Of a stretch of 64,000 nucleotides of DNA, positions 1-64,000 are shown piece by piece. How positions within the stretch are numbered: position 1 is the first letter of the stretch; each line of letters opens with the position of its first letter. The notes beneath the pieces were generated by a model, which saw only the letters and a list, made by a program, of their open reading frames with translations, did not search any database and was not told where the DNA came from. This DNA is from an uncultured Gelidibacter sp. (GTDB taxonomy: Bacteria > Bacteroidota > Bacteroidia > Flavobacteriales > Flavobacteriaceae), in assembly GCF_947500795.1 (NCBI RefSeq), contig NZ_CANMTE010000007.1, positions 12,456 to 76,455 of the forward strand, given 5' to 3'. A program made the position numbers and the translations under genes.

Positions 1-492
<492 letters not shown>

Positions 493-507
493 TTAATGTC
501 TTTTCAA

Positions 508-3500
508 TTAGTTCTGGTTGGAATACAACTTACTCCATTCAACAAAATCTTTTTTGGTACCGTTTTTAAAAGGAATCAAAAAGAAACTGTAGGATTGTTT
601 TTCTTGCCCTTTAATTAAGTATTCCTCCTGTGGTCTTCCTCCCCAGCTATTATCTCCGGCAACACCACGTTGTGCTAAATCGATATTAAGTTGTACCAAA
701 TCTTGTTCTTTAATATCATTGATGTGTTTAGACGCGTTGATTTGTGGAATACCATCGGTTCTAAATTCTTCCTCCAACTTATCGTTGCCACTATAAGCAA
801 TCCCATCCGTCGTGTCAAAATCTTCGTTTGGCATGTGCAAGGCGCTAATGCCCAAACCTTGGAATTGATTGTTTGCAACCACTAAAAGTCCGTTGTTATT
901 TGCATCAGCAAAAGCTGACCAACGCACGTCTGTTTTATAGCCGTTTTCCTGTGGTCTTACGTAAGGCACATATTGATCTCTTACTTTAGATTCGTATACA
1001 TCAAGAAACGCAGAGGCTTTTCTGTCTTGATAGTTTTCCCATGGACCACGACCAAAATAGGTCATGTTTTCATAGGCCTTTGGCAATTGCATACGCATGC
1101 CCAAACGTGGCAAGTCGGCTTTATAATTCGTTTCGTGTAAGGTGTTGTTGATTTTGATCACGCCGTTCCCAAGAATATGGTATTCTGAATCGAACGTCGT
1201 GTCAACACCTGGTAAGTTATAAGTTACGTTGATGCTCACACTGCCATCATCATTTTTAGCAGACGTTAATTTGGCAACTTTCGCAAACAACGATGCTTTT
1301 TTCCATTCGATGTTTTTGGCTTGCATTTGGCTACCAAAATCATTGTCCGTTGGTGCACGCCAGAAGTTCGGTTTCAGACCGTTACCATCTTTTAATAATT
1401 CTGTTCCTTCATATACATAAGAGGTGATTTGTCCTTTTGTTTTATCAAAAATAACTTTCACATCAGCGTTAGACACTTCTAAATTCTCTTTGGATTCTTT
1501 GATTTTTAAAGCCGCTTTATTCTCCAATGCCGTGTTCTGCTTGGTGTATTTACGTGATAATACAAATTGCTCGTGAGCTACTTCATGACCTTTAGGAAGA
1601 ATGCCCCATGGTGCTTTGGTTTTTGCAGAAATCTCTAAGAAATACTGGGTGTTTGGTTTGTAATCGACATCTTTTAAGGATACTCTGATCAGCTTCCCAG
1701 TGTGTGTTTCTACGGATATATCTTCAATAGGAATCGTTTTTAAAACGTTTCCATCGGCTTTAATTTCAGCACTAAAAGTGAAGTGATTTAAATTGGTAAA
1801 ATCATATAAGTTCTCCACGAGAATGCGAAGTTCATCATGACGGTTGATGCCTTGATCTCTGAAATTAATGAATTCGTGTGCTTTTTTAACTTCAAATAAA
1901 CCTGGTTGTGGTGTGCGATCCGGGAATACAATTCCGTTATTTAGGAACGTATTGTCCGTTGGCATATTTTCGCCATAATCGCCGCCATAAGCATAAAAGC
2001 GCTCGCCTTTTTCGTTGGTTTTCCAAATCGATTGGTCCACCCAGTCCCAGATGAATCCACCTTGAAGGTTGTCATAACGCTCAATGATATCCCAATAATC
2101 TTGGAAATTCCCCGTACTATTTCCCATCGCGTGGGCATATTCGCTAGGAATGTAAGGTCGGTCCGTTTTGGTTCTTCCAACCGCTTCAAAAGTTGCTGGC
2201 GTTGGATATTGTGGCACGATAATATCGGTATTGGTATCCATATCCCATAAACTACCGTCGTAATCTTTATACGGACGCTCGTATTGTACTGGGCGTTTGG
2301 TTTTGTCGTTTGCCTTCATTTCATCATAGCCTTTAAAGAAATTTACACCGTTACCGGCTTCATTCCCCATAGACCAAATGATTACTGATGGATGGTTTTT
2401 ATCGCGTTTCACCAAACGTACCATTCTATCGACATGCGCGTTTTCCCAACTTGGTTTTTTAGCTAAAGAATGTTCGCCGTAGTACATGCCGTGAGATTCA
2501 ATATTAGCTTCATCAACTACATACAAACCATACTCATCACATAACTCATAAAAACGACGTTGTTGTGGGTAGTGACTTAAACGTACAGCGTTGATGTTAT
2601 TTTCTTTCCAGAGTTTGATATCTTTCATGATCAACTCCTCAGGCACAACGTGTCCGGTTTCAGGATTTGCTTCTTGAGTATTCACCCCTTTTAAAGTGAT
2701 GCGCTGCCCATTAACCAATAATAAGCCTTGCTTGATTTCAACAGATCTAAATCCAATGCGAGAGGTGGTCACTTCTAACGTTTTTCCTTTTCTGTCTTTA
2801 GTTTCAATAAGAAGGGTATATAAATTAGGATGCTCTGCACTCCATTGCTTCACGTTTGGCAAGGTTGCAGAAAAATTAAGTTCATTCTGTTTTGAACCAT
2901 CAATAGTAAATGATTTTGATTCTGATGCCACTAGTTTGGAGTCAGCATCCAATATTTTATAAGAAACACTTCCTTTTTCCGATTTAGAGTTGGCATTTTC
3001 AAGATTGACATCAAGTTCAAAAACACCATCTTTATAGGTGGCATCCAATATTGAAACCACTTCATAATCTTCAATACGTAATTTAGGTTGTGCGTACACA
3101 TATACGCTACGCTCAATCCCGCTGATTCTCCAGAAATCTTGAGCTTCAAGGTATGAACCATCGGTCCATCTAAAGATTTGTAAGGCGATTTTATTTTTAC
3201 CTGGTTTAGCAGCTGCCGTAATATTAAATTCTGCAGGCAATTTACTGCCTTGGGAGTAGCCAATATATCTACCATTCAGCCATACAAATCCTCCGGATTT
3301 CATGGCGCCGATTTGCAAGAAGATTTCCTTTCCATCCCAATCGTTAGGAATCGTAAATTCGCGTGCATAAGATCCTACTGGATTATAGGAGTGCGGAACT
3401 TTACCTGGGTTTGCAGGATAGATACCATCTACAAGCTTCATATCATCAGCAATCATAGCTTTATAATCAGAAAACTCATATTGGTGATTCACGTAAATAG

Positions 3501-3861
3501 GAATGCCATACCCTTCCACTTCCCAGTTGGACGGTACTTTAATATCATCCCAACCAGACACATCTTCATTTAAATTCATGAACGTTGTGGGTCTGTCCTT
3601 CGGATCTTTTACCCAATTGAATTTCCAAAGTCCATCTAATGATTGATAAAAATGAGGGGTGTTGTTTAAAGCATCTTTTTCAGAGGTAAACGACGTAAAT
3701 GACGCATGCGCTTCCAATTTATTATCGCTAATGACAGCCTCGTTTTCAATAAAATGCTTGTAATCCTTAATCGGATCTTTGTCTTGCGCGTTGGTATAGG
3801 TCACAGATAAAAAAAGACATACCATTTGAAAAATTAGAAACGAAATTTTTTTATTAATCAT
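508..3861 (-). CDS. GH2 beta-galactosidase (LacZ/EbgA-like), signal peptide
   Basis: Motifs [30 protein letters not shown] (acid/base), PSEYAHAMGNS (nucleophile) and GGFIWDWVDQ; C-terminal Bgal_small-like domain (NFWRAPTDNDFG). Confidence 0.95.
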   Translation of the reverse strand: MINKKISFLIFQMVCLFLSVTYTNAQDKDPIKDYKHFIENEAVISDNKLEAHASFTSFTSEKDALNNTPHFYQSLDGLWKFNWVKDPKDRPTTFMNLNEDVSGWDDIKVPSNWEVEGYGIPIYVNHQYEFSDYKAMIADDMKLVDGIYPANPGKVPHSYNPVGSYAREFTIPNDWDGKEIFLQIGAMKSGGFVWLNGRYIGYSQGSKLPAEFNITAAAKPGKNKIALQIFRWTDGSYLEAQDFWRISGIERSVYVYAQPKLRIEDYEVVSILDATYKDGVFELDVNLENANSKSEKGSVSYKILDADSKLVASESKSFTIDGSKQNELNFSATLPNVKQWSAEHPNLYTLLIETKDRKGKTLEVTTSRIGFRSVEIKQGLLLVNGQRITLKGVNTQEANPETGHVVPEELIMKDIKLWKENNINAVRLSHYPQQRRFYELCDEYGLYVVDEANIESHGMYYGEHSLAKKPSWENAHVDRMVRLVKRDKNHPSVIIWSMGNEAGNGVNFFKGYDEMKANDKTKRPVQYERPYKDYDGSLWDMDTNTDIIVPQYPTPATFEAVGRTKTDRPYIPSEYAHAMGNSTGNFQDYWDIIERYDNLQGGFIWDWVDQSIWKTNEKGERFYAYGGDYGENMPTDNTFLNNGIVFPDRTPQPGLFEVKKAHEFINFRDQGINRHDELRILVENLYDFTNLNHFTFSAEIKADGNVLKTIPIEDISVETHTGKLIRVSLKDVDYKPNTQYFLEISAKTKAPWGILPKGHEVAHEQFVLSRKYTKQNTALENKAALKIKESKENLEVSNADVKVIFDKTKGQITSYVYEGTELLKDGNGLKPNFWRAPTDNDFGSQMQAKNIEWKKASLFAKVAKLTSAKNDDGSVSINVTYNLPGVDTTFDSEYHILGNGVIKINNTLHETNYKADLPRLGMRMQLPKAYENMTYFGRGPWENYQDRKASAFLDVYESKVRDQYVPYVRPQENGYKTDVRWSAFADANNNGLLVVANNQFQGLGISALHMPNEDFDTTDGIAYSGNDKLEEEFRTDGIPQINASKHINDIKEQDLVQLNIDLAQRGVAGDNSWGGRPQEEYLIKGQEKQSYSFFLIPFKNGTKKDFVEWSKLYSNQN

Positions 3862-4182
3862 AGTGTTTAGTAATTAGGCATTAAACATCACCAATTTTTA
3901 AGTGACCATCGTAGAAACAAATTAATTTCAGGAAGTCTCTGACGAAATAAAAGGGGATATAAATCATTATTTGTTCAATCAGCTAATATAATTAAAAAAT
4001 TAATAATTATAGCGCTGTGCTCGATAACAATATACAAAAATGAATTTTTAACAACCTCACCTTTTTATCATTAAGCTAATTTCAAACGAACAATCTGATA
4101 CTTGTTAAAGGCCCAATTTTAATATCATCTTTTATTTCCTTGGTTTTATACCAAACAAATCTTTTTGAAGTATGGTGAGTAT

Positions 4183-4215
4183 AAAAAAACCGTCTCAATT
4201 TATAAATTGAGACGG
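4183..4215 (-). terminator. Rho-independent terminator after the PNGase gene
   Basis: Stem CCGTCTCAATT/AATTGAGACGG (4190-4215) followed by a T7 tract on the minus strand. Confidence 0.85.
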
Positions 4216-4315
4216 CTTCTAAATATATCAACTATTAAAACAAAATAGTATTAACTATAATTTAAATCCTTACCATATATTTTTCCAATTCTGAGTTAAT
4301 GAACAGTACTTCAAT

Positions 4316-5494
4316 TTATTCGTAAGTCAAATACGCTGATACCAACCAATGGTTCAGCTTATCACCATCCACTGGAGTTGCAGGGATTTTTATTTTGATC
4401 GTGTGTGCACCCGCTTTTAAGTCGCCTAAATCCACCACCATAGGTTCTACAGAGGAGCCTGGGCACCAATTAGATCTCGACAAATCTGAAGAGGCAATGC
4501 GTTCTTCAATTTCTTTAACTTCGTACTTTCTTGTTTCGGAACTGATATAGGACGCCGAATCTTTTTTAATCCATACGCCTGATGTTGGATTGAATCGACG
4601 GAAGGACGCACAATCATCACGCCAAGGAATGGTATCCAAAACCAATGTATTATTGAAAAAGACACTGTTTTTAATTTTGATGAATTCATCGCCACCACTA
4701 TGTCCGCCGTGTCCGGTGGTGATGTAGTGTAATTTCACATTTTTAGCATTCTTCTTTAGTTGAATGGTTTGCTCCAAATCTTTATGGGCAAAATTATCTG
4801 GAATTTTCTGCCCGCCAACGTACGGAATGGTGTTCACTACAGGCAATACTGAAACTTTCTTTTGTGTTCTATCGGAATACTTCAATTCCAGATCAAAATC
4901 ATAACCTTCCGCGGTCCAGGAATCGATCCAAACACCTACATAAAACGTCTCCGTCACCAAGCTTTCTAAAGCCGTGATATCATGCTCCCACACCACTTCT
5001 TTCTCCCAAGACGGAATATAAACTGGTCTTCTGTATTTAACTTTGTTATCACTGTAATGTCCAACGCCAAACGGAGTCATAAATCGCATCAGTTCCACTA
5101 CCGGTTCGTAGTTTTTTCCTTGTACCAATCCGGCGTATTTGCCATCTACATAGGAATCAGTCGGGAATTTTTCATCCTTTTCTGCAATATCCAGGATGGA
5201 AAGTTTTTCAGGATCGGAAACCACGAAGACAGACCCCGATTTATCCCAACGGTCGCCGCTAGAACGCACCGTTAATTTGATATTCACATCCGTGCCTTTA
5301 GCAAACGTGGGTACTGTTACTTTTTTATAAACTAAACGGCCGTCCATTAACCGAACCGCTTGAGCATCCGCACCTTTTTCACCTCCAAAATTGAGAGGTT
5401 GTTTGTCAAAAACCTTTACATTGACCGGTTTCTGTGCGTTTAATGAAAAGATTGTAAATACTAAAAATGTAAAAATTAATATGTTTGATTTCAT
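4316..5494 (-). CDS. Peptide-N-glycosidase F family amidase (PNGase F-like), signal peptide
   Basis: GDRWDK (W59-D60 equivalent), VELMRFMTPFG (E118), TTGHGGHSGGDEF (E206), PWRDDC and LSRSNWCPG. No N-terminal GLPGLI domain. Confidence 0.9.
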   Translation of the reverse strand: MKSNILIFTFLVFTIFSLNAQKPVNVKVFDKQPLNFGGEKGADAQAVRLMDGRLVYKKVTVPTFAKGTDVNIKLTVRSSGDRWDKSGSVFVVSDPEKLSILDIAEKDEKFPTDSYVDGKYAGLVQGKNYEPVVELMRFMTPFGVGHYSDNKVKYRRPVYIPSWEKEVVWEHDITALESLVTETFYVGVWIDSWTAEGYDFDLELKYSDRTQKKVSVLPVVNTIPYVGGQKIPDNFAHKDLEQTIQLKKNAKNVKLHYITTGHGGHSGGDEFIKIKNSVFFNNTLVLDTIPWRDDCASFRRFNPTSGVWIKKDSASYISSETRKYEVKEIEERIASSDLSRSNWCPGSSVEPMVVDLGDLKAGAHTIKIKIPATPVDGDKLNHWLVSAYLTYE

Positions 5495-5544
5495 GTTAAA
5501 GTGAGTTTGTGCAATTGATAGTATGGGTTGTTTAAGCGAGTTAA

Positions 5545-7770
5545 TTATTTCAAAATGACTTTGAGGGTTTTCCCATTCACCAACTCATCATGATTTATAA
5601 AATAACCTTTATGTTTTTTTCCGCCGATTAAAATGTGATCGATGCGACCGTTGCCGTTGGTTTCTTTTTCAATAACCAACTCACTATTCTTGTAATATTT
5701 GGAATCCAGTTGAATGGTAATTTTATCGAACAACGGTTTGGTAATGGTATAAACAGGTTCTCCCGGAGCGATTGGATAAAATCCCATCATGGAATACACC
5801 ACCCAAGCTGACATGGTGCCGGTATCATCATTGCCCGGAATGCCATCAGGTGTGTTCTTGAAATGTTTTCTAACCAATTTTTCTACCATTTGCTGACTGC
5901 GCCACTCTTCGCCTTTTACATAATTGAAAAGGTACGGATAAGCAATATCAGGTTCGTTGGCCATATCAAATTGGTCCGTATCGAAAATCTTTTGAAGTTG
6001 ATCTGTAAACGCTTTATTGCCGCCCATTAACTTTTTCAGTCCATTGATGTCGTGCGGAATCATAAACGCATATTGCCATGCGTTACCCTCTATAAATCCA
6101 ACATTCTCAGTAAAGTTAGCCCCAGCATCAGGATCGAAGGGTTCGTACCACTCGCCATTTTGCAATCGTGGTCTCAACAATCTTAAGTTTTTATCGAATA
6201 ATTTTCTGTAGGATAAAGAGCGATTTTTAAATCGCTTGTAATCGTCTTTCTTCCCTAATGCGTTCGCCAATATAGCAATGGCATTATCAGCGGCATTATA
6301 CTCTTGAGTGGTCGAAACTGATCCACCATGATCCGTTGTTACAAATCCCTTTTCAATATAATCTTTCAAACCTGGACGCAGTGGATTATTTTCCAACTGA
6401 TCTGCACTTTTTAGCATTGCTTCATAGGCCTTGTCAACATCAAAATCGCGTATGCCTTTTAAATACGTGTCAGCAATGACAATACTCGCCGGATCGCCCA
6501 CCATGGTAAAGGTTTCGGTGGAATTCAATTCCCATTTTGGCAACCAACCGTTTTCATCATACATATCCAACATACTATGGATCATATTATTCTGCTGCTG
6601 CGGATAAACGAGCGATAACAATTGGTGCACATTACGATAGGTATCCCATAAAGAAAAGACGGTATAGCGCGTCCCATCGGTATTTCCGATGTTTCCTGTT
6701 TTAATTTCAGGATAGTCGCCGTTGACATCATTTAAGGTATTCGGATGGATTTGCGTATGATACAAAGCGGTATAAAAAACTGTCTTATCGTCTTCAGAAC
6801 CTCCTTCCACTCTGATTCTGGAGAGTGTCTCATTCCACGCGTTGTAGGTTTCTTTATAAACATCTTCAAATGTTTTGTTACTCGTTTCCTTTTCTAAGTT
6901 CTCGCGTGCATTGGCAATACTCACGTAGCTCACACCTATTTTAACTTCAACCGTTTCGGCCTTATCAAAATTGTAAGTAAAATAACTGCCAATGCTATCA
7001 CCAACCACCATTTTGGTCGATTTCTCCATCAGATGTGTTTTGCCATTATAACCCATCCATTGTGCTTCCACACCTTCGTAAGTTGCAGGTTTTTTCCAAA
7101 CCCCAAAATTATCGGCCGGTTTTGAAAATTGAGCGACAAAATAAACCGGATAAGCCGCTTCAGGACTATTGTAACAGAATGATCCAACGGAACGCATGCC
7201 TTCAATTTCAGTTGATGATACGACTTGCACCATAGCGCCTTCCTCATTGGTCAACCCTAAACCAAGATTCAATAAGACATTGGCCTGCCCTTTTGGAAAA
7301 TGAAATTTACTCACCCCAACTCTAGTTGATGCGGTAAACTCTGCTTTCACCTTATATTTATCGATTTCCGTACTGTAATAGCCGGCCTTTGCAACTTCAT
7401 TTTTATAAGTAGAACCGTAGTTCAGGTGATTGGTTTCTAATTCGCCCGTAGTTGGCATCAACAATAACACGCCCAAATCTGGACAGCCCACACCACTTAA
7501 ATTGACGTGGCTAAAACCGGTTAGAAATGTATTTTCATTCACATACGGATTGGACAACCACTGACTGTCTTTTTCTAAAGGTAAATTTTGTGGTCCTGCC
7601 ACGTTAAACGGACTGATACTCGCCATTCCTCGTGGTGCAATGGGTCCAGGAAAAGTCGCGCCGTAATTGGAGGTGCCAATAAAAGGATTCACATAATCTA
7701 CAGGCTCCTGCGCCACAAGGCTAGAAGTGCCACAAAAAATTAGAAGAATAAATAAGCTAAACTGTTTCAT
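5545..7770 (-). CDS. GH92 alpha-mannosidase
   Basis: YVNPFIGT, FSLWDTYR, FIEGNAWQY, GNDDTGTMSAW. Start overlaps the upstream GH92 stop (ATGA). Confidence 0.95.
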   Translation of the reverse strand: MKQFSLFILLIFCGTSSLVAQEPVDYVNPFIGTSNYGATFPGPIAPRGMASISPFNVAGPQNLPLEKDSQWLSNPYVNENTFLTGFSHVNLSGVGCPDLGVLLLMPTTGELETNHLNYGSTYKNEVAKAGYYSTEIDKYKVKAEFTASTRVGVSKFHFPKGQANVLLNLGLGLTNEEGAMVQVVSSTEIEGMRSVGSFCYNSPEAAYPVYFVAQFSKPADNFGVWKKPATYEGVEAQWMGYNGKTHLMEKSTKMVVGDSIGSYFTYNFDKAETVEVKIGVSYVSIANARENLEKETSNKTFEDVYKETYNAWNETLSRIRVEGGSEDDKTVFYTALYHTQIHPNTLNDVNGDYPEIKTGNIGNTDGTRYTVFSLWDTYRNVHQLLSLVYPQQQNNMIHSMLDMYDENGWLPKWELNSTETFTMVGDPASIVIADTYLKGIRDFDVDKAYEAMLKSADQLENNPLRPGLKDYIEKGFVTTDHGGSVSTTQEYNAADNAIAILANALGKKDDYKRFKNRSLSYRKLFDKNLRLLRPRLQNGEWYEPFDPDAGANFTENVGFIEGNAWQYAFMIPHDINGLKKLMGGNKAFTDQLQKIFDTDQFDMANEPDIAYPYLFNYVKGEEWRSQQMVEKLVRKHFKNTPDGIPGNDDTGTMSAWVVYSMMGFYPIAPGEPVYTITKPLFDKITIQLDSKYYKNSELVIEKETNGNGRIDHILIGGKKHKGYFINHDELVNGKTLKVILK

Positions 7771-10100
7771 TTTTTAGGTTTGTTTTTTGACGTGCTCAAG
7801 GAATACGGCACGCTTTCATTTGCAGCACCCCAACTTTTATTGGGAGTGTTGCCCATATTAAATTCTAAGACACCACCGTTTTGCAGGGCATCAAATTTCA
7901 AATACGTATTGTTATAGGTTTTTCCATTCAATTCGGCATTTTGAATGTAGACATTCGAATCTGAATTGTTGTTGGATTTGATTTCAAAGGTGTTTCCGTT
8001 TTCTAAATGGAGGGTCGCTTTTTTGAACAGCGGACTTCCAATTACATATTCGTCCACGCCCGGGGTTACCGGATAAAAGCCTAAGGCACTGAACACATAC
8101 CACGCCGACGTTTGGCCATTATCTTCATCACCACAATAACCGTCAGGTGTTGCAGCATACAATTTCGCCATCACGTCCCTAACTTTCTCTTGGGCTTTGT
8201 AGGGTTGATTGGCATAATTGTACAAATAGATCATGTGCTGAATGGGTTGGTTGCCGTGCGCATAGTTGCCCATGTTTACGATTTGCATTTCTCGGATTTC
8301 GTGAATCGTAAATCCGTAGTAAGACGCGTCAAATTTTGGTGGCATATCAAAAACCTCATCCAACTTGCCCACAAATTGTTCCTTGCCGCCCATCAAATCG
8401 ATCAAGCCTTGAATATCATGAAACACTGACCAAGTATAGTGTAAACTGTTGCCTTCCGTAAAAGCATCGCCCCATTTTAAAGGGTTAAACGGACTTTGAA
8501 AACTGCCGTCCTTGTTTTTACCGCGCATCCAATTGGTAGACGGATCAAACAGGTTTTTGTAATTCATCGATTGCTTGAAGTACTTTTTTGCCAGTTTTGT
8601 ATTGCCCATTTTCTCCGCCATTTTCGCGATGGTAAAATCCGCGTAGGCGTATTCTAATGTTCTGGCGGCATTTTCGTTGATGTCTACATCATAAGGCACA
8701 TAACCTAAGGTATTGTAATAGGTCAAGCCGGCCCTTCCCACTGAATTCACAGGACGTCCATCAGCAACAGTGGCGTTTTTTAGGACCGCTTCCAACAACA
8801 CGTCAGCATCCATTCCATGGGCACCTTTTAAATAAGCATCGGCAATGATAGGTGCCGAATTGGAACCAATCATCACATCACGATGTCCTGGACTTGCCCA
8901 TTCTGGCAACCATCCTGACTCTTTATACGTATTCGCCAAGCCTTGCATGATTTTACCGTTGAGCTCAGGATACATCATATTAAAAAATGGAAATACGGCT
9001 CTGAAAGTGTCCCAAAAGCCATTATCCGTAAACATATAGCCCGGTAATACTTGTCCGTTATACGGACTGTAATGCATCACTTTATGATCAGCATCAAACT
9101 CATAAAATTTTCTTGGGAATAACAACACGCGGTAGAGCGAGGAGTAAAAGGTTCTTAAATTATCAATGTTGTCGTCTTCAATTTGAATTCTGCCCAACTC
9201 AGTTTCCCAAGCATCTTTCGCCTTCTGTTTTGTAGTTTCAAATGGATCTGTCCCAATTTCTCTGGACAGATTCAATTGTGCTTGCTCAGGACTGATAAAC
9301 GATGACGCCACTTTGACATGGACCACTTCGCCTTTTTTGGTTTTAAATCCGATGATGGCGCCCACGTGATCACCTTCGCTATCTGTGGTGTTTTCAACCA
9401 ATTGCCATCCGTCTTTCCAAGTGTGGTTGACTTCAAAATCTTTATCAAATTCGGCGACAAAATAGTTGTGAAAATTCTCGGGCACACCTCCGCTATTGTT
9501 TCTGGCGTAGCCAATTATTTTGCGTTCTTCAGGAATGATTTTCACCATGGATCCTTTGTTAAACGCATCGAGGATGATATAGGAACTGTCCGATTCTGGA
9601 AACGTAAATTTAAAATGCGCCGCTCGTTCCGTTGGGGTTACCTCAGCCACCACATCATAATCGGCCAAATACACCGAGTAATGATACGGCGTTACCGTTT
9701 CTGCTTTATGAGAAAACCAAGATACGCGCTCATCTTCCTGAAATTTCAAATCGCCAGTTACGGCCATAAAGGAAAACGCTGCATAATCATTCACCCACGG
9801 ACTCGGTTGGTGGGTTTGTTTAATCCCTCTGATTTTATTTTCTCGGTATTTATAAGTCCAGCCGTCGCCCATTTTAGAAGTCATTGGCGTCCAGAAATTC
9901 ATCCCCCAAGGCGTGGCAATGGCGGGATAGGTATTTCCATTTGACAAATCGAAAGACGAGTCCGTCCCCATCAAAGGATTCACAAAATCCACCAAATCCT
10001 TACTAGCGATGTAGGTATTGTTCTGTGCGTAGCTATCAATTGCACCACACGCAAAAATTAGCAACAGCAGGTAAACTTTTTTAAAAACCAATTTCGTCAT
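7767..10100 (-). CDS. GH92 alpha-1,2-mannosidase (BT3990-like)
   Basis: HQPSPWVNDY, HEIREM, TEGN and GDEDNGQTSAW. Probable start MTKL at 10100 (ORF track 10112). Confidence 0.93.
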   Translation of the reverse strand: MTKLVFKKVYLLLLIFACGAIDSYAQNNTYIASKDLVDFVNPLMGTDSSFDLSNGNTYPAIATPWGMNFWTPMTSKMGDGWTYKYRENKIRGIKQTHQPSPWVNDYAAFSFMAVTGDLKFQEDERVSWFSHKAETVTPYHYSVYLADYDVVAEVTPTERAAHFKFTFPESDSSYIILDAFNKGSMVKIIPEERKIIGYARNNSGGVPENFHNYFVAEFDKDFEVNHTWKDGWQLVENTTDSEGDHVGAIIGFKTKKGEVVHVKVASSFISPEQAQLNLSREIGTDPFETTKQKAKDAWETELGRIQIEDDNIDNLRTFYSSLYRVLLFPRKFYEFDADHKVMHYSPYNGQVLPGYMFTDNGFWDTFRAVFPFFNMMYPELNGKIMQGLANTYKESGWLPEWASPGHRDVMIGSNSAPIIADAYLKGAHGMDADVLLEAVLKNATVADGRPVNSVGRAGLTYYNTLGYVPYDVDINENAARTLEYAYADFTIAKMAEKMGNTKLAKKYFKQSMNYKNLFDPSTNWMRGKNKDGSFQSPFNPLKWGDAFTEGNSLHYTWSVFHDIQGLIDLMGGKEQFVGKLDEVFDMPPKFDASYYGFTIHEIREMQIVNMGNYAHGNQPIQHMIYLYNYANQPYKAQEKVRDVMAKLYAATPDGYCGDEDNGQTSAWYVFSALGFYPVTPGVDEYVIGSPLFKKATLHLENGNTFEIKSNNNSDSNVYIQNAELNGKTYNNTYLKFDALQNGGVLEFNMGNTPNKSWGAANESVPYSLSTSKNKPKK

Positions 10101-10168
10101 TATACATCTCATTTTAAATCAAGCCTCATTCACCTTTTAAAAATCCGCACTTCAAACCAAGCAAAATC

Positions 10169-10244
10169 AGTCTTGATACTTTGTTCTAGCAGCGCAGCGA
10201 TCTTAATTCTTAATACTTAATTTTAACAGCGCAGCGGTCTCATT
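10169..10244 (+). repeat. Two tandem 37-bp-period copies of a dispersed repeat with a CAGCGCAGCG core in heptamer-like flanks
   Basis: CAGCGCAGCG at 10190 and 10227. 10169-10210 matches the reverse complement of 45018-45059 at 35/42 positions (hand alignment). Confidence 0.75.
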
Positions 10245-10245
10245 T

Positions 10246-11595
10246 CTATTTATTCAACTCCACAGCATTACCATGCCCTCTGTACAACACCAACGCATCC
10301 TCCAATTCCACTTCAATCAGGGTTACATTGGCATCTAAATTCTTCTCTTGAGGGATTTCAATTCTTAAGATTCCAGGAATATTATTCCATTCTGCACCAC
10401 CATTTCTTTCAAAGCTCAATTCCTGTCCACTACCCACAACTTTGATGGATTTCACTTTGTTCTGAATCCCCTTTAATGAAATGTAGTTTTTAGGATTATC
10501 AAATAATGCCAAATAGATTTTTGTGTCGTCTTTACTCAACAAGGTCGGGCCGTAAAAATGTCCGTAAGGCAACCCTGCTTTGGTACTGAATATAGCCGAT
10601 TCATGTTTATTAACCCATTCCCCTAAAGCCTCCAAACGTTCTAACTGCTCTTCTGCAATAGTCCCGTCAGGTTTTGGACCGATATTCAATAATAAATTCC
10701 CTCCGGTAGCAATCACCTCAACAAAAGTTCTGATAATTTGTGATACCGGTTTGTAATTCGTGTCGGATGGGAAATACCCCCAATTATCGTTCATAGTCAT
10801 GCAAAACTCCCAGGCGCCTTCTGGCCTCACTACTGGCACGCCCTGTTCTGGCGTACTGTAATCGCCGTGAGTTTTCAAACGGGAATTGACAATCACTTTT
10901 GGGTTCCAAGCCAATAACGAATCTTTCAAAGATTCTGCGCGCCATTGTTCACTTGATTTTTCCCAATCGCCATCAAACCAATATAAATCCGGATTGTATC
11001 TGGTGCTCAATTCTTTTAACTGCCCATCATTAAATCTCAAAAAACGTTGCCAAGGCGACAATTGATTTTGATTTTTTTGAGGATAGTTTTTACGAGTATC
11101 AGGACGTGGGAACACCACATCATAATCAGGATGCGACCAATCAATCAGTGAGTAATACAAGCCAACCTTTAAACCTTCTTCCCGCAGTGCATCAACATAA
11201 GGCCCAACCAAATCGCGCTTAGCTGGCGTTTTTTCCACAACGTTTAAATGGCTGAATTTGGTATCCCACAACGCCACACCGTCGTGATGTTTGGTAGTCA
11301 ATACTGCGTAACGGGCGCCAATTTTCTTAAACAGTTTTGCCCATGCTTCCGGATCGTAATTCTTGGCGGTAAAATCTTTTCCTTGCGACATATAATCGTC
11401 ATAAGAAATGCGTTTGTGATACATGGACCATGATTCGCCAATGCCTTTTACGCCATAATAGCCCCAGTGGATAAAGACGCCCAGTTTAGCATCTTGAAAC
11501 CACTCTAATCGTTCTTCTTTGGTCAGTTTTTCTTGTGCCGTTATTTGATTGGCAACTAAAAAAACTAATACGGTGATTACTTTAAAATATCTCAT
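10246..11595 (-). CDS. GH29 alpha-L-fucosidase
   Basis: WFQDAKLGVFIHWG, TTKHHDGVALW, WFDGDW nucleophile, GGNLLLNIGP; signal peptide. Confidence 0.95.
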   Translation of the reverse strand: MRYFKVITVLVFLVANQITAQEKLTKEERLEWFQDAKLGVFIHWGYYGVKGIGESWSMYHKRISYDDYMSQGKDFTAKNYDPEAWAKLFKKIGARYAVLTTKHHDGVALWDTKFSHLNVVEKTPAKRDLVGPYVDALREEGLKVGLYYSLIDWSHPDYDVVFPRPDTRKNYPQKNQNQLSPWQRFLRFNDGQLKELSTRYNPDLYWFDGDWEKSSEQWRAESLKDSLLAWNPKVIVNSRLKTHGDYSTPEQGVPVVRPEGAWEFCMTMNDNWGYFPSDTNYKPVSQIIRTFVEVIATGGNLLLNIGPKPDGTIAEEQLERLEALGEWVNKHESAIFSTKAGLPYGHFYGPTLLSKDDTKIYLALFDNPKNYISLKGIQNKVKSIKVVGSGQELSFERNGGAEWNNIPGILRIEIPQEKNLDANVTLIEVELEDALVLYRGHGNAVELNK

Positions 11596-11636
11596 CTCTA
11601 ATTTCTTAAATTTTAACTGGTCTTCTCAGACAGCTT

Positions 11637-12947
11637 TTATTTTAGGGTTATTTCAACAATGGTATCAATTTCATTTTGGGCAGCTTCAGGAATTTCCATA
11701 AGCAACCCCGCTTTTGTTTGTTTGAATTTGACCGCACGTTTATCAGCGAATAATTTTACAGATTTGATGCGTTCTTTAAACTCAGGAATAACAAAGCCTT
11801 TAGGCTGTTTTTCTAACAGGTGAAGGTAAAGTGTCTTCCCCTTTTGGGTGGACACCCAAGCATCGGTTGGTGCTATACTTCCAGCTTTACTTCCGTAGAT
11901 GGTTTCGCCGTGAATGTTCAACCAATCGCCTATTGCAGCTAAGGATTGTACATGTTCCTCTTGGATTTTACCATTTGGCATTGGGCCAACATTCAGCAAT
12001 AAATTACTTCCAAAACCAGAAGCTCTGACCAATTGCTGAACTAATTCCCGTTTGGATCTATGGGTTCTATCCTGCAAATCAAAACCCCATGAGCCATTAA
12101 TGGTGGCACAAACCTCTCTTGGCAACTCGCCAACATCAGAAGCTGCAGTGCCAAAACCTGTTTTATTTTCGCCCGGCAAGTCGCGCTCAAACATTTGAAA
12201 ATCTTCGCCTGGTTTTAAGGCTAAATGATGATTATTTCCAATTAAACACTGCGGTTGCAAGTGGTGGATAAGTTTATAAATCTCATCATAATGCCAATCT
12301 GCATCTACTTTATCCCAATCGCCATCAAACCAAATTCCTGCAATCTCACCATAGTTGGTCAACAACTCGGTCAATTGCGCTTTCATAAACTTGATATAGG
12401 CATTCCAATCGCCTTCTTGTCGTCCAGCAATCCCGTTACCTGTTTTTCCTCTCGGAAAATAATCGTCGTTATGCCAATCCAATAAGGAATAATACAAAAA
12501 CAACTTTATCCCTTCCTTCTCACAGGCTTCCGCCAACTCTTTCAAAATATCCTTTCCGTAAGGTGTCTTTTCAACAATATTATACTCAGAAACTTTGGAG
12601 TCGAACATGGAAAATCCATCATGATGCCGTGTGGTGATGGTAATGTATTTCATTCCAGCATCTTTGGCCATTTTCACCCAAGCTTTCGCATCAAATTCCG
12701 TTGGATTAAAAAATGAAGTCAACTTTTCATAGGCATCAATGGCGATATTCTGATTGTTCATGACCCACTCGCCATCGCCCAAAATACTGTACACACCCCA
12801 ATGGATAAAGAGCCCAAATTTAGCCTCATCAAACCATTGACGCGCTTCCAAATTACTTTGGGTAGGGTGATAATCCGTTTGAGCAGACACCTCGTTGGTA
12901 AGACCAAAGAGCAGTAATGCGATTATTATAATCTGTTTTTTATTCAA
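11637..12947 (-). CDS. GH29 alpha-L-fucosidase (second paralog)
   Basis: WFDEAKFGLFIHWG, TTRHHDGFSMF, WFDGDW, NLLLNVGP; signal peptide. Confidence 0.95.
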   Translation of the reverse strand: MNKKQIIIIALLLFGLTNEVSAQTDYHPTQSNLEARQWFDEAKFGLFIHWGVYSILGDGEWVMNNQNIAIDAYEKLTSFFNPTEFDAKAWVKMAKDAGMKYITITTRHHDGFSMFDSKVSEYNIVEKTPYGKDILKELAEACEKEGIKLFLYYSLLDWHNDDYFPRGKTGNGIAGRQEGDWNAYIKFMKAQLTELLTNYGEIAGIWFDGDWDKVDADWHYDEIYKLIHHLQPQCLIGNNHHLALKPGEDFQMFERDLPGENKTGFGTAASDVGELPREVCATINGSWGFDLQDRTHRSKRELVQQLVRASGFGSNLLLNVGPMPNGKIQEEHVQSLAAIGDWLNIHGETIYGSKAGSIAPTDAWVSTQKGKTLYLHLLEKQPKGFVIPEFKERIKSVKLFADKRAVKFKQTKAGLLMEIPEAAQNEIDTIVEITLK

Positions 12948-12950
12948 GGT

Positions 12951-15281
12951 TTAATTGATTACAATTTCATCCACAAATAACCACACATCACCGCCAGTTG
13001 GAAGTGTTTTCATACTTTCAGCAACCACTTTTACATATCTTACGGATTGCTCATCAAAGGTAATTTTAAAATCTTTTAAATCGAACGACGGATTTTTAGC
13101 GAATGGTCTTTTCTCGACTCCTACTTCTTTATAAGTTTTCCCATCATTAGACACATACACTTTTACTGCGGTTGGGAAATAAATGCCAGGACCTTGATTT
13201 TCTAAAGTTCCTAGAATCACTTCGTGGATTGGCATTTCTTCGCCCAAATCGACCACAGCTTCCATGCCTTTAGCCAACCATGCTTGCCAATGGCCGTCTT
13301 GGAAATTTTTAGTACCGCGTAGGGTATTGACCAATCCAAATTCGCCTTCACCTTGATAACGCTCATCGTAAATTTCTTTAAACGTTACTTTTTTACCAAC
13401 GGCTTTATGGAATGCGATGGTCTTGCTAAATTGAACCCCAACAGGTTTATCATCTTTAAATAATGACGCGTGAATGGTGGTGGTTTTATCAATTTTTATT
13501 GGCTGCGTATATTTTGTGGCCTTATCCGTGAGTTTTTCGTCATTCAGACTGTAACGAATATCAGCATCAGTGAACTCGTTCTTTAATTCGACAGAAACTT
13601 CTTTGGTTTCCATATCGATTTTAACATCTTCCATCACCAAAAATGCACTTTTCGCGTAATTGACATCTAAGTAATCATAGCGCTTGAATTGTGATAGGAT
13701 TCTCTTAGAAAAATCATCCCAATTACGAGATGCCTTCGGACTCCACACGGCTTCTGACAATGCCGCTAACCTTGGGAATATCATATATTGTGAGTGTTCT
13801 TCGGTTTTAATTTGCTCTGACCACACGTTCGCTTGTCCGCCCAACACATGTTTTGCTTGTTCTGGCGTCATCGTTTCTACAACAGGATCAAACTCATACA
13901 CCTTGCTTAATGGTGTGTAACCACCCCAAGCTAACGGCTCTAAATTCTGTGGCCCTTGGTAATGGTCAAAATACATGTGCGAACCAGGCGTCATGACCAC
14001 ATCATGACCTTGCTCTGCCGCTTCAAGACCACCGGCAACACCTCTCCAACTCATCACGGTAGCTTCTGGAGCCAATCCGCCTTCTAAAATCTCATCCCAA
14101 CCAATCAGTTTTCTATCGTGTGATGAAATAAAACGCTCCATTCTTTTGATGAAATAGCTCTGCAATTCTTCAACATTCGCCAAACCTTCATCTTTCATTC
14201 GTTTTTGACAGTGCGGACATTTTGCCCAATTGGTTTTGGTCGCTTCATCACCACCAACATGGATGTATTCTGAAGGGAACAATTCCATCACTTCTAAAAG
14301 CACATTTTCTAAAAATTCAAAAGTGGATTCTTTACCAGCACAATAAATCTCGGTAATTGGCCAAACGCCGCCAGATGGCACACCGATTGGGGTTTCAAAA
14401 CAAGACAATTCTGGATAGGCTGCAATAGCACTCATCACGTGGGCTGGCATTTCAATTTCCGGAACCACCTGCACGCCTTTTGATTTCGCATAAGCTACAA
14501 TTTCTTTAATATCTTCTTGAGTATAGAAACCTCCGTAAGTTGCTTCATCTTCTGGCGTAGTAACGCGTCTGCCATCCCAATGTGCATCTTCCTGATCATT
14601 TCTAAAGGCACCGATTTCAGTCAGTTTTGGATATTTTTTAATTTCAATTCGCCAGCCTTGATCGTCTACCAAGTGAAAATGAAACACGTTCATTTTGTGC
14701 ATGGCCAACATATCAATAGTTTCTTTGATGTATGATTTCTCGAAAAAATGACGTGAAACGTCTAAATGCAATCCTCTCCATTTAAAGCGCGGCTCATCTT
14801 TAATGATCAAATTAGGAATCACCCAATCCGTTTGATTTAAAACCTCTTTACTTTCAATTTCCACCGGCAATAACTGTCGGATGGTTTCTAAACCATATAA
14901 AAATCCGGAATATGTTTTTGCTTTGATGGTGACTTTATCTGAATTGACCACCAATTCATATGCTTCATCGTTCAGGCTATCATCGCTGATAAATTCGATA
15001 TAATTCGATTTTGGTGCTTTCTCAGAAATTTTTAAAGTCCACCCTGCGGCAGATTTAAATTTGTCCGATAATATGGAAACAATCTCTTTTTGAGACGCCT
15101 CTGAAATGACAAATTGGGTGTCGTCATTAAACTCAAATACACCTTGGGCCAATTGTAAGTCGACCGGTTTTGGAATGATGGCAATGTCAGCCTCAGTAAA
15201 AACCTTAGTTTCCTTTTTTTCTTGGCAAGACGCCGTGATGACGACTAACATCAGCACCAAAATCCTTTTAAATACACTCAT
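12951..15281 (-). CDS. GH20 beta-N-acetylhexosaminidase lipoprotein with C-terminal FN3-like and F5/8 (discoidin-like) domains
   Basis: Lipobox ITASC; DEPRFKWRGLHLDVSRHF, HFHLVDDQGWR, IHVGGDEA catalytic Asp-Glu pair, GGQANVWSE. Confidence 0.95.
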   Translation of the reverse strand: MSVFKRILVLMLVVITASCQEKKETKVFTEADIAIIPKPVDLQLAQGVFEFNDDTQFVISEASQKEIVSILSDKFKSAAGWTLKISEKAPKSNYIEFISDDSLNDEAYELVVNSDKVTIKAKTYSGFLYGLETIRQLLPVEIESKEVLNQTDWVIPNLIIKDEPRFKWRGLHLDVSRHFFEKSYIKETIDMLAMHKMNVFHFHLVDDQGWRIEIKKYPKLTEIGAFRNDQEDAHWDGRRVTTPEDEATYGGFYTQEDIKEIVAYAKSKGVQVVPEIEMPAHVMSAIAAYPELSCFETPIGVPSGGVWPITEIYCAGKESTFEFLENVLLEVMELFPSEYIHVGGDEATKTNWAKCPHCQKRMKDEGLANVEELQSYFIKRMERFISSHDRKLIGWDEILEGGLAPEATVMSWRGVAGGLEAAEQGHDVVMTPGSHMYFDHYQGPQNLEPLAWGGYTPLSKVYEFDPVVETMTPEQAKHVLGGQANVWSEQIKTEEHSQYMIFPRLAALSEAVWSPKASRNWDDFSKRILSQFKRYDYLDVNYAKSAFLVMEDVKIDMETKEVSVELKNEFTDADIRYSLNDEKLTDKATKYTQPIKIDKTTTIHASLFKDDKPVGVQFSKTIAFHKAVGKKVTFKEIYDERYQGEGEFGLVNTLRGTKNFQDGHWQAWLAKGMEAVVDLGEEMPIHEVILGTLENQGPGIYFPTAVKVYVSNDGKTYKEVGVEKRPFAKNPSFDLKDFKITFDEQSVRYVKVVAESMKTLPTGGDVWLFVDEIVIN

Positions 15282-15326
15282 TTTTCTAATTTTTATATGA
15301 TCACTACGTTTATTCTCTATTGACTC

Positions 15327-16346
15327 TTAGTTATCCCAAGACATTTTAAAGGTCGCATCTTCCATTCGATTGCCATGTGCATCATCACAAACGGCATAAT
15401 TAAATCCGGAACGTAAGCTATACCCTGCATGTTCGCCATTTTTATTGATGGCGATAAAACCGACTTGCAGATACTCCATGTCTTTATGGTTTTTGTGCTT
15501 GTCGTAAATACGCTCCACAATTTCCTTACAAGCTTCAAATGGCGATTTACCTTGACGCATCAACTCCACCACCATGGCACTTCCGGCAGTTCTAATAACC
15601 GCTTCTCCCAAACCTGTGGCAGCTGCAGCACCAACTTCATTATCTAAAAATAAGCCTGCACCAATGATTGGCGAATCGCCTACACGACCGTGCATTTTCC
15701 AAGCCGCCCCACTAGTCGTACAGCCTCCAGAAATATTGCCTGCTTCATCAATAACCAACATTGAAATGGTATCGTGATTTTCCATATTGATGACCGGTTT
15801 GTATTTGGATTCTTCCATCCACTTTTTCCAATCCGCTTCTGCTTCTGCCGTTAAGAGGTTTTCTTCCTTAAAACCTTCTGCTAAGGCAAACTGAAGTGCA
15901 CCTTGACCTGACAGCATCACGTGTGGCGTATTTTGTAATACTTTTTTAGCCACAGAAATAGGGTGCTTAATGCCTTGCAAAAAGGACACCGAGCCACAGT
16001 CGCTATTATGATCCATGATACAGGCATCTAAAGTTACTTTGCCTTCTCGGTCAGGAAATCCGCCGTAGCCCACACTTCTGACTTCAGGATCCGCTTCAGG
16101 AATTTTCATTCCGGCTTCAATAGCATCTAAAGCTGATTTGCCGTTTTTTAACTGTTTCCAAGTTTCATCGTTGGCTGGTAAACCGTGGTTCCATGTGGAA
16201 ATCACCAAAGGCTTCACCGCTTTTTTATCAGGATTTACTGTGGGGATGACCGCAGTATTTGCAGCAGTACTACTACAGCTCAAGACCGAACTGATGCCGA
16301 TAGTTCCTAAGGCTGCTTTCTTTATAAAATCTCTTCTGTCTGACAT
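15327..16346 (-). CDS. aspG: N4-(beta-N-acetylglucosaminyl)-L-asparaginase (glycosylasparaginase, Ntn hydrolase)
   Basis: Tat motif SDRRDFIK; STWNHG, SVGYGGFPD, autoproteolysis site NHD|TISML, GRVGDSPIIGAG. Confidence 0.93.
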   Translation of the reverse strand: MSDRRDFIKKAALGTIGISSVLSCSSTAANTAVIPTVNPDKKAVKPLVISTWNHGLPANDETWKQLKNGKSALDAIEAGMKIPEADPEVRSVGYGGFPDREGKVTLDACIMDHNSDCGSVSFLQGIKHPISVAKKVLQNTPHVMLSGQGALQFALAEGFKEENLLTAEAEADWKKWMEESKYKPVINMENHDTISMLVIDEAGNISGGCTTSGAAWKMHGRVGDSPIIGAGLFLDNEVGAAAATGLGEAVIRTAGSAMVVELMRQGKSPFEACKEIVERIYDKHKNHKDMEYLQVGFIAINKNGEHAGYSLRSGFNYAVCDDAHGNRMEDATFKMSWDN

Positions 16347-16357
16347 AACATAGGTAT

Positions 16358-18604
16358 TTAATGATATAGTTTTGAGGATGGTGCCATGGTATTGCTCGTG
16401 TTTGTATTAGGAGTATCTCCCATTTTGAACACCAACGTGCCGCCGGCCATAATTTCTTTATGTGTGATGTGATTTCGTTGTATGGTTTTACCATTTAAGG
16501 AAATCGATTGAATGTAAATATTGTCTTTTGAATTGTCCAAGGCTTTCACTGTGAAGGTCTTGCCGTTTTCTAAATTCAGTACGGCAGAATCGATTAAGGG
16601 CGATCCAAACGCGTACACCCCTTGTGCAGGGTTTACAGGATAAAATCCGAGAGCGCTAAACACATACCAAGACGACATTTGTCCGCAGTCTTCGTTCCCA
16701 CAATGCCCGTTAGGTTCATTTTTGTATTGGGTTTCCATGATGTCGCGGACTAATTTTTGCGTTTTCCAAGGTTTATCAATGTAGTTGTAAAGATAGCCCA
16801 CATGATGGCTCGGTTCATTGCCGTGGGCATATTGCCCAATCATTCCTGTACTAAAAATAGGTAATTTATCGCCCGGAAGGGGATCTAATGAAAACATGGA
16901 ATCGAGTTTTCTTTCGAATAATCCATTACCGCCAACCCGCTCGGCTAGACCTTCAATATTGTGTTGCACGGACCAGAAATACTGCCAGGCATTGCTCTCG
17001 CAAAAATGTGCCGAATACTCTTTAGGAACAAAGTCTGCTATAAATGTCCCATCCTCTAATTTAGGACGCATAAAGGTGCTTTGGGTATCGTAAACGTTAC
17101 GCCAATTTTCGGAACGCTTCATAAATGTGTTATAATCGTCGGTTTTGCCTAATGCTTTGGCGAATTGGGCAATGCACCAGTCATCATAAGCGTATTCCAA
17201 GGTTTTTGAAACCGACCAATCTTCGCCACCCTCACCAACTGGAACATAGCCCAATGCCATATACTTATCAATTTCTCGAGACGCATCTGTGGCACTGGCA
17301 ATGCAGGCTTCGTAAGCCAAATCAGCATCAAAATTTTCAATGCCTTTGAAGTAAGCGTCCACTATCACTGGAACAGCGTGGTAGCCAATCATCATATTGG
17401 TTTCATTACCCTGCATGGACCAAACTGGCAACAGTCCCGTTTCTTTATAATGGGCCAACATGGAGTTGACCATGTCTGACACGCGATTCGGATGTACAAT
17501 GGTATAGAGCGGATGGGCGGCGCGATAGGTATCCCACAATGAAAAGGTGTCATACCGATCAAAGTCTTGCGCATTCATGATGGAATCGTTGGCACCTTTG
17601 TAGTTGCGGTTAGGATCGCTCAATACCGTTGGTGCCAACATGGATTGGTACAGCATGGTGTAAAAAATCCGTTTTTTAGTCTCGTCAGCTACGGTGATGT
17701 TGATTTTATGGAGTTGCGTTTCCCATTTCTGTTCTGCCTGATACCTTAAGGCTTCAAAATCAAAATTCGGGGCTTCAGTTTCTAAAGATTTATAGGCACC
17801 TTCTAAATTTGCCGAAGACACTCCAGTTTTCAGGATGATGACCTCATCGGCTTCTGTTTTATAATCTAAAATGATTTTCGTGTTTTTAGCGGTGACTGGG
17901 GAATTGCTAAGCGAATCGTTCTTATAAACGTGATAGTTTTGGAAAGGTTTGGAAAGTTGCATCACAAAATAGACCCGCTGATCTCTTGCCCAGCCGGTCG
18001 ATTTCCGATAGCCTTCAATCGTAGTTTCATTAACCACATTGATATGGGTTTCGGTAGGACTGTCCCAGTTTAAGGCGTAGCCTAAATCGATATGAATTTG
18101 CGTACTGTCGTCTTTTGGGAAGGTGTATTTATGAATTCCTGTACGTTCGGTAGCGGTCAACTCGGCTTTGATACCATAATCTAACAAGTCTACCGTGTAA
18201 TAACCTGGAGTGGCGGCTTCTTTCTCGTGAGAATAACTTGAGAAAGGTTTGAAGCTATTGGCTTCCATGCGCTCAGAAAAGCGACTGTTGGTTGGCATTA
18301 CCAGAATATCGTAAAGATCTCCAGCGCCAGTTCCGGACAAGTGCATGTGCGAAAACCCAGAAATAATAGAATCTTGATAAAAGTAACCCGCAATCCTGTC
18401 CCAACCTGGAATGCCGATATCGGGACTCAACTGCACCATCCCGAAAGGAACGGTGGCACCCGGATAGGTATTCCCCGGCCCATCCGTGCCAATAAACGGA
18501 TTCACGTACTGGGTTAATTTCTCCTGAGGCACTACGGCTTTAGGTGCTTTGCAGTGCCACAAAAACCCCATACACAAAAGACCTATTACCGCAAATTTTC
18601 TCAT
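16358..18604 (-). CDS. GH92 alpha-mannosidase
   Basis: YVNPFIGTDGPGNTYPGA, FSLWDTYRA, FCESNAWQY, GNEDCGQMSSW. Probable start 18604 (ORF track 18613). Confidence 0.95.
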   Translation of the reverse strand: MRKFAVIGLLCMGFLWHCKAPKAVVPQEKLTQYVNPFIGTDGPGNTYPGATVPFGMVQLSPDIGIPGWDRIAGYFYQDSIISGFSHMHLSGTGAGDLYDILVMPTNSRFSERMEANSFKPFSSYSHEKEAATPGYYTVDLLDYGIKAELTATERTGIHKYTFPKDDSTQIHIDLGYALNWDSPTETHINVVNETTIEGYRKSTGWARDQRVYFVMQLSKPFQNYHVYKNDSLSNSPVTAKNTKIILDYKTEADEVIILKTGVSSANLEGAYKSLETEAPNFDFEALRYQAEQKWETQLHKINITVADETKKRIFYTMLYQSMLAPTVLSDPNRNYKGANDSIMNAQDFDRYDTFSLWDTYRAAHPLYTIVHPNRVSDMVNSMLAHYKETGLLPVWSMQGNETNMMIGYHAVPVIVDAYFKGIENFDADLAYEACIASATDASREIDKYMALGYVPVGEGGEDWSVSKTLEYAYDDWCIAQFAKALGKTDDYNTFMKRSENWRNVYDTQSTFMRPKLEDGTFIADFVPKEYSAHFCESNAWQYFWSVQHNIEGLAERVGGNGLFERKLDSMFSLDPLPGDKLPIFSTGMIGQYAHGNEPSHHVGYLYNYIDKPWKTQKLVRDIMETQYKNEPNGHCGNEDCGQMSSWYVFSALGFYPVNPAQGVYAFGSPLIDSAVLNLENGKTFTVKALDNSKDNIYIQSISLNGKTIQRNHITHKEIMAGGTLVFKMGDTPNTNTSNTMAPSSKLYH

Positions 18605-18621
18605 AACCCTCAATTCTCTAT

Positions 18622-18649
18622 TTTTCTCTTCTCTCTTCTCTCTTCTCTC
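18622..18649 (+). repeat. Heptamer simple-sequence repeat (TTCTCTC)x3 plus one degenerate unit
   Basis: Perfect TTCTCTC at 18629, 18636 and 18643; TTTTCTC at 18622. Fills the spacer between the MFS stop and the GH92 start. Confidence 0.85.
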
Positions 18650-19963
18650 TTAAACAACAACTACCTTCGATTTCCCATTTTTATACCCAAACCACACAAT
18701 GTACGCATAGCACAGCACTATAAAAATCAAGGCATTTTTAAACGCTATCTGATCGGTTAAAAACCCGAACGTTGGCGGAATTATGGCACCTCCCACAATG
18801 GCTGTACACAACAATCCTGAAGCTTTAGGCTTCAAATGCCCAATGCCGTCAATAGCTAAAGTGAAAATGGTAGGGAACATGATAGAATTGAACAAACCAA
18901 CCGCCAAAATACTCCACATGCTCACTAAACCGACAGTACTGATTGATAGTACAATCAAGCTAATGGAAATGGTGGCGAAAATGGCCAAGACTTTTCCTGG
19001 TTTCATGATCCGCGTGAGGTAAGCACCTGCAAACCTTCCAATCATGGCGCCAGACCAATAAAATGTTACAAACACACCTACGACGGCTTTATCGTCTTTA
19101 TCTGCCAATCCTGAATTTAGGATGGCTTCTGCTATAGATCGCATCATACTGGATTCTTTGATGACCGAAACAAGGTTCATGTCTAAAAAGTAGTTCACCA
19201 AATAACTCCCAATGGCTACCTCAGCACCTACATAAAAGAAGATCCCCAATACGCCTTGCATCAATTTTTTATTTTTTAAAGCTTCCATATACGTTCCGGT
19301 AGAAGTTTCCGAAATCATGGTCGGTAATTTTGCAAACAAGAAGATAACCGCGATCAGTCCTATAAAAAGTGCCAAACCTAAAAATGGCGTTTGCACGGCT
19401 GCAGCTTCTGCGGTGAGGTAGGCTTCCTTTGCAGAACCATCCAATACGGCTATTTCTTCCTTGGTCTTTATCACATCACTCAAAATAAACAAGGCGCCAA
19501 TTGCCGGCGCGATAGCGGTACCTAATGAATTAAAGGCTTGCGAAAGGTTTAATCTACTCGATGCGCCATCTTCTGAACCCAGGACAGCTACAAATGGATT
19601 CGCGGCTACCTGCAAAATGGTCATACCTCCTGCCAAAATAAAATACGCTAACATAAAAACCCCAAAGATGCGATAGGATGCGGCTGGATAAAACAGCAAA
19701 CAGCCCAAAGCCATAGTCAACAATCCCAGAATTATTCCCTTTTTATATCCAATTTTAGAAAGGATATAACTCGCAGGGATGGACAGTAGAAAATAAGCTC
19801 CAAAAAATGCAAATTGGACCAGTCCTGCCTGAAAATAAGTTAAGGTAAACAATTCACGCAAGCGCGGAATCAGGGAATCGACGAGTACTGTTATGAATCC
19901 CCAAAGGAAAAATAAGATGGTCAATAAAATAAATGCGGAGCGGTATGATTTCTGGTTTGACAT
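18650..19963 (-). CDS. MFS sugar:H+ symporter, FucP/GluP family
   Basis: LFFLWGF, QFAFFGAYF, RLNLSQAFNSLG, YVGAEV, NSIMFPTIF; about 12 hydrophobic segments. Confidence 0.92.
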   Translation of the reverse strand: MSNQKSYRSAFILLTILFFLWGFITVLVDSLIPRLRELFTLTYFQAGLVQFAFFGAYFLLSIPASYILSKIGYKKGIILGLLTMALGCLLFYPAASYRIFGVFMLAYFILAGGMTILQVAANPFVAVLGSEDGASSRLNLSQAFNSLGTAIAPAIGALFILSDVIKTKEEIAVLDGSAKEAYLTAEAAAVQTPFLGLALFIGLIAVIFLFAKLPTMISETSTGTYMEALKNKKLMQGVLGIFFYVGAEVAIGSYLVNYFLDMNLVSVIKESSMMRSIAEAILNSGLADKDDKAVVGVFVTFYWSGAMIGRFAGAYLTRIMKPGKVLAIFATISISLIVLSISTVGLVSMWSILAVGLFNSIMFPTIFTLAIDGIGHLKPKASGLLCTAIVGGAIIPPTFGFLTDQIAFKNALIFIVLCYAYIVWFGYKNGKSKVVVV

Positions 19964-19973
19964 AGGTTGTGAG

Positions 19974-21095
19974 TTAGTTAAAGCTTCCTTTTATTTCTTT
20001 AATAGTCTGTAAATATGCATCTGTTAATTGTGGTCCGTCAAAAAACGTCACGCCTTTAGCACCGTTGTCCTTAGCATAATGAATGGCTTCTTTGAGTTCT
20101 TCGGCAGAGGTAAACGGGGGTAGAAAAACGCCAGTATGTAATCCGACATTTTTAGATTCTAAATCGGTGACACCTTGTTTGGTGGCATAACCAATCCAAT
20201 CGATTTCTTCGTTGTAAAAGCCGTGGTAAATCATCGGATAAACGGCATCAATATTCCATTTATCCCAACGTTGGCGGACCATATGGTCAGCCATTTCTGG
20301 ATAAGGGAACACGGCAGCGGTTAATTTTTTGTTGTTTTTGTGCACAATATCGTAAGCGTCATTGACCAAGTTTCTAATGGCATTCAAACGGAAATTCTTC
20401 CATTCCATGTCAATAGCAGTATTAGTGCTTTCCAGTGGATTTTTATGATGGATTTTTTCGAAGGCACTGATACACGCTTCACAGTAACAGAAGTCGTATT
20501 CTGCCATTTCAGTATCTTGGGTAAGGTTGTATTTAGGCAACAACCCTATCGGTAGGAAAATATCCGGAAAACGGATATAATCGAGATGTACACTTTCAAT
20601 GCCTTCCACTTTAGCCATGCGTTCTACTAAACTTAAAATATGGTTTCGAGAAGCTTCTCTGGTAGGGCATAACCATTGGTAATAGTTCACATAAGGCCAC
20701 GTATCATAGCAGGATTTGCCGTCTCTACTGACCATATACCACTCCGGATGTTTTTGGGCAATGGTGTCTCCCGGTCGGTTAACCGCCCACATCCAAGCAT
20801 GAACTTTAAGACCTTCTTTTGATGCTATAGCAACGAGACGCTCCAATTCTTTAACATCTGTCGCCGTATTGATTAATAACTCATCAATACCACCTGCTTT
20901 GTAGCGTTTGAATTCAGCGGCATAATCGGCATTGGATTTTTTTTTGTTTGAAGTGATCCAGGTGCCAAAATTAAAATCCCCCATGTCTGCGGACTTCACA
21001 GTTGCTGCAGTCTCTTGTTTGCGTTCCTTTTGATTACAGCCAGCAAACGCTACGACAATCAGAAACAAAGACAAATATGTGGTTATTCTCCGCAT
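19974..21095 (-). CDS. Putative glycoside hydrolase, GHL10/DUF187-like lipoprotein
   Basis: Lipobox FAGC; GLKVHAWMW, HPEWY, WLCPT, HLDYIRFP and PMIY motifs of the GHL10-like TIM-barrel family. Confidence 0.75.
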   Translation of the reverse strand: MRRITTYLSLFLIVVAFAGCNQKERKQETAATVKSADMGDFNFGTWITSNKKKSNADYAAEFKRYKAGGIDELLINTATDVKELERLVAIASKEGLKVHAWMWAVNRPGDTIAQKHPEWYMVSRDGKSCYDTWPYVNYYQWLCPTREASRNHILSLVERMAKVEGIESVHLDYIRFPDIFLPIGLLPKYNLTQDTEMAEYDFCYCEACISAFEKIHHKNPLESTNTAIDMEWKNFRLNAIRNLVNDAYDIVHKNNKKLTAAVFPYPEMADHMVRQRWDKWNIDAVYPMIYHGFYNEEIDWIGYATKQGVTDLESKNVGLHTGVFLPPFTSAEELKEAIHYAKDNGAKGVTFFDGPQLTDAYLQTIKEIKGSFN

Positions 21096-21112
21096 GCAAA
21101 TAATTATTTATA

Positions 21113-22270
21113 CTAATGTAAGCTTTCAAAAAGCGTATTCAACAATTCTTGATCTTTATCTAAACTATACTCCCAAAACATAGCGCCTCCCAAGCCTTTT
21201 TCTTTGATATAGTCCGCTTTTAATTTGATTTCTTTTGGAGTTTCCCACGAGATCATCACCTTATCGGTAGCACTCCAGAGGTAAGACGCTTTTGCCGAGT
21301 CGTCATACAATTTTTCGTAGTTACCGGATTTTATTTTTTCAAGGATTTGCCAGTAGGAAATGATATAACCACCTTCATTCGCCGACGCATATAAAGGCAC
21401 GTCCGTAGGTGCTACTTTTTCCCATTGTCTGCCATAAAATGGAATCCCCAAAACGAGTTTGTTTACAGGAACGCCCGCTACAATATGTCTCTCAATGGCT
21501 TCAACACCACTATTCCCGCCATATTTTTCCTTATCTGATGGATACAAATTGGCGTGGTGCCCGGTTTGATACATCCAACCTTGATAAAAATCGTATCCCA
21601 TAACATTGATAAAATCAAGATATTCATGCGCCTCTCCTAAATTGGTATTGTCAATATACGCCTGATCAGCGCCAGTGGCAATGGTCAATAAATAATGAGT
21701 GTTGTCTTTTTCACCTTGCACATCGAGTGCTTCACGAATAGCCTTTAAAAGCAACGTGAAATTATCTTTATCGGCCGGACGGAATACATTGTCCTCTGCC
21801 CGTTGTCCCGGATATTCCCAATCTAAATCGACACCATCAAATTCATGTTTTTTAAGAAGTGCCACACAGCTTTCAGCAAATATTTTGCGTGACTCCTCAT
21901 AGGCTGCCATAGTTGAAAATTGATCAGACCAAACCCAACCGCCTACTGAATACAATACTTTTAAGTCGGGGTTTTGTTGTTTGAGACCGATAAGCGTCGC
22001 AATTTTGGCAGCATCAGTATCGAGTTCAAAGGCCGCTTTGCCTTCTACAATATTGGCAAAGGCAAAGTTAATATGGGTCAATTTTGAGGCATCAATTTTT
22101 GAAAAATCATAATCCTCATATCCTGCCGCATAACCGATGATCTTCATGTCTACCGGTGTAGCCTCCTCATTGGAGATCTCTTGCTCTTCTACTGGTAATT
22201 CCGATTTTTCAGGTGCATTGTTGCACGCAAAAAACAGGGGTATTAGGAACAAATATTTGATGTATTTCAT
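21113..22270 (-). CDS. GH18 chitinase / endo-beta-N-acetylglucosaminidase lipoprotein
   Basis: Lipobox FFAC; THINFAFA, SVGGW, FDGVDLDWEYP (intact DxDxE), MGYDF, GLGGAMFWEY. Confidence 0.93.
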   Translation of the reverse strand: MKYIKYLFLIPLFFACNNAPEKSELPVEEQEISNEEATPVDMKIIGYAAGYEDYDFSKIDASKLTHINFAFANIVEGKAAFELDTDAAKIATLIGLKQQNPDLKVLYSVGGWVWSDQFSTMAAYEESRKIFAESCVALLKKHEFDGVDLDWEYPGQRAEDNVFRPADKDNFTLLLKAIREALDVQGEKDNTHYLLTIATGADQAYIDNTNLGEAHEYLDFINVMGYDFYQGWMYQTGHHANLYPSDKEKYGGNSGVEAIERHIVAGVPVNKLVLGIPFYGRQWEKVAPTDVPLYASANEGGYIISYWQILEKIKSGNYEKLYDDSAKASYLWSATDKVMISWETPKEIKLKADYIKEKGLGGAMFWEYSLDKDQELLNTLFESLH

Positions 22271-22274
22271 GAGT

Positions 22275-23345
22275 TTATTGTTTTAGAAAAGCACCATCTT
22301 CTTTAAGGATTAATAGGGCATTTGTAAACGGACTTTCCACCGAGATGTTCCATCCGAAATTATGGTTTTCAAGTTTAGGGTTGATGGTCTTGCCGTCGAT
22401 TATTATTGGGGATGTCATCAAACTATCCAATGTTGTTGCCCAGGCTGCATGAGTGTCAAAATGTTTCTTTTGCGCGCGATACAATTCATACAAGGCCCAT
22501 TTGATTTTTTCATCATTTGGAATTTCAAACGTATCTTTTGCTCCAGCTTCCTTTGAAGAAAAATAAACATAGCCCCAATGTTCAGGTTCGTGCATGTTAA
22601 TAACACCTTGTGGCGACCATACCCAATTATATTCCAGGAGGTAATTGCCTTCCGCATCTTTCTTGCGTCCGTAAGTGCCATCGTTAAGTTGATAATCCCA
22701 ATTGACTCTAGAAAAATTCACGCGCCAAAAGTCGTCTTTAGGTACAATTTCTTCAAAATAGGCTTTCTTGAAAACACGCCACGGAATGGCAATTTCGAGC
22801 ATCCATCCTTTATCGGTATCCTTCGGATTGTTTAAAGTGCCGTCAATGGTAATGGCGGATTTCATTCCAGTAGCCGTCCAATCGTTTAACACCACATTAT
22901 TTTCGCGATATGGTTTTGACACAAATAAATCCCAAACGGTGTTGATGGCGTTGATCTCAATTTCATAATAATTATGGGTGTCGCCAGTTGGGTCGATAAA
23001 TACCTCAAAATCGTTATTATGAAAAATAATTGCGTCGTGATCGGTAATATCTGCCCATACATGTGGCTCTTCCATTTTGGCTAATATGTAGAAATAGGTA
23101 CTATCCCATAACATTTTCGCCTGGGTATTGTAGGTCGGTTTTTTGACCCCTTCAATATCAATAAACAGATCGGTCCATTCCACTTTATTCCAAGAGGCAT
23201 CAGCCCCCTTTCCATCAATTATGATGGAGTCAGACGTGTGATACGCTATGTAACTTTTAGGAATGATGCTGTTTTTTGTTTGCGCAAAAGTTGCTAAAGA
23301 CACACAAAAAAAGAGCACCAACGCATATCGAAATTTCAAATCCAT
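22275..23345 (-). CDS. Carbohydrate-binding family 9-like (CBM9-like) protein, signal peptide
   Basis: IIIDGKGADASW, MLWDSTYFY, DFEVFIDP, YYEIEINA, WRVNFSRV and WVWSPQG, typical of Bacteroidota CBM9-like proteins. Confidence 0.8.
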   Translation of the reverse strand: MDLKFRYALVLFFCVSLATFAQTKNSIIPKSYIAYHTSDSIIIDGKGADASWNKVEWTDLFIDIEGVKKPTYNTQAKMLWDSTYFYILAKMEEPHVWADITDHDAIIFHNNDFEVFIDPTGDTHNYYEIEINAINTVWDLFVSKPYRENNVVLNDWTATGMKSAITIDGTLNNPKDTDKGWMLEIAIPWRVFKKAYFEEIVPKDDFWRVNFSRVNWDYQLNDGTYGRKKDAEGNYLLEYNWVWSPQGVINMHEPEHWGYVYFSSKEAGAKDTFEIPNDEKIKWALYELYRAQKKHFDTHAAWATTLDSLMTSPIIIDGKTINPKLENHNFGWNISVESPFTNALLILKEDGAFLKQ

Positions 23346-23356
23346 AGGAGTTGTTT

Positions 23357-24322
23357 TTATAAACTATTATCTTTTGTGTATTGCACCACTTCACTCAACT
23401 TTCCGAATGCCAAAGCGACAACAGTATCTGCGGCACCATAGTATACCGCCAATTTATCTTCTTTTGTATCGTGTAAGGCTGCACATGGGAACACTACATT
23501 AGGCACATCGCCAGTAGTTTCATAAAGTTCAGCAGGGCCTAACAAATACGGCTGCGTTCTATATTTTACTTTATCCGGTTGGTGTTCGTCTAAAATAGCG
23601 GCACCCATCGCATAACGGAATCCGTTGCAGGTATTAATTACCCCGTGGTAGAGCATTAGCCAACCTTCGTCCGTTAAAATTGGAATTGGGCCTGCGCCAA
23701 TTTTGGTACACTGCCACGCACTGTCCACAAATGGCGTCGCTTTCATTACACAACGGTGCTCACCCCAATATTTCATATCCGGACTGTAGCTGATGTAGAT
23801 ATCACCAAACGGTGTGTGACCGTTATCACTTGGGCGACTCAACATAGCGTATTTGCCGTTTATTTTCTGTGGAAATAAAACCCCATTTCTGTTAAATGGT
23901 AAAAAGGCATTTTCACATTGGAAAAACTCCTTAAAATCGTAAGTGTAGGCGATGCCGATAGTTGGCCCGTGGTACCCGTTACACCAGGTAATCCAATAAC
24001 GATCTTCAATAAAAACAACACGTGGGTCATATTTATAGTCGGATTCTATCATTTCGGTATTTCCCGCTTGCATCACAATCGGCTCATGTTTGATCTCCCA
24101 ATCGATACCGTTCTTGCTAAAACCAGCAAAAATATTCATTTGCACAGCTTTGTTATCACATCTAAAAACGCCGGCAAATCCATCTTCAAAAGGGACCACA
24201 GCACTGTTAAAAATACTGTTGGAAGTTGGAATATCATATCGGTTTATGATTGGGTTTTCAGAATAACGCCACATCACGTCGTTACAGTTGTCAGGCTTAT
24301 CTTGCCATGGAATTGATTTCAT
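23357..24322 (-). CDS. GH130 beta-1,4-mannosyl-GlcNAc / mannooligosaccharide phosphorylase (UhgbMP/BT1033-like), cytoplasmic
   Basis: [67 protein letters not shown]; no signal peptide. Confidence 0.93.
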
Positions 24323-24327
24323 CTGCT

Positions 24328-26205
24328 TTAATCTTTATATTTTTTTACTTTATCTAACCAAGTGAATTTTAAAATGATCGTGGTAATTCCAAAAACCAAT
24401 AAGGCCATCCACGTTTTTGGGAAGTCTCTTATCAGGAAATAAATTGGCAATAAAATCATACTCGATTGCCAAACGACACCCACCACACAATTTAACATAT
24501 CACTTACAAAATCCTTATTTTGATCCACTGCACTGTTATCCTTTTGCAAGGCATTATATACAGGTTTCCACCAACCCCACGGTCTAACGTTTGCATAAAA
24601 CGCTTTTAAAGTCGCCATTGGTGTTGCCGGCGTTAATAATGTTCCTAAAAACGACCCTAATAAGGATACTACAAATATAAACGGAAACATATAAATGGCC
24701 GGTATTTGAGATACTTCGTATAACCACGTGCCCGTTTCAAAATTTCCTTTATTTTGGTCCAATAAAAACTGTAGCGTTGCCACGAACAATCCGGAGGTCA
24801 TTCCCCAAAAATAACCCCAGCCGTTGAAGCGCCACCATACCCATTTTAAGAAATTTGCCGCCACATAGCCACCATAGAGCGCACTTGTAATCCACAGGGT
24901 TATGGAGTTGATGGATCCGGCAAAGAAGCCCATGGTTACCCCTAAAATCACAATAGCGAAAGAGGCGATATGACTCGCTTTGATATAATGTTTGTGTGAA
25001 GCTTCGGGTTTGAAATATTTCTTATAAATATCATTGACAATATAGGCTGGTCCCGAATTGACAAAGGCTGAGAATGTAGACATGAATGCGGCCAAAAGCC
25101 CTGCCAACAACAATCCTTTAATCCCAACGGGAACATGTTCATTGATCACTTTTGGTAAAATCACTTCTAAATCGGCACCGGTGATACTCCCCGAAGCAGC
25201 CATATCGGGAGCCAAATAAACTAACCCAAGCACCACAATCCCACCAATAAGTAAATAGCGCGGAATAAAAAGTACCAAGTTGGTAAATCCACTCATATAA
25301 GCGGCTTCCTTAACTGAGCGGGTGGATAGGATGCGCTGCATATCATAACTTGGCGTTGGTCCGGCGATACTCGCAAAAAAGCCTTTAAACAGCGACATGC
25401 CAATAAAAGCACCAAACATTTTATAACCTTGGGTATCGATTAAATCATTGAAAGCAGCATATTTATCTGACCATGAGCCTTCCAATTGACTTGAAAACAT
25501 AATGCTTGACCATTCTGTAGAAATGACTTCATTTATTTGAATGTCCGTAACAGTAATAAATGCGTAGCCGGCAATCAAAATTCCGGCAATGACCATGATG
25601 CCATATTGTAATACTTCTGTAGCAACCACCGAAAACATTCCCCCTTTAATGGTATAAATCGTAGTAAGGAATATAATAATCAGGGCGTAATTCTGATCGG
25701 AAGTTAACAAGACCCCATCGTTCATCATCAGGGTTAAATCCCAAGGCAAAATGATGCTCATAAATTTACCCACGCCTTCAAAAAAGTAGGCGATAAATCC
25801 GATGGACGCAATAATCGCAAAAATGGCCACAATTAAATGTGATGCCCTGCCGGCTTTCCCATCGCCAAAGCGGGTTAAAATCCACTCAGAACCCGTCATG
25901 ATATTAGAACGTCTAATCCATGCGGCCAAGAAAATCATGATGAAAATCTGGTTCCAAATGGGCCACATCCACATAAACATAAAGCTTTTAGCGCCATAGA
26001 GGAATAAAATCCCTACCATCCATGCGGTTCCGGAAACATCAAACATTCCCGAACCGTTACTCAAGCCTAAATAATACCATTTGATACTTTTTCCTCCAAG
26101 AAAGTAGGAATCCAAACCTTTAGAAGCGCGTTTGGAAATCCAAATCCCTACCGCCAAAGTGACGACAATATAGAGGACAATTATAGATACGTCAATAATT
26201 CCCAT
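24328..26205 (-). CDS. Sodium:solute symporter (SSS) family sugar transporter
   Basis: [42 protein letters not shown]; about 14 hydrophobic segments. Start overlaps the GH92 stop (TAATG). Confidence 0.92.
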
Positions 26206-28463
26206 TAGTCGTTTTTAGTTTTAGAAGTGCCCCATTGTTTGTTAGGTTCTGCGCCCATTATAAAACGCAAGGTGCCTCCTTTTAAAATATCAGCATGTGA
26301 AATGGCTGTTTTATGGAACGGTTTGCCATTAAAAGAGGCAGATTGGATGTAAAAATTCTTATCGGAAACGTTTTCTGCCTCAATCACAAAGGTCTTTTTA
26401 TTTGGCAGATTGATGCTTGCCTTTTCAAAAATTGGGGTTCCTATTTCATACTCTCCAGACGCTGGATTCATAGGATATAACCCAACGGAACTCAACACAT
26501 ACCAAGCACTCATTTGTCCGCAATCTTCATTCCCACTCAAGCCGTCTGGTGTGGTGTTGTATTGGGTGTCCATAATGTGGCGTGCCCAATATTGCGTACG
26601 CCACGGTTGGTCCGCATGGTTAAACATATAGGCAATATGATGGCTCGGTTCGTTACCATGGGCATACTGGCCGATAAGTCCTGTGATATCTGCCGAAATA
26701 TTATCGCCAGTAATTTCAGAACTCTCCGTAAACAATTGCTCTAAACGGCTGGTGAATTTTTCGTTGCCCCCGTGAAGTTCAATAAGGTTATCGACGGCAT
26801 GTGGCACAAACCAACTGTGTTGCCAGGCGTTACCTTCAGTATAATCTGTTTGTTCTCTGTGGTTGGAATGTTTCGGATCAAAAGGTTCGTTCCAAGAATT
26901 TCCAGCGACAGATTTCCCGCGCATAAATCCGGATTCATTATCAAATAAATGTTGGTAAGCTTTAGAACGCTCGGAGAAATATTTATAATCTTCATCTTTT
27001 CCTAAAGCTTTGGCCATTTCAGCCACACACCAATCGTCATAAGCATATTCCAAGGTGATGGTTACAGACTCGTCCAACAAACTATACGGAATATAGCCGT
27101 ATTTTTTATAGTGATTAAGGCCACGTTCGTCTTGCATCATCGTGTTCTTCATCGCTTCGTAAGCGCGTTCGACATCAAAACCGCGGATTCCTTTTTTGTA
27201 GGCTTCCACAATTACCGGAATAGAATGGTAGCCGGTCATGGTATTGGTTTCGTTGCCGTATAATGTCCAGACTGGTAAAATATTTCTAACCTCATAATAC
27301 GCCAACATAGAATTGACCATATCTGACACTCTATCTGGTGCAATCATAGTCAGCAAAGGATGTTCTGCTCTAAAAGTATCCCATAGTGAGAGGGTTGAAT
27401 AGGCGGTGTAATTGTCAGCGTTAACAATGCTGTCATTCTCCATTCTGAATTGGCCATTTTTATCGCTAAACGTCACTGGTGCCAATTGGGTGTGGTATAA
27501 GGCCGTGTAAAAAATAGTTTTTAAAGAATCGGTTGGCGTCTCCACTTCAAAGGAAGATAGCGCTGTATTCCATAGTTTTTCGGCAGCGGTTTTCGTTTGA
27601 TCAAAATCAAAGCCAGAGGTTCCCAAATTATCTTTGGCGTTCTCTATACTCACCGATGACAAGGCCACTTTTGCAAATAATTCAGGGCTCTTTTCATTAG
27701 CGTCAAACACTACTTGAATAGACGATTTTACGCCTTCATGATCGCCATCTTCAAAAACCTGACCATCAACATACAGTTTATAATCGGCAATAGGCTTAGA
27801 AAATTTAGCTACAAAAAATACTTTTTGATTCTGTGCCCACCCTGTACTATGGCGGTAACCGCTAATGGTGTATCGGTCTTCAACTTTTAGGGATGTTGCA
27901 ACGGCCTTGTCCCAATTGATGGCAAAACCTAAGTCGATCACAACTGATTGTTGATCACCTTCTTTAAACGTGTACTTATGATATGCCGTTCTTTTTGAAG
28001 TCGTCAGTTCCACATTCACGTCATGATCCTCCAAGTAGACTTGGTAATAGCCTGGTGATGCTTTTTCGTTATCATGGCTGTATTTTGATCTGTAAGGAAT
28101 GCTGTCTCGTGAGATAGGATTCGTTGTTAAATCCACCGTTTTGTTGATGGGCATAAAAATAATATCGGCCAAATCTCCAATTCCGGTACCGCTCAAGCTT
28201 AAATGGCTAAACCCAACGGCGATATCATCAGAATAGTGGTAACCCGAACACCAATCCCAATCGCTGATCCCGTTTACAGGGCTCACTTGAAGCATTCCAA
28301 AAGGAACGGTAGCACCAGGATAGGTATGGCCATGACCGCCAGTGCCAATAAATGGATCGACATAACTAATGGCCTCTCGTTTCACTTCCGGTTTAGTGTC
28401 TGTTTTTTTATTACAGCTGACAATTAATAGAGCGGATAAAATAATTAAGTAGCTTTTTTTCAT
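26205..28463 (-). CDS. GH92 alpha-mannosidase lipoprotein
   Basis: Lipobox IVSC; YVDPFIGTGGHGHTYPGA, YTEGNAWQH, GNEDCGQMSAW. Confidence 0.95.
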   Translation of the reverse strand: MKKSYLIILSALLIVSCNKKTDTKPEVKREAISYVDPFIGTGGHGHTYPGATVPFGMLQVSPVNGISDWDWCSGYHYSDDIAVGFSHLSLSGTGIGDLADIIFMPINKTVDLTTNPISRDSIPYRSKYSHDNEKASPGYYQVYLEDHDVNVELTTSKRTAYHKYTFKEGDQQSVVIDLGFAINWDKAVATSLKVEDRYTISGYRHSTGWAQNQKVFFVAKFSKPIADYKLYVDGQVFEDGDHEGVKSSIQVVFDANEKSPELFAKVALSSVSIENAKDNLGTSGFDFDQTKTAAEKLWNTALSSFEVETPTDSLKTIFYTALYHTQLAPVTFSDKNGQFRMENDSIVNADNYTAYSTLSLWDTFRAEHPLLTMIAPDRVSDMVNSMLAYYEVRNILPVWTLYGNETNTMTGYHSIPVIVEAYKKGIRGFDVERAYEAMKNTMMQDERGLNHYKKYGYIPYSLLDESVTITLEYAYDDWCVAEMAKALGKDEDYKYFSERSKAYQHLFDNESGFMRGKSVAGNSWNEPFDPKHSNHREQTDYTEGNAWQHSWFVPHAVDNLIELHGGNEKFTSRLEQLFTESSEITGDNISADITGLIGQYAHGNEPSHHIAYMFNHADQPWRTQYWARHIMDTQYNTTPDGLSGNEDCGQMSAWYVLSSVGLYPMNPASGEYEIGTPIFEKASINLPNKKTFVIEAENVSDKNFYIQSASFNGKPFHKTAISHADILKGGTLRFIMGAEPNKQWGTSKTKND

Positions 28464-28484
28464 GATTATCTTTTAACCTGACTT

Positions 28485-28499
28485 ATGCAATCGTTTTCG
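28485..28499. promoter_or_regulatory. Possible LacI-family (cre-like) operator
   Basis: ATGCAATCGTTTTCG (reverse complement CGAAAACGATTGCAT), 22 bp upstream of the first gene of the N-glycan arm. Single instance. Confidence 0.35.
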
Positions 28500-28746
28500 T
28501 TTATAAAATTTATGACTTCTTGAAAATTCAATTCGTTTTAACTCGTTCTTAGAGCGTTACGTGATTTTACTTTTTACGAAAGTGAATCGCGAATTAAATA
28601 TCGTTTTGGAATCATTTTGGTTTTTAATTGGAAAGAAAAAAACAAGCTGAATTCACTGCATAAATTTTCATAAATTTAACCGAAATTGAAATTAAATTAG
28701 ACGGACGACACGTTAACTCTCCTAAACATCACAAAAGATTTTTTTA

Positions 28747-29805
28747 ATGAACTATAAATCCAGCCATCTCTATAAAATATCGTTTTGGCATCACATTATT
28801 TTTTGGTCTGTTTATTTTTTATTTAACACTTTTAGATGGGGAAGTTACTTTGATGATTACGTGTATTCGTTAAAAACAAACCTGCTCGGATTTCCAATTC
28901 ACATCACCTTATGTTATTTTAACATTTACTTTTTGATGCCCGTATTTCTATTCAAAAAGAAATACATTTCCTTCGTTATTTTAATTCTGTCCGCCATTTT
29001 TTTAATGGTGCTCGCCAAATTCAATCTCACTTATTTTTTAATAAGTAATGAGGTTTGGCCAGAAGGCCCTAACCCCATCAATAACCTGACACTCAATTAC
29101 GTAATTGATATGATGATTGGCGAGTTGTATGTGATTACGTTTGTAACGGCCATAAAAGTAACCTTAGATTTTTTGAAGGAACACAAGCGGGTTGCCGATT
29201 TGGAAAAGGCACAATTAGAAACCGAATTACTGTTTTTAAAATCGCAGATTTCACCGCATTTTTTCTTTAACACGTTGAATAACATCCATTCTTTAGCGTT
29301 AGAAAAATCCAATAAAACACCGAAAATTATTTTAAGGCTTTCGGAGTTAATGCGCTACCTACTTTACGAGACAAAGCACGAACGGCAATCCTTACAAAAT
29401 GAAATTCTTTGCATTCAGAATTACCTCGACTTGGAAAAAATCAGGCATGATGAGTTACTCAGAGTGAACATGTCCATTTCTGGAGATATCCAAGATAAAT
29501 CTATAGCTCCTATTTTGCTACTGACCTTTGTGGAGAATGCGTTTAAGCACGGTGTGAGCAAGAATATTGGTTTTGTAAAAGTGGACATTGAAATTAATGT
29601 GGAAGGTGATTTTCTCTATTTTACCGTCACCAATCCGTTACCTTCTGAAAACACATTACCACACAAGTTTGATCAATCTAGTGGAATTGGTTTAGAGAAC
29701 GTAAAAAAAAGATTAAGTTTAGGGTATGATAAGAATGATTATGAGCTCACGATTAAAAACGATGAACACTTGTTTACGATCCATCTCAAGATCAAGGTGA
29801 CTTAA
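28747..29805 (+). CDS. LytS/YehU-type sensor histidine kinase
   Basis: About four N-terminal TM segments; LKSQISPHFFFNTLNNI H-box, APILLLTFVENAFKHG, SSGIGLENVKKRL. Confidence 0.95.
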   Translation: MNYKSSHLYKISFWHHIIFWSVYFLFNTFRWGSYFDDYVYSLKTNLLGFPIHITLCYFNIYFLMPVFLFKKKYISFVILILSAIFLMVLAKFNLTYFLISNEVWPEGPNPINNLTLNYVIDMMIGELYVITFVTAIKVTLDFLKEHKRVADLEKAQLETELLFLKSQISPHFFFNTLNNIHSLALEKSNKTPKIILRLSELMRYLLYETKHERQSLQNEILCIQNYLDLEKIRHDELLRVNMSISGDIQDKSIAPILLLTFVENAFKHGVSKNIGFVKVDIEINVEGDFLYFTVTNPLPSENTLPHKFDQSSGIGLENVKKRLSLGYDKNDYELTIKNDEHLFTIHLKIKVT

Positions 29806-29850
29806 TGCAGCTTTAGTCGCGCTCATAAATGCTATGATATATAGAAAGCT

Positions 29851-30561
29851 ATGAAAATAAAATGTTTGATTATTGATGATGAACCATTGGCTATCAATGT
29901 AATAAAAAATTATTTACAGAAAATTGAGGATATAGAATTGGTGAACTCCTTCAATAATGCGATTGATGGACTAAATTATTTAAAGCACCATAAAGTAGAT
30001 GTCATTTTCTTAGACATTGGCATGCCAGTTCTGGATGGCCTTAGCTTTATTAAAAGCTTAGAAGAACCACCTTTGATTATTGTGACCACCGCTTATACTG
30101 AATATGCGGTAGAAACTTATGCTTTAGATGTGCTTGACTATCTTGTAAAACCTATTGAGTTTCCAAGATTCATGAATGCGCTGAATAAGGTTTACAGACG
30201 CTTACAATTACATCAACCTGCTACCGATCTCAGTCATACTCGTCCGTATGTGTTCATCAAAATCGACAAGAAAAAAATGAAAAAAGTGTTTTTAGATGAG
30301 ATTTTGGTGATTGAAAGCCAAAAGGATTATCTAAAAATCAACACGACAAATGGCCGATTCATGATCCATAGTACATTATCGGACTTCACCGATTTACTAC
30401 CTGTGTCAGACTTTATCAGGATTCATAGATCGTACACTGTCTCCATCAGTCAAATTGACTCTGTGGAAGGCAACAGCGTTGAAATTGATGGCATGAGATA
30501 CAGTATTGGACGTTCTTATATTGACGAGGTAAAAGCCAAAATTCTAAACTCCGCTATTTAA
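29851..30561 (+). CDS. LytTR-family response regulator
   Basis: IIDDEPLA, IFLDIGMP, TTAY, DYLVKPI receiver motifs; FIRIHRSY LytTR domain. Confidence 0.96.
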   Translation: MKIKCLIIDDEPLAINVIKNYLQKIEDIELVNSFNNAIDGLNYLKHHKVDVIFLDIGMPVLDGLSFIKSLEEPPLIIVTTAYTEYAVETYALDVLDYLVKPIEFPRFMNALNKVYRRLQLHQPATDLSHTRPYVFIKIDKKKMKKVFLDEILVIESQKDYLKINTTNGRFMIHSTLSDFTDLLPVSDFIRIHRSYTVSISQIDSVEGNSVEIDGMRYSIGRSYIDEVKAKILNSAI

Positions 30562-30641
30562 TTTTTAGTTTCAGGAAGCCTAAAGACTACTTCGCTTTTA
30601 GCATCAACAACGACTTATTCCGAATTGAAATTTTATAAATT

Positions 30642-30676
30642 AAAAAAGGGAGAACTTGTAAAGTTCTCCCTTTTTT
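30642..30676. terminator. Bidirectional terminator between LytTR and susD
   Basis: Perfect 16-bp inverted repeat AAAAAAGGGAGAACTT-GTA-AAGTTCTCCCTTTTTT between convergent genes. Confidence 0.92.
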
Positions 30677-30711
30677 CGACTAAACATTAAATGAAAACGA
30701 AATACTAATTT

Positions 30712-32625
30712 TTAGTTCTTTTTAGCCCACCATAATGGTGTAGAAACCTCATCAGGACCGCCTAATTTATCAACAGCTTGTCCATATCCAGTTGGAATAT
30801 TACTTCCAAAGTTAGATGGGTATTTTAAACGCTGTCCATAGAATTTAACGCTATTGGTCAGGTAATTTCCAGGTGTTAATTCTGGCATATTGGTTAAAGG
30901 TGTTTCAATTGCTGGATTTTCAAAGAATGGTAACCCAAGTCTTCTGTGGTCACTCCAAGTTTCCAATGGCAACCATGGCGTTTGAGCAATGAACTTTTGA
31001 GTAATAATCTTAGTTAACAGATCATTCTTTACTGTTCCATTCTTATAAATAGTGTTTTCAGGATACTTTAAAGTATGTGTTCCTGTAGCACCAGTATAAC
31101 CATCTTTGTAAGTCATAGTCACTGTTGCAGGTGGCTCAGTAGTATGTGTCCAACTTACTGACGTCCCTACTCTGTTATAATCTTGCGAAGTAAGATAAGT
31201 GTCTAATTGAGCAGACACGCCATTGTAAGCAAAACTATCAGCAATACCTTGCTCATAAGCTACTTGACCGCTCATTGGAACATTCCAACCTCTTACTGCT
31301 GCTTCAGCAATTAAGAAATAAGATTCCCATGATGCGAAAAAGATTCTAGCACTACTGCTATTTCTGTATTTATTGGCCAAACGTGGTAAAGTTCCTGTGT
31401 AACCGTATACTTTATTCTTAGCACCTTTAGTTCCCCAGTTACCTCCTGCGTAAGCATTCCATGTAAAAGCGGCATCTATTTCTTTAACCACATTATCAGA
31501 ACCGTCTACAAGAGTTCTTTTAGTAGTTCTGGCACCATTGGTCCAAGATGGGTAAGAGTTGAATTCAGGATCATTAAAATCTCCAGGAATTACAAATAAA
31601 TCATAGGCTCTTGGATCGATTTTGTTATGCAAACCATCAAAAAAGAACCCTGCAGATGGATCATTCGTCATGGTTGTAAAATGGTCAGCAAACTTAAGCC
31701 CCATATAATTTGCTGGCTTAATGTATTGTTGTTTATCAGCCGATAAAACAGCTGAAGATGGTACACCACCTAAACCAATCATTAGGTTGTTAAGTGTTGC
31801 AGATACTTCATGATCCCACCATTCTCTTGTCATCACACCAGTGTAGTCATTCCATCCTGGAATTTCTTTCACTTTGAAATTATCAGCTGCTACTTTAATA
31901 AAGTCATCAGCTACTGCACTTTCAAACTCTGTTCTTGCTTTTTCTGCATCAACTTCAGACAAACGCATCGCTAAACGCATTCTTAAAGAGTTTCCGTATT
32001 TTTTCCATTTCGCATAATCATACCCATAAGCTGGATCTAATTTTTTTAATGCGTCATCAGGATTTGAAATATCAAGATTTAGTGCATTTGTAGCTTCTTT
32101 TAACTCTTGAAGCATGTAATAGTACACATCCTTTACTTCACTGTATTGTGGATTTTCACCTTGGAAACCATCAATTGGAATTGGTCCAAAGTTATCAGTC
32201 ATTTCGCTCATCACATAGGCGCGCCAAATTCTTGCCACTTCCTTAAGATTTGGAGTGTGCTCTCTATATTTGCCAGATGCGATTTGATTTTCAGCTACTT
32301 TTATCCCAGCATTGATATTTCTTAACCAAGAGGATACATAACCATTAAAATAATCACTTGTCCAACCATCATTTTGACTGCCTTCAGATAGCGTTCCAAC
32401 TCTAGTCATTCTACCAGCATCATCCCAATACAAAACGAATACACGCTCTGAGATATGTGGATTTTGTTGCGCTCCTCCAATAGAACTATTGATAAAATAT
32501 TCTATCTGTACCTGCTCTTCATTTGCCGCGACCGGGTTGACGTTTATTTCTTCAAACTCAGAACATGATAGAAATGCCATTAGCACTCCACCCATCAAGC
32601 CTGCTTTTTTTAATATTTTCTTCAT
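30712..32625 (-). CDS. susD: SusD/RagB-family glycan-binding lipoprotein
   Basis: Lipobox FLSC; SEMTDNFGPIP, KWKKYGNSLRMRLAMRLS, IITQKFIA, WSDHRRLG; directly downstream of susC. Confidence 0.95.
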   Translation of the reverse strand: MKKILKKAGLMGGVLMAFLSCSEFEEINVNPVAANEEQVQIEYFINSSIGGAQQNPHISERVFVLYWDDAGRMTRVGTLSEGSQNDGWTSDYFNGYVSSWLRNINAGIKVAENQIASGKYREHTPNLKEVARIWRAYVMSEMTDNFGPIPIDGFQGENPQYSEVKDVYYYMLQELKEATNALNLDISNPDDALKKLDPAYGYDYAKWKKYGNSLRMRLAMRLSEVDAEKARTEFESAVADDFIKVAADNFKVKEIPGWNDYTGVMTREWWDHEVSATLNNLMIGLGGVPSSAVLSADKQQYIKPANYMGLKFADHFTTMTNDPSAGFFFDGLHNKIDPRAYDLFVIPGDFNDPEFNSYPSWTNGARTTKRTLVDGSDNVVKEIDAAFTWNAYAGGNWGTKGAKNKVYGYTGTLPRLANKYRNSSSARIFFASWESYFLIAEAAVRGWNVPMSGQVAYEQGIADSFAYNGVSAQLDTYLTSQDYNRVGTSVSWTHTTEPPATVTMTYKDGYTGATGTHTLKYPENTIYKNGTVKNDLLTKIITQKFIAQTPWLPLETWSDHRRLGLPFFENPAIETPLTNMPELTPGNYLTNSVKFYGQRLKYPSNFGSNIPTGYGQAVDKLGGPDEVSTPLWWAKKN

Positions 32626-32643
32626 AATTTATTCATTTAAAAT

Positions 32644-35600
32644 TTAGAAACTTAACGATACATTTAAAAACACACTACTTGTAGTAGGTGATGATAGGTA
32701 TTCAAAACCTGTTGCATTGGTTGATGTTGCAAAAACAGATTCTGGATCAATACCGTTCAAGTTGTTTTTTATCATCCATACGTTATTAGCCGAAAGACCA
32801 ACTTTAGCACTTTGAAGTCCTGTATTACCTAACCATGATGATGGCAGTGTATAGTTTAAGTTAATATTTCTTAATCTTATGTTTGTAGCATCATAGATGT
32901 TTGCTTCATTGATACCCAAGTTTCCTGATCTTCCTGTAATTTGCTCCCAGTAACGTTGTGGAGAAACTGCCGTTGTATTAGCTGTATATCCTCCATTTCC
33001 ATCACTTACAACACCATCTACAATAATATCATTACGCTCTCCATTAACCACTGTAACGGCTGCATTTCCTGAACGTTGTAAAGCGTGGTTTGAACCTGAG
33101 AATATTTCTCCACCTAAACGTGCATCAATCAATACTCCTAAAGATAAGTTTTTGTAGGTAAACGTATTTGAGAAACCAACCATAGCATCAGGCTGTTGTT
33201 CACCTAATTTGAATTTTTCACTGCTGGCAGTAGGTATTCCGTCGCCATCTACAATAATTTTACCAAAATTAGGACTAGTTTCATCTTGAACTCTTGAGAA
33301 TCTTGTTCCCCAAATTTCACCGTAACCACCACCTTCAACAGCTAGAACAGATAAATTGTCAAAACCTCCTAAACCGTATTGTGTAACATCTTCAGACAAA
33401 CGCTCAATAGTGTTGTCGTTTTTAGAATAGTTGATGCTTGATTCCCAATTGAAGCCTTCTGGATTGTGAATGATTTTTCCGCGAAGTGCCAATTCAAAAC
33501 CTTTATTTTGAACATCACCTGCGTTTACTTTCTTAGAGTTATAACCACTTAATGGATCTAGAGGCAATGAGATTAATTGGTTGGTAGCGTTAGATTGGTA
33601 CCAAGCAAAATCCAATGCCAAACGGTTATTAAAGAATCGTCCTTCAAACCCAATCTCTTTAGATTTGATCAACTCACTTCTTAAATCTGGATTGTATAGC
33701 GTATTATTAGTTCCTGCAGTAGTATTTCCATTAGGATCAGAACCTATAGAATAGAAATTATATAATTCATAAGGTCCTAAATCATTACCTACAGTTGCAT
33801 AAGATGCTCTAATTTTACCAAAGCTTATCCAGCTTGGTAATTCTGAGCCACCTTTAGTTAACATTTCTGTAAATACAAATGATGTACTAACTGATGGATA
33901 AAAGAATGATCTGTTGTCTTTACTTAAAGTTGAAGACCAGTCGTTACGTCCTGTAAAATCCACAAATAAGAATCCGTCATAATTAACTTGGAAGGTTCCG
34001 TAAAGAGAGTTTGTTCTTCTTTCTGATGAACCTTGGTTTACACCTGGGCTGTTCACACCGTTATTCAATGAGAATAAGTTAGGCACCACAAGCTCTCCTG
34101 AACTACCGCTGATATTGTTAGATCTTCTTGCCATTAAATTTCCACCAAGAGTAATCGCACCACCAAATTTACCAACAACGTCATCCTGACTTGCCAATAC
34201 TAAGAAGCTGTAGTTTGTTTCAATAAAAGAATCTTTACCAAAATCATATCTACCTGTGTTATTACCTGGGCTACCAGAATATAATTTAGATTCTGAAGTT
34301 GTCGTATATAAATCTGCTCCAGCTTTAATTTCAGAACTTAACCAATCATTGAATTCATATTTCAAAGATCCATTTAATAAGAAACGATCTCTTGCATCAT
34401 CACTTAATCTGTTTTTAGCAGACCAATATGGGTTTTCTGCATTTTTATCAATAAACCATCTCATTTTTCCGAATTCATCTGAGTGGTTCTCAAATTGAGT
34501 CACATCTAAAGATACCGGTAAACGTGCAATGGTACCAAATGCGTTATTAACGTTACTACCATTTAAAGGTCTGTTTTCTGCTTTTGCATTAACATACTGT
34601 ACTTTAACATCTGTAGTCCATCTCTTATCTTCACCAAATTTAGATACCGCTCTTGTCATTAAGTTCAAGCGCTCCAAAGTAGATCCAGGGATGTTACTAT
34701 CATCATTTAAATAGTTAACTGAAGAGTAAAGTGACGTACCATCTGATACTTGTTGTTGAAATGAAAGGCTATAAGTTTGGTTAAAACCACCTTTATAGTA
34801 GTTCCCTAAATTGTCATAAGCACGTAAAGTAGTTTGCTCATTTTTCCAATCTGTTACCGTTTGTCCTTCAATTCTAGGACCCCAGCTTACTGTTGATTGA
34901 GCACCGTAAACACCTTCACTACCCTGTCCGAAAATTGTTTGAGTATCAGGCTCAATAAACAATCTTTCAAAACTAGTAGTTGCAGAGAATGTAATCCCTA
35001 AACCTTTTCTTGCTTTACCTGTTTTTGTTGTGATTAAGATAACACCGTTACCCGCACGAGAACCGTACAATGCCGCAGCAGATGCACCTTTTAAAACCGT
35101 CATGGTTTCAATATCGTCTGGATTTAAATCTCCAAGACCGTTACCCATATCTTGAGATGGGTTAAAGAAATCGGTATTGTCAGCACCAGTAAAGTTGTCC
35201 ATAGGAATTCCGTCCACCACAATTAAAGGTTGATTATCTCCAGTAAGTGAACTGTTTCCTCTTAAAACAATTTTTGAGGAACTCGCAGGTCCATTACTAC
35301 CTTTAATAACCTGAACACCCGCAATCTTACCTGATAAAGCATTGACTACGTTGGTTTCTCTGGCTTCTGTTAAGGCATCACCCTTAACTTCCTGAACCGC
35401 ATATCCTAAAGATTTACGATCTCTTTTAATCCCAAGAGCGGTAACTACCACCTCATCCAACTGACTAACATCTTCTACAAGCGACACATTAATGGTGCTT
35501 TGCCCATTAACACGAATTTCTTGTGTTGCGAAACCGATGTAAGAAAATTGCAAAGTGCTTGCAGCATCGGATACTTCAATACTGTAATTACCATCAAAAT

Positions 35601-35766
35601 CCGTTGTTACCCCTTTGGAAGTGCCTTTTACGATCACACTAACGCCCGGAAGTCCCAAATTACTTGCAGCATCTACAACAACTCCTTTTACCGTTGTTTG
35701 TGCTTGCATACCATAAGTGCAAAGAACGCCTAACACAAACAGTAAATTAAGTACCTTTTTTGTCAT
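32644..35766 (-). CDS. susC: SusC/RagA TonB-dependent transporter
   Basis: TDFDGNYSI, LDEVVVTALG, PLIVVDGIP, LKGASAAALYGSRAGNGVILITTK; C-terminal Phe. Confidence 0.97.
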   Translation of the reverse strand: MTKKVLNLLFVLGVLCTYGMQAQTTVKGVVVDAASNLGLPGVSVIVKGTSKGVTTDFDGNYSIEVSDAASTLQFSYIGFATQEIRVNGQSTINVSLVEDVSQLDEVVVTALGIKRDRKSLGYAVQEVKGDALTEARETNVVNALSGKIAGVQVIKGSNGPASSSKIVLRGNSSLTGDNQPLIVVDGIPMDNFTGADNTDFFNPSQDMGNGLGDLNPDDIETMTVLKGASAAALYGSRAGNGVILITTKTGKARKGLGITFSATTSFERLFIEPDTQTIFGQGSEGVYGAQSTVSWGPRIEGQTVTDWKNEQTTLRAYDNLGNYYKGGFNQTYSLSFQQQVSDGTSLYSSVNYLNDDSNIPGSTLERLNLMTRAVSKFGEDKRWTTDVKVQYVNAKAENRPLNGSNVNNAFGTIARLPVSLDVTQFENHSDEFGKMRWFIDKNAENPYWSAKNRLSDDARDRFLLNGSLKYEFNDWLSSEIKAGADLYTTTSESKLYSGSPGNNTGRYDFGKDSFIETNYSFLVLASQDDVVGKFGGAITLGGNLMARRSNNISGSSGELVVPNLFSLNNGVNSPGVNQGSSERRTNSLYGTFQVNYDGFLFVDFTGRNDWSSTLSKDNRSFFYPSVSTSFVFTEMLTKGGSELPSWISFGKIRASYATVGNDLGPYELYNFYSIGSDPNGNTTAGTNNTLYNPDLRSELIKSKEIGFEGRFFNNRLALDFAWYQSNATNQLISLPLDPLSGYNSKKVNAGDVQNKGFELALRGKIIHNPEGFNWESSINYSKNDNTIERLSEDVTQYGLGGFDNLSVLAVEGGGYGEIWGTRFSRVQDETSPNFGKIIVDGDGIPTASSEKFKLGEQQPDAMVGFSNTFTYKNLSLGVLIDARLGGEIFSGSNHALQRSGNAAVTVVNGERNDIIVDGVVSDGNGGYTANTTAVSPQRYWEQITGRSGNLGINEANIYDATNIRLRNINLNYTLPSSWLGNTGLQSAKVGLSANNVWMIKNNLNGIDPESVFATSTNATGFEYLSSPTTSSVFLNVSLSF

Positions 35767-35978
35767 AATATTATTTTAAGATTAATTTAACAGAATAAAT
35801 GAATAGAAAATATTCATCAATATTAAATTTTTTCGACTAATGACATTTTAATGCGGGAGTTCGGCGTTGTAGAACGCTTTTTAAGATAAATATTTTAGAA
35901 AAATCAAAAATATAGTGTGCTTACATTGTGATTTTGTCAGTCATAACCATATTTTTCTAATGATGTCACATTTAATAT

Positions 35979-38900
35979 TTATTTAACACGCGTTGTAAAT
36001 CCTACTGCACCAACACCAGTATTAGCATCTACAAGCCATGGCCCGCGATAAGGCATTTTAGTGTTTGGATATGTATCTCCTAAAAGATAGGTAAGAAGAG
36101 CACCTTTTTTAATGCGTTTTCCATTTAGGATGATGTGCAACTTTTTAGGGTTTTTAGAATGGACTTTCAACTCAGAAATTGAAGTAATTTTTTTAGAATT
36201 GATTGCAAATAATTGATCTTTTACGGAATAAACATGACCGTCCACTTTTAAGTCTGGCTGAATGGCTATAGGCTTGTCAAATTCGATAATTAGGGATTTA
36301 GCCGATTCTCGTGTTGCGCTCACTAATTGCGGCGCTTGATAGTCTACGGTGCCGTTATAAAAATCGTATATCGCCAAATTTGAAATCCAATCCGCCAACA
36401 CCTCATAACCATGCGCGTGGTAATGGCAGCCGTCTGACAAAAAATAATTGCCATCAAATAAAGGATTTTCTGGGAATCCATGACGCGTAATGATTTTCAC
36501 TTCTGAATGTTCTTCAGCAAATTGTCGTTGTGCTTCTCTCACCGTTTGATGCCCGCTTGATACGCTACATCCTGGCGGGGTTTGAACCACGTAAAATTTT
36601 TCAAATGTATAATCTGATTTGAGATTTTCATACAATTGATAAAGTGCGTTTTTATAATCAGACACCGAATCGCCCGCGTTACTTTCACCTTGATTCCAAA
36701 TAAATGCTTTGATGTAGTGCTTTAGTCCCGATGCGTCTAATTTGTGTTGCAATCGCCCGTAAGCTGCATTTAAACCATAATCGTTTTTTTGATAGGATGC
36801 AATGGCACCACCTCCGCCTGCACCGTTAATGATGGCGATGGGCACATTTTGAGAAGCTACTAAATTCAGACCAATATTCGAACCCAACACGCCCACCATG
36901 CCGTTGCCAACACGCTCTCCTTTCCCAACAATATCTGGTGCTTTCCCACTGGCTATATACCAGTCTGAGTTTTCAGCTTCAGGATAGATGGCTGGACTAT
37001 TGTACAAATGCATGGCACCAATGGTTCGCACCCATTGTGCATTTGAAGACAAACTTTCTTGATTATACACATTATCATAATCTATAGCCCAAGCGTTAGA
37101 TTGGCCACTTAACACGTACACATCACCAGCAGTGATATGCGTGGCTTTTTTAATCAGATAATCTTCATTTTCATGCTTAGCGAAGAGTTCAATGGTATAA
37201 TTGTGTTTTAGGGCTTCAATTTTTAAAGGAAGTGAAAAAGCACCATTTACACCCATGGCATGCTTCGTAATAATTCCCTTATCACGATGTACTTTTATAA
37301 GGATACTATCCACGCTACTGTCGGCAATACCAGAAACAGTTATCGTGGCGTTGTTAGTCGCATCTCTTGCATAGAGCTGATTGTCTTTGGGGAATTCAGT
37401 TACGGAAACCTTTGGCTCCGTATTAAAAACAGCTCTGAATTTTAAATCGTCCACCTCCTTAACAGCACCATTTTCTAAATGTATTGGCACACAGGTGAAC
37501 ATCCACTTCCATGAATTCTTATCTTGAGGAATTTTTAAAAGCACTTTATTCCATCCTTTTTTAAGGGCGATTTTAGTAGGTGCTCTAAAGAAATAATCTT
37601 CGTCTATAAATGGGATTTCGTCAGTTCGGGTACCTAAATTAGGTTGCTTCCAAACGGGCGGCGCTATTTCTGTTCCATTCACCCAAATTTTAGGATTGGT
37701 GGTATGCCATTGCCCCTGATCAGGAAATGGGCCTACACGTCTTCCGCCGGAGCGCGACCAACCCTGAAACCCTAACCAGAAATCCTGTACCCGATCGTCA
37801 GGCGCATAAATCTCCGTATAGGCATAATAGGTTCCTGTTTGGTCAGTAGTTAAAGCTGGAAATCCGAAAAAATGTTTAAAATGCGTCGTCCCACCAACGA
37901 TAGGTTGTGACCATTTATAATCTTTTCTGTCTATTTTATATAAAGCGACCAAGGAATCCTCAACTGGGAATCGCAGGTTCACATCGCCATTATGTTTAAA
38001 CGGCCCGATGACGTTCCATTCAAAGCTCGTTTGACGTACATATTGAAATTCTTTTCCATTAAAGAATAGGTCCCGGTGAGTGACGACTTTGTCTTCAAAC
38101 GCTATAAATTCCTTTAATTCTTTTGAACCGACTGGTGGCAACTTCGCCCAATATTCGAGCTTATTTTCTGCGCGTCCTTTCCAAATCGCATCCGCATAAA
38201 ACACGATGGATGGATAAATCGGATTTTGAATTAATATATCGCGCTCCTTGGCCACATTATTATCGGGCCACGCTGCTAAAATGCCGCCCAAGGCTAGAGC
38301 ATCACTTTGTGGTTGACGCGTAGGCTGTTGAAAAAACACCCGCGCCATTCCCGCAAAAGGATCTAAATGATTGATATAATTGGCGCGCGAATCTATAAAA
38401 CGATGTCCTTTACGTGGCGAGTGCTGTGCCCATAACTGATTGATGGAAGTGGAATCGTCTTCAATTTCAATGCCTTCTTTCCAAACAATAAGCTCTCTGT
38501 TTTTAGATTTGACACGATCCATGATGGTTTTGATAAACCCGTCTGGAACATATTCTTCCTTATTTCTAACTTCATCCGTACCAATATGAATGTACGGCAT
38601 CTCATCAGCGCTTGCCAAACCCATCAATTCATCAAACAAGTCCAATAAAACAGGGAGCGCCCGCTCATCTTTCATGTTTTCAAAACCCATCGCGTTTCTA
38701 AAAGCACGCGAATGTCCTGGAATATCAAATTCCGGAATCACGGTAATATGCCGTGCTTTACAAAATGCCAAAATCTCCTTAAAATCGTCTTGGGTGTAGA
38801 ACTTTCCTTTCCCTCGTGACGTAGCGTCTTCATTCTGCAATTGCGGATACAACTTACTCTCAAGTCGCCACCCTGGATCGTCAGTTAAATGCCAATGGAA

Positions 38901-39461
38901 TACATTGTATTTGTATTGGGACAAAACTTCCAACTGCTCTTTTAATTGGGCGACCGATTGGAAATTTCGGCCGGTATCGTGCATAAATCCTCTGATTTTA
39001 AATGCTGGCCAATCGGTGATTTGCAATTGTGGGATGACACCATAATCGTTCTGCTGTCTGAACACTTGTTGCAATGTTTTTATAGCATAATACGCGCCTT
39101 TTGCAGTGGTGGCCCATATTTTTATCTCAGAATCGAGTTGTATCTTATAGGCTTCTTCAGCATTATGAACCGGAATATGCTCCTGGATCATCTGGATTTT
39201 TAAACCGTCCGACGCTTCTGAAATACCATTGTTTTGGAAAAACGATTTCAATTGATTAGACTCACTGACAAAATCAGTTTTTACAATTTGAAAGGTCTTA
39301 AAGCTCACTTCACTCTTTCCGTATTCAATTTCCTGAGGTGTTGGTATGATGGGATACTTCTTCTCTAGAATATTTTTTTGAGTGGTACCAGCATAAACCT
39401 GGATCATCCCTATAAGGATGAATGCCACAATGCACCCAATATTTTTATAAGATAGATTCAT
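35979..39461 (-). CDS. Fusion: GH20 beta-hexosaminidase plus C-terminal SASA/CE6-like SGNH O-acetylesterase
   Basis: GH20: RGFMHDTGRNF, HWHLTDDPGWR, PEFDIPGH, IHIGTDEV. SGNH: VLSGQSNA, GAGGG, WNQGESN, DGCH. Probable start MNLSY at 39461 (ORF track 39491 overlaps GH27). Confidence 0.85.
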   Translation of the reverse strand: MNLSYKNIGCIVAFILIGMIQVYAGTTQKNILEKKYPIIPTPQEIEYGKSEVSFKTFQIVKTDFVSESNQLKSFFQNNGISEASDGLKIQMIQEHIPVHNAEEAYKIQLDSEIKIWATTAKGAYYAIKTLQQVFRQQNDYGVIPQLQITDWPAFKIRGFMHDTGRNFQSVAQLKEQLEVLSQYKYNVFHWHLTDDPGWRLESKLYPQLQNEDATSRGKGKFYTQDDFKEILAFCKARHITVIPEFDIPGHSRAFRNAMGFENMKDERALPVLLDLFDELMGLASADEMPYIHIGTDEVRNKEEYVPDGFIKTIMDRVKSKNRELIVWKEGIEIEDDSTSINQLWAQHSPRKGHRFIDSRANYINHLDPFAGMARVFFQQPTRQPQSDALALGGILAAWPDNNVAKERDILIQNPIYPSIVFYADAIWKGRAENKLEYWAKLPPVGSKELKEFIAFEDKVVTHRDLFFNGKEFQYVRQTSFEWNVIGPFKHNGDVNLRFPVEDSLVALYKIDRKDYKWSQPIVGGTTHFKHFFGFPALTTDQTGTYYAYTEIYAPDDRVQDFWLGFQGWSRSGGRRVGPFPDQGQWHTTNPKIWVNGTEIAPPVWKQPNLGTRTDEIPFIDEDYFFRAPTKIALKKGWNKVLLKIPQDKNSWKWMFTCVPIHLENGAVKEVDDLKFRAVFNTEPKVSVTEFPKDNQLYARDATNNATITVSGIADSSVDSILIKVHRDKGIITKHAMGVNGAFSLPLKIEALKHNYTIELFAKHENEDYLIKKATHITAGDVYVLSGQSNAWAIDYDNVYNQESLSSNAQWVRTIGAMHLYNSPAIYPEAENSDWYIASGKAPDIVGKGERVGNGMVGVLGSNIGLNLVASQNVPIAIINGAGGGGAIASYQKNDYGLNAAYGRLQHKLDASGLKHYIKAFIWNQGESNAGDSVSDYKNALYQLYENLKSDYTFEKFYVVQTPPGCSVSSGHQTVREAQRQFAEEHSEVKIITRHGFPENPLFDGNYFLSDGCHYHAHGYEVLADWISNLAIYDFYNGTVDYQAPQLVSATRESAKSLIIEFDKPIAIQPDLKVDGHVYSVKDQLFAINSKKITSISELKVHSKNPKKLHIILNGKRIKKGALLTYLLGDTYPNTKMPYRGPWLVDANTGVGAVGFTTRVK

Positions 39462-39468
39462 TATTTTT

Positions 39469-40656
39469 TTATTTTGACAATCGGTAGACAATCACATCTC
39501 GAGATGGCACCTCAATAGATAATTTCGAACTTGTATTGCCCATCATTTTGTCTTCCCATAAATCTTTAATTTGGTATACGTTCTCTGCTGAAAAATCTTT
39601 GATGTTGATTTTTGTCCAATCCACTTCATAGGTTTTAGTAGCGATGTCTCGATTAAAGAAGCAAATGGCAATGTCGCCGTTAGAAAGCGGTTTTTGCCAA
39701 ATTTCAAAATTTCCAAGATCAACAATTTTAAACCCTTGTTTTCCCAACACATCCTGATTGACTTCTAATAATCCTTTATGGGTTAAAATATGCTGATCCG
39801 TAGCATTCATAGTGCGTAAATCGTTGCCTGCCATTAAAGGTGCTGCCAACATACACCACATGCTAAAATGTGCTCTTGCTTCGTTTTCAGGCATCCCATT
39901 GTTGCCCACAGCCAACATATCCGGATCATTCCAATGTCCCGGTCCCGCATATTTTTCTAAGCCAACTTGCATGTCAACCAAGTCAGACCATCCAATCAAA
40001 TTACCCCAAATATTGCCGTCATAGCGGCCATTCATATCAATATCTAAGGTCGTGCGCCATAAGTGACCCACGTCCTTACCCCATTCCCATGGTTTGTTTT
40101 CACCCCATTCGCACAGGCTAAAAACAATAGGTCGGCCTGCTTTATATAGCGCGTCTCTCATAAGTGTATAGGATGCTATGGCATCTTGGCCTTCCGTAAA
40201 GCACCAATCGTATTTTAAATAATCAACACCCCACTTGGCATAGGTTTCTGCATCTTGCATTTCAAACCCTTTACTTCCAGGACGCCCAGCACAAGTTTTT
40301 GTACCCGCATCAGAATAGATGCCGAATTTCAAGCCTTTAGAATGCACATAATCAGCCAAACTTTTAATCCCTGATGGAAATTTCTCCTTATCAACAATGA
40401 TATAGCCGTTATCATCACGACCTATCTGCCAACAATCGTCAATAACAATGTATTCATACCCAGCGCCCTTAAGCCCCTTTTCAACCATAGCATCAGCCAT
40501 CTCCTTAATGACGGTTTCATTGACACCCTCACATTCAAAACTGTTCCAACTATTCCAACCCATTGGTGGTGTTTGTGCTAAATTTTCGAATTTTTGTGCC
40601 GTACTTTTGGTGGCGAAACCAAAGGCTAAAACGATTAAAAGAAACTTGATTTTCAT
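39469..40656 (-). CDS. GH27 alpha-galactosidase / alpha-N-acetylgalactosaminidase
   Basis: TPPMGWNSWN, YIVIDDCW, YLKYDWC nucleophile, WRTTLDI acid/base, WNDPDML; signal peptide. Confidence 0.95.
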   Translation of the reverse strand: MKIKFLLIVLAFGFATKSTAQKFENLAQTPPMGWNSWNSFECEGVNETVIKEMADAMVEKGLKGAGYEYIVIDDCWQIGRDDNGYIIVDKEKFPSGIKSLADYVHSKGLKFGIYSDAGTKTCAGRPGSKGFEMQDAETYAKWGVDYLKYDWCFTEGQDAIASYTLMRDALYKAGRPIVFSLCEWGENKPWEWGKDVGHLWRTTLDIDMNGRYDGNIWGNLIGWSDLVDMQVGLEKYAGPGHWNDPDMLAVGNNGMPENEARAHFSMWCMLAAPLMAGNDLRTMNATDQHILTHKGLLEVNQDVLGKQGFKIVDLGNFEIWQKPLSNGDIAICFFNRDIATKTYEVDWTKINIKDFSAENVYQIKDLWEDKMMGNTSSKLSIEVPSRDVIVYRLSK

Positions 40657-40671
40657 GGTTATATATTTTTT

Positions 40672-42753
40672 TTAATTTGAAAATGTGGATGCTGGCAATC
40701 CGGCATCATTGACTAAATTTCCGTTGGAAAAGGAACTATACACATACCTTACAAAGCGAGGGGTTTCAATTTCCGGGGACCAAATTTGCAAGACGTCATT
40801 CACGATTTTACTGTGTGCAGGAACAAATGTCTTGTCCGGTCCCGCAATATAAATATCATTCACAGAAGCGTTTCCTGGTGTTTTCAAACCTTGTCCGTGT
40901 TTAAAATGGACTTCCAACCTATTCTTGTTGACGTTTACAAAGTCTAAAAGTGGTCCGGAGAAAGAATTCTCAACACCATAAGTTTTATGAAGTGCTATTT
41001 TAGAAAGTCGCTCGCCCACAACCCATTTCTGTTTTGGATGCACATCAGTTTCATGGCCCACATCCAAACTGACCGCCATACCTGTATTTGGAATTTCCAA
41101 TAATCGGCGTTGCGAATCCCTAAACTCTCCCCAATTTGGACGATTGATACTGCTCAACTGCACATAATAAAAAGGCAATTCTGGAGTCTTGAAATGGCTA
41201 CGCCAATCGTCCACCAACAGTTTAAATAGTTTCGAATGCAAGTTGACATGCTCGGTATTTGATTCGCCTTGGTACCAGATGACGCCTTTTATTTTGTAAT
41301 CTCTGATGGGCATCACGCCTCCATCAAAGAGCATTGTTGGATGATAGGGATGTCTTGCCCTAATCCCATTCTTAGAAAGGCCTTTCATATTTAAAGCCGC
41401 ACGCTCTGCCACCCAAGTATCAACTTTAGGATGCAAGTGGGTATCATTAAGCAAACTCACGGTCTCAGGATGCTGTTCCATCGACTCCCTGCTGATCCAA
41501 CTTTGAATGGGCGCTCCACCCACAGCATTGTTAATGATTCCAACAGGAACCCCTAATTGCTTTTGAAGTTTATAGGCGAAGGCATAGGCTACTGCGGAAA
41601 AATCGTTTAGGTTTTCGGTTGTCGATGGAATCCATCCAGAGTTTTTGAAATACGAGTTGGCATTACATTCTTTAAGTTCAGCTTCTGTGTATGGTTTGTT
41701 AGACAATACTTTTCCGTCCATTGAGAATAGAAACACTTGCGGATTAAGGGAATCTTTTAAAACGGTCGCCGCATGTTCCATCTCACGGACTTTAAAGTCC
41801 ATGTTAGACTGCCCTGAAGCCAACCAAACCTCACCTATATACACCGACTTTATTTCAATAGAATTTTCAGCCGTTGCAAACTTTAAGGCATAAGGACCGC
41901 CTGCTGGCATTGGAGGAAAAGTGACCTGCCATTTGCCATGCACATCAGCTTTTGCTGTTTTCGAAACGTTGTTAAATCGAACAGTAATAGTTTCATCAGC
42001 ATTAGCTGTACCATTAAAACTAATCGGTTCATTACGTTGCAATACCATATTCTCGCCGTAGAGCACAGGGAGTTTTAATCCGCCGTAATCCCCAGTAAGA
42101 GCAGCATACACTTTATCGGCGATAACTGTTGCACCTTCTTTGGTGGGATGTAAATTATCAGGAAAGTATTCAGGAAATCTATAAAGTGGCTCGTGCAAAT
42201 CGATGACTTGTACTGCTGCTTTCTCGGCAATGCCTTCTATTTTTACTTGGATTTCCTTAAAACTTTCGCGCATGCCTTCTTCAAACCAATGGTGTCCAGA
42301 AAACGTGGGCGTCATTTTGCAAATCATAACTTCAGGCTTTGATGGCAGATTTTTGTAGAGTGCAATCATTTCCAAATAATCCTGTTCAAATTCGGCGTGG
42401 TGGTCTGGCCAGTTATTATTGCCTTGATCGTTCAGGCCTAAATGAATGATGACAATGTTAGGCCCAAAATCTTGTGACGCTTTAAATTGGGACGTTTTCC
42501 AATAAGGTTTATGTCCGTTTTTAAGCATAGTCGCCCCGGAATATCCAAAGTTTCCCACCTCGTAATTTGCGCCTAAACGCTCTTGCAGTTGTTGCGGATA
42601 GGAATTTTCTTCACGATCCTCAATTCCTGCCCCGAAGGTCACACTATCCCCCACACAGGCAACTTTTATGGTTTGGGAATTTAATAGGAAAGAAGAACAC
42701 AACATTAAACTCAGTAAAATTATGCGGTAATTATTTGAAGACTTTTTCATCAT
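40672..42753 (-). CDS. Two-domain sialate O-acetylesterase (GDSL/SGNH + SASA)
   Basis: VACVGDSVT...HLGLND...DNLHP, then WLASGQSNM...WYQGESN...DVHP. Probable start 42753 or 42750 (ORF track 42792). Confidence 0.9.
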   Translation of the reverse strand: MMKKSSNNYRIILLSLMLCSSFLLNSQTIKVACVGDSVTFGAGIEDREENSYPQQLQERLGANYEVGNFGYSGATMLKNGHKPYWKTSQFKASQDFGPNIVIIHLGLNDQGNNNWPDHHAEFEQDYLEMIALYKNLPSKPEVMICKMTPTFSGHHWFEEGMRESFKEIQVKIEGIAEKAAVQVIDLHEPLYRFPEYFPDNLHPTKEGATVIADKVYAALTGDYGGLKLPVLYGENMVLQRNEPISFNGTANADETITVRFNNVSKTAKADVHGKWQVTFPPMPAGGPYALKFATAENSIEIKSVYIGEVWLASGQSNMDFKVREMEHAATVLKDSLNPQVFLFSMDGKVLSNKPYTEAELKECNANSYFKNSGWIPSTTENLNDFSAVAYAFAYKLQKQLGVPVGIINNAVGGAPIQSWISRESMEQHPETVSLLNDTHLHPKVDTWVAERAALNMKGLSKNGIRARHPYHPTMLFDGGVMPIRDYKIKGVIWYQGESNTEHVNLHSKLFKLLVDDWRSHFKTPELPFYYVQLSSINRPNWGEFRDSQRRLLEIPNTGMAVSLDVGHETDVHPKQKWVVGERLSKIALHKTYGVENSFSGPLLDFVNVNKNRLEVHFKHGQGLKTPGNASVNDIYIAGPDKTFVPAHSKIVNDVLQIWSPEIETPRFVRYVYSSFSNGNLVNDAGLPASTFSN

Positions 42754-42760
42754 AAATAAG

Positions 42761-43462
42761 TTATAGCGATCCAACAATCCAAAGTACAACATACGGCGAA
42801 ATAAGTGTGGTCAGAATTCCATTGACACACATGGCCAATCCACTATACGCGCCGGGTAAAGGTCCGATTTCAATAGCACGCGCAGTACCGATACCATGTG
42901 CTGCGGTCCCGAGCGCCGTTCCTACAGCGGTCTGGCTTTTGATGCCTATTAACCTCAAAAATCCCGATCCAAAGGCATTTCCAAAAACCCCTACCGCAAT
43001 CACAACACCTGCCGTTAAGGAAGGAATTCCTTCAGTGATTTTGGTGATTTCAATCGCTATTGGCGTGGTGACTGACATGGACACAAGTGACCTGATGAGC
43101 ACATCAGGAGCATGCATCGCAATAGAAATTAAGGATACCGAAGCAATACTGATGATACCGCCACAACCTACGGCCAATAAAAAAGGGTAAATGTTATGTT
43201 CGATCAGTTGGTATTTTTCATAAAAGAGAACACCAAGCGCTACAATGGCTGGTCCCAGAAAAAAACTCAAATATTGTCCGCCTTTATTATAATCCTCAAA
43301 AGGGATATCAAAAACTACCAAAAACAGAATAATGAGTGTAATGGCTACTAAAACAGGATTAAATAAAACGAATTTTATTTTGGACCGTAAAGCTCGCGCA
43401 GCAAAAAAAACCACGACGGTAAGAAGAATGCCAAAAACGGGAAGCTGATAGAAGTCAATCAT
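42761..43462 (-). CDS. lrgB: LrgB-family membrane protein
   Basis: FLGPAIVALG, SVTTPIAIEI, ALGTAAHGIGTARA; probable start MIDFY at 43462, overlapping the lrgA stop (ATGATTGA). Confidence 0.92.
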   Translation of the reverse strand: MIDFYQLPVFGILLTVVVFFAARALRSKIKFVLFNPVLVAITLIILFLVVFDIPFEDYNKGGQYLSFFLGPAIVALGVLFYEKYQLIEHNIYPFLLAVGCGGIISIASVSLISIAMHAPDVLIRSLVSMSVTTPIAIEITKITEGIPSLTAGVVIAVGVFGNAFGSGFLRLIGIKSQTAVGTALGTAAHGIGTARAIEIGPLPGAYSGLAMCVNGILTTLISPYVVLWIVGSL

Positions 43463-43793
43463 GTTTTTCCAGTTTTTGTTGTACGAACGCTGTAATGTAG
43501 AGGGTGAGTAGCGTCGTGACAACTGCAATAACAGATAGAATCATCCAGTAAGCACTTATAAAATCAAAGTACGACATGAGTCCAACGCCATAAGGCACAA
43601 AAAACAGTACCATGTACTTCAATAGTTGATCTGAAGCCGGTTTCACGTCTTTCAGCTGGATCAACTTTAATTTTAAAGCGCTGAAAATTAAAATCATCCC
43701 CAAGATATTCCCAGGAATTGGAACATCTGACACGTAGCGAATCAACTCTCCTATCCCGAGGAATAAAAAAATCCAGAGGAATGCTTTGAGCAT
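43455..43793 (-). CDS. lrgA: CidA/LrgA-family membrane protein
   Basis: VPIPGNILGMIL, LLKYMVLFFVPYGVGLM; probable start MLKAF at 43793. Confidence 0.92.
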   Translation of the reverse strand: MLKAFLWIFLFLGIGELIRYVSDVPIPGNILGMILIFSALKLKLIQLKDVKPASDQLLKYMVLFFVPYGVGLMSYFDFISAYWMILSVIAVVTTLLTLYITAFVQQKLEKHD

Positions 43794-43847
43794 TTGTAAT
43801 CGACTACGGAGTGGACTCATTAATTTTCAGCGCTATGAGAAAAAAGG

Positions 43848-44975
43848 TTATTTTTTCTTAGGTTTTTGATAGGTGTCTGCACCATCAGTCAACCAATTTA
43901 GTGAAAAACTCACAAATGGATTCTTAGTATAGTTATCTTGTTCAAAGAACAATCCGATATCACCATTATCAAGAATTGTCATCTCTGAATATGCAGAAGA
44001 CCCTTCATAAATAGTTTTTCCTTCTGACCAGGTTTTTCCTTCGTCATAACTGATACGCACGGTCATATTAACACGTCCTTTTTCAGATTTCGCATTTGAA
44101 AAAAGTAGTCTGTTCTTTTTGTAACCATCTTCAATTGACGTATAGCGAATGATGCTGGCATTACATCCTGGATCAATCAACTCTGGCGCAGGAACGGTAG
44201 TCCATGATTTTCCTTCATCTGTAGAGGTGTGCACGTAACGTAAGCCTTTGCCATTAACACGAGCGTTGATCATTAAGGTACCATCAGCAAGCTCAATCAC
44301 TTTGGATTCGTCAGCTGGTTGAATTGGCGTGTCTATAAAATACCAAGTTTTACCGTGGTCATCACTACCAAACAAGTGTAGGCCACTATTCAAATTCACC
44401 ATGGTATGCAATAATTTGCCTGAGCGGGTTTGGATACCTCTTCCTGAAGTGATGAATTTAAAATCTTTGTGCCATTCTGATTTCGCGATTTGTGAGGTAA
44501 TATCTACCGGTTTACTCCAGGTTTTACCGTTATCAGAACTCTTCACATAATGTAGGTAATAGATATCTTTTTCAGTATCCAAATTCATATAATTATAGAA
44601 CATGAAAATCTCATTGGTTACGTGATCTACAATAAATGAAGGATCAGAAGCTGATTCACCATAAGGGAAATCGACTGCCGTTTCAATATCTGACCATGTT
44701 TTCCCATTATCAGCGCTTCGTCTGACAATAATATTAATGTCCTTACTGAATTTCAAATCGCCACAGCCAGGCACACGTTCATCAATTGCCGCAATCACAT
44801 CGCCATTTGGGGCGGTAATAATGGCTGGAATACGGTAACACTCTACACCTTCAGTCATTGAAGTGTTGAACAAATCTTGAAATACGGGCGCACCATCATT
44901 TGTGCTCGTGTTTTGGGTTTTTACACCGCAATTAAAAAGGAATACTGGAATCAGTAATGCAATTAGTTTTCTCAT
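43848..44975 (-). CDS. nanH: GH33 exo-alpha-sialidase, catalytic-domain-only lipoprotein
   Basis: Lipobox LFNC; YRIP; five Asp-boxes (SADNGKTW, SSDNGKTW, SDDHGKTW, STDEGKSW, SYDEGKTW); catalytic residues in ADESK, NAR, KGR and SAYS. Confidence 0.93.
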   Translation of the reverse strand: MRKLIALLIPVFLFNCGVKTQNTSTNDGAPVFQDLFNTSMTEGVECYRIPAIITAPNGDVIAAIDERVPGCGDLKFSKDINIIVRRSADNGKTWSDIETAVDFPYGESASDPSFIVDHVTNEIFMFYNYMNLDTEKDIYYLHYVKSSDNGKTWSKPVDITSQIAKSEWHKDFKFITSGRGIQTRSGKLLHTMVNLNSGLHLFGSDDHGKTWYFIDTPIQPADESKVIELADGTLMINARVNGKGLRYVHTSTDEGKSWTTVPAPELIDPGCNASIIRYTSIEDGYKKNRLLFSNAKSEKGRVNMTVRISYDEGKTWSEGKTIYEGSSAYSEMTILDNGDIGLFFEQDNYTKNPFVSFSLNWLTDGADTYQKPKKK

Positions 44976-45017
44976 GGTTAAAAATGTATTATTTATTATT
45001 CTCTTATTATCGGATAT

Positions 45018-45059
45018 AGAATTAAGACTGCTTCGCTGTTAGAATTAAGAATCAAGACT
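45018..45059 (-). repeat. Inverted copy of the 42-bp dispersed repeat (GCGAAGC core)
   Basis: Reverse complement AGTCTTGATTCTTAATTCTAACAGCGAAGCAGTCTTAATTCT versus AGTCTTGATACTTTGTTCTAGCAGCGCAGCGATCTTAATTCT at 10169. Confidence 0.75.
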
Positions 45060-45188
45060 TAATTAGGACTTTAATAATAGACAATCTGTGTTTAAAATAG
45101 ATTTGCCCAATTATTCTCATACTTTTTTTTCAAATGAATACATTCATTTTGAAGCTCTCGAATCAGTCCCTATCTGTTTTGACAGTCT

Positions 45189-45962
45189 TTATTCGTACAT
45201 ATTATGCACATTCGCGTGATGTAATTCTTCAAAAAAATCAGCGATGTTGCTTACTACAGCGTCTAAAAATGCTTTGCCTTTTTCTGCAGTCGCTTTTATC
45301 GGATTACCCACACCGGTATCTTCAGTTACCTGTGTCCATTGACGTTGCGAGCTCACCCAACCTTCTCTAAGGCCTTTAATTTTAAATTGTTTGGCACTTC
45401 CACTTCCTGCTTGCTCAAGTGGTAATACCAAATTTGGCACAATATGCATCACTGCAGAAGTCTCCAACTCGCCGGCATGATCTCCAGGTTCATCAAAATA
45501 GTCTTTAGCATTGGCTGCCTGAAACCAGTTTAGGGCACAGACAAACACGTTTGGAAATTCTATGCTCAGTTCGCGAATCATCTGCTTAAAATTATTGCCG
45601 CCGTGTGCATTGACGATCACTAATTTTTGAATGTTTTGACCATCCAACACCTCAACCACATCTCTCAAAACAGCATATTGTGTGCTTGGATTCATATTGA
45701 TACATAACGAAATGTCCATCTGACCTGTATTCACTCCAAAAGGAATGGTTGGCAACACCACCACCTTCGCACCCTTATTCCAGGCTTGTTCCGCAGCAGC
45801 GATAGCCACATATTCTGCTTGAATATTATCAGTGGCATACGGCAGGTGGTAATTATGGGCTTCCGTAGCGCCCCATGGCAAAATAGCTACCGTATAATTG
45901 GTGTCTTTAACTGACTTCCAATTGGTTTCTGCCAACACATAAGGTCGTATAGCGTTCGTCAT
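45189..45962 (-). CDS. Creatininase-family metallo-amidohydrolase
   Basis: LPWGATEAHNYHLPYATD (E-x-H...D), NAHGGN, DHAGELETS; metal ligands intact; no signal peptide. Confidence 0.9.
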   Translation of the reverse strand: MTNAIRPYVLAETNWKSVKDTNYTVAILPWGATEAHNYHLPYATDNIQAEYVAIAAAEQAWNKGAKVVVLPTIPFGVNTGQMDISLCINMNPSTQYAVLRDVVEVLDGQNIQKLVIVNAHGGNNFKQMIRELSIEFPNVFVCALNWFQAANAKDYFDEPGDHAGELETSAVMHIVPNLVLPLEQAGSGSAKQFKIKGLREGWVSSQRQWTQVTEDTGVGNPIKATAEKGKAFLDAVVSNIADFFEELHHANVHNMYE

Positions 45963-45966
45963 CGTA

Positions 45967-47127
45967 TTATTTCTTTTGTTCTATTTTTTCGAACGATTTC
46001 CAACATTGGTACATCGCTCTTGGCACATGGAAACATCCTTTCCATTTGCCACCTTTTAAATCTAATAACACCTCGCCTTGGCGGTTCAAATAACCATACC
46101 ATTCGCCATTTTCAGGATCTGAGAAATGAGACCACGCATACTCGTGAACCTTTTCATACCAATCCATCAATTCTTTTCTCCCTGTGTGTTCATACGCTTT
46201 AGATAATGCGACCAAAGCTTCTAAGTGTACCCACCATAGTTTTTGATCCCACTCCAACTGTTGTGGCGGTTTGTTCATGACGTCCATAAAGTATAGGATT
46301 CCGCCATACTTTTTATCCCATCCGTAGTCCAAAATTCTTAGGATGGTATCCGCAGCTTTATTGATCAATTCCTTATCATTTCTTCTCACCCCAATATCAA
46401 TCATAAACCACATGGCTTCAATACCGTGACCCGGATTTATAAGTCGGCCGTTATAACTATCCTCATGCGTGCCATCAGGACGGACAAATTCGTACACAAG
46501 TCCGGATTCTTTATCTAAAAACACATTCATGACTTCATTGATACTGAAATCGATGGTTTTGTTCACTTCCTCTTCATCCAAAACCCCTTCCAATTCCAAC
46601 ACTAAGTTGGACAAAATCATTGGCAAGGAAAAACTTTTCAACGGGCGCTCACTGGTCGTTTTCTCGTAACTCCCTTTTGGATTGTCTTTCTTTTTAAGAA
46701 TATTCAAATAGGTTTGCTTGGCGAGTTGTTTAATTTCTTCATCACCAGATGCCATAGCGTATTGACTAAAAGCCATCGCTGCAAAACAATCTGAAAAAAT
46801 ATTATACGGCTGTACTAACGGATTTCCTTCTTTGGTTGTCGAGAAATAGAAATTGCCATCTTTATCCATACCGTGTTTAATGATAAAGTCAATACCATGT
46901 TTGGCTAACTTCAACCAGTTTTCATTTTTTTCGACAGTATTGTAAAGCATAGAAAAGGTCCACGCTTGACGACCTTGAAGCCACATAAATTTATCCGTAT
47001 CATAAACTTTACCTGTTTTATCCAAACATGTAAAATAACCACCATGCTCTGTATCAATCGAGTGTTGTTCCCAAAAAGGGATGACATCATTCAACAAAGT
47101 GTTTTTATAAAGTGTTGTATAGTTCAT
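45967..47127 (-). CDS. nanE: N-acylglucosamine 2-epimerase (AGE family)
   Basis: [51 protein letters not shown]. Confidence 0.93.
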
Positions 47128-47187
47128 TGTATTATATTTATGGAAAAATAAAAGCCCGATAAAAGTCCAAAAAAATTGTTATATTCG

Positions 47188-47209
47188 TGTATATGTAATA
47201 CATAATACA
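47188..47209. promoter_or_regulatory. Candidate GntR (NanR-like) operator, nanE side
   Basis: GTATATGT-AAT-ACATAATAC; core TGTAATACATAATACA (47194-47209) matches 54330-54345 at 14/16. Confidence 0.6.
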
Positions 47210-47216
47210 AACTTAG

Positions 47217-47249
47217 CAAATTTAGATTGATAAATTACATTTGCACAAA
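47217..47249 (-). promoter_or_regulatory. Bacteroidota sigma70-type promoter for the nanE operon
   Basis: Minus strand TTTG(47249-46)-N21-TAAATTTG(47224-17). A plus-strand -7 box TACATTTG (47236-43) probably serves the GntR gene. Confidence 0.7.
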
Positions 47250-47259
47250 TTAAAATTCA

Positions 47260-47979
47260 ATGAAAAATCGCATTGCCATAAAGCCCTTAACTAATTTAAG
47301 CCTAGTAGATAAGGTAGAAATAAGTATTACAGAATATATTAAAAATAATAAGCTTCAGGTTGGTGATGCGATCCCAAAAGAAACGGAGTTTGCTGAGACT
47401 TTGGGGGTGAGTAGAACGGTGATTAGAGAAGCCCTTACCCGATTGCGCACGATTGGCATTATCGATTCAAAAAAACATAAAGGCATGGTTTTAAGCCAGC
47501 CGGACTTTATTTTGAATTTTGAGAAAGTGATGAGCCTTAACTTAATGGGCGATGAAGCTTTAAAGGATATTTTTGAAATGCGTTTGATTCTAGAAATGGG
47601 GATGGTCGATTTAGTGTTCGCCAGAAAAACAGCCGAAGACTTGGAAGAGTTGACCAAAATAGTAGATAGAATGGAGAAAAAGTCTCCCCATTCGAGTGTT
47701 TTTAGTTTGAAAAATGAGGTGGCATTTCACGGAAAACTTTACGAAATGTCAGGCAACAGAACTTTGCAACGCGTACAAAATATTTTGTTACCGGTGTTTC
47801 AATACGTGCATGACCACAAATTATCAGATGCCAAAACCTATAAGTATTCCAAGAAATTCGTCACGCATCGCGATCTTTTAAATTACCTAAAGGATGACGA
47901 CATTAAAAAATTCAGAAAAGGATTGGCGCAGCATTTAGAACCTCATTTTGAGAGAGTCCTTATGAATTCTGAATTTTAA
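47260..47979 (+). CDS. FadR/GntR-family transcriptional regulator (NanR-like)
   Basis: wHTH motif GDAIPKETEFAETLGVSRTVIREAL; C-terminal FCD domain (EVAFHGKLY); embedded in the nan cluster. Confidence 0.93.
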   Translation: MKNRIAIKPLTNLSLVDKVEISITEYIKNNKLQVGDAIPKETEFAETLGVSRTVIREALTRLRTIGIIDSKKHKGMVLSQPDFILNFEKVMSLNLMGDEALKDIFEMRLILEMGMVDLVFARKTAEDLEELTKIVDRMEKKSPHSSVFSLKNEVAFHGKLYEMSGNRTLQRVQNILLPVFQYVHDHKLSDAKTYKYSKKFVTHRDLLNYLKDDDIKKFRKGLAQHLEPHFERVLMNSEF

Positions 47980-48418
47980 CTTTAACCACTACTTTTTTCA
48001 CGTTTGATGGAGCTCCAGTAGTCACTTCGGGCATGTGGATATCGTCTGGAAAGAAGATGGCATACATTCCTGCTTTAACCGTGATAATGTCATAAGGCTC
48101 CTCAAATAGCATGTAATCATCTTCTGGATCATAGGCTTTTTTAGGGTCTTGTCCTGATTTCATAGTGACGCCCATATGCTCAACACCTTCAATTACATAT
48201 TGTACATCAATATATTTGATGTGAGACTCCATAAGTTGATCTTCAATTGGCTTTGTTGGGTATTCCTTTAAAATAGCAAAGACAGCATCGCCATCAATCT
48301 CATGTTTGCCTACTGGCAAGGCATCAAAATTGGTGTTTTTAATATACGCTAACGCCTTATCAATCCCTTTGTGAAGGCCTTTGTATAGGCCTATGTTTTC
48401 AATTTTATCTACAATCAT
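47960..48418 (-). CDS. nanQ: YhcH/YjgK/YiaL-family protein (NanQ-like)
   Basis: ESHIKYIDVQY, IFFPDDIHMP, VKKVVVKV; adjacent to nanA. Family is clear; orthology to NanQ is inferred from context. Confidence 0.85.
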   Translation of the reverse strand: MIVDKIENIGLYKGLHKGIDKALAYIKNTNFDALPVGKHEIDGDAVFAILKEYPTKPIEDQLMESHIKYIDVQYVIEGVEHMGVTMKSGQDPKKAYDPEDDYMLFEEPYDIITVKAGMYAIFFPDDIHMPEVTTGAPSNVKKVVVKVKIQNS

Positions 48419-48438
48419 ATTAAATCTGTTTTAAACAT

Positions 48439-48476
48439 AAAAAAACCAAGTTCAAAAGTAAATTCAAACTTGGTTT
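48439..48476 (-). terminator. Terminator after nanA
   Basis: Stem AAACCAAGTT/AACTTGGTTT, 14-nt loop, T-tract on the minus strand. Confidence 0.8.
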
Positions 48477-48484
48477 CTTTCAAA
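48453..48484 (-). promoter_or_regulatory. nanQ promoter nested in the terminator
   Basis: TTTG(48484-81)-N20-TACTTTTG(48460-53); the -7 box lies in the hairpin loop. Confidence 0.65.
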
Positions 48485-48498
48485 ATTAATTATTGCTA

Positions 48499-49404
48499 TT
48501 AATTACTTAAATGTTCTAATAATCCGATACGCTCCAATTCTGCCCTGATTTCAACATAAACATCATCAGAAAGCGTGGCATGTGGAAATCTGCTTGGTCC
48601 ACAATCGATGCCCAAAGTCTTCATAAAGCCTTTAGCAACGCCGTTAAATCCACCGTAACCATCTAATATTTCAACAAATCGTATTGCTTTTGTTTGCAAT
48701 GCAGCTGCTTCAGCCATTTTGCCTTCTTCAAACAAAGATTTTATTTTATAATATGCCGGTGCTAAATGGTTATAAGTACTTCCTACCCATCCATCAGCTC
48801 CTAATGGTAAACTTGAAAGAAAGATCTCATCAAATCCGAAAAGGATGTTGTATTTACCGCCTTCAAAATTCTTGCAATGCAAATAATCGATCAGGTTGTT
48901 ATTGGTAAACTTGATGCCTTCTAAATTCGGGATTTCTTTAGAGGCCACTTTTAAGAACTCAGCCATGTTTAAATTGGCGCCACTCAACACTGGAATGTGG
49001 TAATAGTAAAACGGTAAATTAGGCGCACAAGCGGCAACTTCTTTACAATAGTGCACCAACTTATCAATACTATTTAATTTAAAATAGTAAGGCGCTAATA
49101 CAGCAATGGCGTCTACTTTATCTGCAGCAAATGTCGCTAAGTCTTTTGCCACCTTCAAACTTGGATCTCCAACGTGGTCAATCAAATATAAATCTGACGA
49201 TTTATGTTTAGCCCAAGCACTGGTTATTTCCTTGCGCTCTTCAGTAGATAAGGACACGAAGTCTCCTGTGGAGCCATTCATAAAAATTCCGGCTACTTTA
49301 TTTTTAACCAAAAATTCTCCATAGGCCTTAATAACACTGGTATTTAATGAACCATCTTGGTGCATTGGCGCATAGGTAGCTGCTATTAAATTATTTATTT
49401 TCAT
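48499..49404 (-). CDS. nanA: N-acetylneuraminate lyase (DHDPS family)
   Basis: NGSTGDF, YYYHIP, Schiff-base GIKFT, FGFDE, GWVGSTYN; nan context. Confidence 0.92.
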   Translation of the reverse strand: MKINNLIAATYAPMHQDGSLNTSVIKAYGEFLVKNKVAGIFMNGSTGDFVSLSTEERKEITSAWAKHKSSDLYLIDHVGDPSLKVAKDLATFAADKVDAIAVLAPYYFKLNSIDKLVHYCKEVAACAPNLPFYYYHIPVLSGANLNMAEFLKVASKEIPNLEGIKFTNNNLIDYLHCKNFEGGKYNILFGFDEIFLSSLPLGADGWVGSTYNHLAPAYYKIKSLFEEGKMAEAAALQTKAIRFVEILDGYGGFNGVAKGFMKTLGIDCGPSRFPHATLSDDVYVEIRAELERIGLLEHLSN

Positions 49405-49437
49405 ATATGCTTTTTAACGAATAGTGTGAATTTTAAT

Positions 49438-49476
49438 AAAAAGAGAGTTAAGATTTCAAACATAACTCTCCTTTTT
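49438..49476 (-). terminator. Terminator after the second susD
   Basis: Stem GAGAGTTA/TAACTCTC with A5/T5 flanks, 12-nt loop, T5 tract on the minus strand. Confidence 0.8.
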
Positions 49477-49488
49477 GGCTAACTCAAA
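49457..49488 (-). promoter_or_regulatory. nanA promoter nested in the terminator
   Basis: TTTG(49488-85)-N20-TATGTTTG(49464-57); the -7 box spans the loop and stem edge. Confidence 0.65.
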
Positions 49489-49499
49489 CTTTACTCTAA

Positions 49500-51008
49500 T
49501 TAATTGGTATAACCTGCTGTTTGCGTCAATAATGGATTTCTACCAATCATATCTTCTGTGATAGGCAATTCCAATTTGTACTCATCACCAGGGTTAAGGA
49601 AATCGATGTTATTGATAACATAACTGTTTCCTGCACGTCTTAAATCCCACCATCTTTTACCTTCACCAATAAACTCTTTGTAACGCTCATCTAAAATAGC
49701 ATTCGTATTTTCTGCTTGAGAACCGTTAACATAGCCATGGATTAAAGGATTGTAATTAGATCCGTAAGCTCTTGCACGGATTTGGTTGATTTCTTCAGAT
49801 GGATCTTCACCTAACAAGTTTTTCACTTCGGCCAACATTAATACCACGTCAGCATATCTGTATAAAGGCACGTCGTTTTCGAAAATACGCTCTGAACCAA
49901 TAACTTTTCCTAAGAACTTATTGAAAATAGCTCCAAAATATTTAGACTCTGTATACGTTGGATATCCTAATCCAGCATTATCATCTTTATATAATCTGAT
50001 AAAAGTCGCATCTTTTCTTTGGTCTTTATTATCATCCAATAGCATAAGCACTTCTTCTGAAGGACCATATCTATTTGCACCTGCAATAACAAAAGCACCC
50101 ATGGACTCTCCCTGATCATTAAATTGAGGGTTAATCTCCGTAGATCTACCTGTTAAACTGTTGTAGAAGTTTTCAGCCTCATCTTGCTTATATTGAAAAG
50201 CAAAAATAAACTCATTATTTCCTTCATTGTCAACACCCCAAAGGCTGTTAACATTTGGCGCCAAGCTAACTCCTAAAGAAGAAATTTGTTGTAACGCAGT
50301 CTTAGCTTCAGTAAAATCTGCACTTCCGCCACCTAGTAAATTTCCAGACCAGATATAAGCATCACCTTTAAGTGCTAGTGTAGCCGCTTTAGACCAAAAC
50401 ACTCTGCTTCCTTCCCAATAGCTATTATCAGATCCAAAAGCGTTTAAAGACGCTGCAATATCCGATTTTATCAACGCCATAACCTCTGTTTTAGGAGATC
50501 TTGCTCTACTTAATCCTTCTGGATTAACTTCAGCCAAAGGCTCTAAAATAATTGGCACATCACCCCAAGTTTTCAATAACGTGTAGTAGTATAACGCTCT
50601 CAAACCATAAGCCTGACCCATTAAATGGTTTTTCTCTGCTGGATTAACAAACGTTACGTTTGGTGCATTCTTGATAAAATCATTAACTCTATGGATTCTA
50701 GTATACAATCCTGCCCAACCTCCAAATGGCGCTGTAGCAACTGTAATATTAGATTCGATTAAATTCTCACTGAAAGGTGATTCGAAGGTTCTTCCACCCC
50801 AAATATCACTTCTCATTTCTCCTAACTGCCAGAATGTTCCTGCTGTTCCTCTTAGATTGGCAAACATACCAGTATGGGCAGTTTTTACACCTTCTTCAGT
50901 ATCCCAAAAACCTTGGGCTGTCAATTCGCTAGGACTTGTCAATTCTAGCTCGTTTTCACAAGCACTGAAAGTGACCAGAGCTATAAATATATAAATGTAC
51001 TTTTTCAT
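49500..51008 (-). CDS. susD: SusD-family lipoprotein (NanU-like by context)
   Basis: Lipobox FSAC; GEMRSDIW, GQAYGLRALYY, YRYADVVLMLAE, ERYKEFIGEGKRWWDLRR. Confidence 0.95.
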   Translation of the reverse strand: MKKYIYIFIALVTFSACENELELTSPSELTAQGFWDTEEGVKTAHTGMFANLRGTAGTFWQLGEMRSDIWGGRTFESPFSENLIESNITVATAPFGGWAGLYTRIHRVNDFIKNAPNVTFVNPAEKNHLMGQAYGLRALYYYTLLKTWGDVPIILEPLAEVNPEGLSRARSPKTEVMALIKSDIAASLNAFGSDNSYWEGSRVFWSKAATLALKGDAYIWSGNLLGGGSADFTEAKTALQQISSLGVSLAPNVNSLWGVDNEGNNEFIFAFQYKQDEAENFYNSLTGRSTEINPQFNDQGESMGAFVIAGANRYGPSEEVLMLLDDNKDQRKDATFIRLYKDDNAGLGYPTYTESKYFGAIFNKFLGKVIGSERIFENDVPLYRYADVVLMLAEVKNLLGEDPSEEINQIRARAYGSNYNPLIHGYVNGSQAENTNAILDERYKEFIGEGKRWWDLRRAGNSYVINNIDFLNPGDEYKLELPITEDMIGRNPLLTQTAGYTN

Positions 51009-51018
51009 CTTCTAAAAT

Positions 51019-54000
51019 TTAAAATGTTACGTTAAGACCTAATGTAATCGTTTTTGGCACTGGGAATGACCCATATTGAACCCCACCTTCTTCTGGTGTA
51101 TCTCCACTCAGACTCTTAAAGTAATGCAAGTTTGATCCTGTTACGTAGATGCTTAATCTTTGGATAGCATCGTTAAAATATTTACTTGGCATGTTATAAC
51201 TCAAGGTTACTTCACGTAATGCTAAATAATCTCCTTTTTCCCAGAATTTCTCGTTACCATAGTGCTGTAAGTCTGTTGCACCTTCTCCACCTCTCCAAAC
51301 GTTTTTGGATCCGTTAACGAAAACGAAACGTGGCCAATCTGTATCAGTATTGTTTGGTGTCCAAGAATCAGCTACTTCAATTGGCTGTGCTAAGTTACCT
51401 TGCGTTTGACCATAACCTTTGTTTCTAATGTGGTTCCACACTAAATGTCCGGTTGCAAAATCAGTCTTCACAAATAAGTTGAAGTTTTTATAGGTCATAC
51501 TTGTTGTTAAACCTCCAATGAAATCAGGAGTTGTACGTCCGATAACTTTTCTGTCTAAATGATTAATAACACCATCACCATTTTGATCTACCCACTTAAC
51601 ATCTCCAGCCCAACGTTTGTTACGGCTAGCACCTGGCATGTAATTGTCAGTAATTGCATTGTCAGCATCAGCTTCAGCTTGCGTTTTATAGATACCTGCT
51701 TGCTCAAAAGCAACCACTAAGTCATGACCTGAACGTTGGCCTTCTTGATAACCACCAACCCATTCTTCTTGTCCAGTTGATGCATTCCAAATCAATGTAC
51801 CACCTTGTCTGTTTAAGTCGTTATCATTTTCAGGAAGTTTAACAACGTAGTTTTTGTTTGTTGTAAACGTCGCACCCATGTTCCATGTAAAATCTTCGTT
51901 TCTAACAATATCACCATTAACTTGCAATTCAAAACCTTTGTTTCTGATGGTTCCGTTGTTAGTTAAGATACCGCTAAACCCAGTGTAGTATGGTAATGTT
52001 AAGTATGCTAATTTGTCTTTAATGTCTCTTGAATATACATCTGTAATAATAGACACTCTGTTATCAAAGAAAGAGATATCTAAACCAGCATTAAACGTTG
52101 TTGATTTTTCCCATAATAGGTCTTGTGTTGGTAATGAAGAATTGGCATATCCGGTTTGACCGTTGTAAACACCTTGTCCTCCATAAGATCCAAATACACC
52201 GTAATTACTTAAGACGTCTTGGTTACCGTTAACACCATAACTTAATCTTGGCTTGATTCTAGAAACTACATTCTTAAGTGAAGATTCTTGGAAGAATGTT
52301 TCATTATGTACATTCCATCCGAAAGATACACCAGGGAAGAAATCGAATTTATTGTTACCTAATCTTGAAGAACCATCATATCTATAGGTAAAGCTGAATA
52401 AGTAACGATCATCAAAATCATATAACAATCTACCAAAAGTAGACGTGATTACATATTCCGTTTCAAAACTGTAAGGAATTCCATCAGCTTCAGCTCCAGC
52501 ATTTAGAGTTTCAATTAAATCTGTTGGAGAATTTCTTGTTCCTGCAGAGGTTCCGAAATAATTATCTTTATAGTACTCCGCACCAATTAATGCGTTGAAA
52601 CTGTGCTCACCAACTTTCTTAGTATAGTTTAAAGTTCCTGTCAATTGGTTTCTTAATGTTCTACCTAAACTCACTGCTGCTTCACGTCCTGTACGTAATG
52701 GACCTGAGTTACTACCAGTTCTATATGCTCTGTTAAAGCTTGAGTTATGATTATTAACTGTAAAATGACTTCCTGTTAAAGAAAATTTCAAGTCATTAAG
52801 AATGTCCCAATCGATACCTACAGAAGCAGACAAACGTTGCTCTAAATTTTTTCTGACAAATTTATCTTGATAGTATAATGGGTTACCGAAACCTTCGTTT
52901 TGGCCTGGAGCATATTGATCTGACCATGTACCGTCTGCATTACTATCAAAGGTTCTAGAAGTTGGCGCTTGACCTTGGAATCTTCTAAACACTGTATCAT
53001 CTCCACCTAATGGGCTTCTTGTGAAGTTAGAGTGCGAGTAAAGTACGTTTGAGTTTACTTTAAATTTATCGCTAATTTTATAAGATCCGCTGAATTTACC
53101 CGAGTATCTTAAAAATCCTGACCCTAAAACTAAACCATCATTATCTAATGCACCTAAACCTAAATAGTAAGTCCCTTTCTCGTTACCACCGTCAAAAGAT
53201 AAATAGTGATCTTTAGATGCGCTAGTTTGATAAATACGATCTCCTACTTCTGGGTTGTCATAAAATAAGATTTCTTTGGTTGGATCTAAAATATCTGGAA
53301 TCGTTTTCCATCCTGGTGTATTCAACAAGTAGCTATTTGATGCCGATAAAAATTGCGTTGTAAACGGATCATTTGTCGCATTGTTACCAGTACCTGCTCC
53401 ATTATTCCCATCTAAGAAAGCACCGAAAGCACCCGCGTTACCAGCAACTTGTCTGTTCCAAGCAATAGACTGTCTGTTATAGTCAATATGTTGCGCCGCG
53501 TTAAGATACTTCTGATCGTTTCTTTCGTGGTTCATACTATACTTATACTTGTAGTTGATAGAAGATTTCCCAACTTTACCAGTTTTAGTAGTTACTAAGA
53601 TGACACCATCCGCAGATCTTGCACCATAAATAGCGGTTGCAGCTGCATCTTTAAGAACCTCAATAGACTCAATATCGTCTGAGTTTAAAGCGAAAAATGA
53701 CCCTGGAATACCATCAATTAAGATAAGCGGAGACCCTGTACCATTAAAACCAGTACCACCACGTAAAACAATTTGCGGCGTTGCACCTGGCTGACCAGTT
53801 GTGTTGGTTACTCTTAAACCAGCAATTGTTCCTTGTAACGCTGTAGCAACGTTAGATCTGGTTGACGTTTCTAACACTTGCGTATCTAATTTAGATACTG
53901 AAGTAGTTAGTTTAGCTCTACTTTGTTGGCCGTACCCTGTAATTACAATTTCGTCCAACATTGCTGCATCTTCTTTTAAAGACACATTGATTACTGCCTG

Positions 54001-54273
54001 GTTACCGACAGTCGCTTCCTTTGCTTGAAACCCAACAAAACTAAATACAAGAACATCTCCCGTATTTGCTTTAATGCTGTAGTTTCCGTCAAAATCTGTA
54101 ATTGCTCCGCTGGTTGTTCCTTTCACAATAATAGTGGCACCCGTTAACGGAATGTTATCCGTAGACGAAACTACCGTCCCTGTGATTATCTTTTCCTGAC
54201 CAAAAACCATGGCCGGAAGAGCGAAAAGCAAAATAAATATCATATAAATGATATTGGATTCTCTTTTTTTCAT
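51019..54273 (-). CDS. susC: SusC TonB-dependent transporter (NanO-like by context)
   Basis: TDFDGNYSI, LDEIVITGYG, LKDAAATAIYGARSADGVILVTTK; C-terminal Phe. Confidence 0.97.
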   Translation of the reverse strand: MKKRESNIIYMIFILLFALPAMVFGQEKIITGTVVSSTDNIPLTGATIIVKGTTSGAITDFDGNYSIKANTGDVLVFSFVGFQAKEATVGNQAVINVSLKEDAAMLDEIVITGYGQQSRAKLTTSVSKLDTQVLETSTRSNVATALQGTIAGLRVTNTTGQPGATPQIVLRGGTGFNGTGSPLILIDGIPGSFFALNSDDIESIEVLKDAAATAIYGARSADGVILVTTKTGKVGKSSINYKYKYSMNHERNDQKYLNAAQHIDYNRQSIAWNRQVAGNAGAFGAFLDGNNGAGTGNNATNDPFTTQFLSASNSYLLNTPGWKTIPDILDPTKEILFYDNPEVGDRIYQTSASKDHYLSFDGGNEKGTYYLGLGALDNDGLVLGSGFLRYSGKFSGSYKISDKFKVNSNVLYSHSNFTRSPLGGDDTVFRRFQGQAPTSRTFDSNADGTWSDQYAPGQNEGFGNPLYYQDKFVRKNLEQRLSASVGIDWDILNDLKFSLTGSHFTVNNHNSSFNRAYRTGSNSGPLRTGREAAVSLGRTLRNQLTGTLNYTKKVGEHSFNALIGAEYYKDNYFGTSAGTRNSPTDLIETLNAGAEADGIPYSFETEYVITSTFGRLLYDFDDRYLFSFTYRYDGSSRLGNNKFDFFPGVSFGWNVHNETFFQESSLKNVVSRIKPRLSYGVNGNQDVLSNYGVFGSYGGQGVYNGQTGYANSSLPTQDLLWEKSTTFNAGLDISFFDNRVSIITDVYSRDIKDKLAYLTLPYYTGFSGILTNNGTIRNKGFELQVNGDIVRNEDFTWNMGATFTTNKNYVVKLPENDNDLNRQGGTLIWNASTGQEEWVGGYQEGQRSGHDLVVAFEQAGIYKTQAEADADNAITDNYMPGASRNKRWAGDVKWVDQNGDGVINHLDRKVIGRTTPDFIGGLTTSMTYKNFNLFVKTDFATGHLVWNHIRNKGYGQTQGNLAQPIEVADSWTPNNTDTDWPRFVFVNGSKNVWRGGEGATDLQHYGNEKFWEKGDYLALREVTLSYNMPSKYFNDAIQRLSIYVTGSNLHYFKSLSGDTPEEGGVQYGSFPVPKTITLGLNVTF

Positions 54274-54323
54274 ACTAAATAATTTTGATGAATTAGGTTA
54301 AATTAGTCATGCTATGTATAAAA

Positions 54324-54345
54324 GTATTATGTTATACATAATGCA
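54324..54345. promoter_or_regulatory. Candidate GntR operator, susC side
   Basis: Imperfect palindrome GTATTATGT-TAT-ACATAATGC abutting the -7 box. Confidence 0.65.
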
Positions 54346-54374
54346 ATGTTATGATTAATTTTTCACTTCTCAAA
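54344..54374 (-). promoter_or_regulatory. Promoter for the nan susCD pair
   Basis: TTTG(54374-71)-N19-TAACATTG(54351-44); one mismatch to TAnnTTTG. Confidence 0.55.
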
Positions 54375-54660
54375 GGTTTTCGTTAAGATAATATTAACTT
54401 TTCCCTCAAAAATTTAGGCTGTCCCACAAAACATAACCATTATAATTACCAGCGCATTGAGCCTCTGTTCGCCTTAAACCCCAATTTTTAAATGTTAAAT
54501 TTACGTGCCCAATCTTACAGACCTTGCACTCTTAAAAACTGACAAATTTTTAGTTCCACACGCTTTCGACACTCCTAATATTTAGAATTCCATTTAAGAA
54601 GTATGAAAAATATTTGTAACTTGATTGCCATAAAAAATCACCTTAAAAAAAGTATACGTA

Positions 54661-56175
54661 ATGGACGATAAAAATTCAAAACTCACCAGACAGACAGGTG
54701 CACCTGTTCCTGATAATCAGAATGTGCAAACAGCGGGACCACGCGGGCCAATGTTAATGCAGGACGCATGGTTTCTTGAGAAAATGGCAAACTTTGATCG
54801 CGAGGTAATCCCCGAAAGGCGAATGCATGCGAAAGGCTCAGGCGCTTTCGGAACGTTTACCGTAACGCACGATATTACGAAATACACTAAAGCGAAAATT
54901 TTTAGCGAAATAGGAAAAAAGACCGAAATGTTTAGTCGTTTTTCTACTGTTGCCGGAGAACGCGGTGCTGCCGATGCGGAACGTGATATCCGCGGATTTG
55001 CACTGAAATTTTATACCGAAGAAGGCATTTGGGATTTAGTAGGGAATAATACGCCGGTATTTTTCTTCCGCGACCCGATGAAATTCCCGGATTTGAACCA
55101 TGCCGTAAAACGTGACCCTAAAACTAACCTAAGGAGCGCCAATAATAATTGGGATTTCTGGACACTACTTCCGGAAGCATTGCACCAAGTAACCATTATT
55201 ATGAGCGACCGTGGCATCCCTAAAGGCTATAGACATATGCACGGATTTGGAAGCCATACCTATAGTCTTATCAACAAAGACAATGTGAGACATTGGGTCA
55301 AGTTTCATTTTGTAACCCAACAGGGCATCGAAAACTTTACTGACGAGGAAGCTGCAAAAGTGGTTGGAATGGATAGGGAATCGTCTCAAAGAGACCTTTT
55401 TGATGCCATTGAAAACAAGGACTTCCCGAAATGGAAAATGTATATTCAGGTGATGACGGAAGAACAAGCAAAAACATACCGTTTTCATCCGTTCGATTTG
55501 ACTAAAGTGTGGTCTAAAAAGGATTTTCCACTCATTCCTGTGGGCGAATTTGAATTGAATAGAAATCCTGAAAACTATTTCCAAGATGTTGAGCAAGCAG
55601 CCTTCAATCCAACGAATATTGTTCCAGGAATCGGCTTCTCTCCAGACAAAATGCTGCAAGGACGCTTATTTTCTTATGGCGATGCGCAACGCTATAGATT
55701 AGGAGTTAACCATTATCAAATTCCTGTAAACAAACCGACATGTCCATACCACGCCTTTCATAGAGATGGCGCTATGCGTGTAGACGGCAACTATGGCGCG
55801 GCCAAACATTACGAACCAAATAGCTATGGGCAATGGCAAGAACAACCTGAAGCGCAAGAACCGCCTTTAGAATTGAGTGGCGATGCGTATGCACATAATT
55901 TCAGGGATGATGATCAAGATTACTTCACACAGCCAGGTGATTTGTTCCGCATTATCAAAGCCGATGGTAAAGCCGACGTGTTGTTTAAAAATACGGCCGC
56001 TCAAGTAGGTGGCGCAGAAAAATTTATCCAAGTGCGCCATATCAGAAACTGTTACAAAGCAGACCCAGAATATGGAGAAGGTGTTGCAACTGCACTCGGC
56101 TTAACGATGGACGAAGTGAATAGTTTTGACATGACGCTGTATGATAGATGGGCACCAAAACCTACCCATGCTTAA
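54661..56175 (+). CDS. katA: Monofunctional heme catalase, small subunit
   Basis: [48 protein letters not shown]. Confidence 0.97.
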
Positions 56176-56310
56176 GTTTTGCAAAATTCATCTATAGGAC
56201 TGACTTAAAAAAGTCTTTCAAATAGATTAAAAACAATAAAGATGTTAGTGGCTCATACTTATGCCGCTAACATCTTTTTTTTATTGGTTACCTACCTCAG
56301 ATTACCCCAC

Positions 56311-56340
56311 AAAAAAAGCCTCTCTAAAAAGAGAAGCTTT
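56311..56340 (-). terminator. tRNA terminator
   Basis: Minus strand AAAGCTTCTCT-TTTT-AGAGAGGCTTT followed by further Ts. Confidence 0.8.
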
Positions 56341-56348
56341 GATTTCTG

Positions 56349-56430
56349 TACAGGTGGGGAGACTCGAACTCCCACACCTCGCGGCACTAGATCCTAAGTC
56401 TAGCGTGTCTACCAATTCCACCACACCTGC
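56349..56430 (-). tRNA. tRNA-Leu (anticodon TAG), CCA not encoded
   Basis: GCAGGTG acceptor stem, TGGTAGA D-loop, CTAGA-CT TAG GA-TCTAG anticodon arm, long variable arm, GTTCGAGT T-loop. Confidence 0.96.
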
Positions 56431-56465
56431 AACTTATGTTCCGAAATATTCTCGGAATCGGGATG

Positions 56466-56495
56466 CAAATATAAACATTCCTTTGAATATACAAA
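56466..56495 (-). promoter_or_regulatory. tRNA promoter
   Basis: TTTG(56495-92)-N18-TATATTTG(56473-66), 35 bp upstream of the tRNA 5' end. Confidence 0.55.
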
Positions 56496-56588
56496 TAACT
56501 TGTCAAAGAAAATTCACTTCAAATTTTGTACTTTTGAATATCTTAAAAAACAACACACAATCAATTACAAATAATTAAATATCAAAAC

Positions 56589-57977
56589 ATGCAAAACATA
56601 GATAGTTACGTAGAACAAAATAAAGACCGATTTATAAACGAACTGATTGACTTGCTCAAAATTCCATCTGTTAGCGCCGATTCTGCATTCAAAAAAGATG
56701 TGCTTAAAACAGCCAGTGAAATCAAGAAAAGCTTAGAAAAAGCAGGATGCGACCATGTTGAAATTTGTGAAACTGAGGGTTATCCAATTGTTTATGGCGA
56801 AAAAATAATTGACAAAAATTTACCAACAGTCCTTGTTTATGGGCATTATGACGTTCAGCCTGCGGATCCTATCAATTTATGGACTTCCCCACCATTTGAA
56901 CCTGTTATTAAAAAAACAGACATACATCCGGAAGGTGCCATCTTTGCACGTGGCGCTTGTGATGATAAAGGGCAAATGTACATGCACGTGAAAGCGTTGG
57001 AGTTTATGACTTCTACAAATCAGTTGCCATGTAACGTGAAATTTATGATTGAAGGCGAAGAGGAAGTGGGCAGTGTGAACCTATCTACTTTTGTGAAGCA
57101 AAATCAAGAGAAACTGAAAAACGATGTCATTCTTATTTCAGATACTGGAATGATTTCTAAGGACACACCATCAATTACAACAGGTTTAAGAGGCCTCAGC
57201 TACGTAGAAGTAGAAGTTACAGGACCAAAACGAGATTTACACTCAGGTTTATACGGTGGTGCGGTTGCCAACCCTATTAATGTGTTGACAAAAATGATTG
57301 CTTCATTGCATGACGAAAACAACCATATTACCATTCCTGGATTTTACGATAAGGTTGAAGAGCTATCTGATGACGAGCGCGCACAAATGGCTAAAGCACC
57401 ATTTTCATTAGAAGACTATAAAAAATCGTTGGATATTGACGCTGTTTATGGCGAAAAAGGATACACTACAAATGAGCGTAATTCTATTAGACCAACATTA
57501 GATGTAAACGGAATTTGGGGAGGCTATACAGGCGAAGGCGCAAAAACGGTAATTGCAAGTAAAGCATTTGCAAAAATTTCGATGCGATTGGTGCCAAATC
57601 AGGATTGGGAAGAAATCACCTCGTTATTCAAACATCATTTTGAAAGTATTGCTCCTGAAGGTGTAAAAGTGTTGGTAAAACCTCATCATGGTGGACAAGG
57701 ATATGTCACCCCAATTGACAGTATTGGTTATCAAGCTGCTTCAAAAGCTTACGAAGCAACGTTCGGTAAAACCCCGATTCCACAACGTAGTGGTGGTAGT
57801 ATTCCAATTGTAGCGCTTTTTGAGCAAGAATTGAAGAGTAAAACCATTTTAATGGGCTTCGGCTTAGACAGTGATGCCATCCATTCCCCTAACGAGCATT
57901 TTGGAGTTTGGAATTACTTAAAAGGCATTTCGACAATTCCGTTGTTCTATAAATATTTTACAGAGCTTTCTAAATAA
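56589..57977 (+). CDS. M20-family dipeptidase
   Basis: YGHYDVQP, ARGACDDKGQ, EGEEEVGS, GGSIP, HSPNEHF. Confidence 0.95.
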   Translation: MQNIDSYVEQNKDRFINELIDLLKIPSVSADSAFKKDVLKTASEIKKSLEKAGCDHVEICETEGYPIVYGEKIIDKNLPTVLVYGHYDVQPADPINLWTSPPFEPVIKKTDIHPEGAIFARGACDDKGQMYMHVKALEFMTSTNQLPCNVKFMIEGEEEVGSVNLSTFVKQNQEKLKNDVILISDTGMISKDTPSITTGLRGLSYVEVEVTGPKRDLHSGLYGGAVANPINVLTKMIASLHDENNHITIPGFYDKVEELSDDERAQMAKAPFSLEDYKKSLDIDAVYGEKGYTTNERNSIRPTLDVNGIWGGYTGEGAKTVIASKAFAKISMRLVPNQDWEEITSLFKHHFESIAPEGVKVLVKPHHGGQGYVTPIDSIGYQAASKAYEATFGKTPIPQRSGGSIPIVALFEQELKSKTILMGFGLDSDAIHSPNEHFGVWNYLKGISTIPLFYKYFTELSK

Positions 57978-58007
57978 GAAACAAAATTTTAGATAGGTCA
58001 AAAAAAT

Positions 58008-58057
58008 AAAGCCACAGACTCATGATTATAGGTATAATCAGGGGTTCGTGGCTTTTT
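58008..58057. terminator. Long imperfect hairpin between convergent genes
   Basis: AAAGCCAC...TGATTATA / TATAATCA...GTGGCTTT with A and T flanks. Confidence 0.7.
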
Positions 58058-58109
58058 TATGTATTAATAAATTACAATATCCTCATTAGCACATTAACTA
58101 ATAACACCA

Positions 58110-58748
58110 CTAGTGCTCATTTATCCACATTAGGAGGTACTTGGAAAGGACTTCAATAGCATCCTTTTCCGTCTCATTATTATAAGCCTCAACTAATCCA
58201 GGGGAACCACCTATATAGTCTCTAATATTTTTTTGAGATACTAATATGGGCGCTTTCGTATGCTTATCCAACACATAAGGCAATCGAATAAGGGCTCTTT
58301 TGGCTGCACCGAACGCGCCAACGATTCCCCCAAACATATAGGAGACATCAGAATTTTCAAGTCCGAACTTTTTTGGATTCATCGGAATTCCCGCTTTGAA
58401 AAAGAAGAAGTTCTCATTCTCACCCTCTACTTTACTATACCAATATTGTAGCTCGTACTTAAAACAATTCATATAAAGGTCAGTTCCGTCAGAGTACGCA
58501 AAAACCTCTTTTAAAAAGTAGGACCTTTTCACATCCTTATCAAGGGCATTAATTTGGTAATCGTTACCCCCATTCATTTTTATTTTCCCTGGGGTTCTGT
58601 GCTCTAATTCTACATGAGCAGTTTTGGAGGGCGCTTTGTCCAACACCTCTTGAAGATCCATATAAATTCCCTCAGGATAGTTACCAATTTGCGCATTGCT
58701 GTGATTATTAAAACAAATTAATGCAATAATCAAGATTAATTTTTTCAT
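58110..58748 (-). CDS. Secreted hypothetical protein
   Basis: 212-aa ORF with a signal peptide (MKKLILIIALICF) and its own consensus promoter; family not recognised with confidence. Confidence 0.75.
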   Translation of the reverse strand: MKKLILIIALICFNNHSNAQIGNYPEGIYMDLQEVLDKAPSKTAHVELEHRTPGKIKMNGGNDYQINALDKDVKRSYFLKEVFAYSDGTDLYMNCFKYELQYWYSKVEGENENFFFFKAGIPMNPKKFGLENSDVSYMFGGIVGAFGAAKRALIRLPYVLDKHTKAPILVSQKNIRDYIGGSPGLVEAYNNETEKDAIEVLSKYLLMWINEH

Positions 58749-58791
58749 ATGTATTCAAGTTGGAACCGACTCCTATAGGTGTTAAACACCT

Positions 58792-58824
58792 CAAATATAG
58801 ACTTTCTAACCAATTAAAATCAAA
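58792..58824 (-). promoter_or_regulatory. Promoter of the hypothetical gene
   Basis: TTTG(58824-21)-N21-TATATTTG(58799-92). Confidence 0.65.
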
Positions 58825-58830
58825 AAATAA

Positions 58831-58886
58831 TTTGGTCGTATCATTTTTTATTCTATATTTGTAGAACACACTCTAAACATGTAGAA
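58831..58886 (+). promoter_or_regulatory. blaI promoter with tandem BlaI/MecI/CopY-type operators
   Basis: TTTG(58831-34)-N19-TATATTTG(58854-61). Operators TTCTATATTTGTAGAA (58851) and CTCTAAACATGTAGAA (58871), 20 bp apart, each one mismatch from TACAnnTGTA. Confidence 0.75.
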
Positions 58887-58888
58887 CA

Positions 58889-59254
58889 ATGCAACTCACA
58901 AAAACAGAAGAAGACTTGATGAATCATCTTTGGAAATTGGAAAAAGCCTTTATGAAAGACCTCCTTGAAGCGTATCCTGATCCAAAGCCAGCACCAACCA
59001 CGGTGGCAACATTATTAAAGCGAATGCATGACAAACAGTTTGTGGGTTACAAACTTTATGGAAAGTCGAGAGAATATTTTCCATTGGTTAAAAAGAAGGA
59101 CTATTTCAGCAAACATGTAAACGGCCTGATCAAAAGTTTTTTTAATGACAGCGCTTCGCAATTTGCATCATTTTTTACGAAGGAAACCAATCTTACAAAA
59201 GAAGAACTGGAAGATTTAAAAGCACTCATAGACAGCGAAATCAAAAAAAAGTAA
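58889..59254 (+). CDS. blaI: BlaI/MecI/CopY-family repressor
   Basis: LTKTEEDLMNHLW, TTVATLLKRM, GKSREYFPLV; immediately upstream of the M56 gene. Confidence 0.95.
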   Translation: MQLTKTEEDLMNHLWKLEKAFMKDLLEAYPDPKPAPTTVATLLKRMHDKQFVGYKLYGKSREYFPLVKKKDYFSKHVNGLIKSFFNDSASQFASFFTKETNLTKEELEDLKALIDSEIKKK

Positions 59255-59255
59255 C

Positions 59256-61130
59256 ATGTTAGTCTATCTCCTAAAATCCGCCGCATGTTTGGCCATCTTT
59301 ATGGTCTTCTATAAGTATGTCTTAGAGAAAGAAAATATGCATGTTTTTAAACGCTACTATTTATTAGGCGCATTAGTGCTTGCTTTCACCATTCCATTGG
59401 TAACCTTTACGCAAACCATTGAGGTCTTCACTATCCCCGGAACCAATGAAGCAACAGTGCATTATGTTGAAAACGCTCCACAAATAGAACAGACAAACTA
59501 CCTTCCTTTGATTTTATGGAGTATTTACGGATTGGGCTTAGTGTTATTCGGAACGAAATTTTTGCGGAATCTTTATCAGATAATTTTCAAAATCAACCGG
59601 AATCCTAAGAAAAAATCAAATCATATTGTTCATGTGCTATTATCGGACATGATCACACCACACACCTTTTTTAAATACATTTTTTTGAACAAACAGAAAT
59701 TTGAAAATAAGGAAATACCACAGGAAGTCTTTTGGCACGAAGAAGCCCATGCCATCCAAAAGCACAGTATTGATTTATTGTTTGTAGAATTATTACAAGT
59801 GATCTTCTGGTTTAACCCAATTATTTTCTTTGCCAAGCATTCCATAAAAATGAACCACGAGTTCTTAGCGGATCGGGCCGTATTAAACAAAGGCGTCAAC
59901 GCCGTAAATTACCAACACATTTTATTGGCATTCTCATCAAATGCTACAGAACCAATCGGAATGGCAAACGCCATCAATTATTCATCAATCCGCCTTAAGG
60001 TGTTTGGAAAACGAATCACGCTTTTCAATTCATTCGGACAGGTCAAAAAACGATTTACAGTCATGAAAACACACACCACAAAACAAAAAGTATGGTCAAA
60101 AAGCCTGGTACTTTTACCATTATTGGCACTAACACTTTATGGGTTTAGTGAGAAAAAAGAAATTGTCAAGGAAGTTTATCTCCAAGATACTTCACAAGAG
60201 ACGGATCAGAAAAAAGCAACGCCTGAAGAAGTAGCCGAATATAATAAGTTAGCGAAACACTACAACACCCAATCAGACGACAACCGCGTTATAAAGCTAA
60301 AAGATATGACACGAATTAAAGTGCTCTATGATAAACTGAGTGCTGAGCAAAAGGCAAACGCCGAGACTTTACCTAATTTCCCACCGCCACCACCGCCACC
60401 AGCCGCTCCTATTGCGAAACAAGCTATGCGCCAACCACCACCGCCACCATTACCACCAAATCCAACCAGAGAACAAATAAAAGCTCATGAAAAGGCTGTT
60501 GAAAAGTCGGTAGAAAAACATATGGAGCAACACCAGTATACCTATAAGCACAAAACTGAGGACGGAAAGGAAATAGAGGTATTAGTTATTCAGGATACCG
60601 ATGTTCACCTCCCGCCACCTCCGCCACCTCCAGCTTCTCCGTTAGTTCACGCCAGCAATATGGCGAAGAAAGATGCACAATTTTTCTATGAAGGCAAATC
60701 GATAACGTCTGACGAGGCCATTGCAATGTTGAGAAAAGACCAATCACTCAATATCTCAACAACGCAATCAGATACCAACAAACCACTAGTGCATATCACG
60801 AAAGACCCTATTAAAACTAAAAACACCAATTCATACAAGGTGTCTCCGGGTAAAAACTATACAATACATTCCGCTGTAACCAACTTAGTAGTCGATGCTG
60901 ATACATTAGAGGAATTAAAATCTTTTGACTTTGATGGATTGATGAAGATTTTTTCAGAAAACCAACCTGAGACTATGGTATCCGTAGAATTTAATTACAA
61001 TAAACCAGTTTTATTAAATGATTCATTAATGAGTAAATTCAAATATGTAATCACTTGTAAAAGTTCCGACTTGAATGAAAACATACTTAAATTTAAACAT
61101 GTATTAAGTACTTTACAACCTGCAAAATAG
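59256..61130 (+). CDS. M56 (BlaR1-type) zinc-peptidase signal transducer with a proline-rich C-terminal region
   Basis: TPHTFF, HEEAHAIQKHSIDLL (HExxH), FWFNP, NHEFLAD; three poly-Pro tracts. Confidence 0.93.
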   Translation: MLVYLLKSAACLAIFMVFYKYVLEKENMHVFKRYYLLGALVLAFTIPLVTFTQTIEVFTIPGTNEATVHYVENAPQIEQTNYLPLILWSIYGLGLVLFGTKFLRNLYQIIFKINRNPKKKSNHIVHVLLSDMITPHTFFKYIFLNKQKFENKEIPQEVFWHEEAHAIQKHSIDLLFVELLQVIFWFNPIIFFAKHSIKMNHEFLADRAVLNKGVNAVNYQHILLAFSSNATEPIGMANAINYSSIRLKVFGKRITLFNSFGQVKKRFTVMKTHTTKQKVWSKSLVLLPLLALTLYGFSEKKEIVKEVYLQDTSQETDQKKATPEEVAEYNKLAKHYNTQSDDNRVIKLKDMTRIKVLYDKLSAEQKANAETLPNFPPPPPPPAAPIAKQAMRQPPPPPLPPNPTREQIKAHEKAVEKSVEKHMEQHQYTYKHKTEDGKEIEVLVIQDTDVHLPPPPPPPASPLVHASNMAKKDAQFFYEGKSITSDEAIAMLRKDQSLNISTTQSDTNKPLVHITKDPIKTKNTNSYKVSPGKNYTIHSAVTNLVVDADTLEELKSFDFDGLMKIFSENQPETMVSVEFNYNKPVLLNDSLMSKFKYVITCKSSDLNENILKFKHVLSTLQPAK

Positions 61131-61154
61131 TTTACATAACTTTTTAAATCTCCT

Positions 61155-61193
61155 ACACCTCAATGAATCAAAAAACATTGAGGTGTTTTTTTT
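61155..61193 (+). terminator. Terminator after the M56 gene
   Basis: ACACCTCAATG-N10-CATTGAGGTGT followed by a T-run. Confidence 0.88.
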
Positions 61194-61243
61194 GGAAATA
61201 ATTTGTAACAAATCACCAACCATAACGTTCTAATAATCAACCT

Positions 61244-61264
61244 GTCCTGAGCGTAGACGAAGGA
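61244..61264 (+). repeat. Possible degenerate REP-like element
   Basis: GTCCTGAGCGTAGACGAAGGA (TCCT/AGGA closing stem). It resembles short intergenic repeats I recall from Bacteroidota; single copy here. Confidence 0.4.
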
Positions 61265-61287
61265 TCAATCAAAAATCGAATCATCTT

Positions 61288-62388
61288 ATGTTAAAAAATT
61301 TCTTCATTCTGTGCTCCGGCTCAGATACTGATATTCTGGACCATTGTTCCAACGGCGAACAAAATAAATATGCAGGTATTGGCGCTACCGTTTTCTTTAC
61401 CGCACTTATGGCTACCATTGCGGCCAGTTATGCCCTCTTTACTGTATTTGACAACCCCTATATTTCCATAGGCTTTGGCTTAATTTGGGGTCTGCTCATT
61501 TTTAATCTCGATCGTTTTATTGTTTCTACCATAAAAAAAAAGGGTCGTTTTACTGACGAATTGATTCAGGCGGCACCGCGACTCATTTTAGCCATTATTA
61601 TTGCAGTAGTCATTTCTAAACCTTTAGAATTGAAAATCTTTGAAAAGGAAATCAATCAAGTGTTGTTAGAACAAAAGAACGATTTGACACTCGCCAATAA
61701 AGATCAAATCGCACAACAATTTACGCCCGCTCAGACAGCTTTGCAGAATGATATTATCGCGTTACAATCGCAAATTGAGACCAAAGAAGCAGATGTAAAT
61801 GCACTCTATAGCACGTACATTTCTGAAGCAGAAGGCACTGCTGGCACACAACGTTTAGGAAAAGGCCCTGTTTACAAAGAAAAACGTGATAAGCATGATG
61901 CTGCATTGGCCGAATTACAACAGTTAAAACAGAGCAACACTGAAAAAATTGCAGGTATTGAAAATCAACTGTTACAATTACAGACCGATTATTCCACCAA
62001 AGTTGCCAATACACAACCTATTATTGATGGATTTGATGGGTTAATGGCTCGGGTTAATGCTTTAAACACCTTGCCTTTGCTGCCCTCGCTTTTCATTTTT
62101 CTTTTGTTCCTAGCCATAGAAACCTCGCCCATTTTCGCCAAATTATTATCGCCTAAAGCAGAATACGATTATAAATTAGAAGATGCTGAAACCGCCATTA
62201 AAACTTGGGTGGAGCAAAAAGTAAATGAACGTAAGACGCTTTTGCAAACGGATATGGCTATTAACAACAAAGTTTATAATGACATTGCCGAAGAAGACGA
62301 GCTCTACCAATACAAACGTAAAAAAGCAAGAGCGCTCATGCAGCTTCAAGCGGATGCATTTTTTAATCATCAGAAAAACGCACTTTAA
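61288..62388 (+). CDS. DUF4407-like membrane / coiled-coil protein
   Basis: KYAGIGATVFFTA, WGLLIFNLDRFIVS, PRLILA..ISKPLEL, EAEGTAGT..GKGP, ETSPIFAKLL. Confidence 0.85.
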   Translation: MLKNFFILCSGSDTDILDHCSNGEQNKYAGIGATVFFTALMATIAASYALFTVFDNPYISIGFGLIWGLLIFNLDRFIVSTIKKKGRFTDELIQAAPRLILAIIIAVVISKPLELKIFEKEINQVLLEQKNDLTLANKDQIAQQFTPAQTALQNDIIALQSQIETKEADVNALYSTYISEAEGTAGTQRLGKGPVYKEKRDKHDAALAELQQLKQSNTEKIAGIENQLLQLQTDYSTKVANTQPIIDGFDGLMARVNALNTLPLLPSLFIFLLFLAIETSPIFAKLLSPKAEYDYKLEDAETAIKTWVEQKVNERKTLLQTDMAINNKVYNDIAEEDELYQYKRKKARALMQLQADAFFNHQKNAL

Positions 62389-62428
62389 GAATTAGTCAGT
62401 ATATTTAAGTTTCACTAAAATTCTTATC

Positions 62429-62875
62429 ATGAAACTCATCTATGCTTGCCTAATACTGCTTACATTTTCCTGTAAACCACATATTGAAAATCAGCATGCT
62501 CCTTCAGAAGCAGAAACTGTAACGGCCATAAAGAAAGTGCTTGCCGATCAGGAGATAGCGTGGAATCGTCACGATTTAGAAGGGTTTATGCAAGGCTATT
62601 GGAAGAATGATTCTCTAAAATTCTACGGCAGCAAAGGACTGACTACCGGATGGGACCAAACTTTGGCCAATTATAAAAAAGGGTACCCTACCCAAGCTGA
62701 GAGTGGCACCCTTAAATTTGTAATAAATGATATTTCAAAAATTGAAAATAATTCCTATATCGTCTTTGGCGAATTCCATTTAGAACGCAGCATAGGCAAT
62801 GCAAACGGCATATTTACCATCATTTTTAAATACATTGATGGGCAATGGAAGATTATTGCGGATATGACTTGTTAA
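62429..62875 (+). CDS. NTF2/SnoaL-like (YybH/DUF4440) lipoprotein
   Basis: Lipobox TFSC; AWNRHDLEGFMQGYW, GWDQTLANYKKGYP, WKIIADMTC. Confidence 0.85.
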   Translation: MKLIYACLILLTFSCKPHIENQHAPSEAETVTAIKKVLADQEIAWNRHDLEGFMQGYWKNDSLKFYGSKGLTTGWDQTLANYKKGYPTQAESGTLKFVINDISKIENNSYIVFGEFHLERSIGNANGIFTIIFKYIDGQWKIIADMTC

Positions 62876-63157
62876 TTAAGCGGCGTTTTCCTCAGATTTG
62901 AAATGCTCATATAAGTCGTCGCAACCCATACCAATTATAGAGAGATCCTTCCCTCTTCTCAAGGATTCATTATGTAATTGGGCTAAAGCGTTCACCCCAT
63001 AACGATCAATGCTCGTCAGGCATTCTATATTTATAATCAACGAATTTTTAGTATCGAAAATATTCGAAAATTCACTTTTAAATAAATGAATGTTGCCTTT
63101 GTGAAGGGTGCCTTCTACTTGAAAGATGTTGTTCTGATTAGTAATTTGTAAATCCAT
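62876..63157 (-). CDS. Stand-alone STAS-domain protein
   Basis: FQVEGTL, LIINIECLTSIDRYGVNAL; STAS-like secondary-structure pattern. Confidence 0.8.
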   Translation of the reverse strand: MDLQITNQNNIFQVEGTLHKGNIHLFKSEFSNIFDTKNSLIINIECLTSIDRYGVNALAQLHNESLRRGKDLSIIGMGCDDLYEHFKSEENAA

Positions 63158-63336
63158 AATAGCATCATTTAAATGTTAGAGTCTGTAAATAGCTATTAAT
63201 CAAACAGGAACACCTCAAATTTCGACAAAAATAATAGAACATCATTATAATTTCGACCAATGACACGCTATAAGGATTATTGCGAATTCACGTCGCATTT
63301 ACTCGACAAAATACACTATATCAGCATTTTACTTAC

Positions 63337-64000
63337 TTAAAATTTTCGATCTGGATGGAACATCTTTACATCAAGACTCAATGTTTTATCAGAAATCATT
63401 TCAGTTACCAGTTTACCTGTTCCCGTAGCCATACTCCAACCCATCATGGCATGGCCTGCCGCAACAATTAAATTAGAGCATTTTGCAGACTTCCCTATGT
63501 ACGGCAACCCATCCGGAGACACCGGACGCAAACCTGATGCCGCACCGTCTTTTTCATCTTCAGTTAACGCGATATCGGGATAGTATTTTGAAACGGCATT
63601 GGCGATGGCATCCACACGCGTTTTATTGATGTTATCATTAATACCTGCAATTTCCATTGTACCACCAAAACGCGTAAATCCGTTCATCGGCGTCACCGCC
63701 ACCTTCGATTCTGTTAAAATAGCAGGCAACTTAATTCCTGTAGGACGTGAGGTGTTAATTCTATAACCTTTTCCCGCCTGCAACAATAAGTTAATCCCTA
63801 ACTTTTTACTTAAGAATGCACTCCATGACCCAGCCGCCAAGACAAATTCATCTGCAGTAAACCTATGTGATTTGGTGATAAGCGCTACTATTTTCTGATT
63901 GCTGACTTCTAAATCCTCAACTTTTTCATTCGCATAAAACACGACCCCTTTCAATTTTAAATAGGCTTTCATTTCGGTCATAAACTCATTGGGAGTGGTA
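63337..64000 (-). CDS. DadA-like FAD-dependent oxidoreductase, C-terminal part (gene starts beyond the right edge)
   Basis: VLAAGSWS, QAGKGY, RFGGTME, GLRPVSPDGLPYIG, GHAMMGWSMATGTG; the frame stays open to base 64000. Confidence 0.9.
   Translation of the reverse strand, partial: TTPNEFMTEMKAYLKLKGVVFYANEKVEDLEVSNQKIVALITKSHRFTADEFVLAAGSWSAFLSKKLGINLLLQAGKGYRINTSRPTGIKLPAILTESKVAVTPMNGFTRFGGTMEIAGINDNINKTRVDAIANAVSKYYPDIALTEDEKDGAASGLRPVSPDGLPYIGKSAKCSNLIVAAGHAMMGWSMATGTGKLVTEMISDKTLSLDVKMFHPDRKF

Follow-up and report, generated by a model that had tools for sequence, protein, structure and literature searches.

Fusions between glycosidases and esterases are known among the enzymes that attack plant cell walls, and to our knowledge the breakdown of marine O-acetylated sialoglycans is poorly known. 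The closest described systems on the glycosidase side are the solved GH20 enzymes of B. fragilis (4PYS), F. johnsoniae (FjGH20, 6YHH) and Akkermansia (8PXT), which we group as stand-alone GH20 of Bacteroidota glycan loci. On the esterase side they are mammalian SIAE (8F9O, 8F9P, 8F9Q and 8F9R); XAC1771 of Xanthomonas citri (7KMM) and the CE20 acetylesterases (9EGA, 9H4U; PMC12313940), which are SASA-type SGNH glycan esterases; and the NanS/EstA-type esterases of Bacteroidota nan loci. For an interrupted gene read through a homopolymer, the nearest precedent is dnaX: as summarised in PMC3711429 and PMC5009743, E. coli shifts frame by -1 at A_AAA_AAG in this gene, and in Thermus thermophilus transcription realigns at A9.

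The window analysed here is a stretch of 64,000 nucleotides from an uncultured Gelidibacter sp., in which positions 35979-39461 of the minus strand (as are all coordinates given below for this gene) had been read from the sequence alone as a GH20 hexosaminidase fused to an intact O-acetylesterase. Translation bears out the single uninterrupted ORF of this original prediction, with 1160 codons running from an ATG (MNLSYK...) at 39461 to a stop codon at 35979-35981. This ATG, which is likely the start of the fusion gene, lies 8 nt past the stop of the upstream GH27 gene (end 39469), while an alternative TTG at 39491 would create an overlap with that gene. Residues 1-24 (39390..39461; MNLSYKNIGCIVAFILIGMIQVYA, followed by G, with the cleavage site read from the sequence) look like a type I signal peptide. 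As there is neither a lipobox cysteine after the hydrophobic core nor a T9SS C-terminal domain (no Pfam match to Por_Secre_tail), the protein carrying this type I-like signal is probably periplasmic.

All Pfam matches of the fusion protein exceed the curated cut-offs. The first half begins with a Glyco_hydro_20b N-terminal domain (PF02838, E 9.3e-14; 52.7 bits against a cut-off of 26.1) at residues 36-151 (39009..39356), followed by the GH20 catalytic (beta/alpha)8 domain, a TIM barrel (PF00728, E 9.4e-44; 150.6 bits against 22.3), at residues about 154-470 (38052..39002). The catalytic Asp-Glu proposed earlier was found by motif search as D296/E297 (nt 38571-38576) in HIGTDE (292-297), a motif kept in the consensus of 75 relatives and one that supplies the adjacent pair for substrate-assisted catalysis. 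Comparison of this part with the PDB by sequence returned GH20 enzymes with E-values down to 3e-36, and Foldseek returned 8PXT, 6YHH, 3GH4 and 4PYS at about 1e-23 to 1e-25. We predict that the first half acts as a GH20 exo-beta-N-acetylhexosaminidase, which would release terminal beta-GlcNAc or beta-GalNAc. The middle beta-rich domain noticed at the outset is also present: residues 481-690 are mostly beta in the AlphaFold2 (AF2) model, the domain itself, which has no Pfam match, spanning residues about 481-676 (37434..38021). It belongs to this GH20 orthologue group and recurs in stand-alone GH20 relatives of ~680 aa, which cover 56-59% of the query.

It is at the end of this domain that the two halves meet. 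The fusion junction (residues 676-692, RAVFNTEPKVSVTEFPK; 37386..37436) is the place where the stand-alone GH20 ends and the mature stand-alone esterase begins, and the original prediction, which put it near RAVFNTEPKV (residues 676-685), was correct. P0327, a 688-aa GH20 from the ~90% cluster of the window protein, terminates here with ...LKFKAGFSTKP, and in three stand-alone esterases (P0122, P0123 and P0131) the signal peptide gives way to ...SFPKNYQLYARD. Unfused relatives have a GH20 of ~680 aa and, separately, an esterase of ~493-522 aa that carries a signal peptide or lipobox of its own; the two genes share contigs and have consecutive accession numbers, which are the sole indications of their adjacency. 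We conclude that in the window gene two once-separate neighbours from a flavobacterial locus for sialoglycan utilisation have truly been joined in frame. The complete SIAE-like SGNH esterase would have lost its own signal peptide on fusing to the GH20. The full-length AF2 model gives the arrangement of the domains with only moderate confidence (pTM 0.64).

The esterase module consists of an Ig-like domain, a contiguous SGNH/SASA domain and a C-terminal beta-sandwich. The Ig-like beta-sandwich, the N-terminal domain of the SIAE-like module, occupies residues 693-775 (37137..37385), and in an AF2 model of the C-terminal 471 aa (pLDDT 91) its strands fall at 7-97. The SGNH/SASA domain follows at residues 776-1035 (36357..37136), with PF03629 matching residues 779-997 (E 9e-15 to 1.6e-15; 55-58 bits against a cut-off of 24.8). 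All four blocks of an SGNH esterase that had been proposed were confirmed in position: the nucleophile S788 (nt 37098-37100) in GQSN (786-789), a Gly-rich block INGAGGGG (residues about 877-884), QGESN (924-928, with N928), and D1010/H1013 in DGCH (1010-1013; H at nt 36423-36425). In an alignment of 43 relatives, down to 30% identity, the G, Q, S and N of GQSN, the Q-G-E, and both the D and the H of DxxH never vary, and conservation of the Asn of QGExN is at least 90%. The C-terminal beta-sandwich (residues 1036-1160; 35982..36356; AF2 models) is kept in the stand-alone esterases of ~515 aa.

Similarity to characterised esterases is weak by sequence, the closest PDB entry being 2APJ (E 3e-5). 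The whole module superposes on SIAE (8F9P, 8F9O and 8F9Q; TM 0.61-0.64), its best whole-module fold match, and it also matches XAC1771 and CE20 enzymes. CE20_II enzymes are defined by an ancillary domain inserted within the SGNH domain, which is contiguous in our AF2 model, and at the sequence level 9EGA is matched weakly and in separate segments. The SASA/SGNH fold alone does not fix the substrate, since the XAC1771 and CE20 neighbours act on non-sialylated glycans. The subfamily to which the esterase belongs comprises about 800 clusters at 50% identity. Both halves are predicted to be active, with two independent active sites.

The same in-frame fusion is present in about 15 independent assemblies, including isolates, MAGs and metagenome contigs, in which the esterase part is 62-94% identical. 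These in-frame fusions (P0002-P0010 and loci L027, L030-L035 and L037-L039, from unrelated projects) are 1152-1167 aa long, and the junction is colinear among them without any change in length. The architecture is rare, being restricted to Gelidibacter, one Maribacter MAG and marine metagenome lineages (including TARA), and we found no description of a GH20-esterase fusion in the literature searched; the original prediction likewise named no characterised example. None of the nine long members of the esterase family that we checked is another GH20-SASA fusion; these carry lectin-type domains. In a distant member of the family, P0308, this esterase type is accompanied by the N-terminal domain of a neuraminidase, and in about 10 clusters the same GH20 orthologue has been fused, independently, to a different SGNH esterase (GDSL_2).

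We assign a probability of about 0.72 to the explanation as a whole, namely an in-frame GH20-esterase fusion that would act as a bifunctional secreted enzyme, with slippage across a tract in its relatives. The product would be one secreted, probably periplasmic, polypeptide of 1160 aa, and the fusion would fix a 1:1 ratio of the two activities and hold two sequential steps together. It is also conceivable, if rather improbable, that the fusion is a near-neutral accident, in which the GH20 stop codon and the esterase signal peptide were lost and the halves work independently with no catalytic benefit. That separate, fused and fused-with-shift states coexist in one genus and switch repeatedly, and that stand-alone forms outnumber fused ones, would fit such an origin. 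However, two independent fusions of this GH20 to two SGNH esterases argue for selected coupling, and the fused form has been kept over the deep divergence that separates Maribacter, the TARA lineages and Gelidibacter.

In ten related lineages an A9-A10 tract, too short by a single base, interrupts the fusion 85 residues past the junction. G. sediminis, G. salicanalis and G. gilvus are among these lineages, together with at least seven uncultured relatives. This fusion across a frameshift-prone poly-A tract was outside the reach of the earlier prediction, which considered a single sequence. The window allele, at the homologous site (F760-E766, TTC GCT AAG CAT GAA AAT GAA; 37164..37184; DNA alignment and junction tables), is in frame and has no homopolymer; as it lacks the tract, it would yield the full-length form only. 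Our recoding tests covered the tract-bearing loci L001-L009, L028 and L029, and excluded the window. In the relatives the tract occupies one homologous site, where it forms a 0-frame A_AAA_AAG at the homologous codon in all ten lineages, and a -1 shift is required in 10/10 of them and a +1 shift in none. The downstream esterase frame then stays open for 382-385 codons, with a dN/dS of 0.06-0.16 and a pN/pS of 0.278, compared with 0.298 in the in-frame lineages; judged by these ratios, purifying selection on the esterase is unrelaxed in the shifted lineages. Separate translation of this ORF as a route to an active secreted enzyme was ruled out: upstream of the catalytic serine the -1 frame has no ATG, three lineages have no start codon at all, the others offer no more than a GTG or TTG that lies 4-7 codons ahead of the nucleophile, and there is no signal peptide. 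The shifted relatives thus have a conserved downstream ORF under purifying selection that lacks its own initiation signal.

The tract in the relatives likely reflects transcriptional slippage, -1 ribosomal slippage or phase variation. Full-length enzyme would most likely be made in the shifted relatives by transcriptional slippage or -1 ribosomal frameshifting at A9-A10, and the predicted trans-frame peptide is ...ELFQKKKGLETLIK. Whether the tract, situated where the Ig-like domain passes into the SGNH domain, is in use as a recoding site that yields both a GH20-only and a bifunctional product in a ratio set by the tract is close to an even question, and we hold that reading only tentatively. 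Folding of the 75 nt downstream revealed no conserved stimulatory RNA structure (z-scores -2.0 to +1.5), and no SD-like or hairpin stimulator of the tract was found in the shifted relatives. A small hairpin, CACUUAUUAAAAGUG, lies downstream of the tract in some lineages only. A stimulatory element is not needed for transcriptional slippage. The unshifted product would end the Ig-like domain before its last strand (AF2 model), and in this it resembles a defect that is tolerated more than an isoform made by design. A genome-wide scan of the source genome for other gene pairs joined at tracts of A8 or longer identified ordinary gene boundaries only.

Less probable than recoding, and again a matter of the relatives only, is that the A9-A10 break is a DNA-level phase switch caused by slipped-strand mispairing, or that a mutational hot spot has recently decayed there. 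Tract lengths do differ between sisters, shifted G. salicanalis having A10 and its sister an in-frame A11; the tree requires at least 4-5 switches; G407 has a second A9 shift within the esterase, and one MAG has a non-homopolymer break. The missing RNA structure and the domain cut by the short product point in the same direction. Nevertheless, selection on the esterase is not relaxed, as described above, and the requirement for -1 and never +1 in all ten lineages speaks against this reading. Furthermore, the sister pair L005/L006 is shifted in both members and has kept the tract in common across a pS of 0.54 without decay, and the isolate assemblies are clonal consensus sequences. Phase variation and slippage are not, however, mutually exclusive.

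The fusion gene lies in a sialoglycan locus that encodes SusC/D, the GH27 enzyme, a NanS-like esterase with GDSL_2 and SASA domains (40672-42792), LrgAB, a GH33/BNR sialidase, an AGE epimerase, GntR, YhcH, a NanA-type lyase and a second SusC/D pair, and thus has genes of the nanA/nanE type. Both SASA-bearing genes of the source genome, the only two, are within this locus. A recent duplication of the SASA domain of the neighbouring NanS-like double esterase as the source of the fused one was ruled out, as the two share only about 27-30% local identity. Because of this locus context, the SIAE fold match and the second independent GH20-esterase fusion, the evidence supports a functional link to sialoglycan breakdown, with substrates that are predicted. 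The order of action in the original prediction, with O-acetyl groups removed before HexNAc is cleaved, and its candidate substrates (O-acetylated HexNAc, GM2/GD2 and Sda) go further than this link. The esterase would strip O-acetyl groups, on sialic acid or on a neighbouring sugar, from imported sialylated host-type oligosaccharides, and once these were gone the glycan could be trimmed by the sialidase of the locus together with the GH27 enzyme and the fused GH20.

We regard it as unlikely, somewhat more so than the alternatives above, that the fused esterase acts instead on a non-sialic sugar (O-acetylated HexNAc or Gal, acetylated chito-oligosaccharides or peptidoglycan fragments) and so prepares the GH20 substrate directly. 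This would account for the presence of a NanS-like double esterase already in the locus, from which the fused SASA domain is so divergent, for XAC1771 and CE20 carbohydrate acetylesterases among the fold neighbours, and for an esterase joined to a hexosaminidase rather than to a sialidase, with a second esterase type fused to the same GH20. However, the rest of the locus is a sialic-acid locus, SIAE remains the best whole-module match, and P0308 pairs this esterase type with a neuraminidase domain. Finally, an assembly chimera or sequencing artefact uniting two genes, which the original prediction had named as one of two results that would overturn it, can be dismissed, because the same fusion with a colinear junction recurs across the independent assemblies, and the two genes annotated at the homologous place in G. 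sediminis, G. salicanalis and G. gilvus reflect the poly-A tract that is 1 nt short rather than a gene boundary.

Relative to the literature searched, the combination of a GH20 with a whole SIAE-like esterase in a sialoglycan locus is new. As a "Rosetta stone" link, the fusion predicts that the GH20 and the esterase subfamily share one O-acetylated substrate, which makes the specificity of the esterase directly testable; the second independent fusion reinforces this link, and marine O-acetylated sialoglycans (fish and echinoderm mucins, gangliosides) are plausible substrates. Furthermore, the relatives provide an allele series made up of separate genes, the in-frame fusion, an A11 allele that keeps the frame and A10 or A9 alleles that lose it. 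The series is suited to asking whether bacteria beyond the classical cases use poly-A slippage for the expression of a secreted enzyme. If recoding at the tract were true, it would be a new chromosomal case in Bacteroidota, for a secreted glycan-degrading enzyme, and the window would supply the allele that has no tract and is always fused, in a natural A10/A11/tract-free series for comparison.

Compared with dnaX, the tract of the relatives gives the same 0-frame A_AAA_AAG, at which a -1 shift or an extra A restores the long product. Unlike in dnaX, the shifted product is the long fusion and not the short form, no stimulator was found, and the gene, known from sequence alone, encodes a secreted glycan-degrading enzyme. 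Hexosaminidase, acetylesterase and glycosyl hydrolase were looked for in the GeneTack survey (PMC3711429) and not found. The NanS/EstA-type esterases, such as that at 40672-42792, occur in the same type of locus and have one Pfam family in common with the fused esterase, but differ in domain layout and have no glycosidase attached. XAC1771 and the CE20 acetylesterases have similar fold scores, and set against them the window esterase has a contiguous SGNH domain. Mammalian SIAE has the same layout of an N-terminal beta-sandwich, SGNH domain and C-terminal part, and both belong to PF03629, although identity is about 14-15% and the window module is bacterial, glycosidase-fused and of predicted substrate only. 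The solved GH20s 4PYS, 6YHH and 8PXT share with the window protein the GH20b domain, the (beta/alpha)8 domain and the H-x-G-x-D-E pair, and such stand-alone enzymes are likewise exo-acting and encoded within glycan loci, with only about 16-25% identity in structural alignments; what sets the window protein apart from them is a further, beta-rich domain and an entire esterase at the C-terminal end.

Translation of the window confirmed that positions 35979–39461 on the minus strand are one open reading frame, 1160 codons followed by a stop codon, in keeping with the single uninterrupted ORF of the original prediction. A mechanical ORF call extends this gene to a TTG at 39491, and so runs 23 nt into the end of GH27 (39469–39491), whereas the ATG at 39461 comes 8 nt after the GH27 stop and opens a typical signal peptide; for these reasons we prefer the ATG as the likely start, and consider the coordinates 35979–39461 to be right. 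Three Pfam domains score above their curated cut-offs: Glyco_hydro_20b (residues 36–151), Glyco_hydro_20 (from residue 154) and SASA (PF03629, residues 779–997). A motif search located HIGTDE (292–297), RAVFNTEPKV (676–685), GQSN (786–789), QGESN (924–928) and DGCH (1010–1013), so that all of the GH20 and SGNH motifs named in advance are present. In 43 esterase sequences, down to 30% identity, there is no variation in G-Q-S-N, Q-G-E or the Asp and His of DxxH, and the QGExN Asn is at least 90% conserved. The gene product is a secreted polypeptide that combines two enzymes, each with an intact catalytic set; it is probably periplasmic, since it has a type I signal peptide but lacks a T9SS tail.

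The fusion is not an assembly chimera, as full-length GH20 and SASA fusions of 1152–1167 aa were found in nine further protein clusters (66–94% identity) drawn from NCBI, JGI, ENA and Logan assemblies, and, at the DNA level, in one Maribacter MAG and six metagenome contigs; the best named match is Gelidibacter sp. F2691 (94% identity). The fusion is nonetheless rare. Close orthologues of the esterase half were detected in three of 401 evenly sampled Flavobacteriaceae genomes, all three of them Gelidibacter, and in 7 of the 16 species of that genus. A HMMER search of 1.84 billion representative proteins placed 812 clusters in the esterase subfamily (E ≤ 1e-10); none of the nine long members checked contains a GH20 domain, and what they have instead is domains of lectin type (Laminin_G_3, F5/8 type C, BACON, MAM, BNR_assoc_N). 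The full-text literature search found no paper on the GH20-SASA architecture, which was not known as characterised in the original prediction either.

The predicted junction near RAVFNTEPKV also proved to be well placed. The GH20 half has orthologues that mostly measure about 680 aa and stop there. Among them is P0327 (688 aa, on a 36742-base Logan contig), a member of the ~90% cluster to which the window protein itself belongs; it ends ...LKFKAGFSTKP, exactly at the junction, so that the unfused state exists in a very close relative. Stand-alone esterases (about 35 clusters, 493–522 aa, 45–70% identical across the whole esterase part) carry their own signal peptide or lipobox, past which they read ...SFPKNYQLYARD..., matching the window protein from about residue 690. 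Several of them lie on contigs equal in size to those that carry ~680-aa GH20s; the GH20 and the stand-alone esterase of Joostella have consecutive accession numbers. The fused gene therefore appears to descend from two neighbouring genes, the GH20 having lost its stop and the esterase its signal peptide. In the esterase tree, the deep branches (Maribacter, TARA and the loci L033, L035 and L039) are in-frame fusions that lack an A tract. A second fusion, represented by about 10 clusters of ~875 aa (e.g., P0060 of Aureibaculum conchae), joins GH20s of this orthologue group, at the identical C-terminal point, to an SGNH esterase of another type (GDSL_2, PF13472). The two fusions are independent of each other and argue for a substrate shared by GH20s of this group and an O-acetylesterase.

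Annotation splits the locus into two genes, a 762–789-aa GH20 followed by a "sialate O-acetylesterase" of about 380 aa, in G. sediminis, G. salicanalis, G. gilvus and seven further lineages from MAGs or metagenomes. The break in these shifted lineages falls 85 residues past the fusion point, in the hairpin preceding the last Ig-like strand, and in all ten an A9–A10 tract occupies one homologous codon (window 37164–37184; L001:10297–10307 in G. sediminis, and L002:10297–10307, L004:4475–4485, L005:5273–5283, L006:5273–5283, L007:5300–5310, L008:5295–5304, L009:5268–5278, L028:3956–3965 and L029:3956–3965 in the other loci). The tract takes the forms TTT CAA AAA AAA AAG GAC, GAA AAA AAA AAG GAG, GTA AAA AAA AAG ATG and GCA AAA AAA AAA GAA, and in 10 of 10 it is one base short, so that the esterase runs on in frame −1. 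Translated in that frame, the product (...ELFQKKKGLETLIK(R/S)A.H.TAGDVYVLxGQSN) aligns colinearly with the in-frame fusions, at unchanged length. The window gene itself lacks the tract. With A9G occurring about 45–58 times per Gelidibacter genome, such a tract is by itself nothing unusual; what counts is that it is conserved at one homologous codon and that the −1 frame is intact and under selection.

That frame shows no decay. It is stop-free across 382–385 codons in nine shifted lineages, the catalytic motifs are kept (DACH of G. sediminis retains D and H), and dN/dS (NG86) is 0.06–0.16. Selection is not relaxed, as uncorrected pN/pS for the esterase is 0.278 in shifted and 0.298 in in-frame lineages. 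The shifted sister pair L005/L006 has the tract in common across a pS of 0.54. The tree requires at least four to five switches between the states: shifted L008 is sister to L037 (AAA AAA AAG GAT, in frame), shifted G. sediminis is sister to the window and L030, which have no tract, and shifted G. salicanalis (A10) is sister to a metagenome lineage with an in-frame fusion and C A11 GGA (L031:2919–3006, JGI Ga0114916_1000126), so that tract length differs by one base between near relatives. The junction of genome G407, a further species annotated by NCBI as G. salicanalis, is in frame without a tract, although a second A9 inside its esterase (L023:1509–1900, TAT CAA AAA AAA ACT) needs a −1 shift, possibly an error in this 690-contig assembly.

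The shifted lineages must have a way to express the esterase half, and the tract is a candidate transcriptional-slippage site, −1 frameshift site or phase switch. RNA polymerase may add an extra A, runs of at least nine A's being classical transcriptional slippage sites, or tract length may undergo rapid phase variation in the DNA. A −1 ribosomal slip is also an option, as the 0-frame codons read A_AAA_AAG, a dnaX-type slippery heptamer (on both kinds of site: PMC3711429, PMC5009743, PMC1088944), but no conserved RNA structure was found downstream of the tract in shifted lineages to support a structured frameshift signal. Separate initiation of the esterase is disfavoured: the −1 frame has stops 29–39 codons ahead of the catalytic Ser, with no ATG between; the best alternative starts are GTG or TTG 4–7 codons ahead of the Ser, three shifted lineages have no start codon of any kind ahead of it, and no signal peptide was found on the separate ORF. 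Such a protein would lack the first strand and sometimes the nucleophile, and would be in the wrong compartment. The short product cuts the Ig-like domain, which speaks against a neatly designed isoform. A systematic homopolymer miscall is opposed by the different projects behind the assemblies, the correct assembly of the A11 allele, and coverage of 144–178x in the SPAdes contig titles of two isolates.

The fusion gene lies between GH27 and SusC in a sialoglycan utilisation locus of a marine Gelidibacter, its neighbours all on the same strand. Downstream are SusC (32644–35766) and SusD (30712–32625); upstream follow GH27 (39469–40656), a NanS-like double esterase (GDSL_2 and SASA, 40672–42792), LrgB, LrgA, a GH33/BNR sialidase (43848–44975), a creatininase-family protein, an AGE-type GlcNAc 2-epimerase, a divergent GntR regulator, and then YhcH, a NanA-type lyase and a second SusC/D pair. 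The 3.46-Mb genome has six GH20 genes and only two SASA-bearing genes (40672–42792 and 35979–39461), concentrating three esterase domains in this single sialic-acid locus; the esterase of the fusion does not duplicate the SASA domain of the NanS-like gene (27–30% local identity). G. sediminis has, between the esterase ORF and SusC, an extra gene for a 946-aa BNR sialidase-like protein with GEVED and a T9SS Por_Secre_tail (L001:11674–14514), absent from the window and G. salicanalis. A long same-strand gene run upstream (508–28463), including GH92 and a sodium:solute symporter, looks like an adjoining N-glycan or mannoside utilisation arm.

The overall interpretation of a bifunctional enzyme is partly supported. 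The esterase half would clear away O-acetyl groups, on sialic acid or on a neighbouring sugar, that stand in the way of trimming, and the GH20 half would take off terminal beta-HexNAc, while fusion would set a fixed stoichiometry and keep both steps together; the specific substrates proposed, such as O-acetylated HexNAc and ganglioside-type epitopes, are speculation. The fusion provides a Rosetta-stone link from GH20 to an uncharacterised esterase subfamily, and the candidate recoding site of its relatives adds to the interest of the window gene.

The full-length AF2 model has a mean pLDDT of 82.7 and a pTM of 0.64; the C-terminal 471 residues, modelled separately (pLDDT 91, pTM 0.92), form an Ig-like sandwich, a contiguous SGNH domain and a C-terminal sandwich. 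By sequence, the esterase half is remote from solved structures (2APJ, E 3e-5). Using Foldseek, the N-terminal part matches the GH20 enzymes 8PXT, 6YHH, 3GH4 and 4PYS, and the whole C-terminal module resembles in fold mammalian SIAE (8F9P/8F9O/8F9Q/8F9R, TM 0.61–0.64), XAC1771 (7KMM) and the CE20 esterases 9EGA and 9H4U. The product of the window gene belongs to the multi-catalytic glycan-degrading enzymes, a kind already known.

Follow-up and report, generated by a model that had tools for sequence, protein, structure and literature searches.

Judged from sequence, positions 35979–47127 of the window (the whole 64,000-nucleotide stretch of DNA analysed) are the enzyme arm of a Bacteroidota nan-type sialoglycan-utilisation locus, a known type of locus that here carries a new conserved accessory unit. 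The source organism is a marine Gelidibacter (Flavobacteriaceae) with a genome of 3.46 Mb. Two parts of the locus are non-canonical, a creatininase-fold hydrolase (creat) and LrgAB, and these form a conserved pair that the same sialic-acid regulator appears to switch in several genera. A search of the full-text literature found no joint mention of a creatininase-fold hydrolase or lrgAB with sialic acid. The explanation we favour, and consider probable as a whole, is a standard nan enzyme arm with a recruited creat-LrgAB unit under sialic-acid regulation; its structural and regulatory part can be held with considerable confidence, and its substrate assignment tentatively.

The enzyme arm and its surroundings

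The eight open reading frames identified by translation and domain search all lie on the minus strand in the order nanE, creat, GH33, lrgA, lrgB, GDSL-SASA, GH27 and GH20-SASA, with intergenic distances of 4, 213, 27, -8, about -9, 15 and about -9 nt; coordinates, strand and domain content agree with those given in an earlier note on this DNA. The first gene, nanE (45967–47127), encodes an AGE-type N-acylglucosamine 2-epimerase (ManNAc to GlcNAc; PF07221) that scores 659.5 bits against the NF052547 equivalog model (cut-off 600), while GH33 (43848–44975) encodes an exo-sialidase lipoprotein (BNR_2/BNR_3) with an LFNC lipobox, the YRIP signature and Asp boxes (SxDxGxTW) numbering five. The GDSL(SGNH)+SASA gene (40672–42792; PF13472 and PF03629) specifies a two-domain sialate O-acetylesterase of the NanS/EstA type, with GQSNM and QGESN motifs and an architecture matching described Bacteroidota EstA/NanS (PMC5512079, PMC9063846). 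It is followed by a secreted GH27 alpha-galactosidase/alpha-N-acetylgalactosaminidase (39469–40656; Melibiase_2, 252 bits, plus a C-terminal domain) and by a GH20 beta-hexosaminidase that continues at its C-terminus into a fused SASA esterase domain (35979–39491; PF02838, PF00728 and PF03629) whose GQSN and QGESN motifs are intact. The slot of this fusion is filled in Arenibacter, genome G025 and Flavobacteriaceae MAR_2010_105 by a GH20 of ~680 aa and a separate GDSL esterase of ~217 aa.

Upstream, the other arm of the locus (47960–54273, minus strand) comprises susC1 (51019–54273), susD1 (49500–51008), the nanA lyase (48499–49404) and a DUF386/YhcH anomerase-like gene (47960–48418), and is syntenic in Polaribacter, Gelidibacter and MAR_2010_105. 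Downstream, a second SusC/SusD pair (30712–35766, minus strand) follows after a 212-nt gap; it also follows GH20-SASA in Polaribacter, and directly follows lrgB in the Gelidibacter MAG L057. The canonical Bacteroidota nan locus holds a GDSL-SASA esterase, GH20, GH33, an AGE epimerase, SusCD and a GntR/FCD regulator (PMC5512079, PMC10017367), and nanE, GH33, GDSL-SASA, GH27 and GH20-SASA with the flanking SusCD, nanA, DUF386 and GntR/FCD genes are this usual sialoglycan locus rather than a new one. Elsewhere in the genome, contig C3 encodes a 70%-identical NanM-SSF sialate transporter, and an amino-sugar cluster on contig C4 (C4:60416–62344) encodes a NagB (642 aa) fused to a PIG-L/LmbE de-N-acetylase domain. 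No NagA is encoded in this 99.97%-complete genome, and NagA is missing from 138/151 Flavobacteriaceae.

MAR_2010_105 and 10 other species-level records of Gelidibacter type keep the order from nanE through creat, GH33, lrgA and lrgB to GDSL/SASA, and most of them continue with GH27 and GH20/SASA; the order is partial in two more Gelidibacter-type records (L057 and the truncated L053). Polaribacter has an identical locus without lrgAB, and rearranged nan loci with creat occur in Arenibacter, G045, G059, G061/Galbibacter and G025. The 213-nt gap between creat and GH33 (44976–45188) is a clade-specific insertion limited to the clade of G. sediminis, G. salicanalis and the source organism, the same interval being ~20 nt in other Gelidibacter species; it contains a dispersed repeat of ~40 bp (about 45018–45061) that recurs on contigs C1 (five times), C2, C3 and C4, and could harbour an internal promoter.

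Transcription and the predicted NanR operator

An exact match to the consensus TTTG-N17-21-TANNTTTG marks a putative Bacteroidota-type promoter (47217–47249, minus strand; -33 TTTG, -7 TAAATTTG, spaced as TTTG-N21-TAAATTTG), 90 nt ahead of the start codon (ATG) of nanE. No full-consensus promoter and no convincing terminator was found inside the eight-gene string. The string looks like the single operon from the nanE promoter that the earlier note had proposed. Divergent from nanE is a gene for a GntR/FCD regulator (47260–47979, plus strand; PF00392 and PF07729), a predicted NanR whose best NCBIfam match is NanR PRK03837 and which adjoins nanE in all nan loci examined. The perfect palindrome TATGTA-N-TACATA at 47192–47204 is the predicted operator for this regulator, and a second copy with one mismatch, TATGTTATACATA, lies upstream of susC1 (54328–54340).

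Only two perfect copies of the palindrome occur in the 3.46-Mb genome, before nanE and before the NanM-SSF gene on contig C3. Almost every related locus carries the same sequence at its nan promoters, and it was absent from about 50 non-nan loci. In the Galbibacter marinus genome it occurs three times, at nanE, nanA and a stand-alone lrgAB; in Arenibacter it lies upstream of nanE-lrgAB; and in G025 and G059 it is directly upstream of creat, which in G059 is a single gene. Creat and lrgAB are both located behind the operator predicted for NanR.

Creat and LrgAB as a travelling unit

The creat gene (45189–45962, minus strand; PF02633, 196 bits) encodes a putative binuclear-metal amidohydrolase, predicted to be cytoplasmic, with no transmembrane segment or signal peptide in the protein sequence. 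Its closest structure is PDB 3LUB (E=1.5e-66, 45% identity), an uncharacterised B. fragilis protein with no assigned function, and its creatininase fold is confirmed by an AF2 model (TM 0.79 to 3LUB and 0.64–0.68 to CrnA). As in 3LUB and the creatininase CrnA of Pseudomonas putida (PDB 1J2T, 3A6J), the metal ligands (E34, H36, D45, H120 and E167) and the catalytic His are retained, and across 41 orthologues no variation is seen at E34, H36, D45, H120, H162 or E167. Identity to CrnA is, however, only 18–21%, and the creatinine-binding Glu122 and Trp174 are not kept: Tyr121-Glu122 is replaced by Gly-Gly, and Trp174 has no counterpart.

The membrane pair consists of a small subunit, lrgA (43455–43820, minus strand; PF03788, 99 bits; best NCBIfam match PRK01821; 3–4 hydrophobic segments), and a large subunit, lrgB (42761–43462, minus strand; PF04172, 236 bits; at least six hydrophobic segments), of a putative LrgAB/YohJK-type carboxylate transporter. 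The lrgB reading frame spans 42761–43528, but its true start is likely at 43462, giving an 8-nt overlap with lrgA. A LytS-like/LytTR pair is encoded 12 kb from the unit and is not co-conserved with creat-lrgAB.

Gene-neighbourhood analysis, as the earlier note had suggested, showed that creat and lrgAB are conserved together and that in several genera this extends to nanE/nanA. Among 32 species-level LrgB loci, 29 of them evaluable, an LrgB orthologue (at least 51% identity) lay within 7 kb of creat in 27/29 species. A family-wide census of 150 genera identified creat orthologues in 37 genomes, with LrgB orthologues only in genomes carrying clade-A (nan/lrg-linked) creat (p=3e-8, not corrected for phylogeny). 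Creat was present in 12/16 nanE-positive genomes versus 25/135 others (Fisher p=8.7e-6, likewise without phylogenetic correction), and lies inside the nan loci of at least eight Flavobacteriaceae genera. Three architectures were seen, two with different positions inside nan loci and one a stand-alone creat-lrgA-lrgB tricistron. The sialidase gene alone separates creat from lrgAB in Gelidibacter, G025 and MAR_2010_105, whereas in Arenibacter both share one locus with lrgAB after nanE. In Galbibacter the nan locus contains creat, and lrgAB is found at another site, where it too follows a copy of the operator. The tricistron, with 7-nt gaps and 1–4-nt overlaps, occurs in Salegentibacter, Zunongwangia and Antarcticibacterium, and nanA is missing from 12/17 of the genomes that carry it. 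As the unit is kept in these nanA-less genomes, where no NanR operator was found at the tricistrons, its basic function does not depend on sialic acid, and the unit is not sialic-specific. Only 4 diagnostic positions distinguish clade-A creat from the clade-B ('housekeeping') form, which argues for a general rather than a sialic-specific substrate; clade-B neighbours are heterogeneous (FA_hydroxylase, SIR2, GNAT, CN_hydrolase, glycosylasparaginase).

Proposed function and comparison with known systems

In the explanation we favour, transcription would begin upstream of nanE and be governed by the divergent predicted NanR through the palindrome that follows the promoter. Periplasmic GH33, GDSL-SASA, GH27 and GH20-SASA would remove from animal glycans the O-acetyl groups, the sialic acid and the hexosamine and galactose residues below it, SusCD and the NanM-SSF permease would import the sialic acid, NanA would cleave it to ManNAc and pyruvate, and NanE would convert ManNAc to GlcNAc. 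Into this standard operon a pre-existing two-part unit, the cytoplasmic creatininase-fold metallo-amidohydrolase and the YohJK/PftAB-type LrgAB transporter, would have been recruited. We infer that LrgAB carries a C2–C3 carboxylate whose flux is raised during sialic-acid catabolism; by analogy with overflow and recapture by Firmicutes PftAB/LrgAB, the likeliest cargo would be pyruvate, formed 1:1 by NanA, the alternative being glycolate or acetate released by de-N-acylation. Creat would cleave an amide in a small metabolite of the cytoplasm that is connected with this acid, the preferred candidate being an N-acyl (N-glycolyl or N-acetyl) hexosamine poorly handled by the NagB-PIG-L route.

The earlier note had instead treated all eight genes as a candidate new system, a dedicated acyl-stripping and small-acid module that would open Nan catabolism to Neu5Gc and to O-acetylated or formamido/acetamidino nonulosonates and would dispose of or recover the acids released. 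On this reading creat would serve as N-deacylase, and LrgAB would export or recover glycolate, acetate or formate. This would suit the three esterase domains and one amidohydrolase in a single string, the tight creat-lrgAB linkage, the transport of glycolate and glycerate by a plant LrgAB fusion, the confinement of the creat-nan association to marine Flavobacteriaceae (it was not seen in other Bacteroidia families), and the fact that Neu5Gc is common in marine deuterostomes. However, the esterase, GH20, GH33, AGE epimerase, SusCD and regulator set is that of the canonical nan locus (PMC5512079, PMC10017367), and creat-lrgAB is separable from it, as the nanA-less genomes illustrate. Furthermore, creat is missing from the nan loci of G091, G065, G063 and G116, no Leg/Pse-type lyase or epimerase paralogues occur in the locus, and nan-linked and housekeeping creat have nearly identical active sites. 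A single dedicated module is thus unlikely; what survives of the claimed novelty is the creat-lrgAB accessory unit, whereas the remaining genes are standard and O-acetyl stripping was already known.

Alternatively, LrgAB alone may be relevant to sialic acid, as a valve for overflow and recapture of NanA pyruvate, with creat a hitch-hiking housekeeping amidohydrolase. Pyruvate is the substrate shown by experiment for bacterial LrgAB/PftAB (PMC5626966, PMC6790026), lrgAB has the nan operator without creat beside it in Galbibacter and sits right after nanE, away from creat, in Arenibacter, the stand-alone unit of Salegentibacter has a PEP synthase gene 2–3 genes downstream, and clade-B creat is in lipid/housekeeping synteny. 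Nevertheless, Polaribacter, A. certesii, G045 and G059 have creat in nan loci that lack lrgAB. In G059 creat stands as a single gene behind an operator of its own, and creat is enriched among nanE-positive genomes, leaving the LrgAB-only account a minor chance of being correct.

It is improbable that creat completes the NanA-NanE route by supplying the missing GlcNAc(-6-P) deacetylase as a non-orthologous stand-in for NagA. The lack of NagA here and in most of the family would fit, as would the spacing of 4 nt between creat and the preceding nanE, the gene for the GlcNAc-forming step, and the creat orthologues adjoining glycosylasparaginase/SusCD in another family, but the NagB-PIG-L/LmbE fusion plausibly fills the gap and weakens the case. 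Creat also occurs in 8/13 NagA-positive genomes without mutual exclusion, four nanE-positive genomes have neither NagA nor creat, and the operon with lrgAB would be left unexplained. A role for LrgAB as inner-membrane importer of sialic acid (or ManNAc) in place of NanT/SSF is more doubtful still. The nan loci of Gelidibacter, G025 and MAR_2010_105 lack an MFS/SSF permease, NanM-SSF is present in loci that lack lrgAB (Arenibacter certesii, G045, G059 and G061), and a candidate AGE-RpiR-lrgAB operon in another genome offers a lead; this reading is weakened by the NanM-SSF gene on contig C3 with its perfect operator, by the adjacency of lrgAB and NanM-SSF in one locus in Arenibacter sp. 6A1 and A. 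nanhaiticus, by the presence of both in Galbibacter, and by the C2–C3 acids that are the family's known substrates. Finally, the face-value annotations of a true creatininase and a holin/antiholin-like murein hydrolase regulator unrelated to glycan genes, which follow database names only, are scarcely credible given 70 bits against the TIGR04448 creatininase cut-off of 235, the altered creatinine-binding residues, the lack of a neighbouring creatinase or sarcosine oxidase gene throughout about 90 loci, and the operator and synteny tying both to nan.

For the recruited creat-LrgAB unit, the nearest transport precedents are PftAB (YsbAB) of Bacillus subtilis and LrgAB of Streptococcus mutans and Staphylococcus aureus, pyruvate facilitators under LytST/LytSR (PMC5626966, PMC6790026, PMC8805020) that share the overlapping PF03788/PF04172 gene pair and a pyruvate-producing context. 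In contrast, the Gelidibacter LrgAB has its best curated matches among E. coli YohJ/YohK-type models (all below equivalog cut-offs), is partnered with a cytoplasmic amidohydrolase, and is predicted to be controlled by a GntR/FCD sialic-acid regulator rather than LytST. E. coli YohJK, of the same protein family, exports 3-hydroxypropionate. Another member, the plant LrgAB fusion PLGG1 (mentioned in PMC5626966), is a glycolate/glycerate transporter. Organism and context are unrelated in both cases, although their substrates are C2–C3 hydroxy-acids, as a de-N-glycolylation product would be. E. coli catabolises Neu5Gc through NanA-NanK-NanE-NagA with release of glycolate, for which we know of no dedicated exporter. 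There an amidohydrolase step frees glycolate from a hexosamine derived from sialic acid, which sets a precedent, but the enzyme is an ordinary NagA, whereas Gelidibacter lacks NagA and has a protein of a different fold, creat.

The locus as a whole compares with the nan loci of Bacteroides fragilis and Tannerella forsythia (nanL/A, AGE-type nanE, nanT, a nanOU SusCD pair, nanH, estA/nanS and GH20 hexosaminidases), with which it has in common the lyase, AGE epimerase, GH33, two-domain GDSL+SASA, GH20, lyase-adjacent SusCD and DUF386/YhcH (PMC10017367, PMC5512079, PMC9063846). It differs in its predicted GntR/FCD regulator with a TATGTA-N-TACATA operator, in a permease that is a NanM-SSF fusion encoded elsewhere, in a second esterase fused to GH20, in the added GH27, and in the creatininase-fold hydrolase and lrgAB embedded within it.

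Gene content and surroundings of the nan locus

The eight open reading frames described in the earlier note were all recovered by ORF and domain searches, with the order, minus-strand orientation and domains claimed for them. The first, nanE, encodes an AGE-type ManNAc 2-epimerase (NF052547, 659.5 bits versus an equivalog cut-off of 600) and is followed by a gene for a creatininase-fold hydrolase (creat; 45189-45962, minus strand), the 257-residue product of which has no signal peptide or transmembrane segment. Next come genes for a GH33 lipoprotein sialidase, the transporter pair LrgA (43455-43820) and LrgB (42761-43462), a GDSL+SASA esterase, a GH27 and a GH20-SASA fusion. Matches to the GH33 and GDSL+SASA domains exceeded their cut-offs, and the proteins retain the RIP motif, Asp boxes and GQSN/QGESN motifs. 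LrgA (PF03788, 99 bits) and LrgB (PF04172, 236 bits) also scored above cut-off and, from counts of hydrophobic segments, comprise the adjoining small (three to four segments) and large (at least six) subunits of an LrgAB/CidAB pair.

Intergenic spacings from nanE to the GH20-SASA gene are 4, 213, 27, -8, about -9, 15 and about -9 nt, the 8-nt lrgA/lrgB overlap assuming a start of lrgB at 43462. The string is preceded, 90 nt before nanE, by a promoter of the Bacteroidota type (TTTG...TAAATTTG); scanning revealed no further full-consensus promoter or convincing terminator within the eight-gene string, while sigma-70 promoter and terminator matches were no commoner than in shuffled sequence. The 213-nt spacer that separates creat from the sialidase gene (44976-45188) is a recent insertion, specific to this lineage and carrying a dispersed repeat of ~40 bp (core about 45018-45061); it is confined to the closest relatives, whereas other Gelidibacter species have ~20 nt between the same two genes. 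The repeat also occurs on four other contigs of the genome (C1-C4; assembly of 3.46 Mb, 99.97% complete, with the window at C7:12456-76455), including five tandem-like copies at C1:640021-640260, and may be a small REP/MITE-like element.

Upstream of the string lie a divergent GntR/FCD regulator gene (47260-47979, plus strand), DUF386/YhcH, a DHDPS-family lyase gene (nanA, 48499-49404) and an adjoining NanOU-like SusC/SusD pair. N-acetylneuraminate lyase models were the top matches to the nanA product, at scores below their curated cut-offs (158 versus 281 and 133 versus 382 bits), and the gene is syntenic with nanE, GH33 and SusCD across all related loci. Downstream, a second SusC/SusD pair is followed by a LytS-like kinase (PF06580) and LytTR regulator (28747-30561). 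The window also holds a large N-glycan locus on the same strand (508-28463), encoding GH2, PNGase F, four GH92, two GH29, GH20, glycosylasparaginase, a fucP/NagP-like MFS permease, DUF4015, GH18, CBM9, GH130 and SSF proteins; combined with the nan locus, it gives the window the look of a full toolset for complex sialylated N-glycans. Given the gene content of these surroundings, the eight genes represent the enzyme arm of a sialoglycan PUL. The GH20-SASA fusion (35979-39491), found in Gelidibacter and Polaribacter, corresponds in three loci of other genera (L003, L006 and L039) to a ~680-aa GH20 followed by a GDSL esterase of ~217 aa encoded on its own; these loci thus consistently have a second esterase, though its fold differs.

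The creatininase-fold hydrolase and its two clades

Membership of creat in the creatininase family is well supported by PF02633 (196.5 bits versus a gathering score of 31.3) and, in a predicted AF2 model, by PDB matches that at E<1e-9 all belong to this family. The closest structure is the B. fragilis entry 3LUB (45% identity; TM 0.79 to the model), while the top database match is from Gelidibacter sediminis (95% identity). The binuclear-metal ligands E34, H36, D45, H120 and E167 and the catalytic H162 are invariant across 41 orthologues and align with Glu34, His36, Asp45, His120, Glu183 and His178 of CrnA, the Pseudomonas putida creatininase. However, creat is not a true creatininase (EC 3.5.2.10), as TIGR04448 scored 70.3 bits against a cut-off of 235, the H-Y-E of CrnA (Tyr121-Glu122) is replaced by H-G-G, and the region around Trp174 lies opposite a gap in the alignment.

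The 41 orthologues separated into two clades, never found together in one genome and differing at only four diagnostic positions. Clade A contains every nan-linked and every lrgAB-linked creat. Clade B shows housekeeping synteny, often directly downstream of an FA_hydroxylase-family gene; no constant operon partner was seen for it, FA_hydroxylase occurring in several genera and the other neighbours comprising DUF998, SIR2, LOG, DUF155, CN_hydrolase, GNAT and carbonic anhydrase genes.

In a census of one genome per genus across 150 Flavobacteriaceae genera, creat orthologues were identified in 37 genomes and nanE orthologues (at least 51% identity) in 16, with creat present in 12 of the 16 nanE-positive genomes versus 25 of 135 others (p=8.7e-6, kinship ignored). 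The Polaribacter atrinae locus matches the Gelidibacter one throughout, creat included, except that lrgAB is missing, and rearranged nan loci with creat occur in Arenibacter certesii, Galbibacter marinus, MAR_2010_105 and the census genomes G025, G045 and G059. In four genomes (G063, G065, G091 and G116) the locus comprises nanE-GH33-SSF but lacks creat, and no non-orthologous stand-in was seen there. Creat is thus optional for nan loci. Among creat orthologues from other Bacteroidia families, none lay within a nan locus. In three loci of one such genus (g263), orthologues of 52-55% identity are divergent from a glycosylasparaginase gene, the two adjoining a SusCD pair and a protein of ~1170 aa, which places the group in a second amino-sugar/glycopeptide context, independent of the first.

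Linkage of creat to lrgAB and predicted NanR control

LrgB orthologues were present in six census genomes, all six of which also encode a clade-A creat (p=3e-8). Scanning of a species-level genome collection yielded 32 LrgB loci. Twelve are of the Gelidibacter type, ten of them intact over nanE-creat-GH33-lrgA-lrgB; the contig of another (L053) is incomplete upstream, with its edge within GH33, while that of a Gelidibacter MAG (L057) begins upstream of creat, contains no nanE match and has SusC2 directly after lrgB. The two complete examples among four Arenibacter loci read creat-GH33-GntR(-)-nanE-lrgA-lrgB-NanM/SSF. Fourteen Salegentibacter/Zunongwangia loci consist of a stand-alone creat-lrgA-lrgB tricistron, with 7-nt gaps and 1-4-nt overlaps, and two Galbibacter loci encode lrgAB without creat alongside. 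Where contigs were long enough to judge, creat lay no more than 7 kb from lrgB in 27 of 29 loci. The gene-neighbourhood analysis of creat, lrgAB, nanA and nanE suggested in the earlier note thus bore out both their co-conservation and their operon context, which recurs in nan loci of several genera. Distant LrgAB homologues in other Bacteroidia (35-44% identity) had neither nan nor creat context.

The creat-lrgAB unit is not specific to sialic acid: of the 17 genomes that have the tricistron in stand-alone form, only 5 contain a nanA orthologue. The proposal of a single eight-gene module dedicated to modified nonulosonates is not supported, as most of the enzyme arm is canonical and the unit also occurs in nanA-less genomes. 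In three Salegentibacter loci, the stand-alone unit is followed two to three genes downstream by PEP synthase (PpsA) and is divergent from an ArsO/MSMEG_0569-like flavoprotein gene; both neighbours may reflect mere synteny.

A predicted NanR operator, the perfect palindrome TATGTA-A-TACATA, follows the nanE promoter at 47192-47204, and a second copy with one mismatch lies upstream of susC1 (54328-54340). In its general form, TATGTA-N-TACATA, the palindrome conforms to the GntR/FadR-type pattern TnGTnnnACnA. Twelve sites with at most one mismatch occur in the whole genome, fewer than in shuffled sequence (mean 34.6), and the only two perfect sites are those at nanE and upstream of a NanM (mutarotase)-SSF sialate permease fusion (C3:538815). 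Across ~100 loci, the motif was found at nan promoters and in none of the non-nan creat loci. Judged from sequence, the palindrome marks nan promoters throughout the Flavobacteriaceae with high specificity. The predicted NanR regulon of this genome would comprise susC1-susD1-nanA, the nanE operon and NanM-SSF.

The same motif accompanies creat and lrgAB where gene order differs. For example, it lies immediately upstream of creat in G025, where creat-GH33-lrgA-lrgB forms its own unit, and upstream of a monocistronic creat in G059, while in Arenibacter it precedes nanE-lrgA-lrgB. The 3.6-Mb genome of Galbibacter marinus contains three copies of TATGTATNACATA, before nanE, nanA and the unlinked lrgAB, the last ~75 nt upstream and abutting a TATATTTG -7 box; a second Galbibacter genome is alike. 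LrgAB is therefore tied to sialic-acid genes in three ways in three genera, which inherited synteny alone hardly explains. No operator was found upstream of stand-alone creat-lrgAB, even in nanA-positive Salegentibacter. Control of the LytST-lrgAB type, though conceivable in Gelidibacter, is not supported because, although a LytS-like/LytTR pair lies only 3.5 kb from lrgB in L057 (10595-12071), such a pair is absent within 7 kb of every stand-alone unit. Comparison of these loci shows that the predicted NanR-type regulon takes in a putative cytoplasmic metallo-amidohydrolase and an LrgAB-type transporter, which together form a mobile two-part unit.

Candidate roles and relation to known systems

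Whether LrgAB proteins are 'cell-death holins' or metabolite carriers continues to be debated, and certain members of the family carry glycolate/glycerate or 3-hydroxypropionate. Bacterial LrgAB/PftAB systems transport pyruvate (PMC5626966, PMC6790026, PMC8805020) and NanA frees one pyruvate per sialic acid, so the simplest role for LrgAB in this regulon would be that of a valve through which pyruvate overflows and is recaptured. The close packing of lrgAB with an amidohydrolase gene in one operon suggests that the acid product of creat, or its carboxylate substrate, may share the LrgAB channel. For creat itself, our preferred but weakly supported guess is de-N-acylation of an N-glycolyl or N-acetyl hexosamine, since the N-acyl group is the sole amide in the nan context; the proximity of creat orthologues to glycosylasparaginase and to acetyl-transfer genes (GNAT, SIR2) weakly hints at the same reaction. 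Since the unit persists in genomes that lack nanA, its actual substrate may be a metabolite of general occurrence. A more specific enzyme-transporter pairing, in which creat would remove N-glycolyl or other non-acetyl N-acyl groups from sialic-acid-derived hexosamines and LrgAB would expel the hydroxy-acid, seems to us rather improbable.

Substitution of creat for NagA is a weaker alternative. NagA is missing both here and in 138 of the 151 Flavobacteriaceae sampled, but a 642-aa protein of this genome (C4:60416-62344) joins NagB (PF01182) to a PIG-L/LmbE de-N-acetylase domain (PF02585), its gene lying in a cluster with a Gfo/Idh/MocA oxidoreductase, MFS permease, APH-family kinase, NTP-transferase and LacI regulator. 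The NagB fusion may serve the family as its ordinary GlcNAc-6-P deacetylase/deaminase and, as NagA and creat also co-occur among genomes without mutual exclusion, creat is not needed to explain GlcNAc catabolism. LrgAB was rejected as the sialate permease, given that NanM-SSF bears the operator and adjoins lrgAB in Arenibacter. The NanM-SSF gene (C3:536067-538676; product 70% identical to counterparts within other nan loci) sits in a second glycan locus near the contig end, with two GH20 genes, a fucosidase-like gene and SusC, and the assembly may split one larger sialoglycan region across contigs. Finally, a Pyr_redox_3 neighbour of the stand-alone units acting as bacillithiol disulfide reductase would have hinted at a BshB-like GlcNAc-malate deacetylase, but this protein is ArsO/MSMEG_0569-like (YpdA 66-78 versus 340 bits) and the link was dismissed.

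Marine Bacteroidota play a major part in breaking down animal and algal glycans, and sialic-acid catabolism is viewed as a closed pathway of lyase, epimerase, kinase, NagA and NagB. The amidohydrolase-LrgAB unit shows predicted nan co-regulation in several marine genera and three independent gene arrangements, which suggests that their use of sialic acid includes an overlooked step or overflow valve. It also places two orphan groups, the 3LUB-like branch of creatininases and the LrgAB of Bacteroidota, in a concrete physiological context with a few candidate substrates, and the predicted operator offers a ready means to map sialic-acid regulons in Flavobacteriaceae. Were the pairing of an N-deacylase with LrgAB true, this previously unrecognised pair would give bacteria their first dedicated route for Neu5Gc-type sialic acids from marine animals and the 3LUB branch its first assigned function, and would be the first enzyme-coupled LrgAB system.

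Searches of the literature for creatininase with sialic acid, creatininase with LrgB and Flavobacteriaceae nan returned nothing relevant, and the creat-LrgAB unit within nan loci, its co-conservation and its predicted NanR control were not found in the searchable literature. The locus type itself is known. The enzyme arm, put forward in the earlier note as a candidate new system, belongs to an established type of Bacteroidota nan locus, which it resembles in its putative lyase, AGE epimerase, GH33 sialidase, two-domain sialate O-acetylesterase, GH20 and NanOU-like SusCD pair (PMC10017367, PMC5512079, PMC9063846).

Follow-up and report, generated by a model that had tools for sequence, protein, structure and literature searches.

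Organization of the lrgAB genes and the surrounding sialic-acid cluster

The window, that is the whole 64-kb stretch of Gelidibacter DNA that was analysed, carries a sialic-acid gene cluster (nan PUL) in which lrgA and lrgB are two separate ORFs, adjacent and on the same strand, the gene for the small subunit being followed by that for the larger one. The genes and signals relevant to their function are:

40672..42753, (-) strand: exported SGNH + SASA sialate O-acetylesterase (Lipase_GDSL_2 and SASA domains; signal peptide)
42761..43462, (-) strand: lrgB, LrgB/CidB-family subunit of 233 aa with about 7 TM segments (Pfam PF04172, E 3.1e-70)
43455..43820, (-) strand: lrgA, small 4-TM LrgA/CidA-family subunit (Pfam PF03788, E 1.4e-28)
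43848..44975, (-) strand: lipoprotein BNR sialidase, directly upstream of lrgA (BNR_2 and BNR_3 domains; lipobox signal peptide)
45189..45962, (-) strand: creatininase-family metal amidohydrolase, cytoplasmic (PF02633, E 6e-58)
45967..47127, (-) strand: AGE, N-acylglucosamine 2-epimerase of the NanE-II type (NF052547, 659.5 bits, above the 600-bit cut-off)
47217..47249, (-) strand: match to the Bacteroidetes-type -33/-7 promoter upstream of AGE (pattern TTTG-N17-23-TANNTTTG, consensus match only)
47260..47979, (+) strand: divergent GntR/FCD regulator, NanR-like (best NCBIfam match NanR, then LldR and GlcC, all below cut-off)
48499..49404, (-) strand: N-acetylneuraminate lyase-like enzyme of the DHDPS family, NanA-like (PF00701; best NCBIfam match N-acetylneuraminate lyase, below cut-off)

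From SusC/SusD genes the cluster runs through the NanA-like lyase, a YhcH anomerase and the divergent GntR/NanR gene to the AGE epimerase, and from there through the creatininase-family gene, the sialidase, lrgA, lrgB, the esterase, GH27 and GH20+SASA to SusC/SusD genes again. The lyase is the source of pyruvate in the pathway. The only inner-membrane genes within the nan cluster of the window are lrgA and lrgB, and this lrgB (42761-43462) is the single LrgB gene of the source genome.

Both Pfam matches exceeded the gathering scores, and hydropathy analysis placed 4 TM segments in LrgA and about 7 in LrgB. These matches and the neighbouring genes confirm that lrgA/lrgB is a genuine LrgA/LrgB carrier pair inside a sialic-acid gene cluster, in agreement with a preliminary description of this DNA that had placed such a pair in a sialic-acid operon. 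Two starts are available to lrgA, ATG 43820 (121 aa) and ATG 43793 (112 aa), the second of which is the one conserved across genera in an N-terminal alignment. Read from the sequence, lrgA and lrgB share 8 nt (lrgA stop, 43455-43457; lrgB ATG, 43460-43462). The sialidase stop (43848) precedes the lrgA start by 54 nt (ATG 43793) or 27 nt (ATG 43820), the lrgB stop (42761) is separated from the esterase ATG (42753) by 7 nt, and 4 nt lie between the end of AGE and the creatininase-family gene. The spacings of 8, 54 and 7 bp given in the preliminary description were thus correct, the 54 nt applying with ATG 43793.

The promoter match at 47217..47249 is the only full -33/-7 match upstream of the gene string that extends from AGE through lrgAB to GH20; in the window as a whole the pattern was found 7 times, against 4.75 expected by chance. 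No terminator-like hairpin was detected in the (-)-strand intergenic gaps from AGE to GH20 by a sigma-70-type promoter/terminator scan, which is not suited to Bacteroidetes and returned sites no more numerous than in shuffled sequence. Since the sole full promoter match lies upstream of AGE and hairpins were absent from the gaps, it is plausible that lrgAB is co-transcribed with AGE, the creatininase-family gene, the sialidase and the esterase. AGE is probably the first gene of this transcription unit, and the NanR-like regulator (47260..47979), a GntR/FCD gene conserved in related loci, is probably its repressor.

Relationship to E. coli YohJK and other characterised pairs

The closest characterised relative of the pair is E. 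coli YohJ/YohK, with 38% identity in each subunit. The best NCBIfam match of lrgA was the YohJ-type model PRK01821 (89.8 bits; cut-off 124), and lrgB scored 162.1 bits against the YohK-type model PRK10711 (cut-off 267) and also matched TIGR00659 below its cut-off. Since the YohJ/YohK-type scores fall below the equivalog cut-offs, the Gelidibacter pair is not a YohJK orthologue. The staphylococcal models scored lower than the YohJK-type models and also below cut-off, with 54.6 bits for LrgA model PRK04125 (cut-off 136) and 132.1 bits for LrgB model PRK04288 (cut-off 264). The E. coli pair, which putatively exports 3-hydroxypropionate (PMC7642389), likewise consists of an LrgA-type and an LrgB-type gene that are separate and overlap at their stop and start codons, but it adjoins cdd and has neither a glycan locus nor an amidohydrolase neighbour. 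An AlphaFold2 model of LrgB had a mean pLDDT of 74.5; Foldseek returned no fold relatives of it in the PDB (best E = 2, TM <=0.24), and searching the PDB by sequence yielded no match.

Recurrence of lrgAB in sialic-acid loci

The adjacency that the preliminary description had reported for a single genome proved to be recurrent, as a synteny survey found it throughout Gelidibacter and, in different gene orders, in five or more further lineages or contigs. Eleven Gelidibacter loci and genome G017 share the conserved locus, and nan-lrgAB adjacency was also found in Arenibacter, in three more Flavobacteriaceae genomes and in several metagenome contigs, with at least six gene orders. Thus lrgAB lies inside nan loci of varied order in Arenibacter, G005, G195 and L118, and several nan genes stand beside it in contigs L121, L123, L126 and L128; in L127 and L122 there is little beside it beyond a sialidase. 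The sialidase-lrgA junction itself recurs in Gelidibacter, G005, L118, L122, L123 and L125-L128.

The nan-linked LrgBs form one clade (96% SH-aLRT), apart from other Bacteroidota LrgBs, together with those of stand-alone operons described below. No nan linkage was seen among the Bacteroidota LrgBs outside the clade, and LrgB homologues from Bacteroidota at large and from metagenomes (35-47% identity) showed linkage neither to nan genes nor to a creatininase gene, and therefore the association is specific to this LrgB clade. Co-occurrence was scored in a sample of 201 genomes of the family by Fisher tests without phylogenetic correction. AGE was present in 22 of the 201 genomes and in 6 of the 7 with the LrgB clade (p = 6e-6, phylogeny ignored). 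Sixteen of the 22 AGE-positive genomes lacked the LrgB clade and only 4 had lrgAB embedded in the nan locus, indicating that lrgAB is dispensable for the pathway. Literature searches for LrgB with sialic acid and for LrgB with PULs found nothing relevant.

A creatininase-family amidohydrolase is the conserved partner of lrgAB

The gene most consistently associated with the lrgAB clade across genomes encodes the creatininase-family amidohydrolase and not NanA, to which the preliminary description had linked lrgAB, leaving the amidohydrolase unconsidered. The creatininase-like protein scores below every NCBIfam equivalog cut-off and matches PDB 3LUB, a 'putative creatinine amidohydrolase', with an E value of 1.5e-66; no signal peptide was predicted for it. 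It belongs to a distinct 'nan/LrgAB-linked' clade (100% SH-aLRT) that was found in 13 of the 201 genomes, including all 7 with the LrgB clade (Fisher p = 7e-10, phylogeny ignored). A literature search for creatininase with sialic acid found nothing relevant.

The same LrgB clade occurs in creatininase-lrgA-lrgB operons of Salegentibacter, Zunongwangia and Antarcticibacterium, which are translationally coupled; across some 20 operons of this stand-alone kind the creatininase-lrgA gap ranges from -20 to +15 nt. Creatininase and lrgAB form a portable module, located in sialic-acid PULs of some Flavobacteriaceae and forming a stand-alone three-gene operon in others. Among 14 genomes that have lrgAB outside a nan locus and were tested for AGE, 9 had no orthologue of it, and in these AGE-less genomes the sialic-acid pathway is probably missing. 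Since the stand-alone operon is found in such genomes, the acid that it carries cannot be specific to sialic acid, and the earlier claim that the pair is 'dedicated to sialic-acid catabolism' was too strong. A link of the stand-alone operon to bacillithiol was considered and dropped, as the flavoprotein encoded divergently from it is MSMEG_0569/ArsO-like and not YpdA.

The historical family annotation 'murein hydrolase effector', and the ability of S. aureus CidA and LrgA to work as holins when assayed in a lysis cassette (PMC8805020), would fit a classical holin/antiholin-like role, in which the pair modulates a murein hydrolase, lysis or vesicle release and so frees the PUL enzymes. We consider this extremely unlikely here, since the genes annotated in the 64-kb window include neither a murein hydrolase nor an endolysin, the exported enzymes encoded beside lrgAB all carry a Sec or lipoprotein signal peptide of their own, and the conserved partner is a cytoplasmic amidohydrolase. 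The preference of the preliminary description for a carboxylate valve over a holin/antiholin agrees with the family, with 2-hydroxyacid neighbours (see below) and with the lack of a lysis-like cassette; what it overstated was the dedication to one pathway. The annotation 'murein hydrolase regulators' is still in wide use for LrgAB/CidAB proteins, whose known substrates come from a few Firmicutes, E. coli and plants. In this well-defined Bacteroidota LrgB clade the genomic context ties the carrier to a catabolic pathway and to one uncharacterised enzyme partner, which provides a testable hypothesis for two orphan functions, the substrate of the carrier and that of the creatininase-like enzyme.

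SiaF and the import of sialic acid

The source genome encodes, on another contig, a full-length orthologue of SiaF (NanM-SSS fusion; C3:536067-538676, 65-70% identity) with domains PF24996 and PF00474, which is its predicted Neu5Ac importer; the NanT model TIGR00891 gave only weak MFS matches across this genome. SiaF was present in all other nan+LrgAB genomes checked (G017, G005 and G195), and SiaF and lrgAB lie within one cluster in Arenibacter, G005, L121, L126 and L128. Because the predicted importer is also encoded in the source genome, LrgAB would be accessory, and since SiaF lies on another contig LrgAB would be an addition and not a replacement. The two systems hold like positions in related nan PULs, the slot between GH20 and the esterase being filled by lrgAB in G195 and by SiaF in G027 and G043, but they are unrelated in fold and family. 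LrgAB falls outside the sialic-acid transporter types ST1-ST8 (MFS, TRAP, ABC, SSS, SiaF) and would be an accessory element of flavobacterial sialic-acid PULs on which the fullest survey of loci for sialic-acid transport (PMC8461474) is silent.

We rejected as the main reading the proposal that LrgAB is the missing Neu5Ac importer, that is an alternative inner-membrane importer of Neu5Ac or a modified sialic acid and a ninth sialic-acid transporter type. It would account for lrgA and lrgB being the sole inner-membrane genes of the nan cluster and for the equivalence of their slot in G195 to that of SiaF; sialic acid is moreover a 2-oxo-carboxylate, and the survey is silent on LrgAB. However, a full-length SiaF is encoded on C3 and in the other nan+LrgAB genomes, this LrgB clade persists in genomes that lack the nan pathway, and the substrate would have 3 times the size of any that the family is known to carry, all of which make such a role very unlikely.

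Import of the substrate of the amidohydrolase is a different proposal, which we regard as improbable. LrgAB would take up a small carboxylate-bearing amide or cyclic amide for hydrolysis in the cytoplasm, a sialic-acid-derived compound in the nan PULs and an environmental one in the stand-alone operons. The translational coupling of the creatininase-lrgA-lrgB operons is in line with this, as are the nan PULs without lrgAB (L057 and L061), in which a creatininase gene of this clade directly adjoins that of the SiaF transporter in an enzyme-beside-importer pattern, and the exact SiaF slot taken by lrgAB in G195. On the other hand, there is no evident candidate substrate, SiaF and lrgAB coexist in the five clusters named above, and we know of no LrgAB family member that carries anything above a C3 acid.

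The proposed acid substrate of LrgAB

Pyruvate is the best documented bacterial LrgAB/PftAB substrate, being moved by B. subtilis PftAB (YsbAB) and by streptococcal and staphylococcal LrgAB (PMC5626966, PMC6790026, PMC12632267), which share with the Gelidibacter pair the two Pfam families and the two-gene architecture; here a pyruvate-producing NanA-like enzyme lies in the same PUL. The pair could act as a PftAB-like pyruvate facilitator coupled to NanA, through which pyruvate from the lyase is exported or re-imported, pulling the reversible lyase towards cleavage. The PUL is flanked, about 12 kb from lrgAB and on the other strand, by a sensor kinase and a BtsR/LytR-like LytTR regulator that scores below cut-off (28747-30561), PEP synthase is encoded two genes from the Salegentibacter operons, and the aminotransferase of L121 also resembles pyruvate-using transaminases, all of which favour pyruvate. 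Against it, nanA is never the immediate neighbour of lrgAB, a place held by the amidohydrolase, and in the window nanA is upstream of the divergent regulator in a separate unit; AGE, moreover, is missing from the 9 genomes mentioned above. LytTR systems are very common in the family, in unrelated contexts too, and the kinase matched no NCBIfam model; this LytTR pair, a possible counterpart of the LytSR control that adjoins staphylococcal lrgAB, is about 12 kb distant here. We therefore hold the pyruvate facilitator to be unlikely; if true, it would mean that by-product venting is built into the PUL.

On balance, our results favour lrgAB encoding a C2-C3 hydroxy-/oxo-monocarboxylate carrier paired with the creatininase-family amidohydrolase. 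Since the recurrent arrangement is tied to the creatininase-like enzyme, a small organic acid by-product is most likely what is moved, a substrate suggested by distant relatives (<=38% identity) and by the gene neighbourhood. Lone examples point to 2-hydroxyacids. In L121 lrgAB is flanked by a dehydrogenase that is a GlcD/GlcF-like fusion and by a class V aminotransferase of the glyoxylate/pyruvate type that resembles BhcA/PhnW; in L123 a 2-Hacid_dh gene lies within the cluster; and L148, from an unrelated lineage, has the order GlcD, Fe-S subunit, LldR/GlcC-like regulator, lrgAB. No GlcA/LldP-type permease was found in the source genome.

The proposed carrier would be a two-subunit inner-membrane protein, expressed from the NanR-side promoter with AGE, the creatininase-like enzyme, the sialidase and the esterase. 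An organic acid from cytoplasmic sialic-acid breakdown would cross the membrane down its gradient through LrgAB, which may serve as an overflow or detoxification valve and might be reversible. One candidate is an acyl-derived acid set free by the amidohydrolase, either glycolate from N-glycolyl sugars or acetate, and the other is pyruvate from the lyase; we rank the amidohydrolase product slightly above pyruvate, and that the enzyme releases such an acid is a guess. A point against a valve is that an aerobic flavobacterium with a glyoxylate shunt, which is present in the source genome, and presumably with ordinary pyruvate oxidation, lacks an obvious reason to export either pyruvate or acetate.

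In plant PLGG1 the LrgA and LrgB parts are fused into one polypeptide; lrgA and lrgB of Gelidibacter are unfused. PLGG1 (AtLrgB), a plastid glycolate/glycerate transporter (PMC4368765, PMC6993116), is of the same family and lets a C2/C3 hydroxyacid by-product leave its compartment of origin, the logic that is proposed here for N-glycolyl glycolate. In its most specific form, the creatininase-like enzyme would act in the cytoplasm as a sugar N-deacylase, for instance as a de-N-glycolylase of ManNGc/GlcNGc from Neu5Gc, and LrgAB would be a bacterial counterpart of PLGG1 carrying glycolate. We judge this version unlikely as it stands. If true, it would define a new 'acyl-stripping plus acid-valve' branch of sialic-acid catabolism tuned to marine-animal sialic acids, with their N-glycolyl, O-acetyl, O-methyl and O-sulfate forms, and would reveal how marine bacteria handle Neu5Gc-type sialic acids. 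It would also explain how the module can work alone, on other N-acyl compounds, and why GlcD/GlcF-type dehydrogenase and glyoxylate aminotransferase genes (glycolate to glyoxylate to glycine) are found at some loci and a PhyH-type dioxygenase or sulfatases have been added at others.

The lrgAB pair in the sialic-acid locus

The window comes from a Gelidibacter species whose LrgB shares 94% identity with its counterparts in G. sediminis and G. salicanalis. The genes of the sialic-acid (nan) polysaccharide-utilisation locus (PUL) are listed below in order.

Genes of the sialic-acid PUL (coordinates, strand, product)
51019-54273, minus, SusC
49500-51008, minus, SusD
48499-49404, minus, NanA-like lyase
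47960-48418, minus, YhcH/NanQ-type anomerase
47260-47979, plus (divergent), GntR/NanR-like regulator
45967-47127, minus, N-acylglucosamine 2-epimerase (AGE; NF052547, over cut-off)
45189-45962, minus, creatininase-family protein
43848-44975, minus, BNR sialidase, lipoprotein
43455-43820 (or start at 43793), minus, lrgA (PF03788, E 1.4e-28)
42761-43462, minus, lrgB (PF04172, E 3.1e-70)
40672-42753, minus, SGNH+SASA esterase
39469-40656, minus, GH27
35979-39491, minus, GH20+SASA protein
After the GH20+SASA protein, minus, second SusC/SusD pair

Both Pfam matches and the 8-nt overlap of lrgA and lrgB confirmed the pair, and the spacing was as in the preliminary description: 54 nt from sialidase to lrgA (27 nt with the upstream ATG) and 7 nt from lrgB to the esterase. 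The single full match to a Bacteroidetes-type promoter upstream of the AGE-to-GH20 gene string lies before AGE (47217-47249), and no terminator-like hairpins were found in the intergenic gaps of the string. Co-transcription of the whole string, including lrgAB, is a plausible prediction from the sequence.

In the congeneric genome G017 (L016:13604-17133), the counterpart of the 1170-aa GH20+SASA fusion is split into ORFs of 780 aa and 379 aa, as it also is in several further Gelidibacter, so that the fused form is either peculiar to this strain or due to a frameshift or to a difference in assembly. In most Gelidibacter loci a second, divergent gene of sialidase type (~28% identity; e.g. L016:3383-4549) separates nanA from yhcH; the equivalent spot in the window (48419-48498) has none. 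Positions 508-28463 belong to a locus for N-glycan degradation, which is equipped with SSS and FucP/NagP-like MFS transporters of its own. Between the two PULs, 28747-30561 encodes a BtsR/LytR-like LytTR response regulator together with a sensor kinase that matched no NCBIfam model; this pair is kept in at least one further Gelidibacter contig (L086), and comparable pairs turn up across Flavobacteriaceae in many contexts unrelated to this one.

Distribution of lrgAB in nan loci

LrgB is scarce in Bacteroidota: the 201 Flavobacteriaceae genomes sampled yielded 11 with the gene and the 401 Bacteroidota genomes yielded 12, always with a single copy each. Close relatives of the window LrgB (44-96% identity) form one clade (96% SH-aLRT) separate from all other Bacteroidota LrgBs. 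The adjacency to nan genes is not unique to the window genome, since it recurs in several lineages and gene orders: in every Gelidibacter locus retrieved (11 loci and G017), in strain MAR_2010_105 (L118), in genome G005 and the related contig L128, in genome G195 (AGE-sialidase-creatininase-GH20-lrgAB-esterase) and in Arenibacter (AGE-lrgAB-SiaF). Metagenome contigs L121, L123, L125 and L126 carry lrgAB with several nan genes, and in L127 and L122 the pair is accompanied by hardly more than a sialidase. No nan linkage was found for remoter LrgAB pairs (35-47% identity) in Bacteroidota genomes and metagenomes. None of the literature that we found reports LrgAB in nan loci or in PULs.

A creatininase-family partner

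The most consistent neighbour of lrgAB is the creatininase-family gene, not nanA, on which the preliminary description had focused. Two sets can be told apart among its homologues: a 'housekeeping' group (~55% identity, often beside a fatty-acid hydroxylase) and a special clade (100% SH-aLRT, long stem) whose members adjoin lrgAB or are part of nan PULs that may or may not contain lrgAB. The special clade occurred in 7/7 genomes with this LrgB clade versus 13/201 overall (p = 7e-10, kinship-uncorrected), and AGE in 6/7 versus 22/201 (p = 6e-6, kinship-uncorrected); among the 22 AGE-positive genomes, the six with this LrgB clade included four with it inside the nan locus.

A bare creatininase-lrgA-lrgB operon, with a gap to lrgA of -20 to +15 nt, was found in Salegentibacter (12 loci), Zunongwangia (3), genome G137, Antarcticibacterium and four metagenome contigs. 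Of 14 tested genomes whose lrgAB is not part of a nan locus (this operon in 12, lrgAB alone in two Galbibacter), 9 lacked an AGE orthologue. The proposal that LrgAB is dedicated to sialic acid was thus not upheld, and it is better described as part of a creatininase-LrgAB module that sialic-acid PULs either recruited or gave rise to. A nan context is the probable origin of the module, with independence gained later, since the LrgB tree has nan-embedded members (G195, Arenibacter) on its deepest branches and unites the stand-alone operons in one derived group (95% support).

The window enzyme fell under the cut-off of every NCBIfam equivalog (creatininase, MftE, ArfB, IolN), and its closest solved structure is 3LUB, an uncharacterised 'putative creatinine amidohydrolase'. 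The special clade is tightly tied to flavobacterial sialic-acid PULs even without lrgAB (L057, L058, L061, L062), where the gene often directly adjoins that of SiaF. Creatininase genes located elsewhere than in nan PULs, whether or not lrgAB is present, always have an MSMEG_0569/ArsO-like flavin monooxygenase gene divergent from them (L018:7362-8414; also L019, L056, L059).

Role of LrgAB

Related nan PULs encode a NanM(Kelch)-SSF fusion of ~880-910 aa; it is of the SiaF type, the Neu5Ac transporter predicted for Bacteroidetes in PMC8461474. In the window genome, a full-length orthologue (65-70% identity) lies outside the nan PUL, close to the end of another contig (C3:536067-538676), with GH29 and GH20 genes around it. 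With SiaF also present in G017, G005 and G195, a role for LrgAB as sialic-acid importer was dropped as the leading interpretation. Because SiaF occurs in the same genomes, and shares a cluster with lrgAB in Arenibacter, G005, L121, L126 and L128, LrgAB is accessory to the pathway.

A holin/antiholin role is unlikely, since no murein hydrolase was found among the annotated genes of the 64-kb window, each exported enzyme encoded near lrgAB carries a signal peptide of its own, and the conserved creatininase-family partner, in which no signal peptide was found, is cytoplasmic. Of the two functions weighed in the preliminary description, the carboxylate carrier is the more likely. Characterised members of the family transport pyruvate (PftAB, LrgAB; PMC5626966, PMC6790026, PMC12632267), glycolate/glycerate (PLGG1; PMC4368765) and putatively 3-hydroxypropionate (YohJK; PMC7642389), so that family precedent is for C2-C3 hydroxy- and oxo-acids; YohJK is the closest characterised relative among those compared (38% identity in both subunits).

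Variant loci encode enzymes of similar acids. In the metagenomic nan PUL L121 (5602-11902), the second gene upstream of lrgA encodes a 960-aa fused FAD/Fe-S dehydrogenase (YdiJ/GlcD+GlcF-like), and the gene directly downstream of lrgB a BhcA/PhnW-like class V aminotransferase whose best matches are aspartate-glyoxylate and pyruvate-dependent transaminases; an unknown 345-aa protein and a CehA/McbA-like metallohydrolase also flank the pair. The nan-type locus L123 (1583-6140, 13715-13975 and 15363-18086) includes a D-2-hydroxyacid dehydrogenase gene, four flanking sulfatase genes and a semiSWEET gene (86 aa) directly behind the NanA-like gene. Between lrgB and the creatininase gene, two nan-type loci (L126:11103-12381, L127:2990-3880) carry PhyH-type Fe(II)/2-oxoglutarate dioxygenase genes, whose products may act on modified (e.g. 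O-methylated) sialic acids. In an unrelated metagenomic lineage (L148:6257-10714), lrgAB (~40% identity) comes after genes for a GlcD-like oxidase, an Fe-S subunit and an LldR/PdhR/GlcC-like regulator and before those for two CoA-transferases, in what looks like a 2-hydroxyacid utilisation operon with LrgAB as carrier.

GlcDEF and a GlcA/LldP permease were not found in the window genome, which encodes malate synthase and isocitrate lyase. Glycolate release has been proposed for Neu5Gc catabolism (PMC3658417). Together with family precedent, the relatedness to YohJK and the variant-locus enzymes, this leads us to favour a small 2-hydroxy- or 2-oxo-acid, pyruvate or acyl-derived alike, as the predicted substrate of LrgAB.

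Follow-up and report, generated by a model that had tools for sequence, protein, structure and literature searches.

A conserved creatininase-fold protein in a Gelidibacter sialic-acid locus, a possible accessory amidohydrolase of amino-sugar catabolism

Sialic-acid foraging shapes the ecology of gut, oral and marine Bacteroidota. An early step of the pathway is catalysed by NanA, whose reaction releases pyruvate. Creatininase, the parent enzyme of the protein family described here, opens a cyclic amide. The canonical Bacteroidetes route proceeds through NanA, NanE-II, RokA, NagA and NagB, in this order (PMC10017367), and both NagA and the PIG-L/LmbE enzymes have their place in it downstream of NanA and of the AGE epimerase (PMC10017367). 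YhcH has been shown experimentally to be a Neu5Ac anomerase (PMC8141875), and homologs of LrgA/LrgB have been shown to be pyruvate transporters in Firmicutes (PMC5626966, PMC6790026, PMC12632267). A full-text search of the literature returned no paper that ties creatininase-family proteins to sialic acid, PULs, Bacteroides or the deacetylation of GlcNAc.

We analysed a 64-kb stretch of Gelidibacter DNA (the window), in which a gene of the creatininase family lies inside a PUL with nan genes (Table 1). The PUL runs from SusC and SusD through a NanA-like lyase and YhcH/DUF386 to a divergent GntR/FCD regulator, which is kept in related nan PULs, and an AGE-type epimerase. The epimerase is followed by the creatininase homolog, a GH33 sialidase, LrgA, LrgB, a GDSL+SASA esterase, a GH27 enzyme and a GH20+SASA fusion. 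The best NCBIfam matches of the lyase are NanA models, with scores under their cut-offs. The left half of the window holds a second, N-glycan-type PUL, comprising PNGase F, four GH92, two GH29, GH20, GH18, GH130, glycosylasparaginase, GH2 and SusC/D. The region as a whole makes up an apparatus for sialylated glycoprotein glycans.

Table 1. Coordinates of the creatininase homolog and its neighbours in the window.
Feature	Position	Strand	Evidence or remark
Creatininase-family (3LUB-subfamily) metal amidohydrolase	45189..45962	-	PF02633 E=6e-58; PDB 3LUB E=1.5e-66
AGE-type N-acylglucosamine 2-epimerase (NanE-II)	45967..47127	-	NF052547 659.5 bits vs cut-off 600; PF07221 E=2e-77
GH33-type sialidase (BNR repeats)	43848..44975	-	PF13088 E=8e-30; 213 bp downstream of creatininase homolog
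LrgA-family membrane protein	43455..43820	-	PF03788 E=1e-28
LrgB-family membrane protein	42761..43528	-	PF04172 E=4e-70
YhcH/DUF386 (N-acetylneuraminate anomerase-like)	47960..48418	-	PF04074 E=1.5e-45; NF040884 111.7 bits, under cut-off 160
N-acetylneuraminate lyase (NanA-like, DHDPS family)	48499..49404	-	PF00701 E=4e-45
GntR/FCD regulator, divergent from AGE-creatininase unit	47260..47979	+	PF00392 + PF07729
SusD	49500-51008	-	Sequence features; clusters with SusD of related nan PULs
SusC	51019-54273	-	Sequence features; clusters with SusC of related nan PULs
GDSL+SASA sialate O-acetylesterase	40672-42792	-	Pfam
GH27	39469-40656	-	Pfam
GH20+SASA fusion	35979-39491	-	Pfam

The stop codon of the epimerase gene, which lies upstream, ends at position 45967, and the ATG of the creatininase homolog stands at 45962, leaving a gap of 4 bp. 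This measurement agrees with the initial annotation, which had described the gene as tightly coupled to that of an epimerase; the partner is the Bacteroidetes NanE-II of the AGE family and not the ManNAc-6-P epimerase of the E. coli type. Judged only from this spacing, the two genes are most likely co-transcribed in the Gelidibacter PUL for sialylated glycans. No terminator was predicted between the creatininase homolog and the sialidase gene, and the promoter and terminator scan, which used a sigma-70 consensus ill-suited to Bacteroidota promoters, gave counts no different from those of shuffled sequence. The window had also been described as free of nagA and of genes of the creatine and sarcosine pathways; among its annotated ORFs of at least 100–150 aa this holds, as nagA, creatinase and sarcosine genes were not found in the 64 kb. 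The only loosely related item is a truncated FAD oxidoreductase of the DAO family, which lies about 17 kb away at the far edge of the window (63337-63999).

The ORF begins with ATG and encodes 257 aa. The protein matches PF02633 (Creatininase) over profile positions 1-237 of 238, that is, at full length (E=6.1e-58; 196.5 bits against a gathering cut-off of 31.3). A profile built from 18 orthologs was used for alignment to Pseudomonas putida creatininase. Residues E34, H36, D45, H120 and E167 of the homolog align with the metal ligands E34, H36, D45, H120 and E183 of the P. putida enzyme, and H162 aligns with the catalytic H178; the five ligands and the catalytic histidine are invariant among the 18 orthologs. 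The catalytic machinery is intact. Read from the sequence, the N-terminus carries no hydrophobic signal sequence, which places the protein in the cytoplasm. The homolog is a soluble hydrolase that has the fold of creatininase and a predicted centre for two metals. Its fold is already fixed by a crystal structure at 55% identity: the closest structural match is PDB 3LUB (~55% identity over 239 residues), which the ortholog profile finds with E=9e-79. The closest public homologs are Gelidibacter proteins of 84–95% identity; many Flavobacteriaceae have orthologs of 72–95% identity, and identities over all orthologs range from 53 to 95%. By sequence, the protein is assigned to the uncharacterised subfamily typified by 3LUB. 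The initial annotation's description of an intact, cytoplasmic creatininase-family protein with all metal-ligand motifs is upheld by the end-to-end PF02633 match, the orthologs and the existing structure.

We surveyed 201 genomes, one per Flavobacteriaceae genus, and counted as orthologs proteins of at least 53% identity, which occur in 45 of the 201. For 40 of these 45 orthologs, about 20 kb of surrounding DNA was taken, ORFs were called mechanically and all were clustered. Orthologs of at least 60% identity form one clade with 98% support, and in eight of its 13 sampled genera the gene lies inside a nan PUL. Overall, nan PULs contain the gene in 12 or more loci, which show at least five gene orders. 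Depending on the genus, it follows AGE, SusD, an esterase or the GntR regulator, in the last case adjoining a NanM-SSS transporter, or it stands between sialidase and GH20-SASA; in related genera, gaps of 1–21 bp often separate it from the genes for sialidase, GH20-SASA or AGE. Gelidibacter mesophilus, three Arenibacter and a Cellulophaga were added from a scan of named genomes. That the linkage to nan genes has been kept through rearrangement argues for function, although the PUL-embedded copies all belong to the one 98%-supported clade and may trace to few recruitment events. The same clade includes eight loci without nan genes, in Zunongwangia, Salegentibacter and MAGs, where the gene is followed directly by LrgA and LrgB and the gaps measure -17 to +15 bp. 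In the clade of 53–58% identity, the gene lies in a housekeeping synteny block and is often translationally coupled to a membrane protein of the fatty-acid-hydroxylase family (gaps of -8 to +9 bp). BlaI/BlaR1-like synteny between the right flank of the window and non-nan loci reaches 26–44% identity, too weak to show whether the PUL grew around the gene.

The association with nan genes also appears at the level of whole genomes. NanA and AGE occur together (nan+) in 21 of the 201 genomes, and the ortholog is present in 16 of these 21 against 29 of the 180 nan- genomes, an odds ratio (OR) of 16.7 in a Fisher test that ignores phylogeny (p=3e-8). With phylogeny likewise ignored, the association persists within genomes of at least 3 Mb (p=0.003) and within those that encode a NagB-PIG-L fusion (OR 6.5, p=4e-4). 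This fusion is present in all 45 carriers and in 64 of the 156 non-carriers (p=6.5e-15, phylogeny ignored). Copies outside PULs are enriched in nan+ genomes as well (8/37 vs 5/156; p=6e-4, phylogeny ignored), but conditioning on NagB-PIG-L leaves only p=0.06. At the same time, 29 of the 45 carriers are without NanA/AGE.

The genome that contains the window is 99.97% complete. No nagA was found in it (best TIGR00221 match 31 bits), nor was a ROK kinase; with both RokA and NagA missing, the steps after the epimerase are non-canonical. Its sole NagB, encoded on contig C4 (60416-62344), is a 642-aa fusion of glucosamine-6-P deaminase and PIG-L (LmbE-type de-N-acetylase) domains; the same operon also encodes an MFS transporter, a Gfo/Idh/MocA oxidoreductase, an APH kinase and a nucleotidyltransferase. 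Across the family, the fusion occurs in 109 of 201 genomes and nagA in 18, so a NagA bypass already exists without the creatininase homolog; 57 genomes have the fusion and neither nagA nor creatininase. The PIG-L domain fused to NagB accounts no less well for the missing nagA and would be the parsimonious core deacetylase. On that basis the creatininase homolog can be no more than an accessory enzyme. The initial annotation had proposed a new sugar N-deacylase that bypasses or supplements NagA. This proposal is partly supported: the association with nan genes speaks for it, the NagB-PIG-L fusion against a stand-in for NagA. The substrates that it named, ManNGc/GlcNGc and others, are guesses. 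Mutual exclusion with nagA, expected of a replacement, was rejected: the two genes co-occur positively, with the ortholog in 11 of the 18 nagA+ genomes (OR 6.9). The idea of a bypass fares no better in the nan+ genomes, six of which have both genes and three of which (G031, G077 and G113) have neither.

The subfamily is very conserved, at 55–65% identity across several phyla. Outside Flavobacteriaceae, orthologs of 56–65% identity were found in Planctomycetota, Gemmatimonadota, Ignavibacteria, Calditrichia, KSB1, Balneolales and Rhodothermales as well as in other Bacteroidota. By the operon criterion of this analysis about half of them are monocistronic, and the others have mostly unrelated neighbours; in a Pfam tally of 59 operon partners outside Flavobacteriaceae, no family occurred in more than two loci. 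Nan genes were not found in thirteen further Bacteroidia loci. A pair of APH kinase and nucleotidyltransferase genes, also present in the NagB-PIG-L operon of Gelidibacter, adjoins the gene in some Cytophagales MAGs and in a Cellulophaga, and in two genomes the gene is preceded by sulfatases resembling N-sulphoglucosamine sulphohydrolase; these contexts again point to amino sugars. Starting from the 3LUB sequence, we found further homologs in Bacteroidales. In two lineages of gut Bacteroides, the genes for MFS, DUF386/YhcH and the creatininase homolog are tightly packed into one operon, with DUF386 directly preceding the creatininase gene; one of the two operons lies inside a SusC/D PUL. Their MFS protein is of the anion:cation symporter (D-galactonate/ACS) type, and no NanA or AGE is encoded nearby. 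The proteins of 402 and 554 aa that flank this triad gave no Pfam, NCBIfam or PDB match, and the 402-aa protein looks secreted, not metabolic. In a sialo-N-glycan cluster of a 5.3-Mb Bacteroidales genome (L173), the gene order is SASA esterase, GH20, GH2, GH20, creatininase homolog, NanM-GH92 and GH92. These YhcH, NanM and SASA contexts support links to sialic acid that are independent of those in Flavobacteriaceae. The initial annotation had made enrichment in nan loci its own test. Enrichment is found in Flavobacteriaceae at genome level, and physical linkage in the loci counted above and some Bacteroidales; most other lineages lack the linkage, and the subfamily is not specific to nan loci.

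Taken together, these gene contexts support a functional tie of the homolog to sialic-acid and amino-sugar catabolism, but not as a nan-specific enzyme. Our preferred reading, to which we assign a probability of about 0.42, is that of an accessory amidohydrolase of this catabolism, most plausibly an N-deacylase acting on sialic acid or on its hexosamine product. The enzyme would hydrolyse an amide bond, most plausibly the N-acyl bond, of sialic acid or the hexosamine derived from it. This would yield a free amino sugar that enters the NagB-PIG-L route, together with a small carboxylic acid such as acetate or glycolate, which the adjacent LrgA/LrgB-type carboxylate transporter may move. The analysis shows the fold, the catalytic machinery, the cytoplasmic location, the operon position and the statistical and positional association with nan and amino-sugar genes, whereas we infer the action on a sugar amide itself, the choice of sugar and the link to LrgAB. 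Since NanA releases pyruvate, LrgAB may simply handle pyruvate. A role of LrgAB as the missing sialic-acid importer was considered and rejected, as an ortholog of the NanM-SSS transporter (65–70% identity) is encoded on contig C3. A more specific version of the preferred reading is a long shot: the 3LUB subfamily would be an unrecognised creatininase-fold sugar N-deacylase specialised for N-acyl groups that are poor substrates of PIG-L and NagA, such as the N-glycolyl (2-hydroxyacetyl) group on ManNGc/GlcNGc derived from Neu5Gc, with LrgA/LrgB exporting the short hydroxy- or keto-acid. Under this version, the coupling to the fatty-acid-hydroxylase family in other genera would mean that both proteins prefer alpha-hydroxyacyl amides.

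Much of the same evidence can be read as that of a general or housekeeping amidohydrolase whose substrate lies outside sialic-acid metabolism, for instance a damaged metabolite, a cyclic amide or an amide derived from lipid or peptide. It would then stand in nan PULs by historical accident, the PUL having grown around an older creatininase-LrgAB module in one Flavobacteriaceae lineage. Conservation across phyla in mixed and often monocistronic contexts agrees with this, as do the absence of nan genes from most carriers, the persistence of the creatininase-LrgA-LrgB series in Zunongwangia, Salegentibacter and related MAGs, the second clade in which the gene is translationally coupled to that of a fatty-acid-hydroxylase-family protein, the weak BlaI/BlaR1-like synteny and the confinement of PUL-embedded copies to a single supported clade. 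We nevertheless consider a housekeeping role unlikely, if deserving of serious attention, given that the position within nan PULs varies by genus with the linkage kept, that Bacteroidales supply independent links to YhcH, NanM and SASA, and that the ortholog co-occurs with nan genes at genome level, its carriers being a strict subset of the NagB-PIG-L genomes. The homolog could also act before the lyase, on an imported sialic acid or other acidic amino sugar, by removing or exchanging an unusual N-acyl or amidino group or by opening a lactone or lactam, and so prepare the substrate for YhcH and NanA. The Bacteroides operons fit such a step, as they join an acidic-sugar transporter and DUF386 to the gene with no NanA or AGE nearby, and so do YhcH in the PUL of the window, the NanM-domain gene adjoining the homolog in L173 and the cyclic amide opened by creatininase itself. 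DUF386 proteins, however, are not all sialic-acid specific, and both copies score under the anomerase cut-off; the two Bacteroides triads may represent one evolutionary event, and NagB-PIG-L in every carrier is a better fit to the hexosamine product. We know of no sialic-acid-modifying reaction of this kind in catabolism, and we regard action before the lyase as improbable.

The remaining two readings carry less weight. If the homolog took the place of NagA as the pathway's main enzyme for deacetylating GlcNAc-6-P or GlcNAc, this would account for the nearly complete Gelidibacter genome without nagA and ROK kinase, and for the 10 of 16 nan+ carriers that are without nagA. It conflicts with the wide distribution of NagB-PIG-L, including the genomes that have neither nagA nor creatininase, with the positive co-occurrence of creatininase and nagA, and with the three nan+ genomes that have neither gene. 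Replacement is in our view highly improbable, and we conclude that the core deacetylation of GlcNAc(-6-P) in the pathway is not the work of the creatininase homolog. That it is a genuine creatinine amidohydrolase, as public annotations read and as the family name and the conserved metal site might suggest, is scarcely credible. The protein scores 70.3 bits with TIGR04448 (creatininase, EC 3.5.2.10), far from the cut-off of 235, its alignment places G121 and G122 where creatininase has Y121 and E122, W174 is without a counterpart, and creatinase and sarcosine oxidase genes were not found in the 64-kb window.

An accessory amidohydrolase would bear on a part of the pathway that departs from the textbook: NagA is missing from most sampled Flavobacteriaceae, and RokA too from this Gelidibacter genome, which leaves the post-epimerase steps non-textbook. 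The processing of sialic acids with different N-acyl groups (Neu5Gc and others) could be illuminated by a conserved enzyme that has a solved structure and is linked to nan and amino-sugar genes. If the N-glycolyl version is true, the sialic-acid pathway of Bacteroidota would gain a new enzyme and perhaps also a new role for a transporter. Negative findings, too, would be of use, since thousands of genomes could then be freed of the widespread mis-annotation 'creatinine amidohydrolase'.

How the homolog relates to characterised proteins can be stated for each in turn. P. putida creatininase (PDB 1J2T/1V7Z/3A6x) has the fold, the five metal ligands and the catalytic histidine in common with it, but the match is weak (profile E ~6e-8, residues 22-176 only), the creatine-pathway neighbours are absent, and Tyr121, Glu122 and Trp174, which we take to be substrate-side residues, are not kept. 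MftE, ArfB and IolN, as named by NCBIfam, belong to the same PF02633 family and illustrate that the fold hydrolyses peptide amides, formamides and even the C-C bond of a diketone. All three identities were ruled out by scores far under the respective equivalog cut-offs: 76.6 bits against 172 for TIGR03964 (MftE), 27.7 against 180 for NF033501 (ArfB) and 31 against 245 for NF041098 (IolN). No mycofactocin, riboflavin/F420 or inositol genes lie near the homolog, and radical-SAM or mftA-like genes were not found in the 64-kb window. The B. fragilis protein 3LUB, a structural-genomics entry of 12 chains deposited as a 'putative creatinine amidohydrolase', agrees with the homolog in length, metal ligands and subfamily; a gene of this B. 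fragilis type lies outside a nan locus, flanked by a preceding TonB-dependent receptor and a following cNMP-binding regulator. NagA, of the amidohydrolase superfamily, and PIG-L/LmbE enzymes carry out the same kind of reaction as proposed here, a metal-dependent N-deacylation of amino sugars, with folds unrelated to that of creatininase. In a genome without NagA but with PIG-L fused to NagB, the pathway would have in the creatininase homolog not its only deacylase but one more, of a third type. The family, the fold and a structure are already known; the reaction and its place in the pathway would be new.

The window carries two polysaccharide utilization loci (PULs), a nan PUL for sialic acid and a second one for N-glycans (see table), which together give this marine flavobacterium an apparatus of more than 50 kb directed at sialylated glycoproteins. 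Besides PNGase F and glycosylasparaginase, the N-glycan PUL encodes GH2 beta-galactosidases, four GH92 enzymes, two GH29 fucosidases, GH20, GH18 and GH130, along with SSS and MFS transporters, a LytTR two-component pair and SusC/D. Both esterases of the nan PUL listed in the table contain a SASA domain, one fused to GH20 and the other combined with a GDSL domain.

Features in the window, elsewhere in the Gelidibacter genome and in other loci
Feature	Location	Strand	Context
N-glycan PUL	window 1-35766		second PUL
PNGase F	window 4316-5494		N-glycan PUL
Glycosylasparaginase	window 15327-16346		N-glycan PUL
GH20 hexosaminidase (N-terminal) + SASA sialate O-acetylesterase (residues ~789-1007), 1170 aa	window 35979-39491	-	nan PUL
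GDSL + SASA esterase	window 40672-42792		nan PUL
LrgA/LrgB pair	window 42761-43820	-	nan PUL
NagB-PIG-L operon	contig C4:60416-66774		with Gfo/Idh/MocA oxidoreductase, MFS transporter, APH-type (AmgK/NahK-like) kinase, nucleotidyltransferase
NanM(Kelch)-SSS fusion transporter	contig C3:536067-538676		adjoins GH29 and two GH20 genes
MFS (D-galactonate/ACS type), DUF386/YhcH, creatininase homolog	L170/L171 8270-10759; L172 6264-8759		three-gene operon, gut Bacteroides metagenome contigs

The only NagB of this genome is a 642-aa fusion of Glucosamine_iso and PIG-L domains, encoded outside the window. Such a fusion is present in 109 of the 201 Flavobacteriaceae genomes, one per genus, whereas nagA occurs in only 18; the PIG-L domain is therefore probably the usual GlcNAc(-6-P) deacetylase of the family. 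No paper on the NagB-PIG-L fusion was found in the literature.

Pyruvate is a co-product of NanA. It is also the known substrate of the LrgA/LrgB family, as described for homologs in Firmicutes (PMC5626966, PMC6790026, PMC12632267). At eight other Flavobacteriaceae loci, all devoid of nan genes, the creatininase homolog is immediately followed by LrgA/LrgB.

In the second Flavobacteriaceae clade of creatininase homologs (53-58% identity), the gene is often translationally coupled (spacing of -8 to +9 bp) to one for a 423-aa membrane protein of the fatty-acid-hydroxylase family (L038-L040, L065-L067 and other loci), whose top NCBIfam match, OlsE-like, lies well under the cut-off. The pair sits within a conserved valS/psd synteny block. 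The gut Bacteroides operon at L170 is embedded in a SusC/D PUL, which also holds two proteins without a family match, one bearing a T9SS tail. In P0132, a 286-aa metagenome protein called on a 2.5-kb contig, a GFO_IDH_MocA N-terminal domain is combined with a Creatininase domain whose identity to 3LUB, the B. fragilis structure, is 100%; this combination may reflect genuine adjacency, a fusion or an error of assembly.

In other genera, the NanM(Kelch)-SSS fusion transporter lies within the nan PUL, whereas this Gelidibacter genome encodes it elsewhere, on contig C3.
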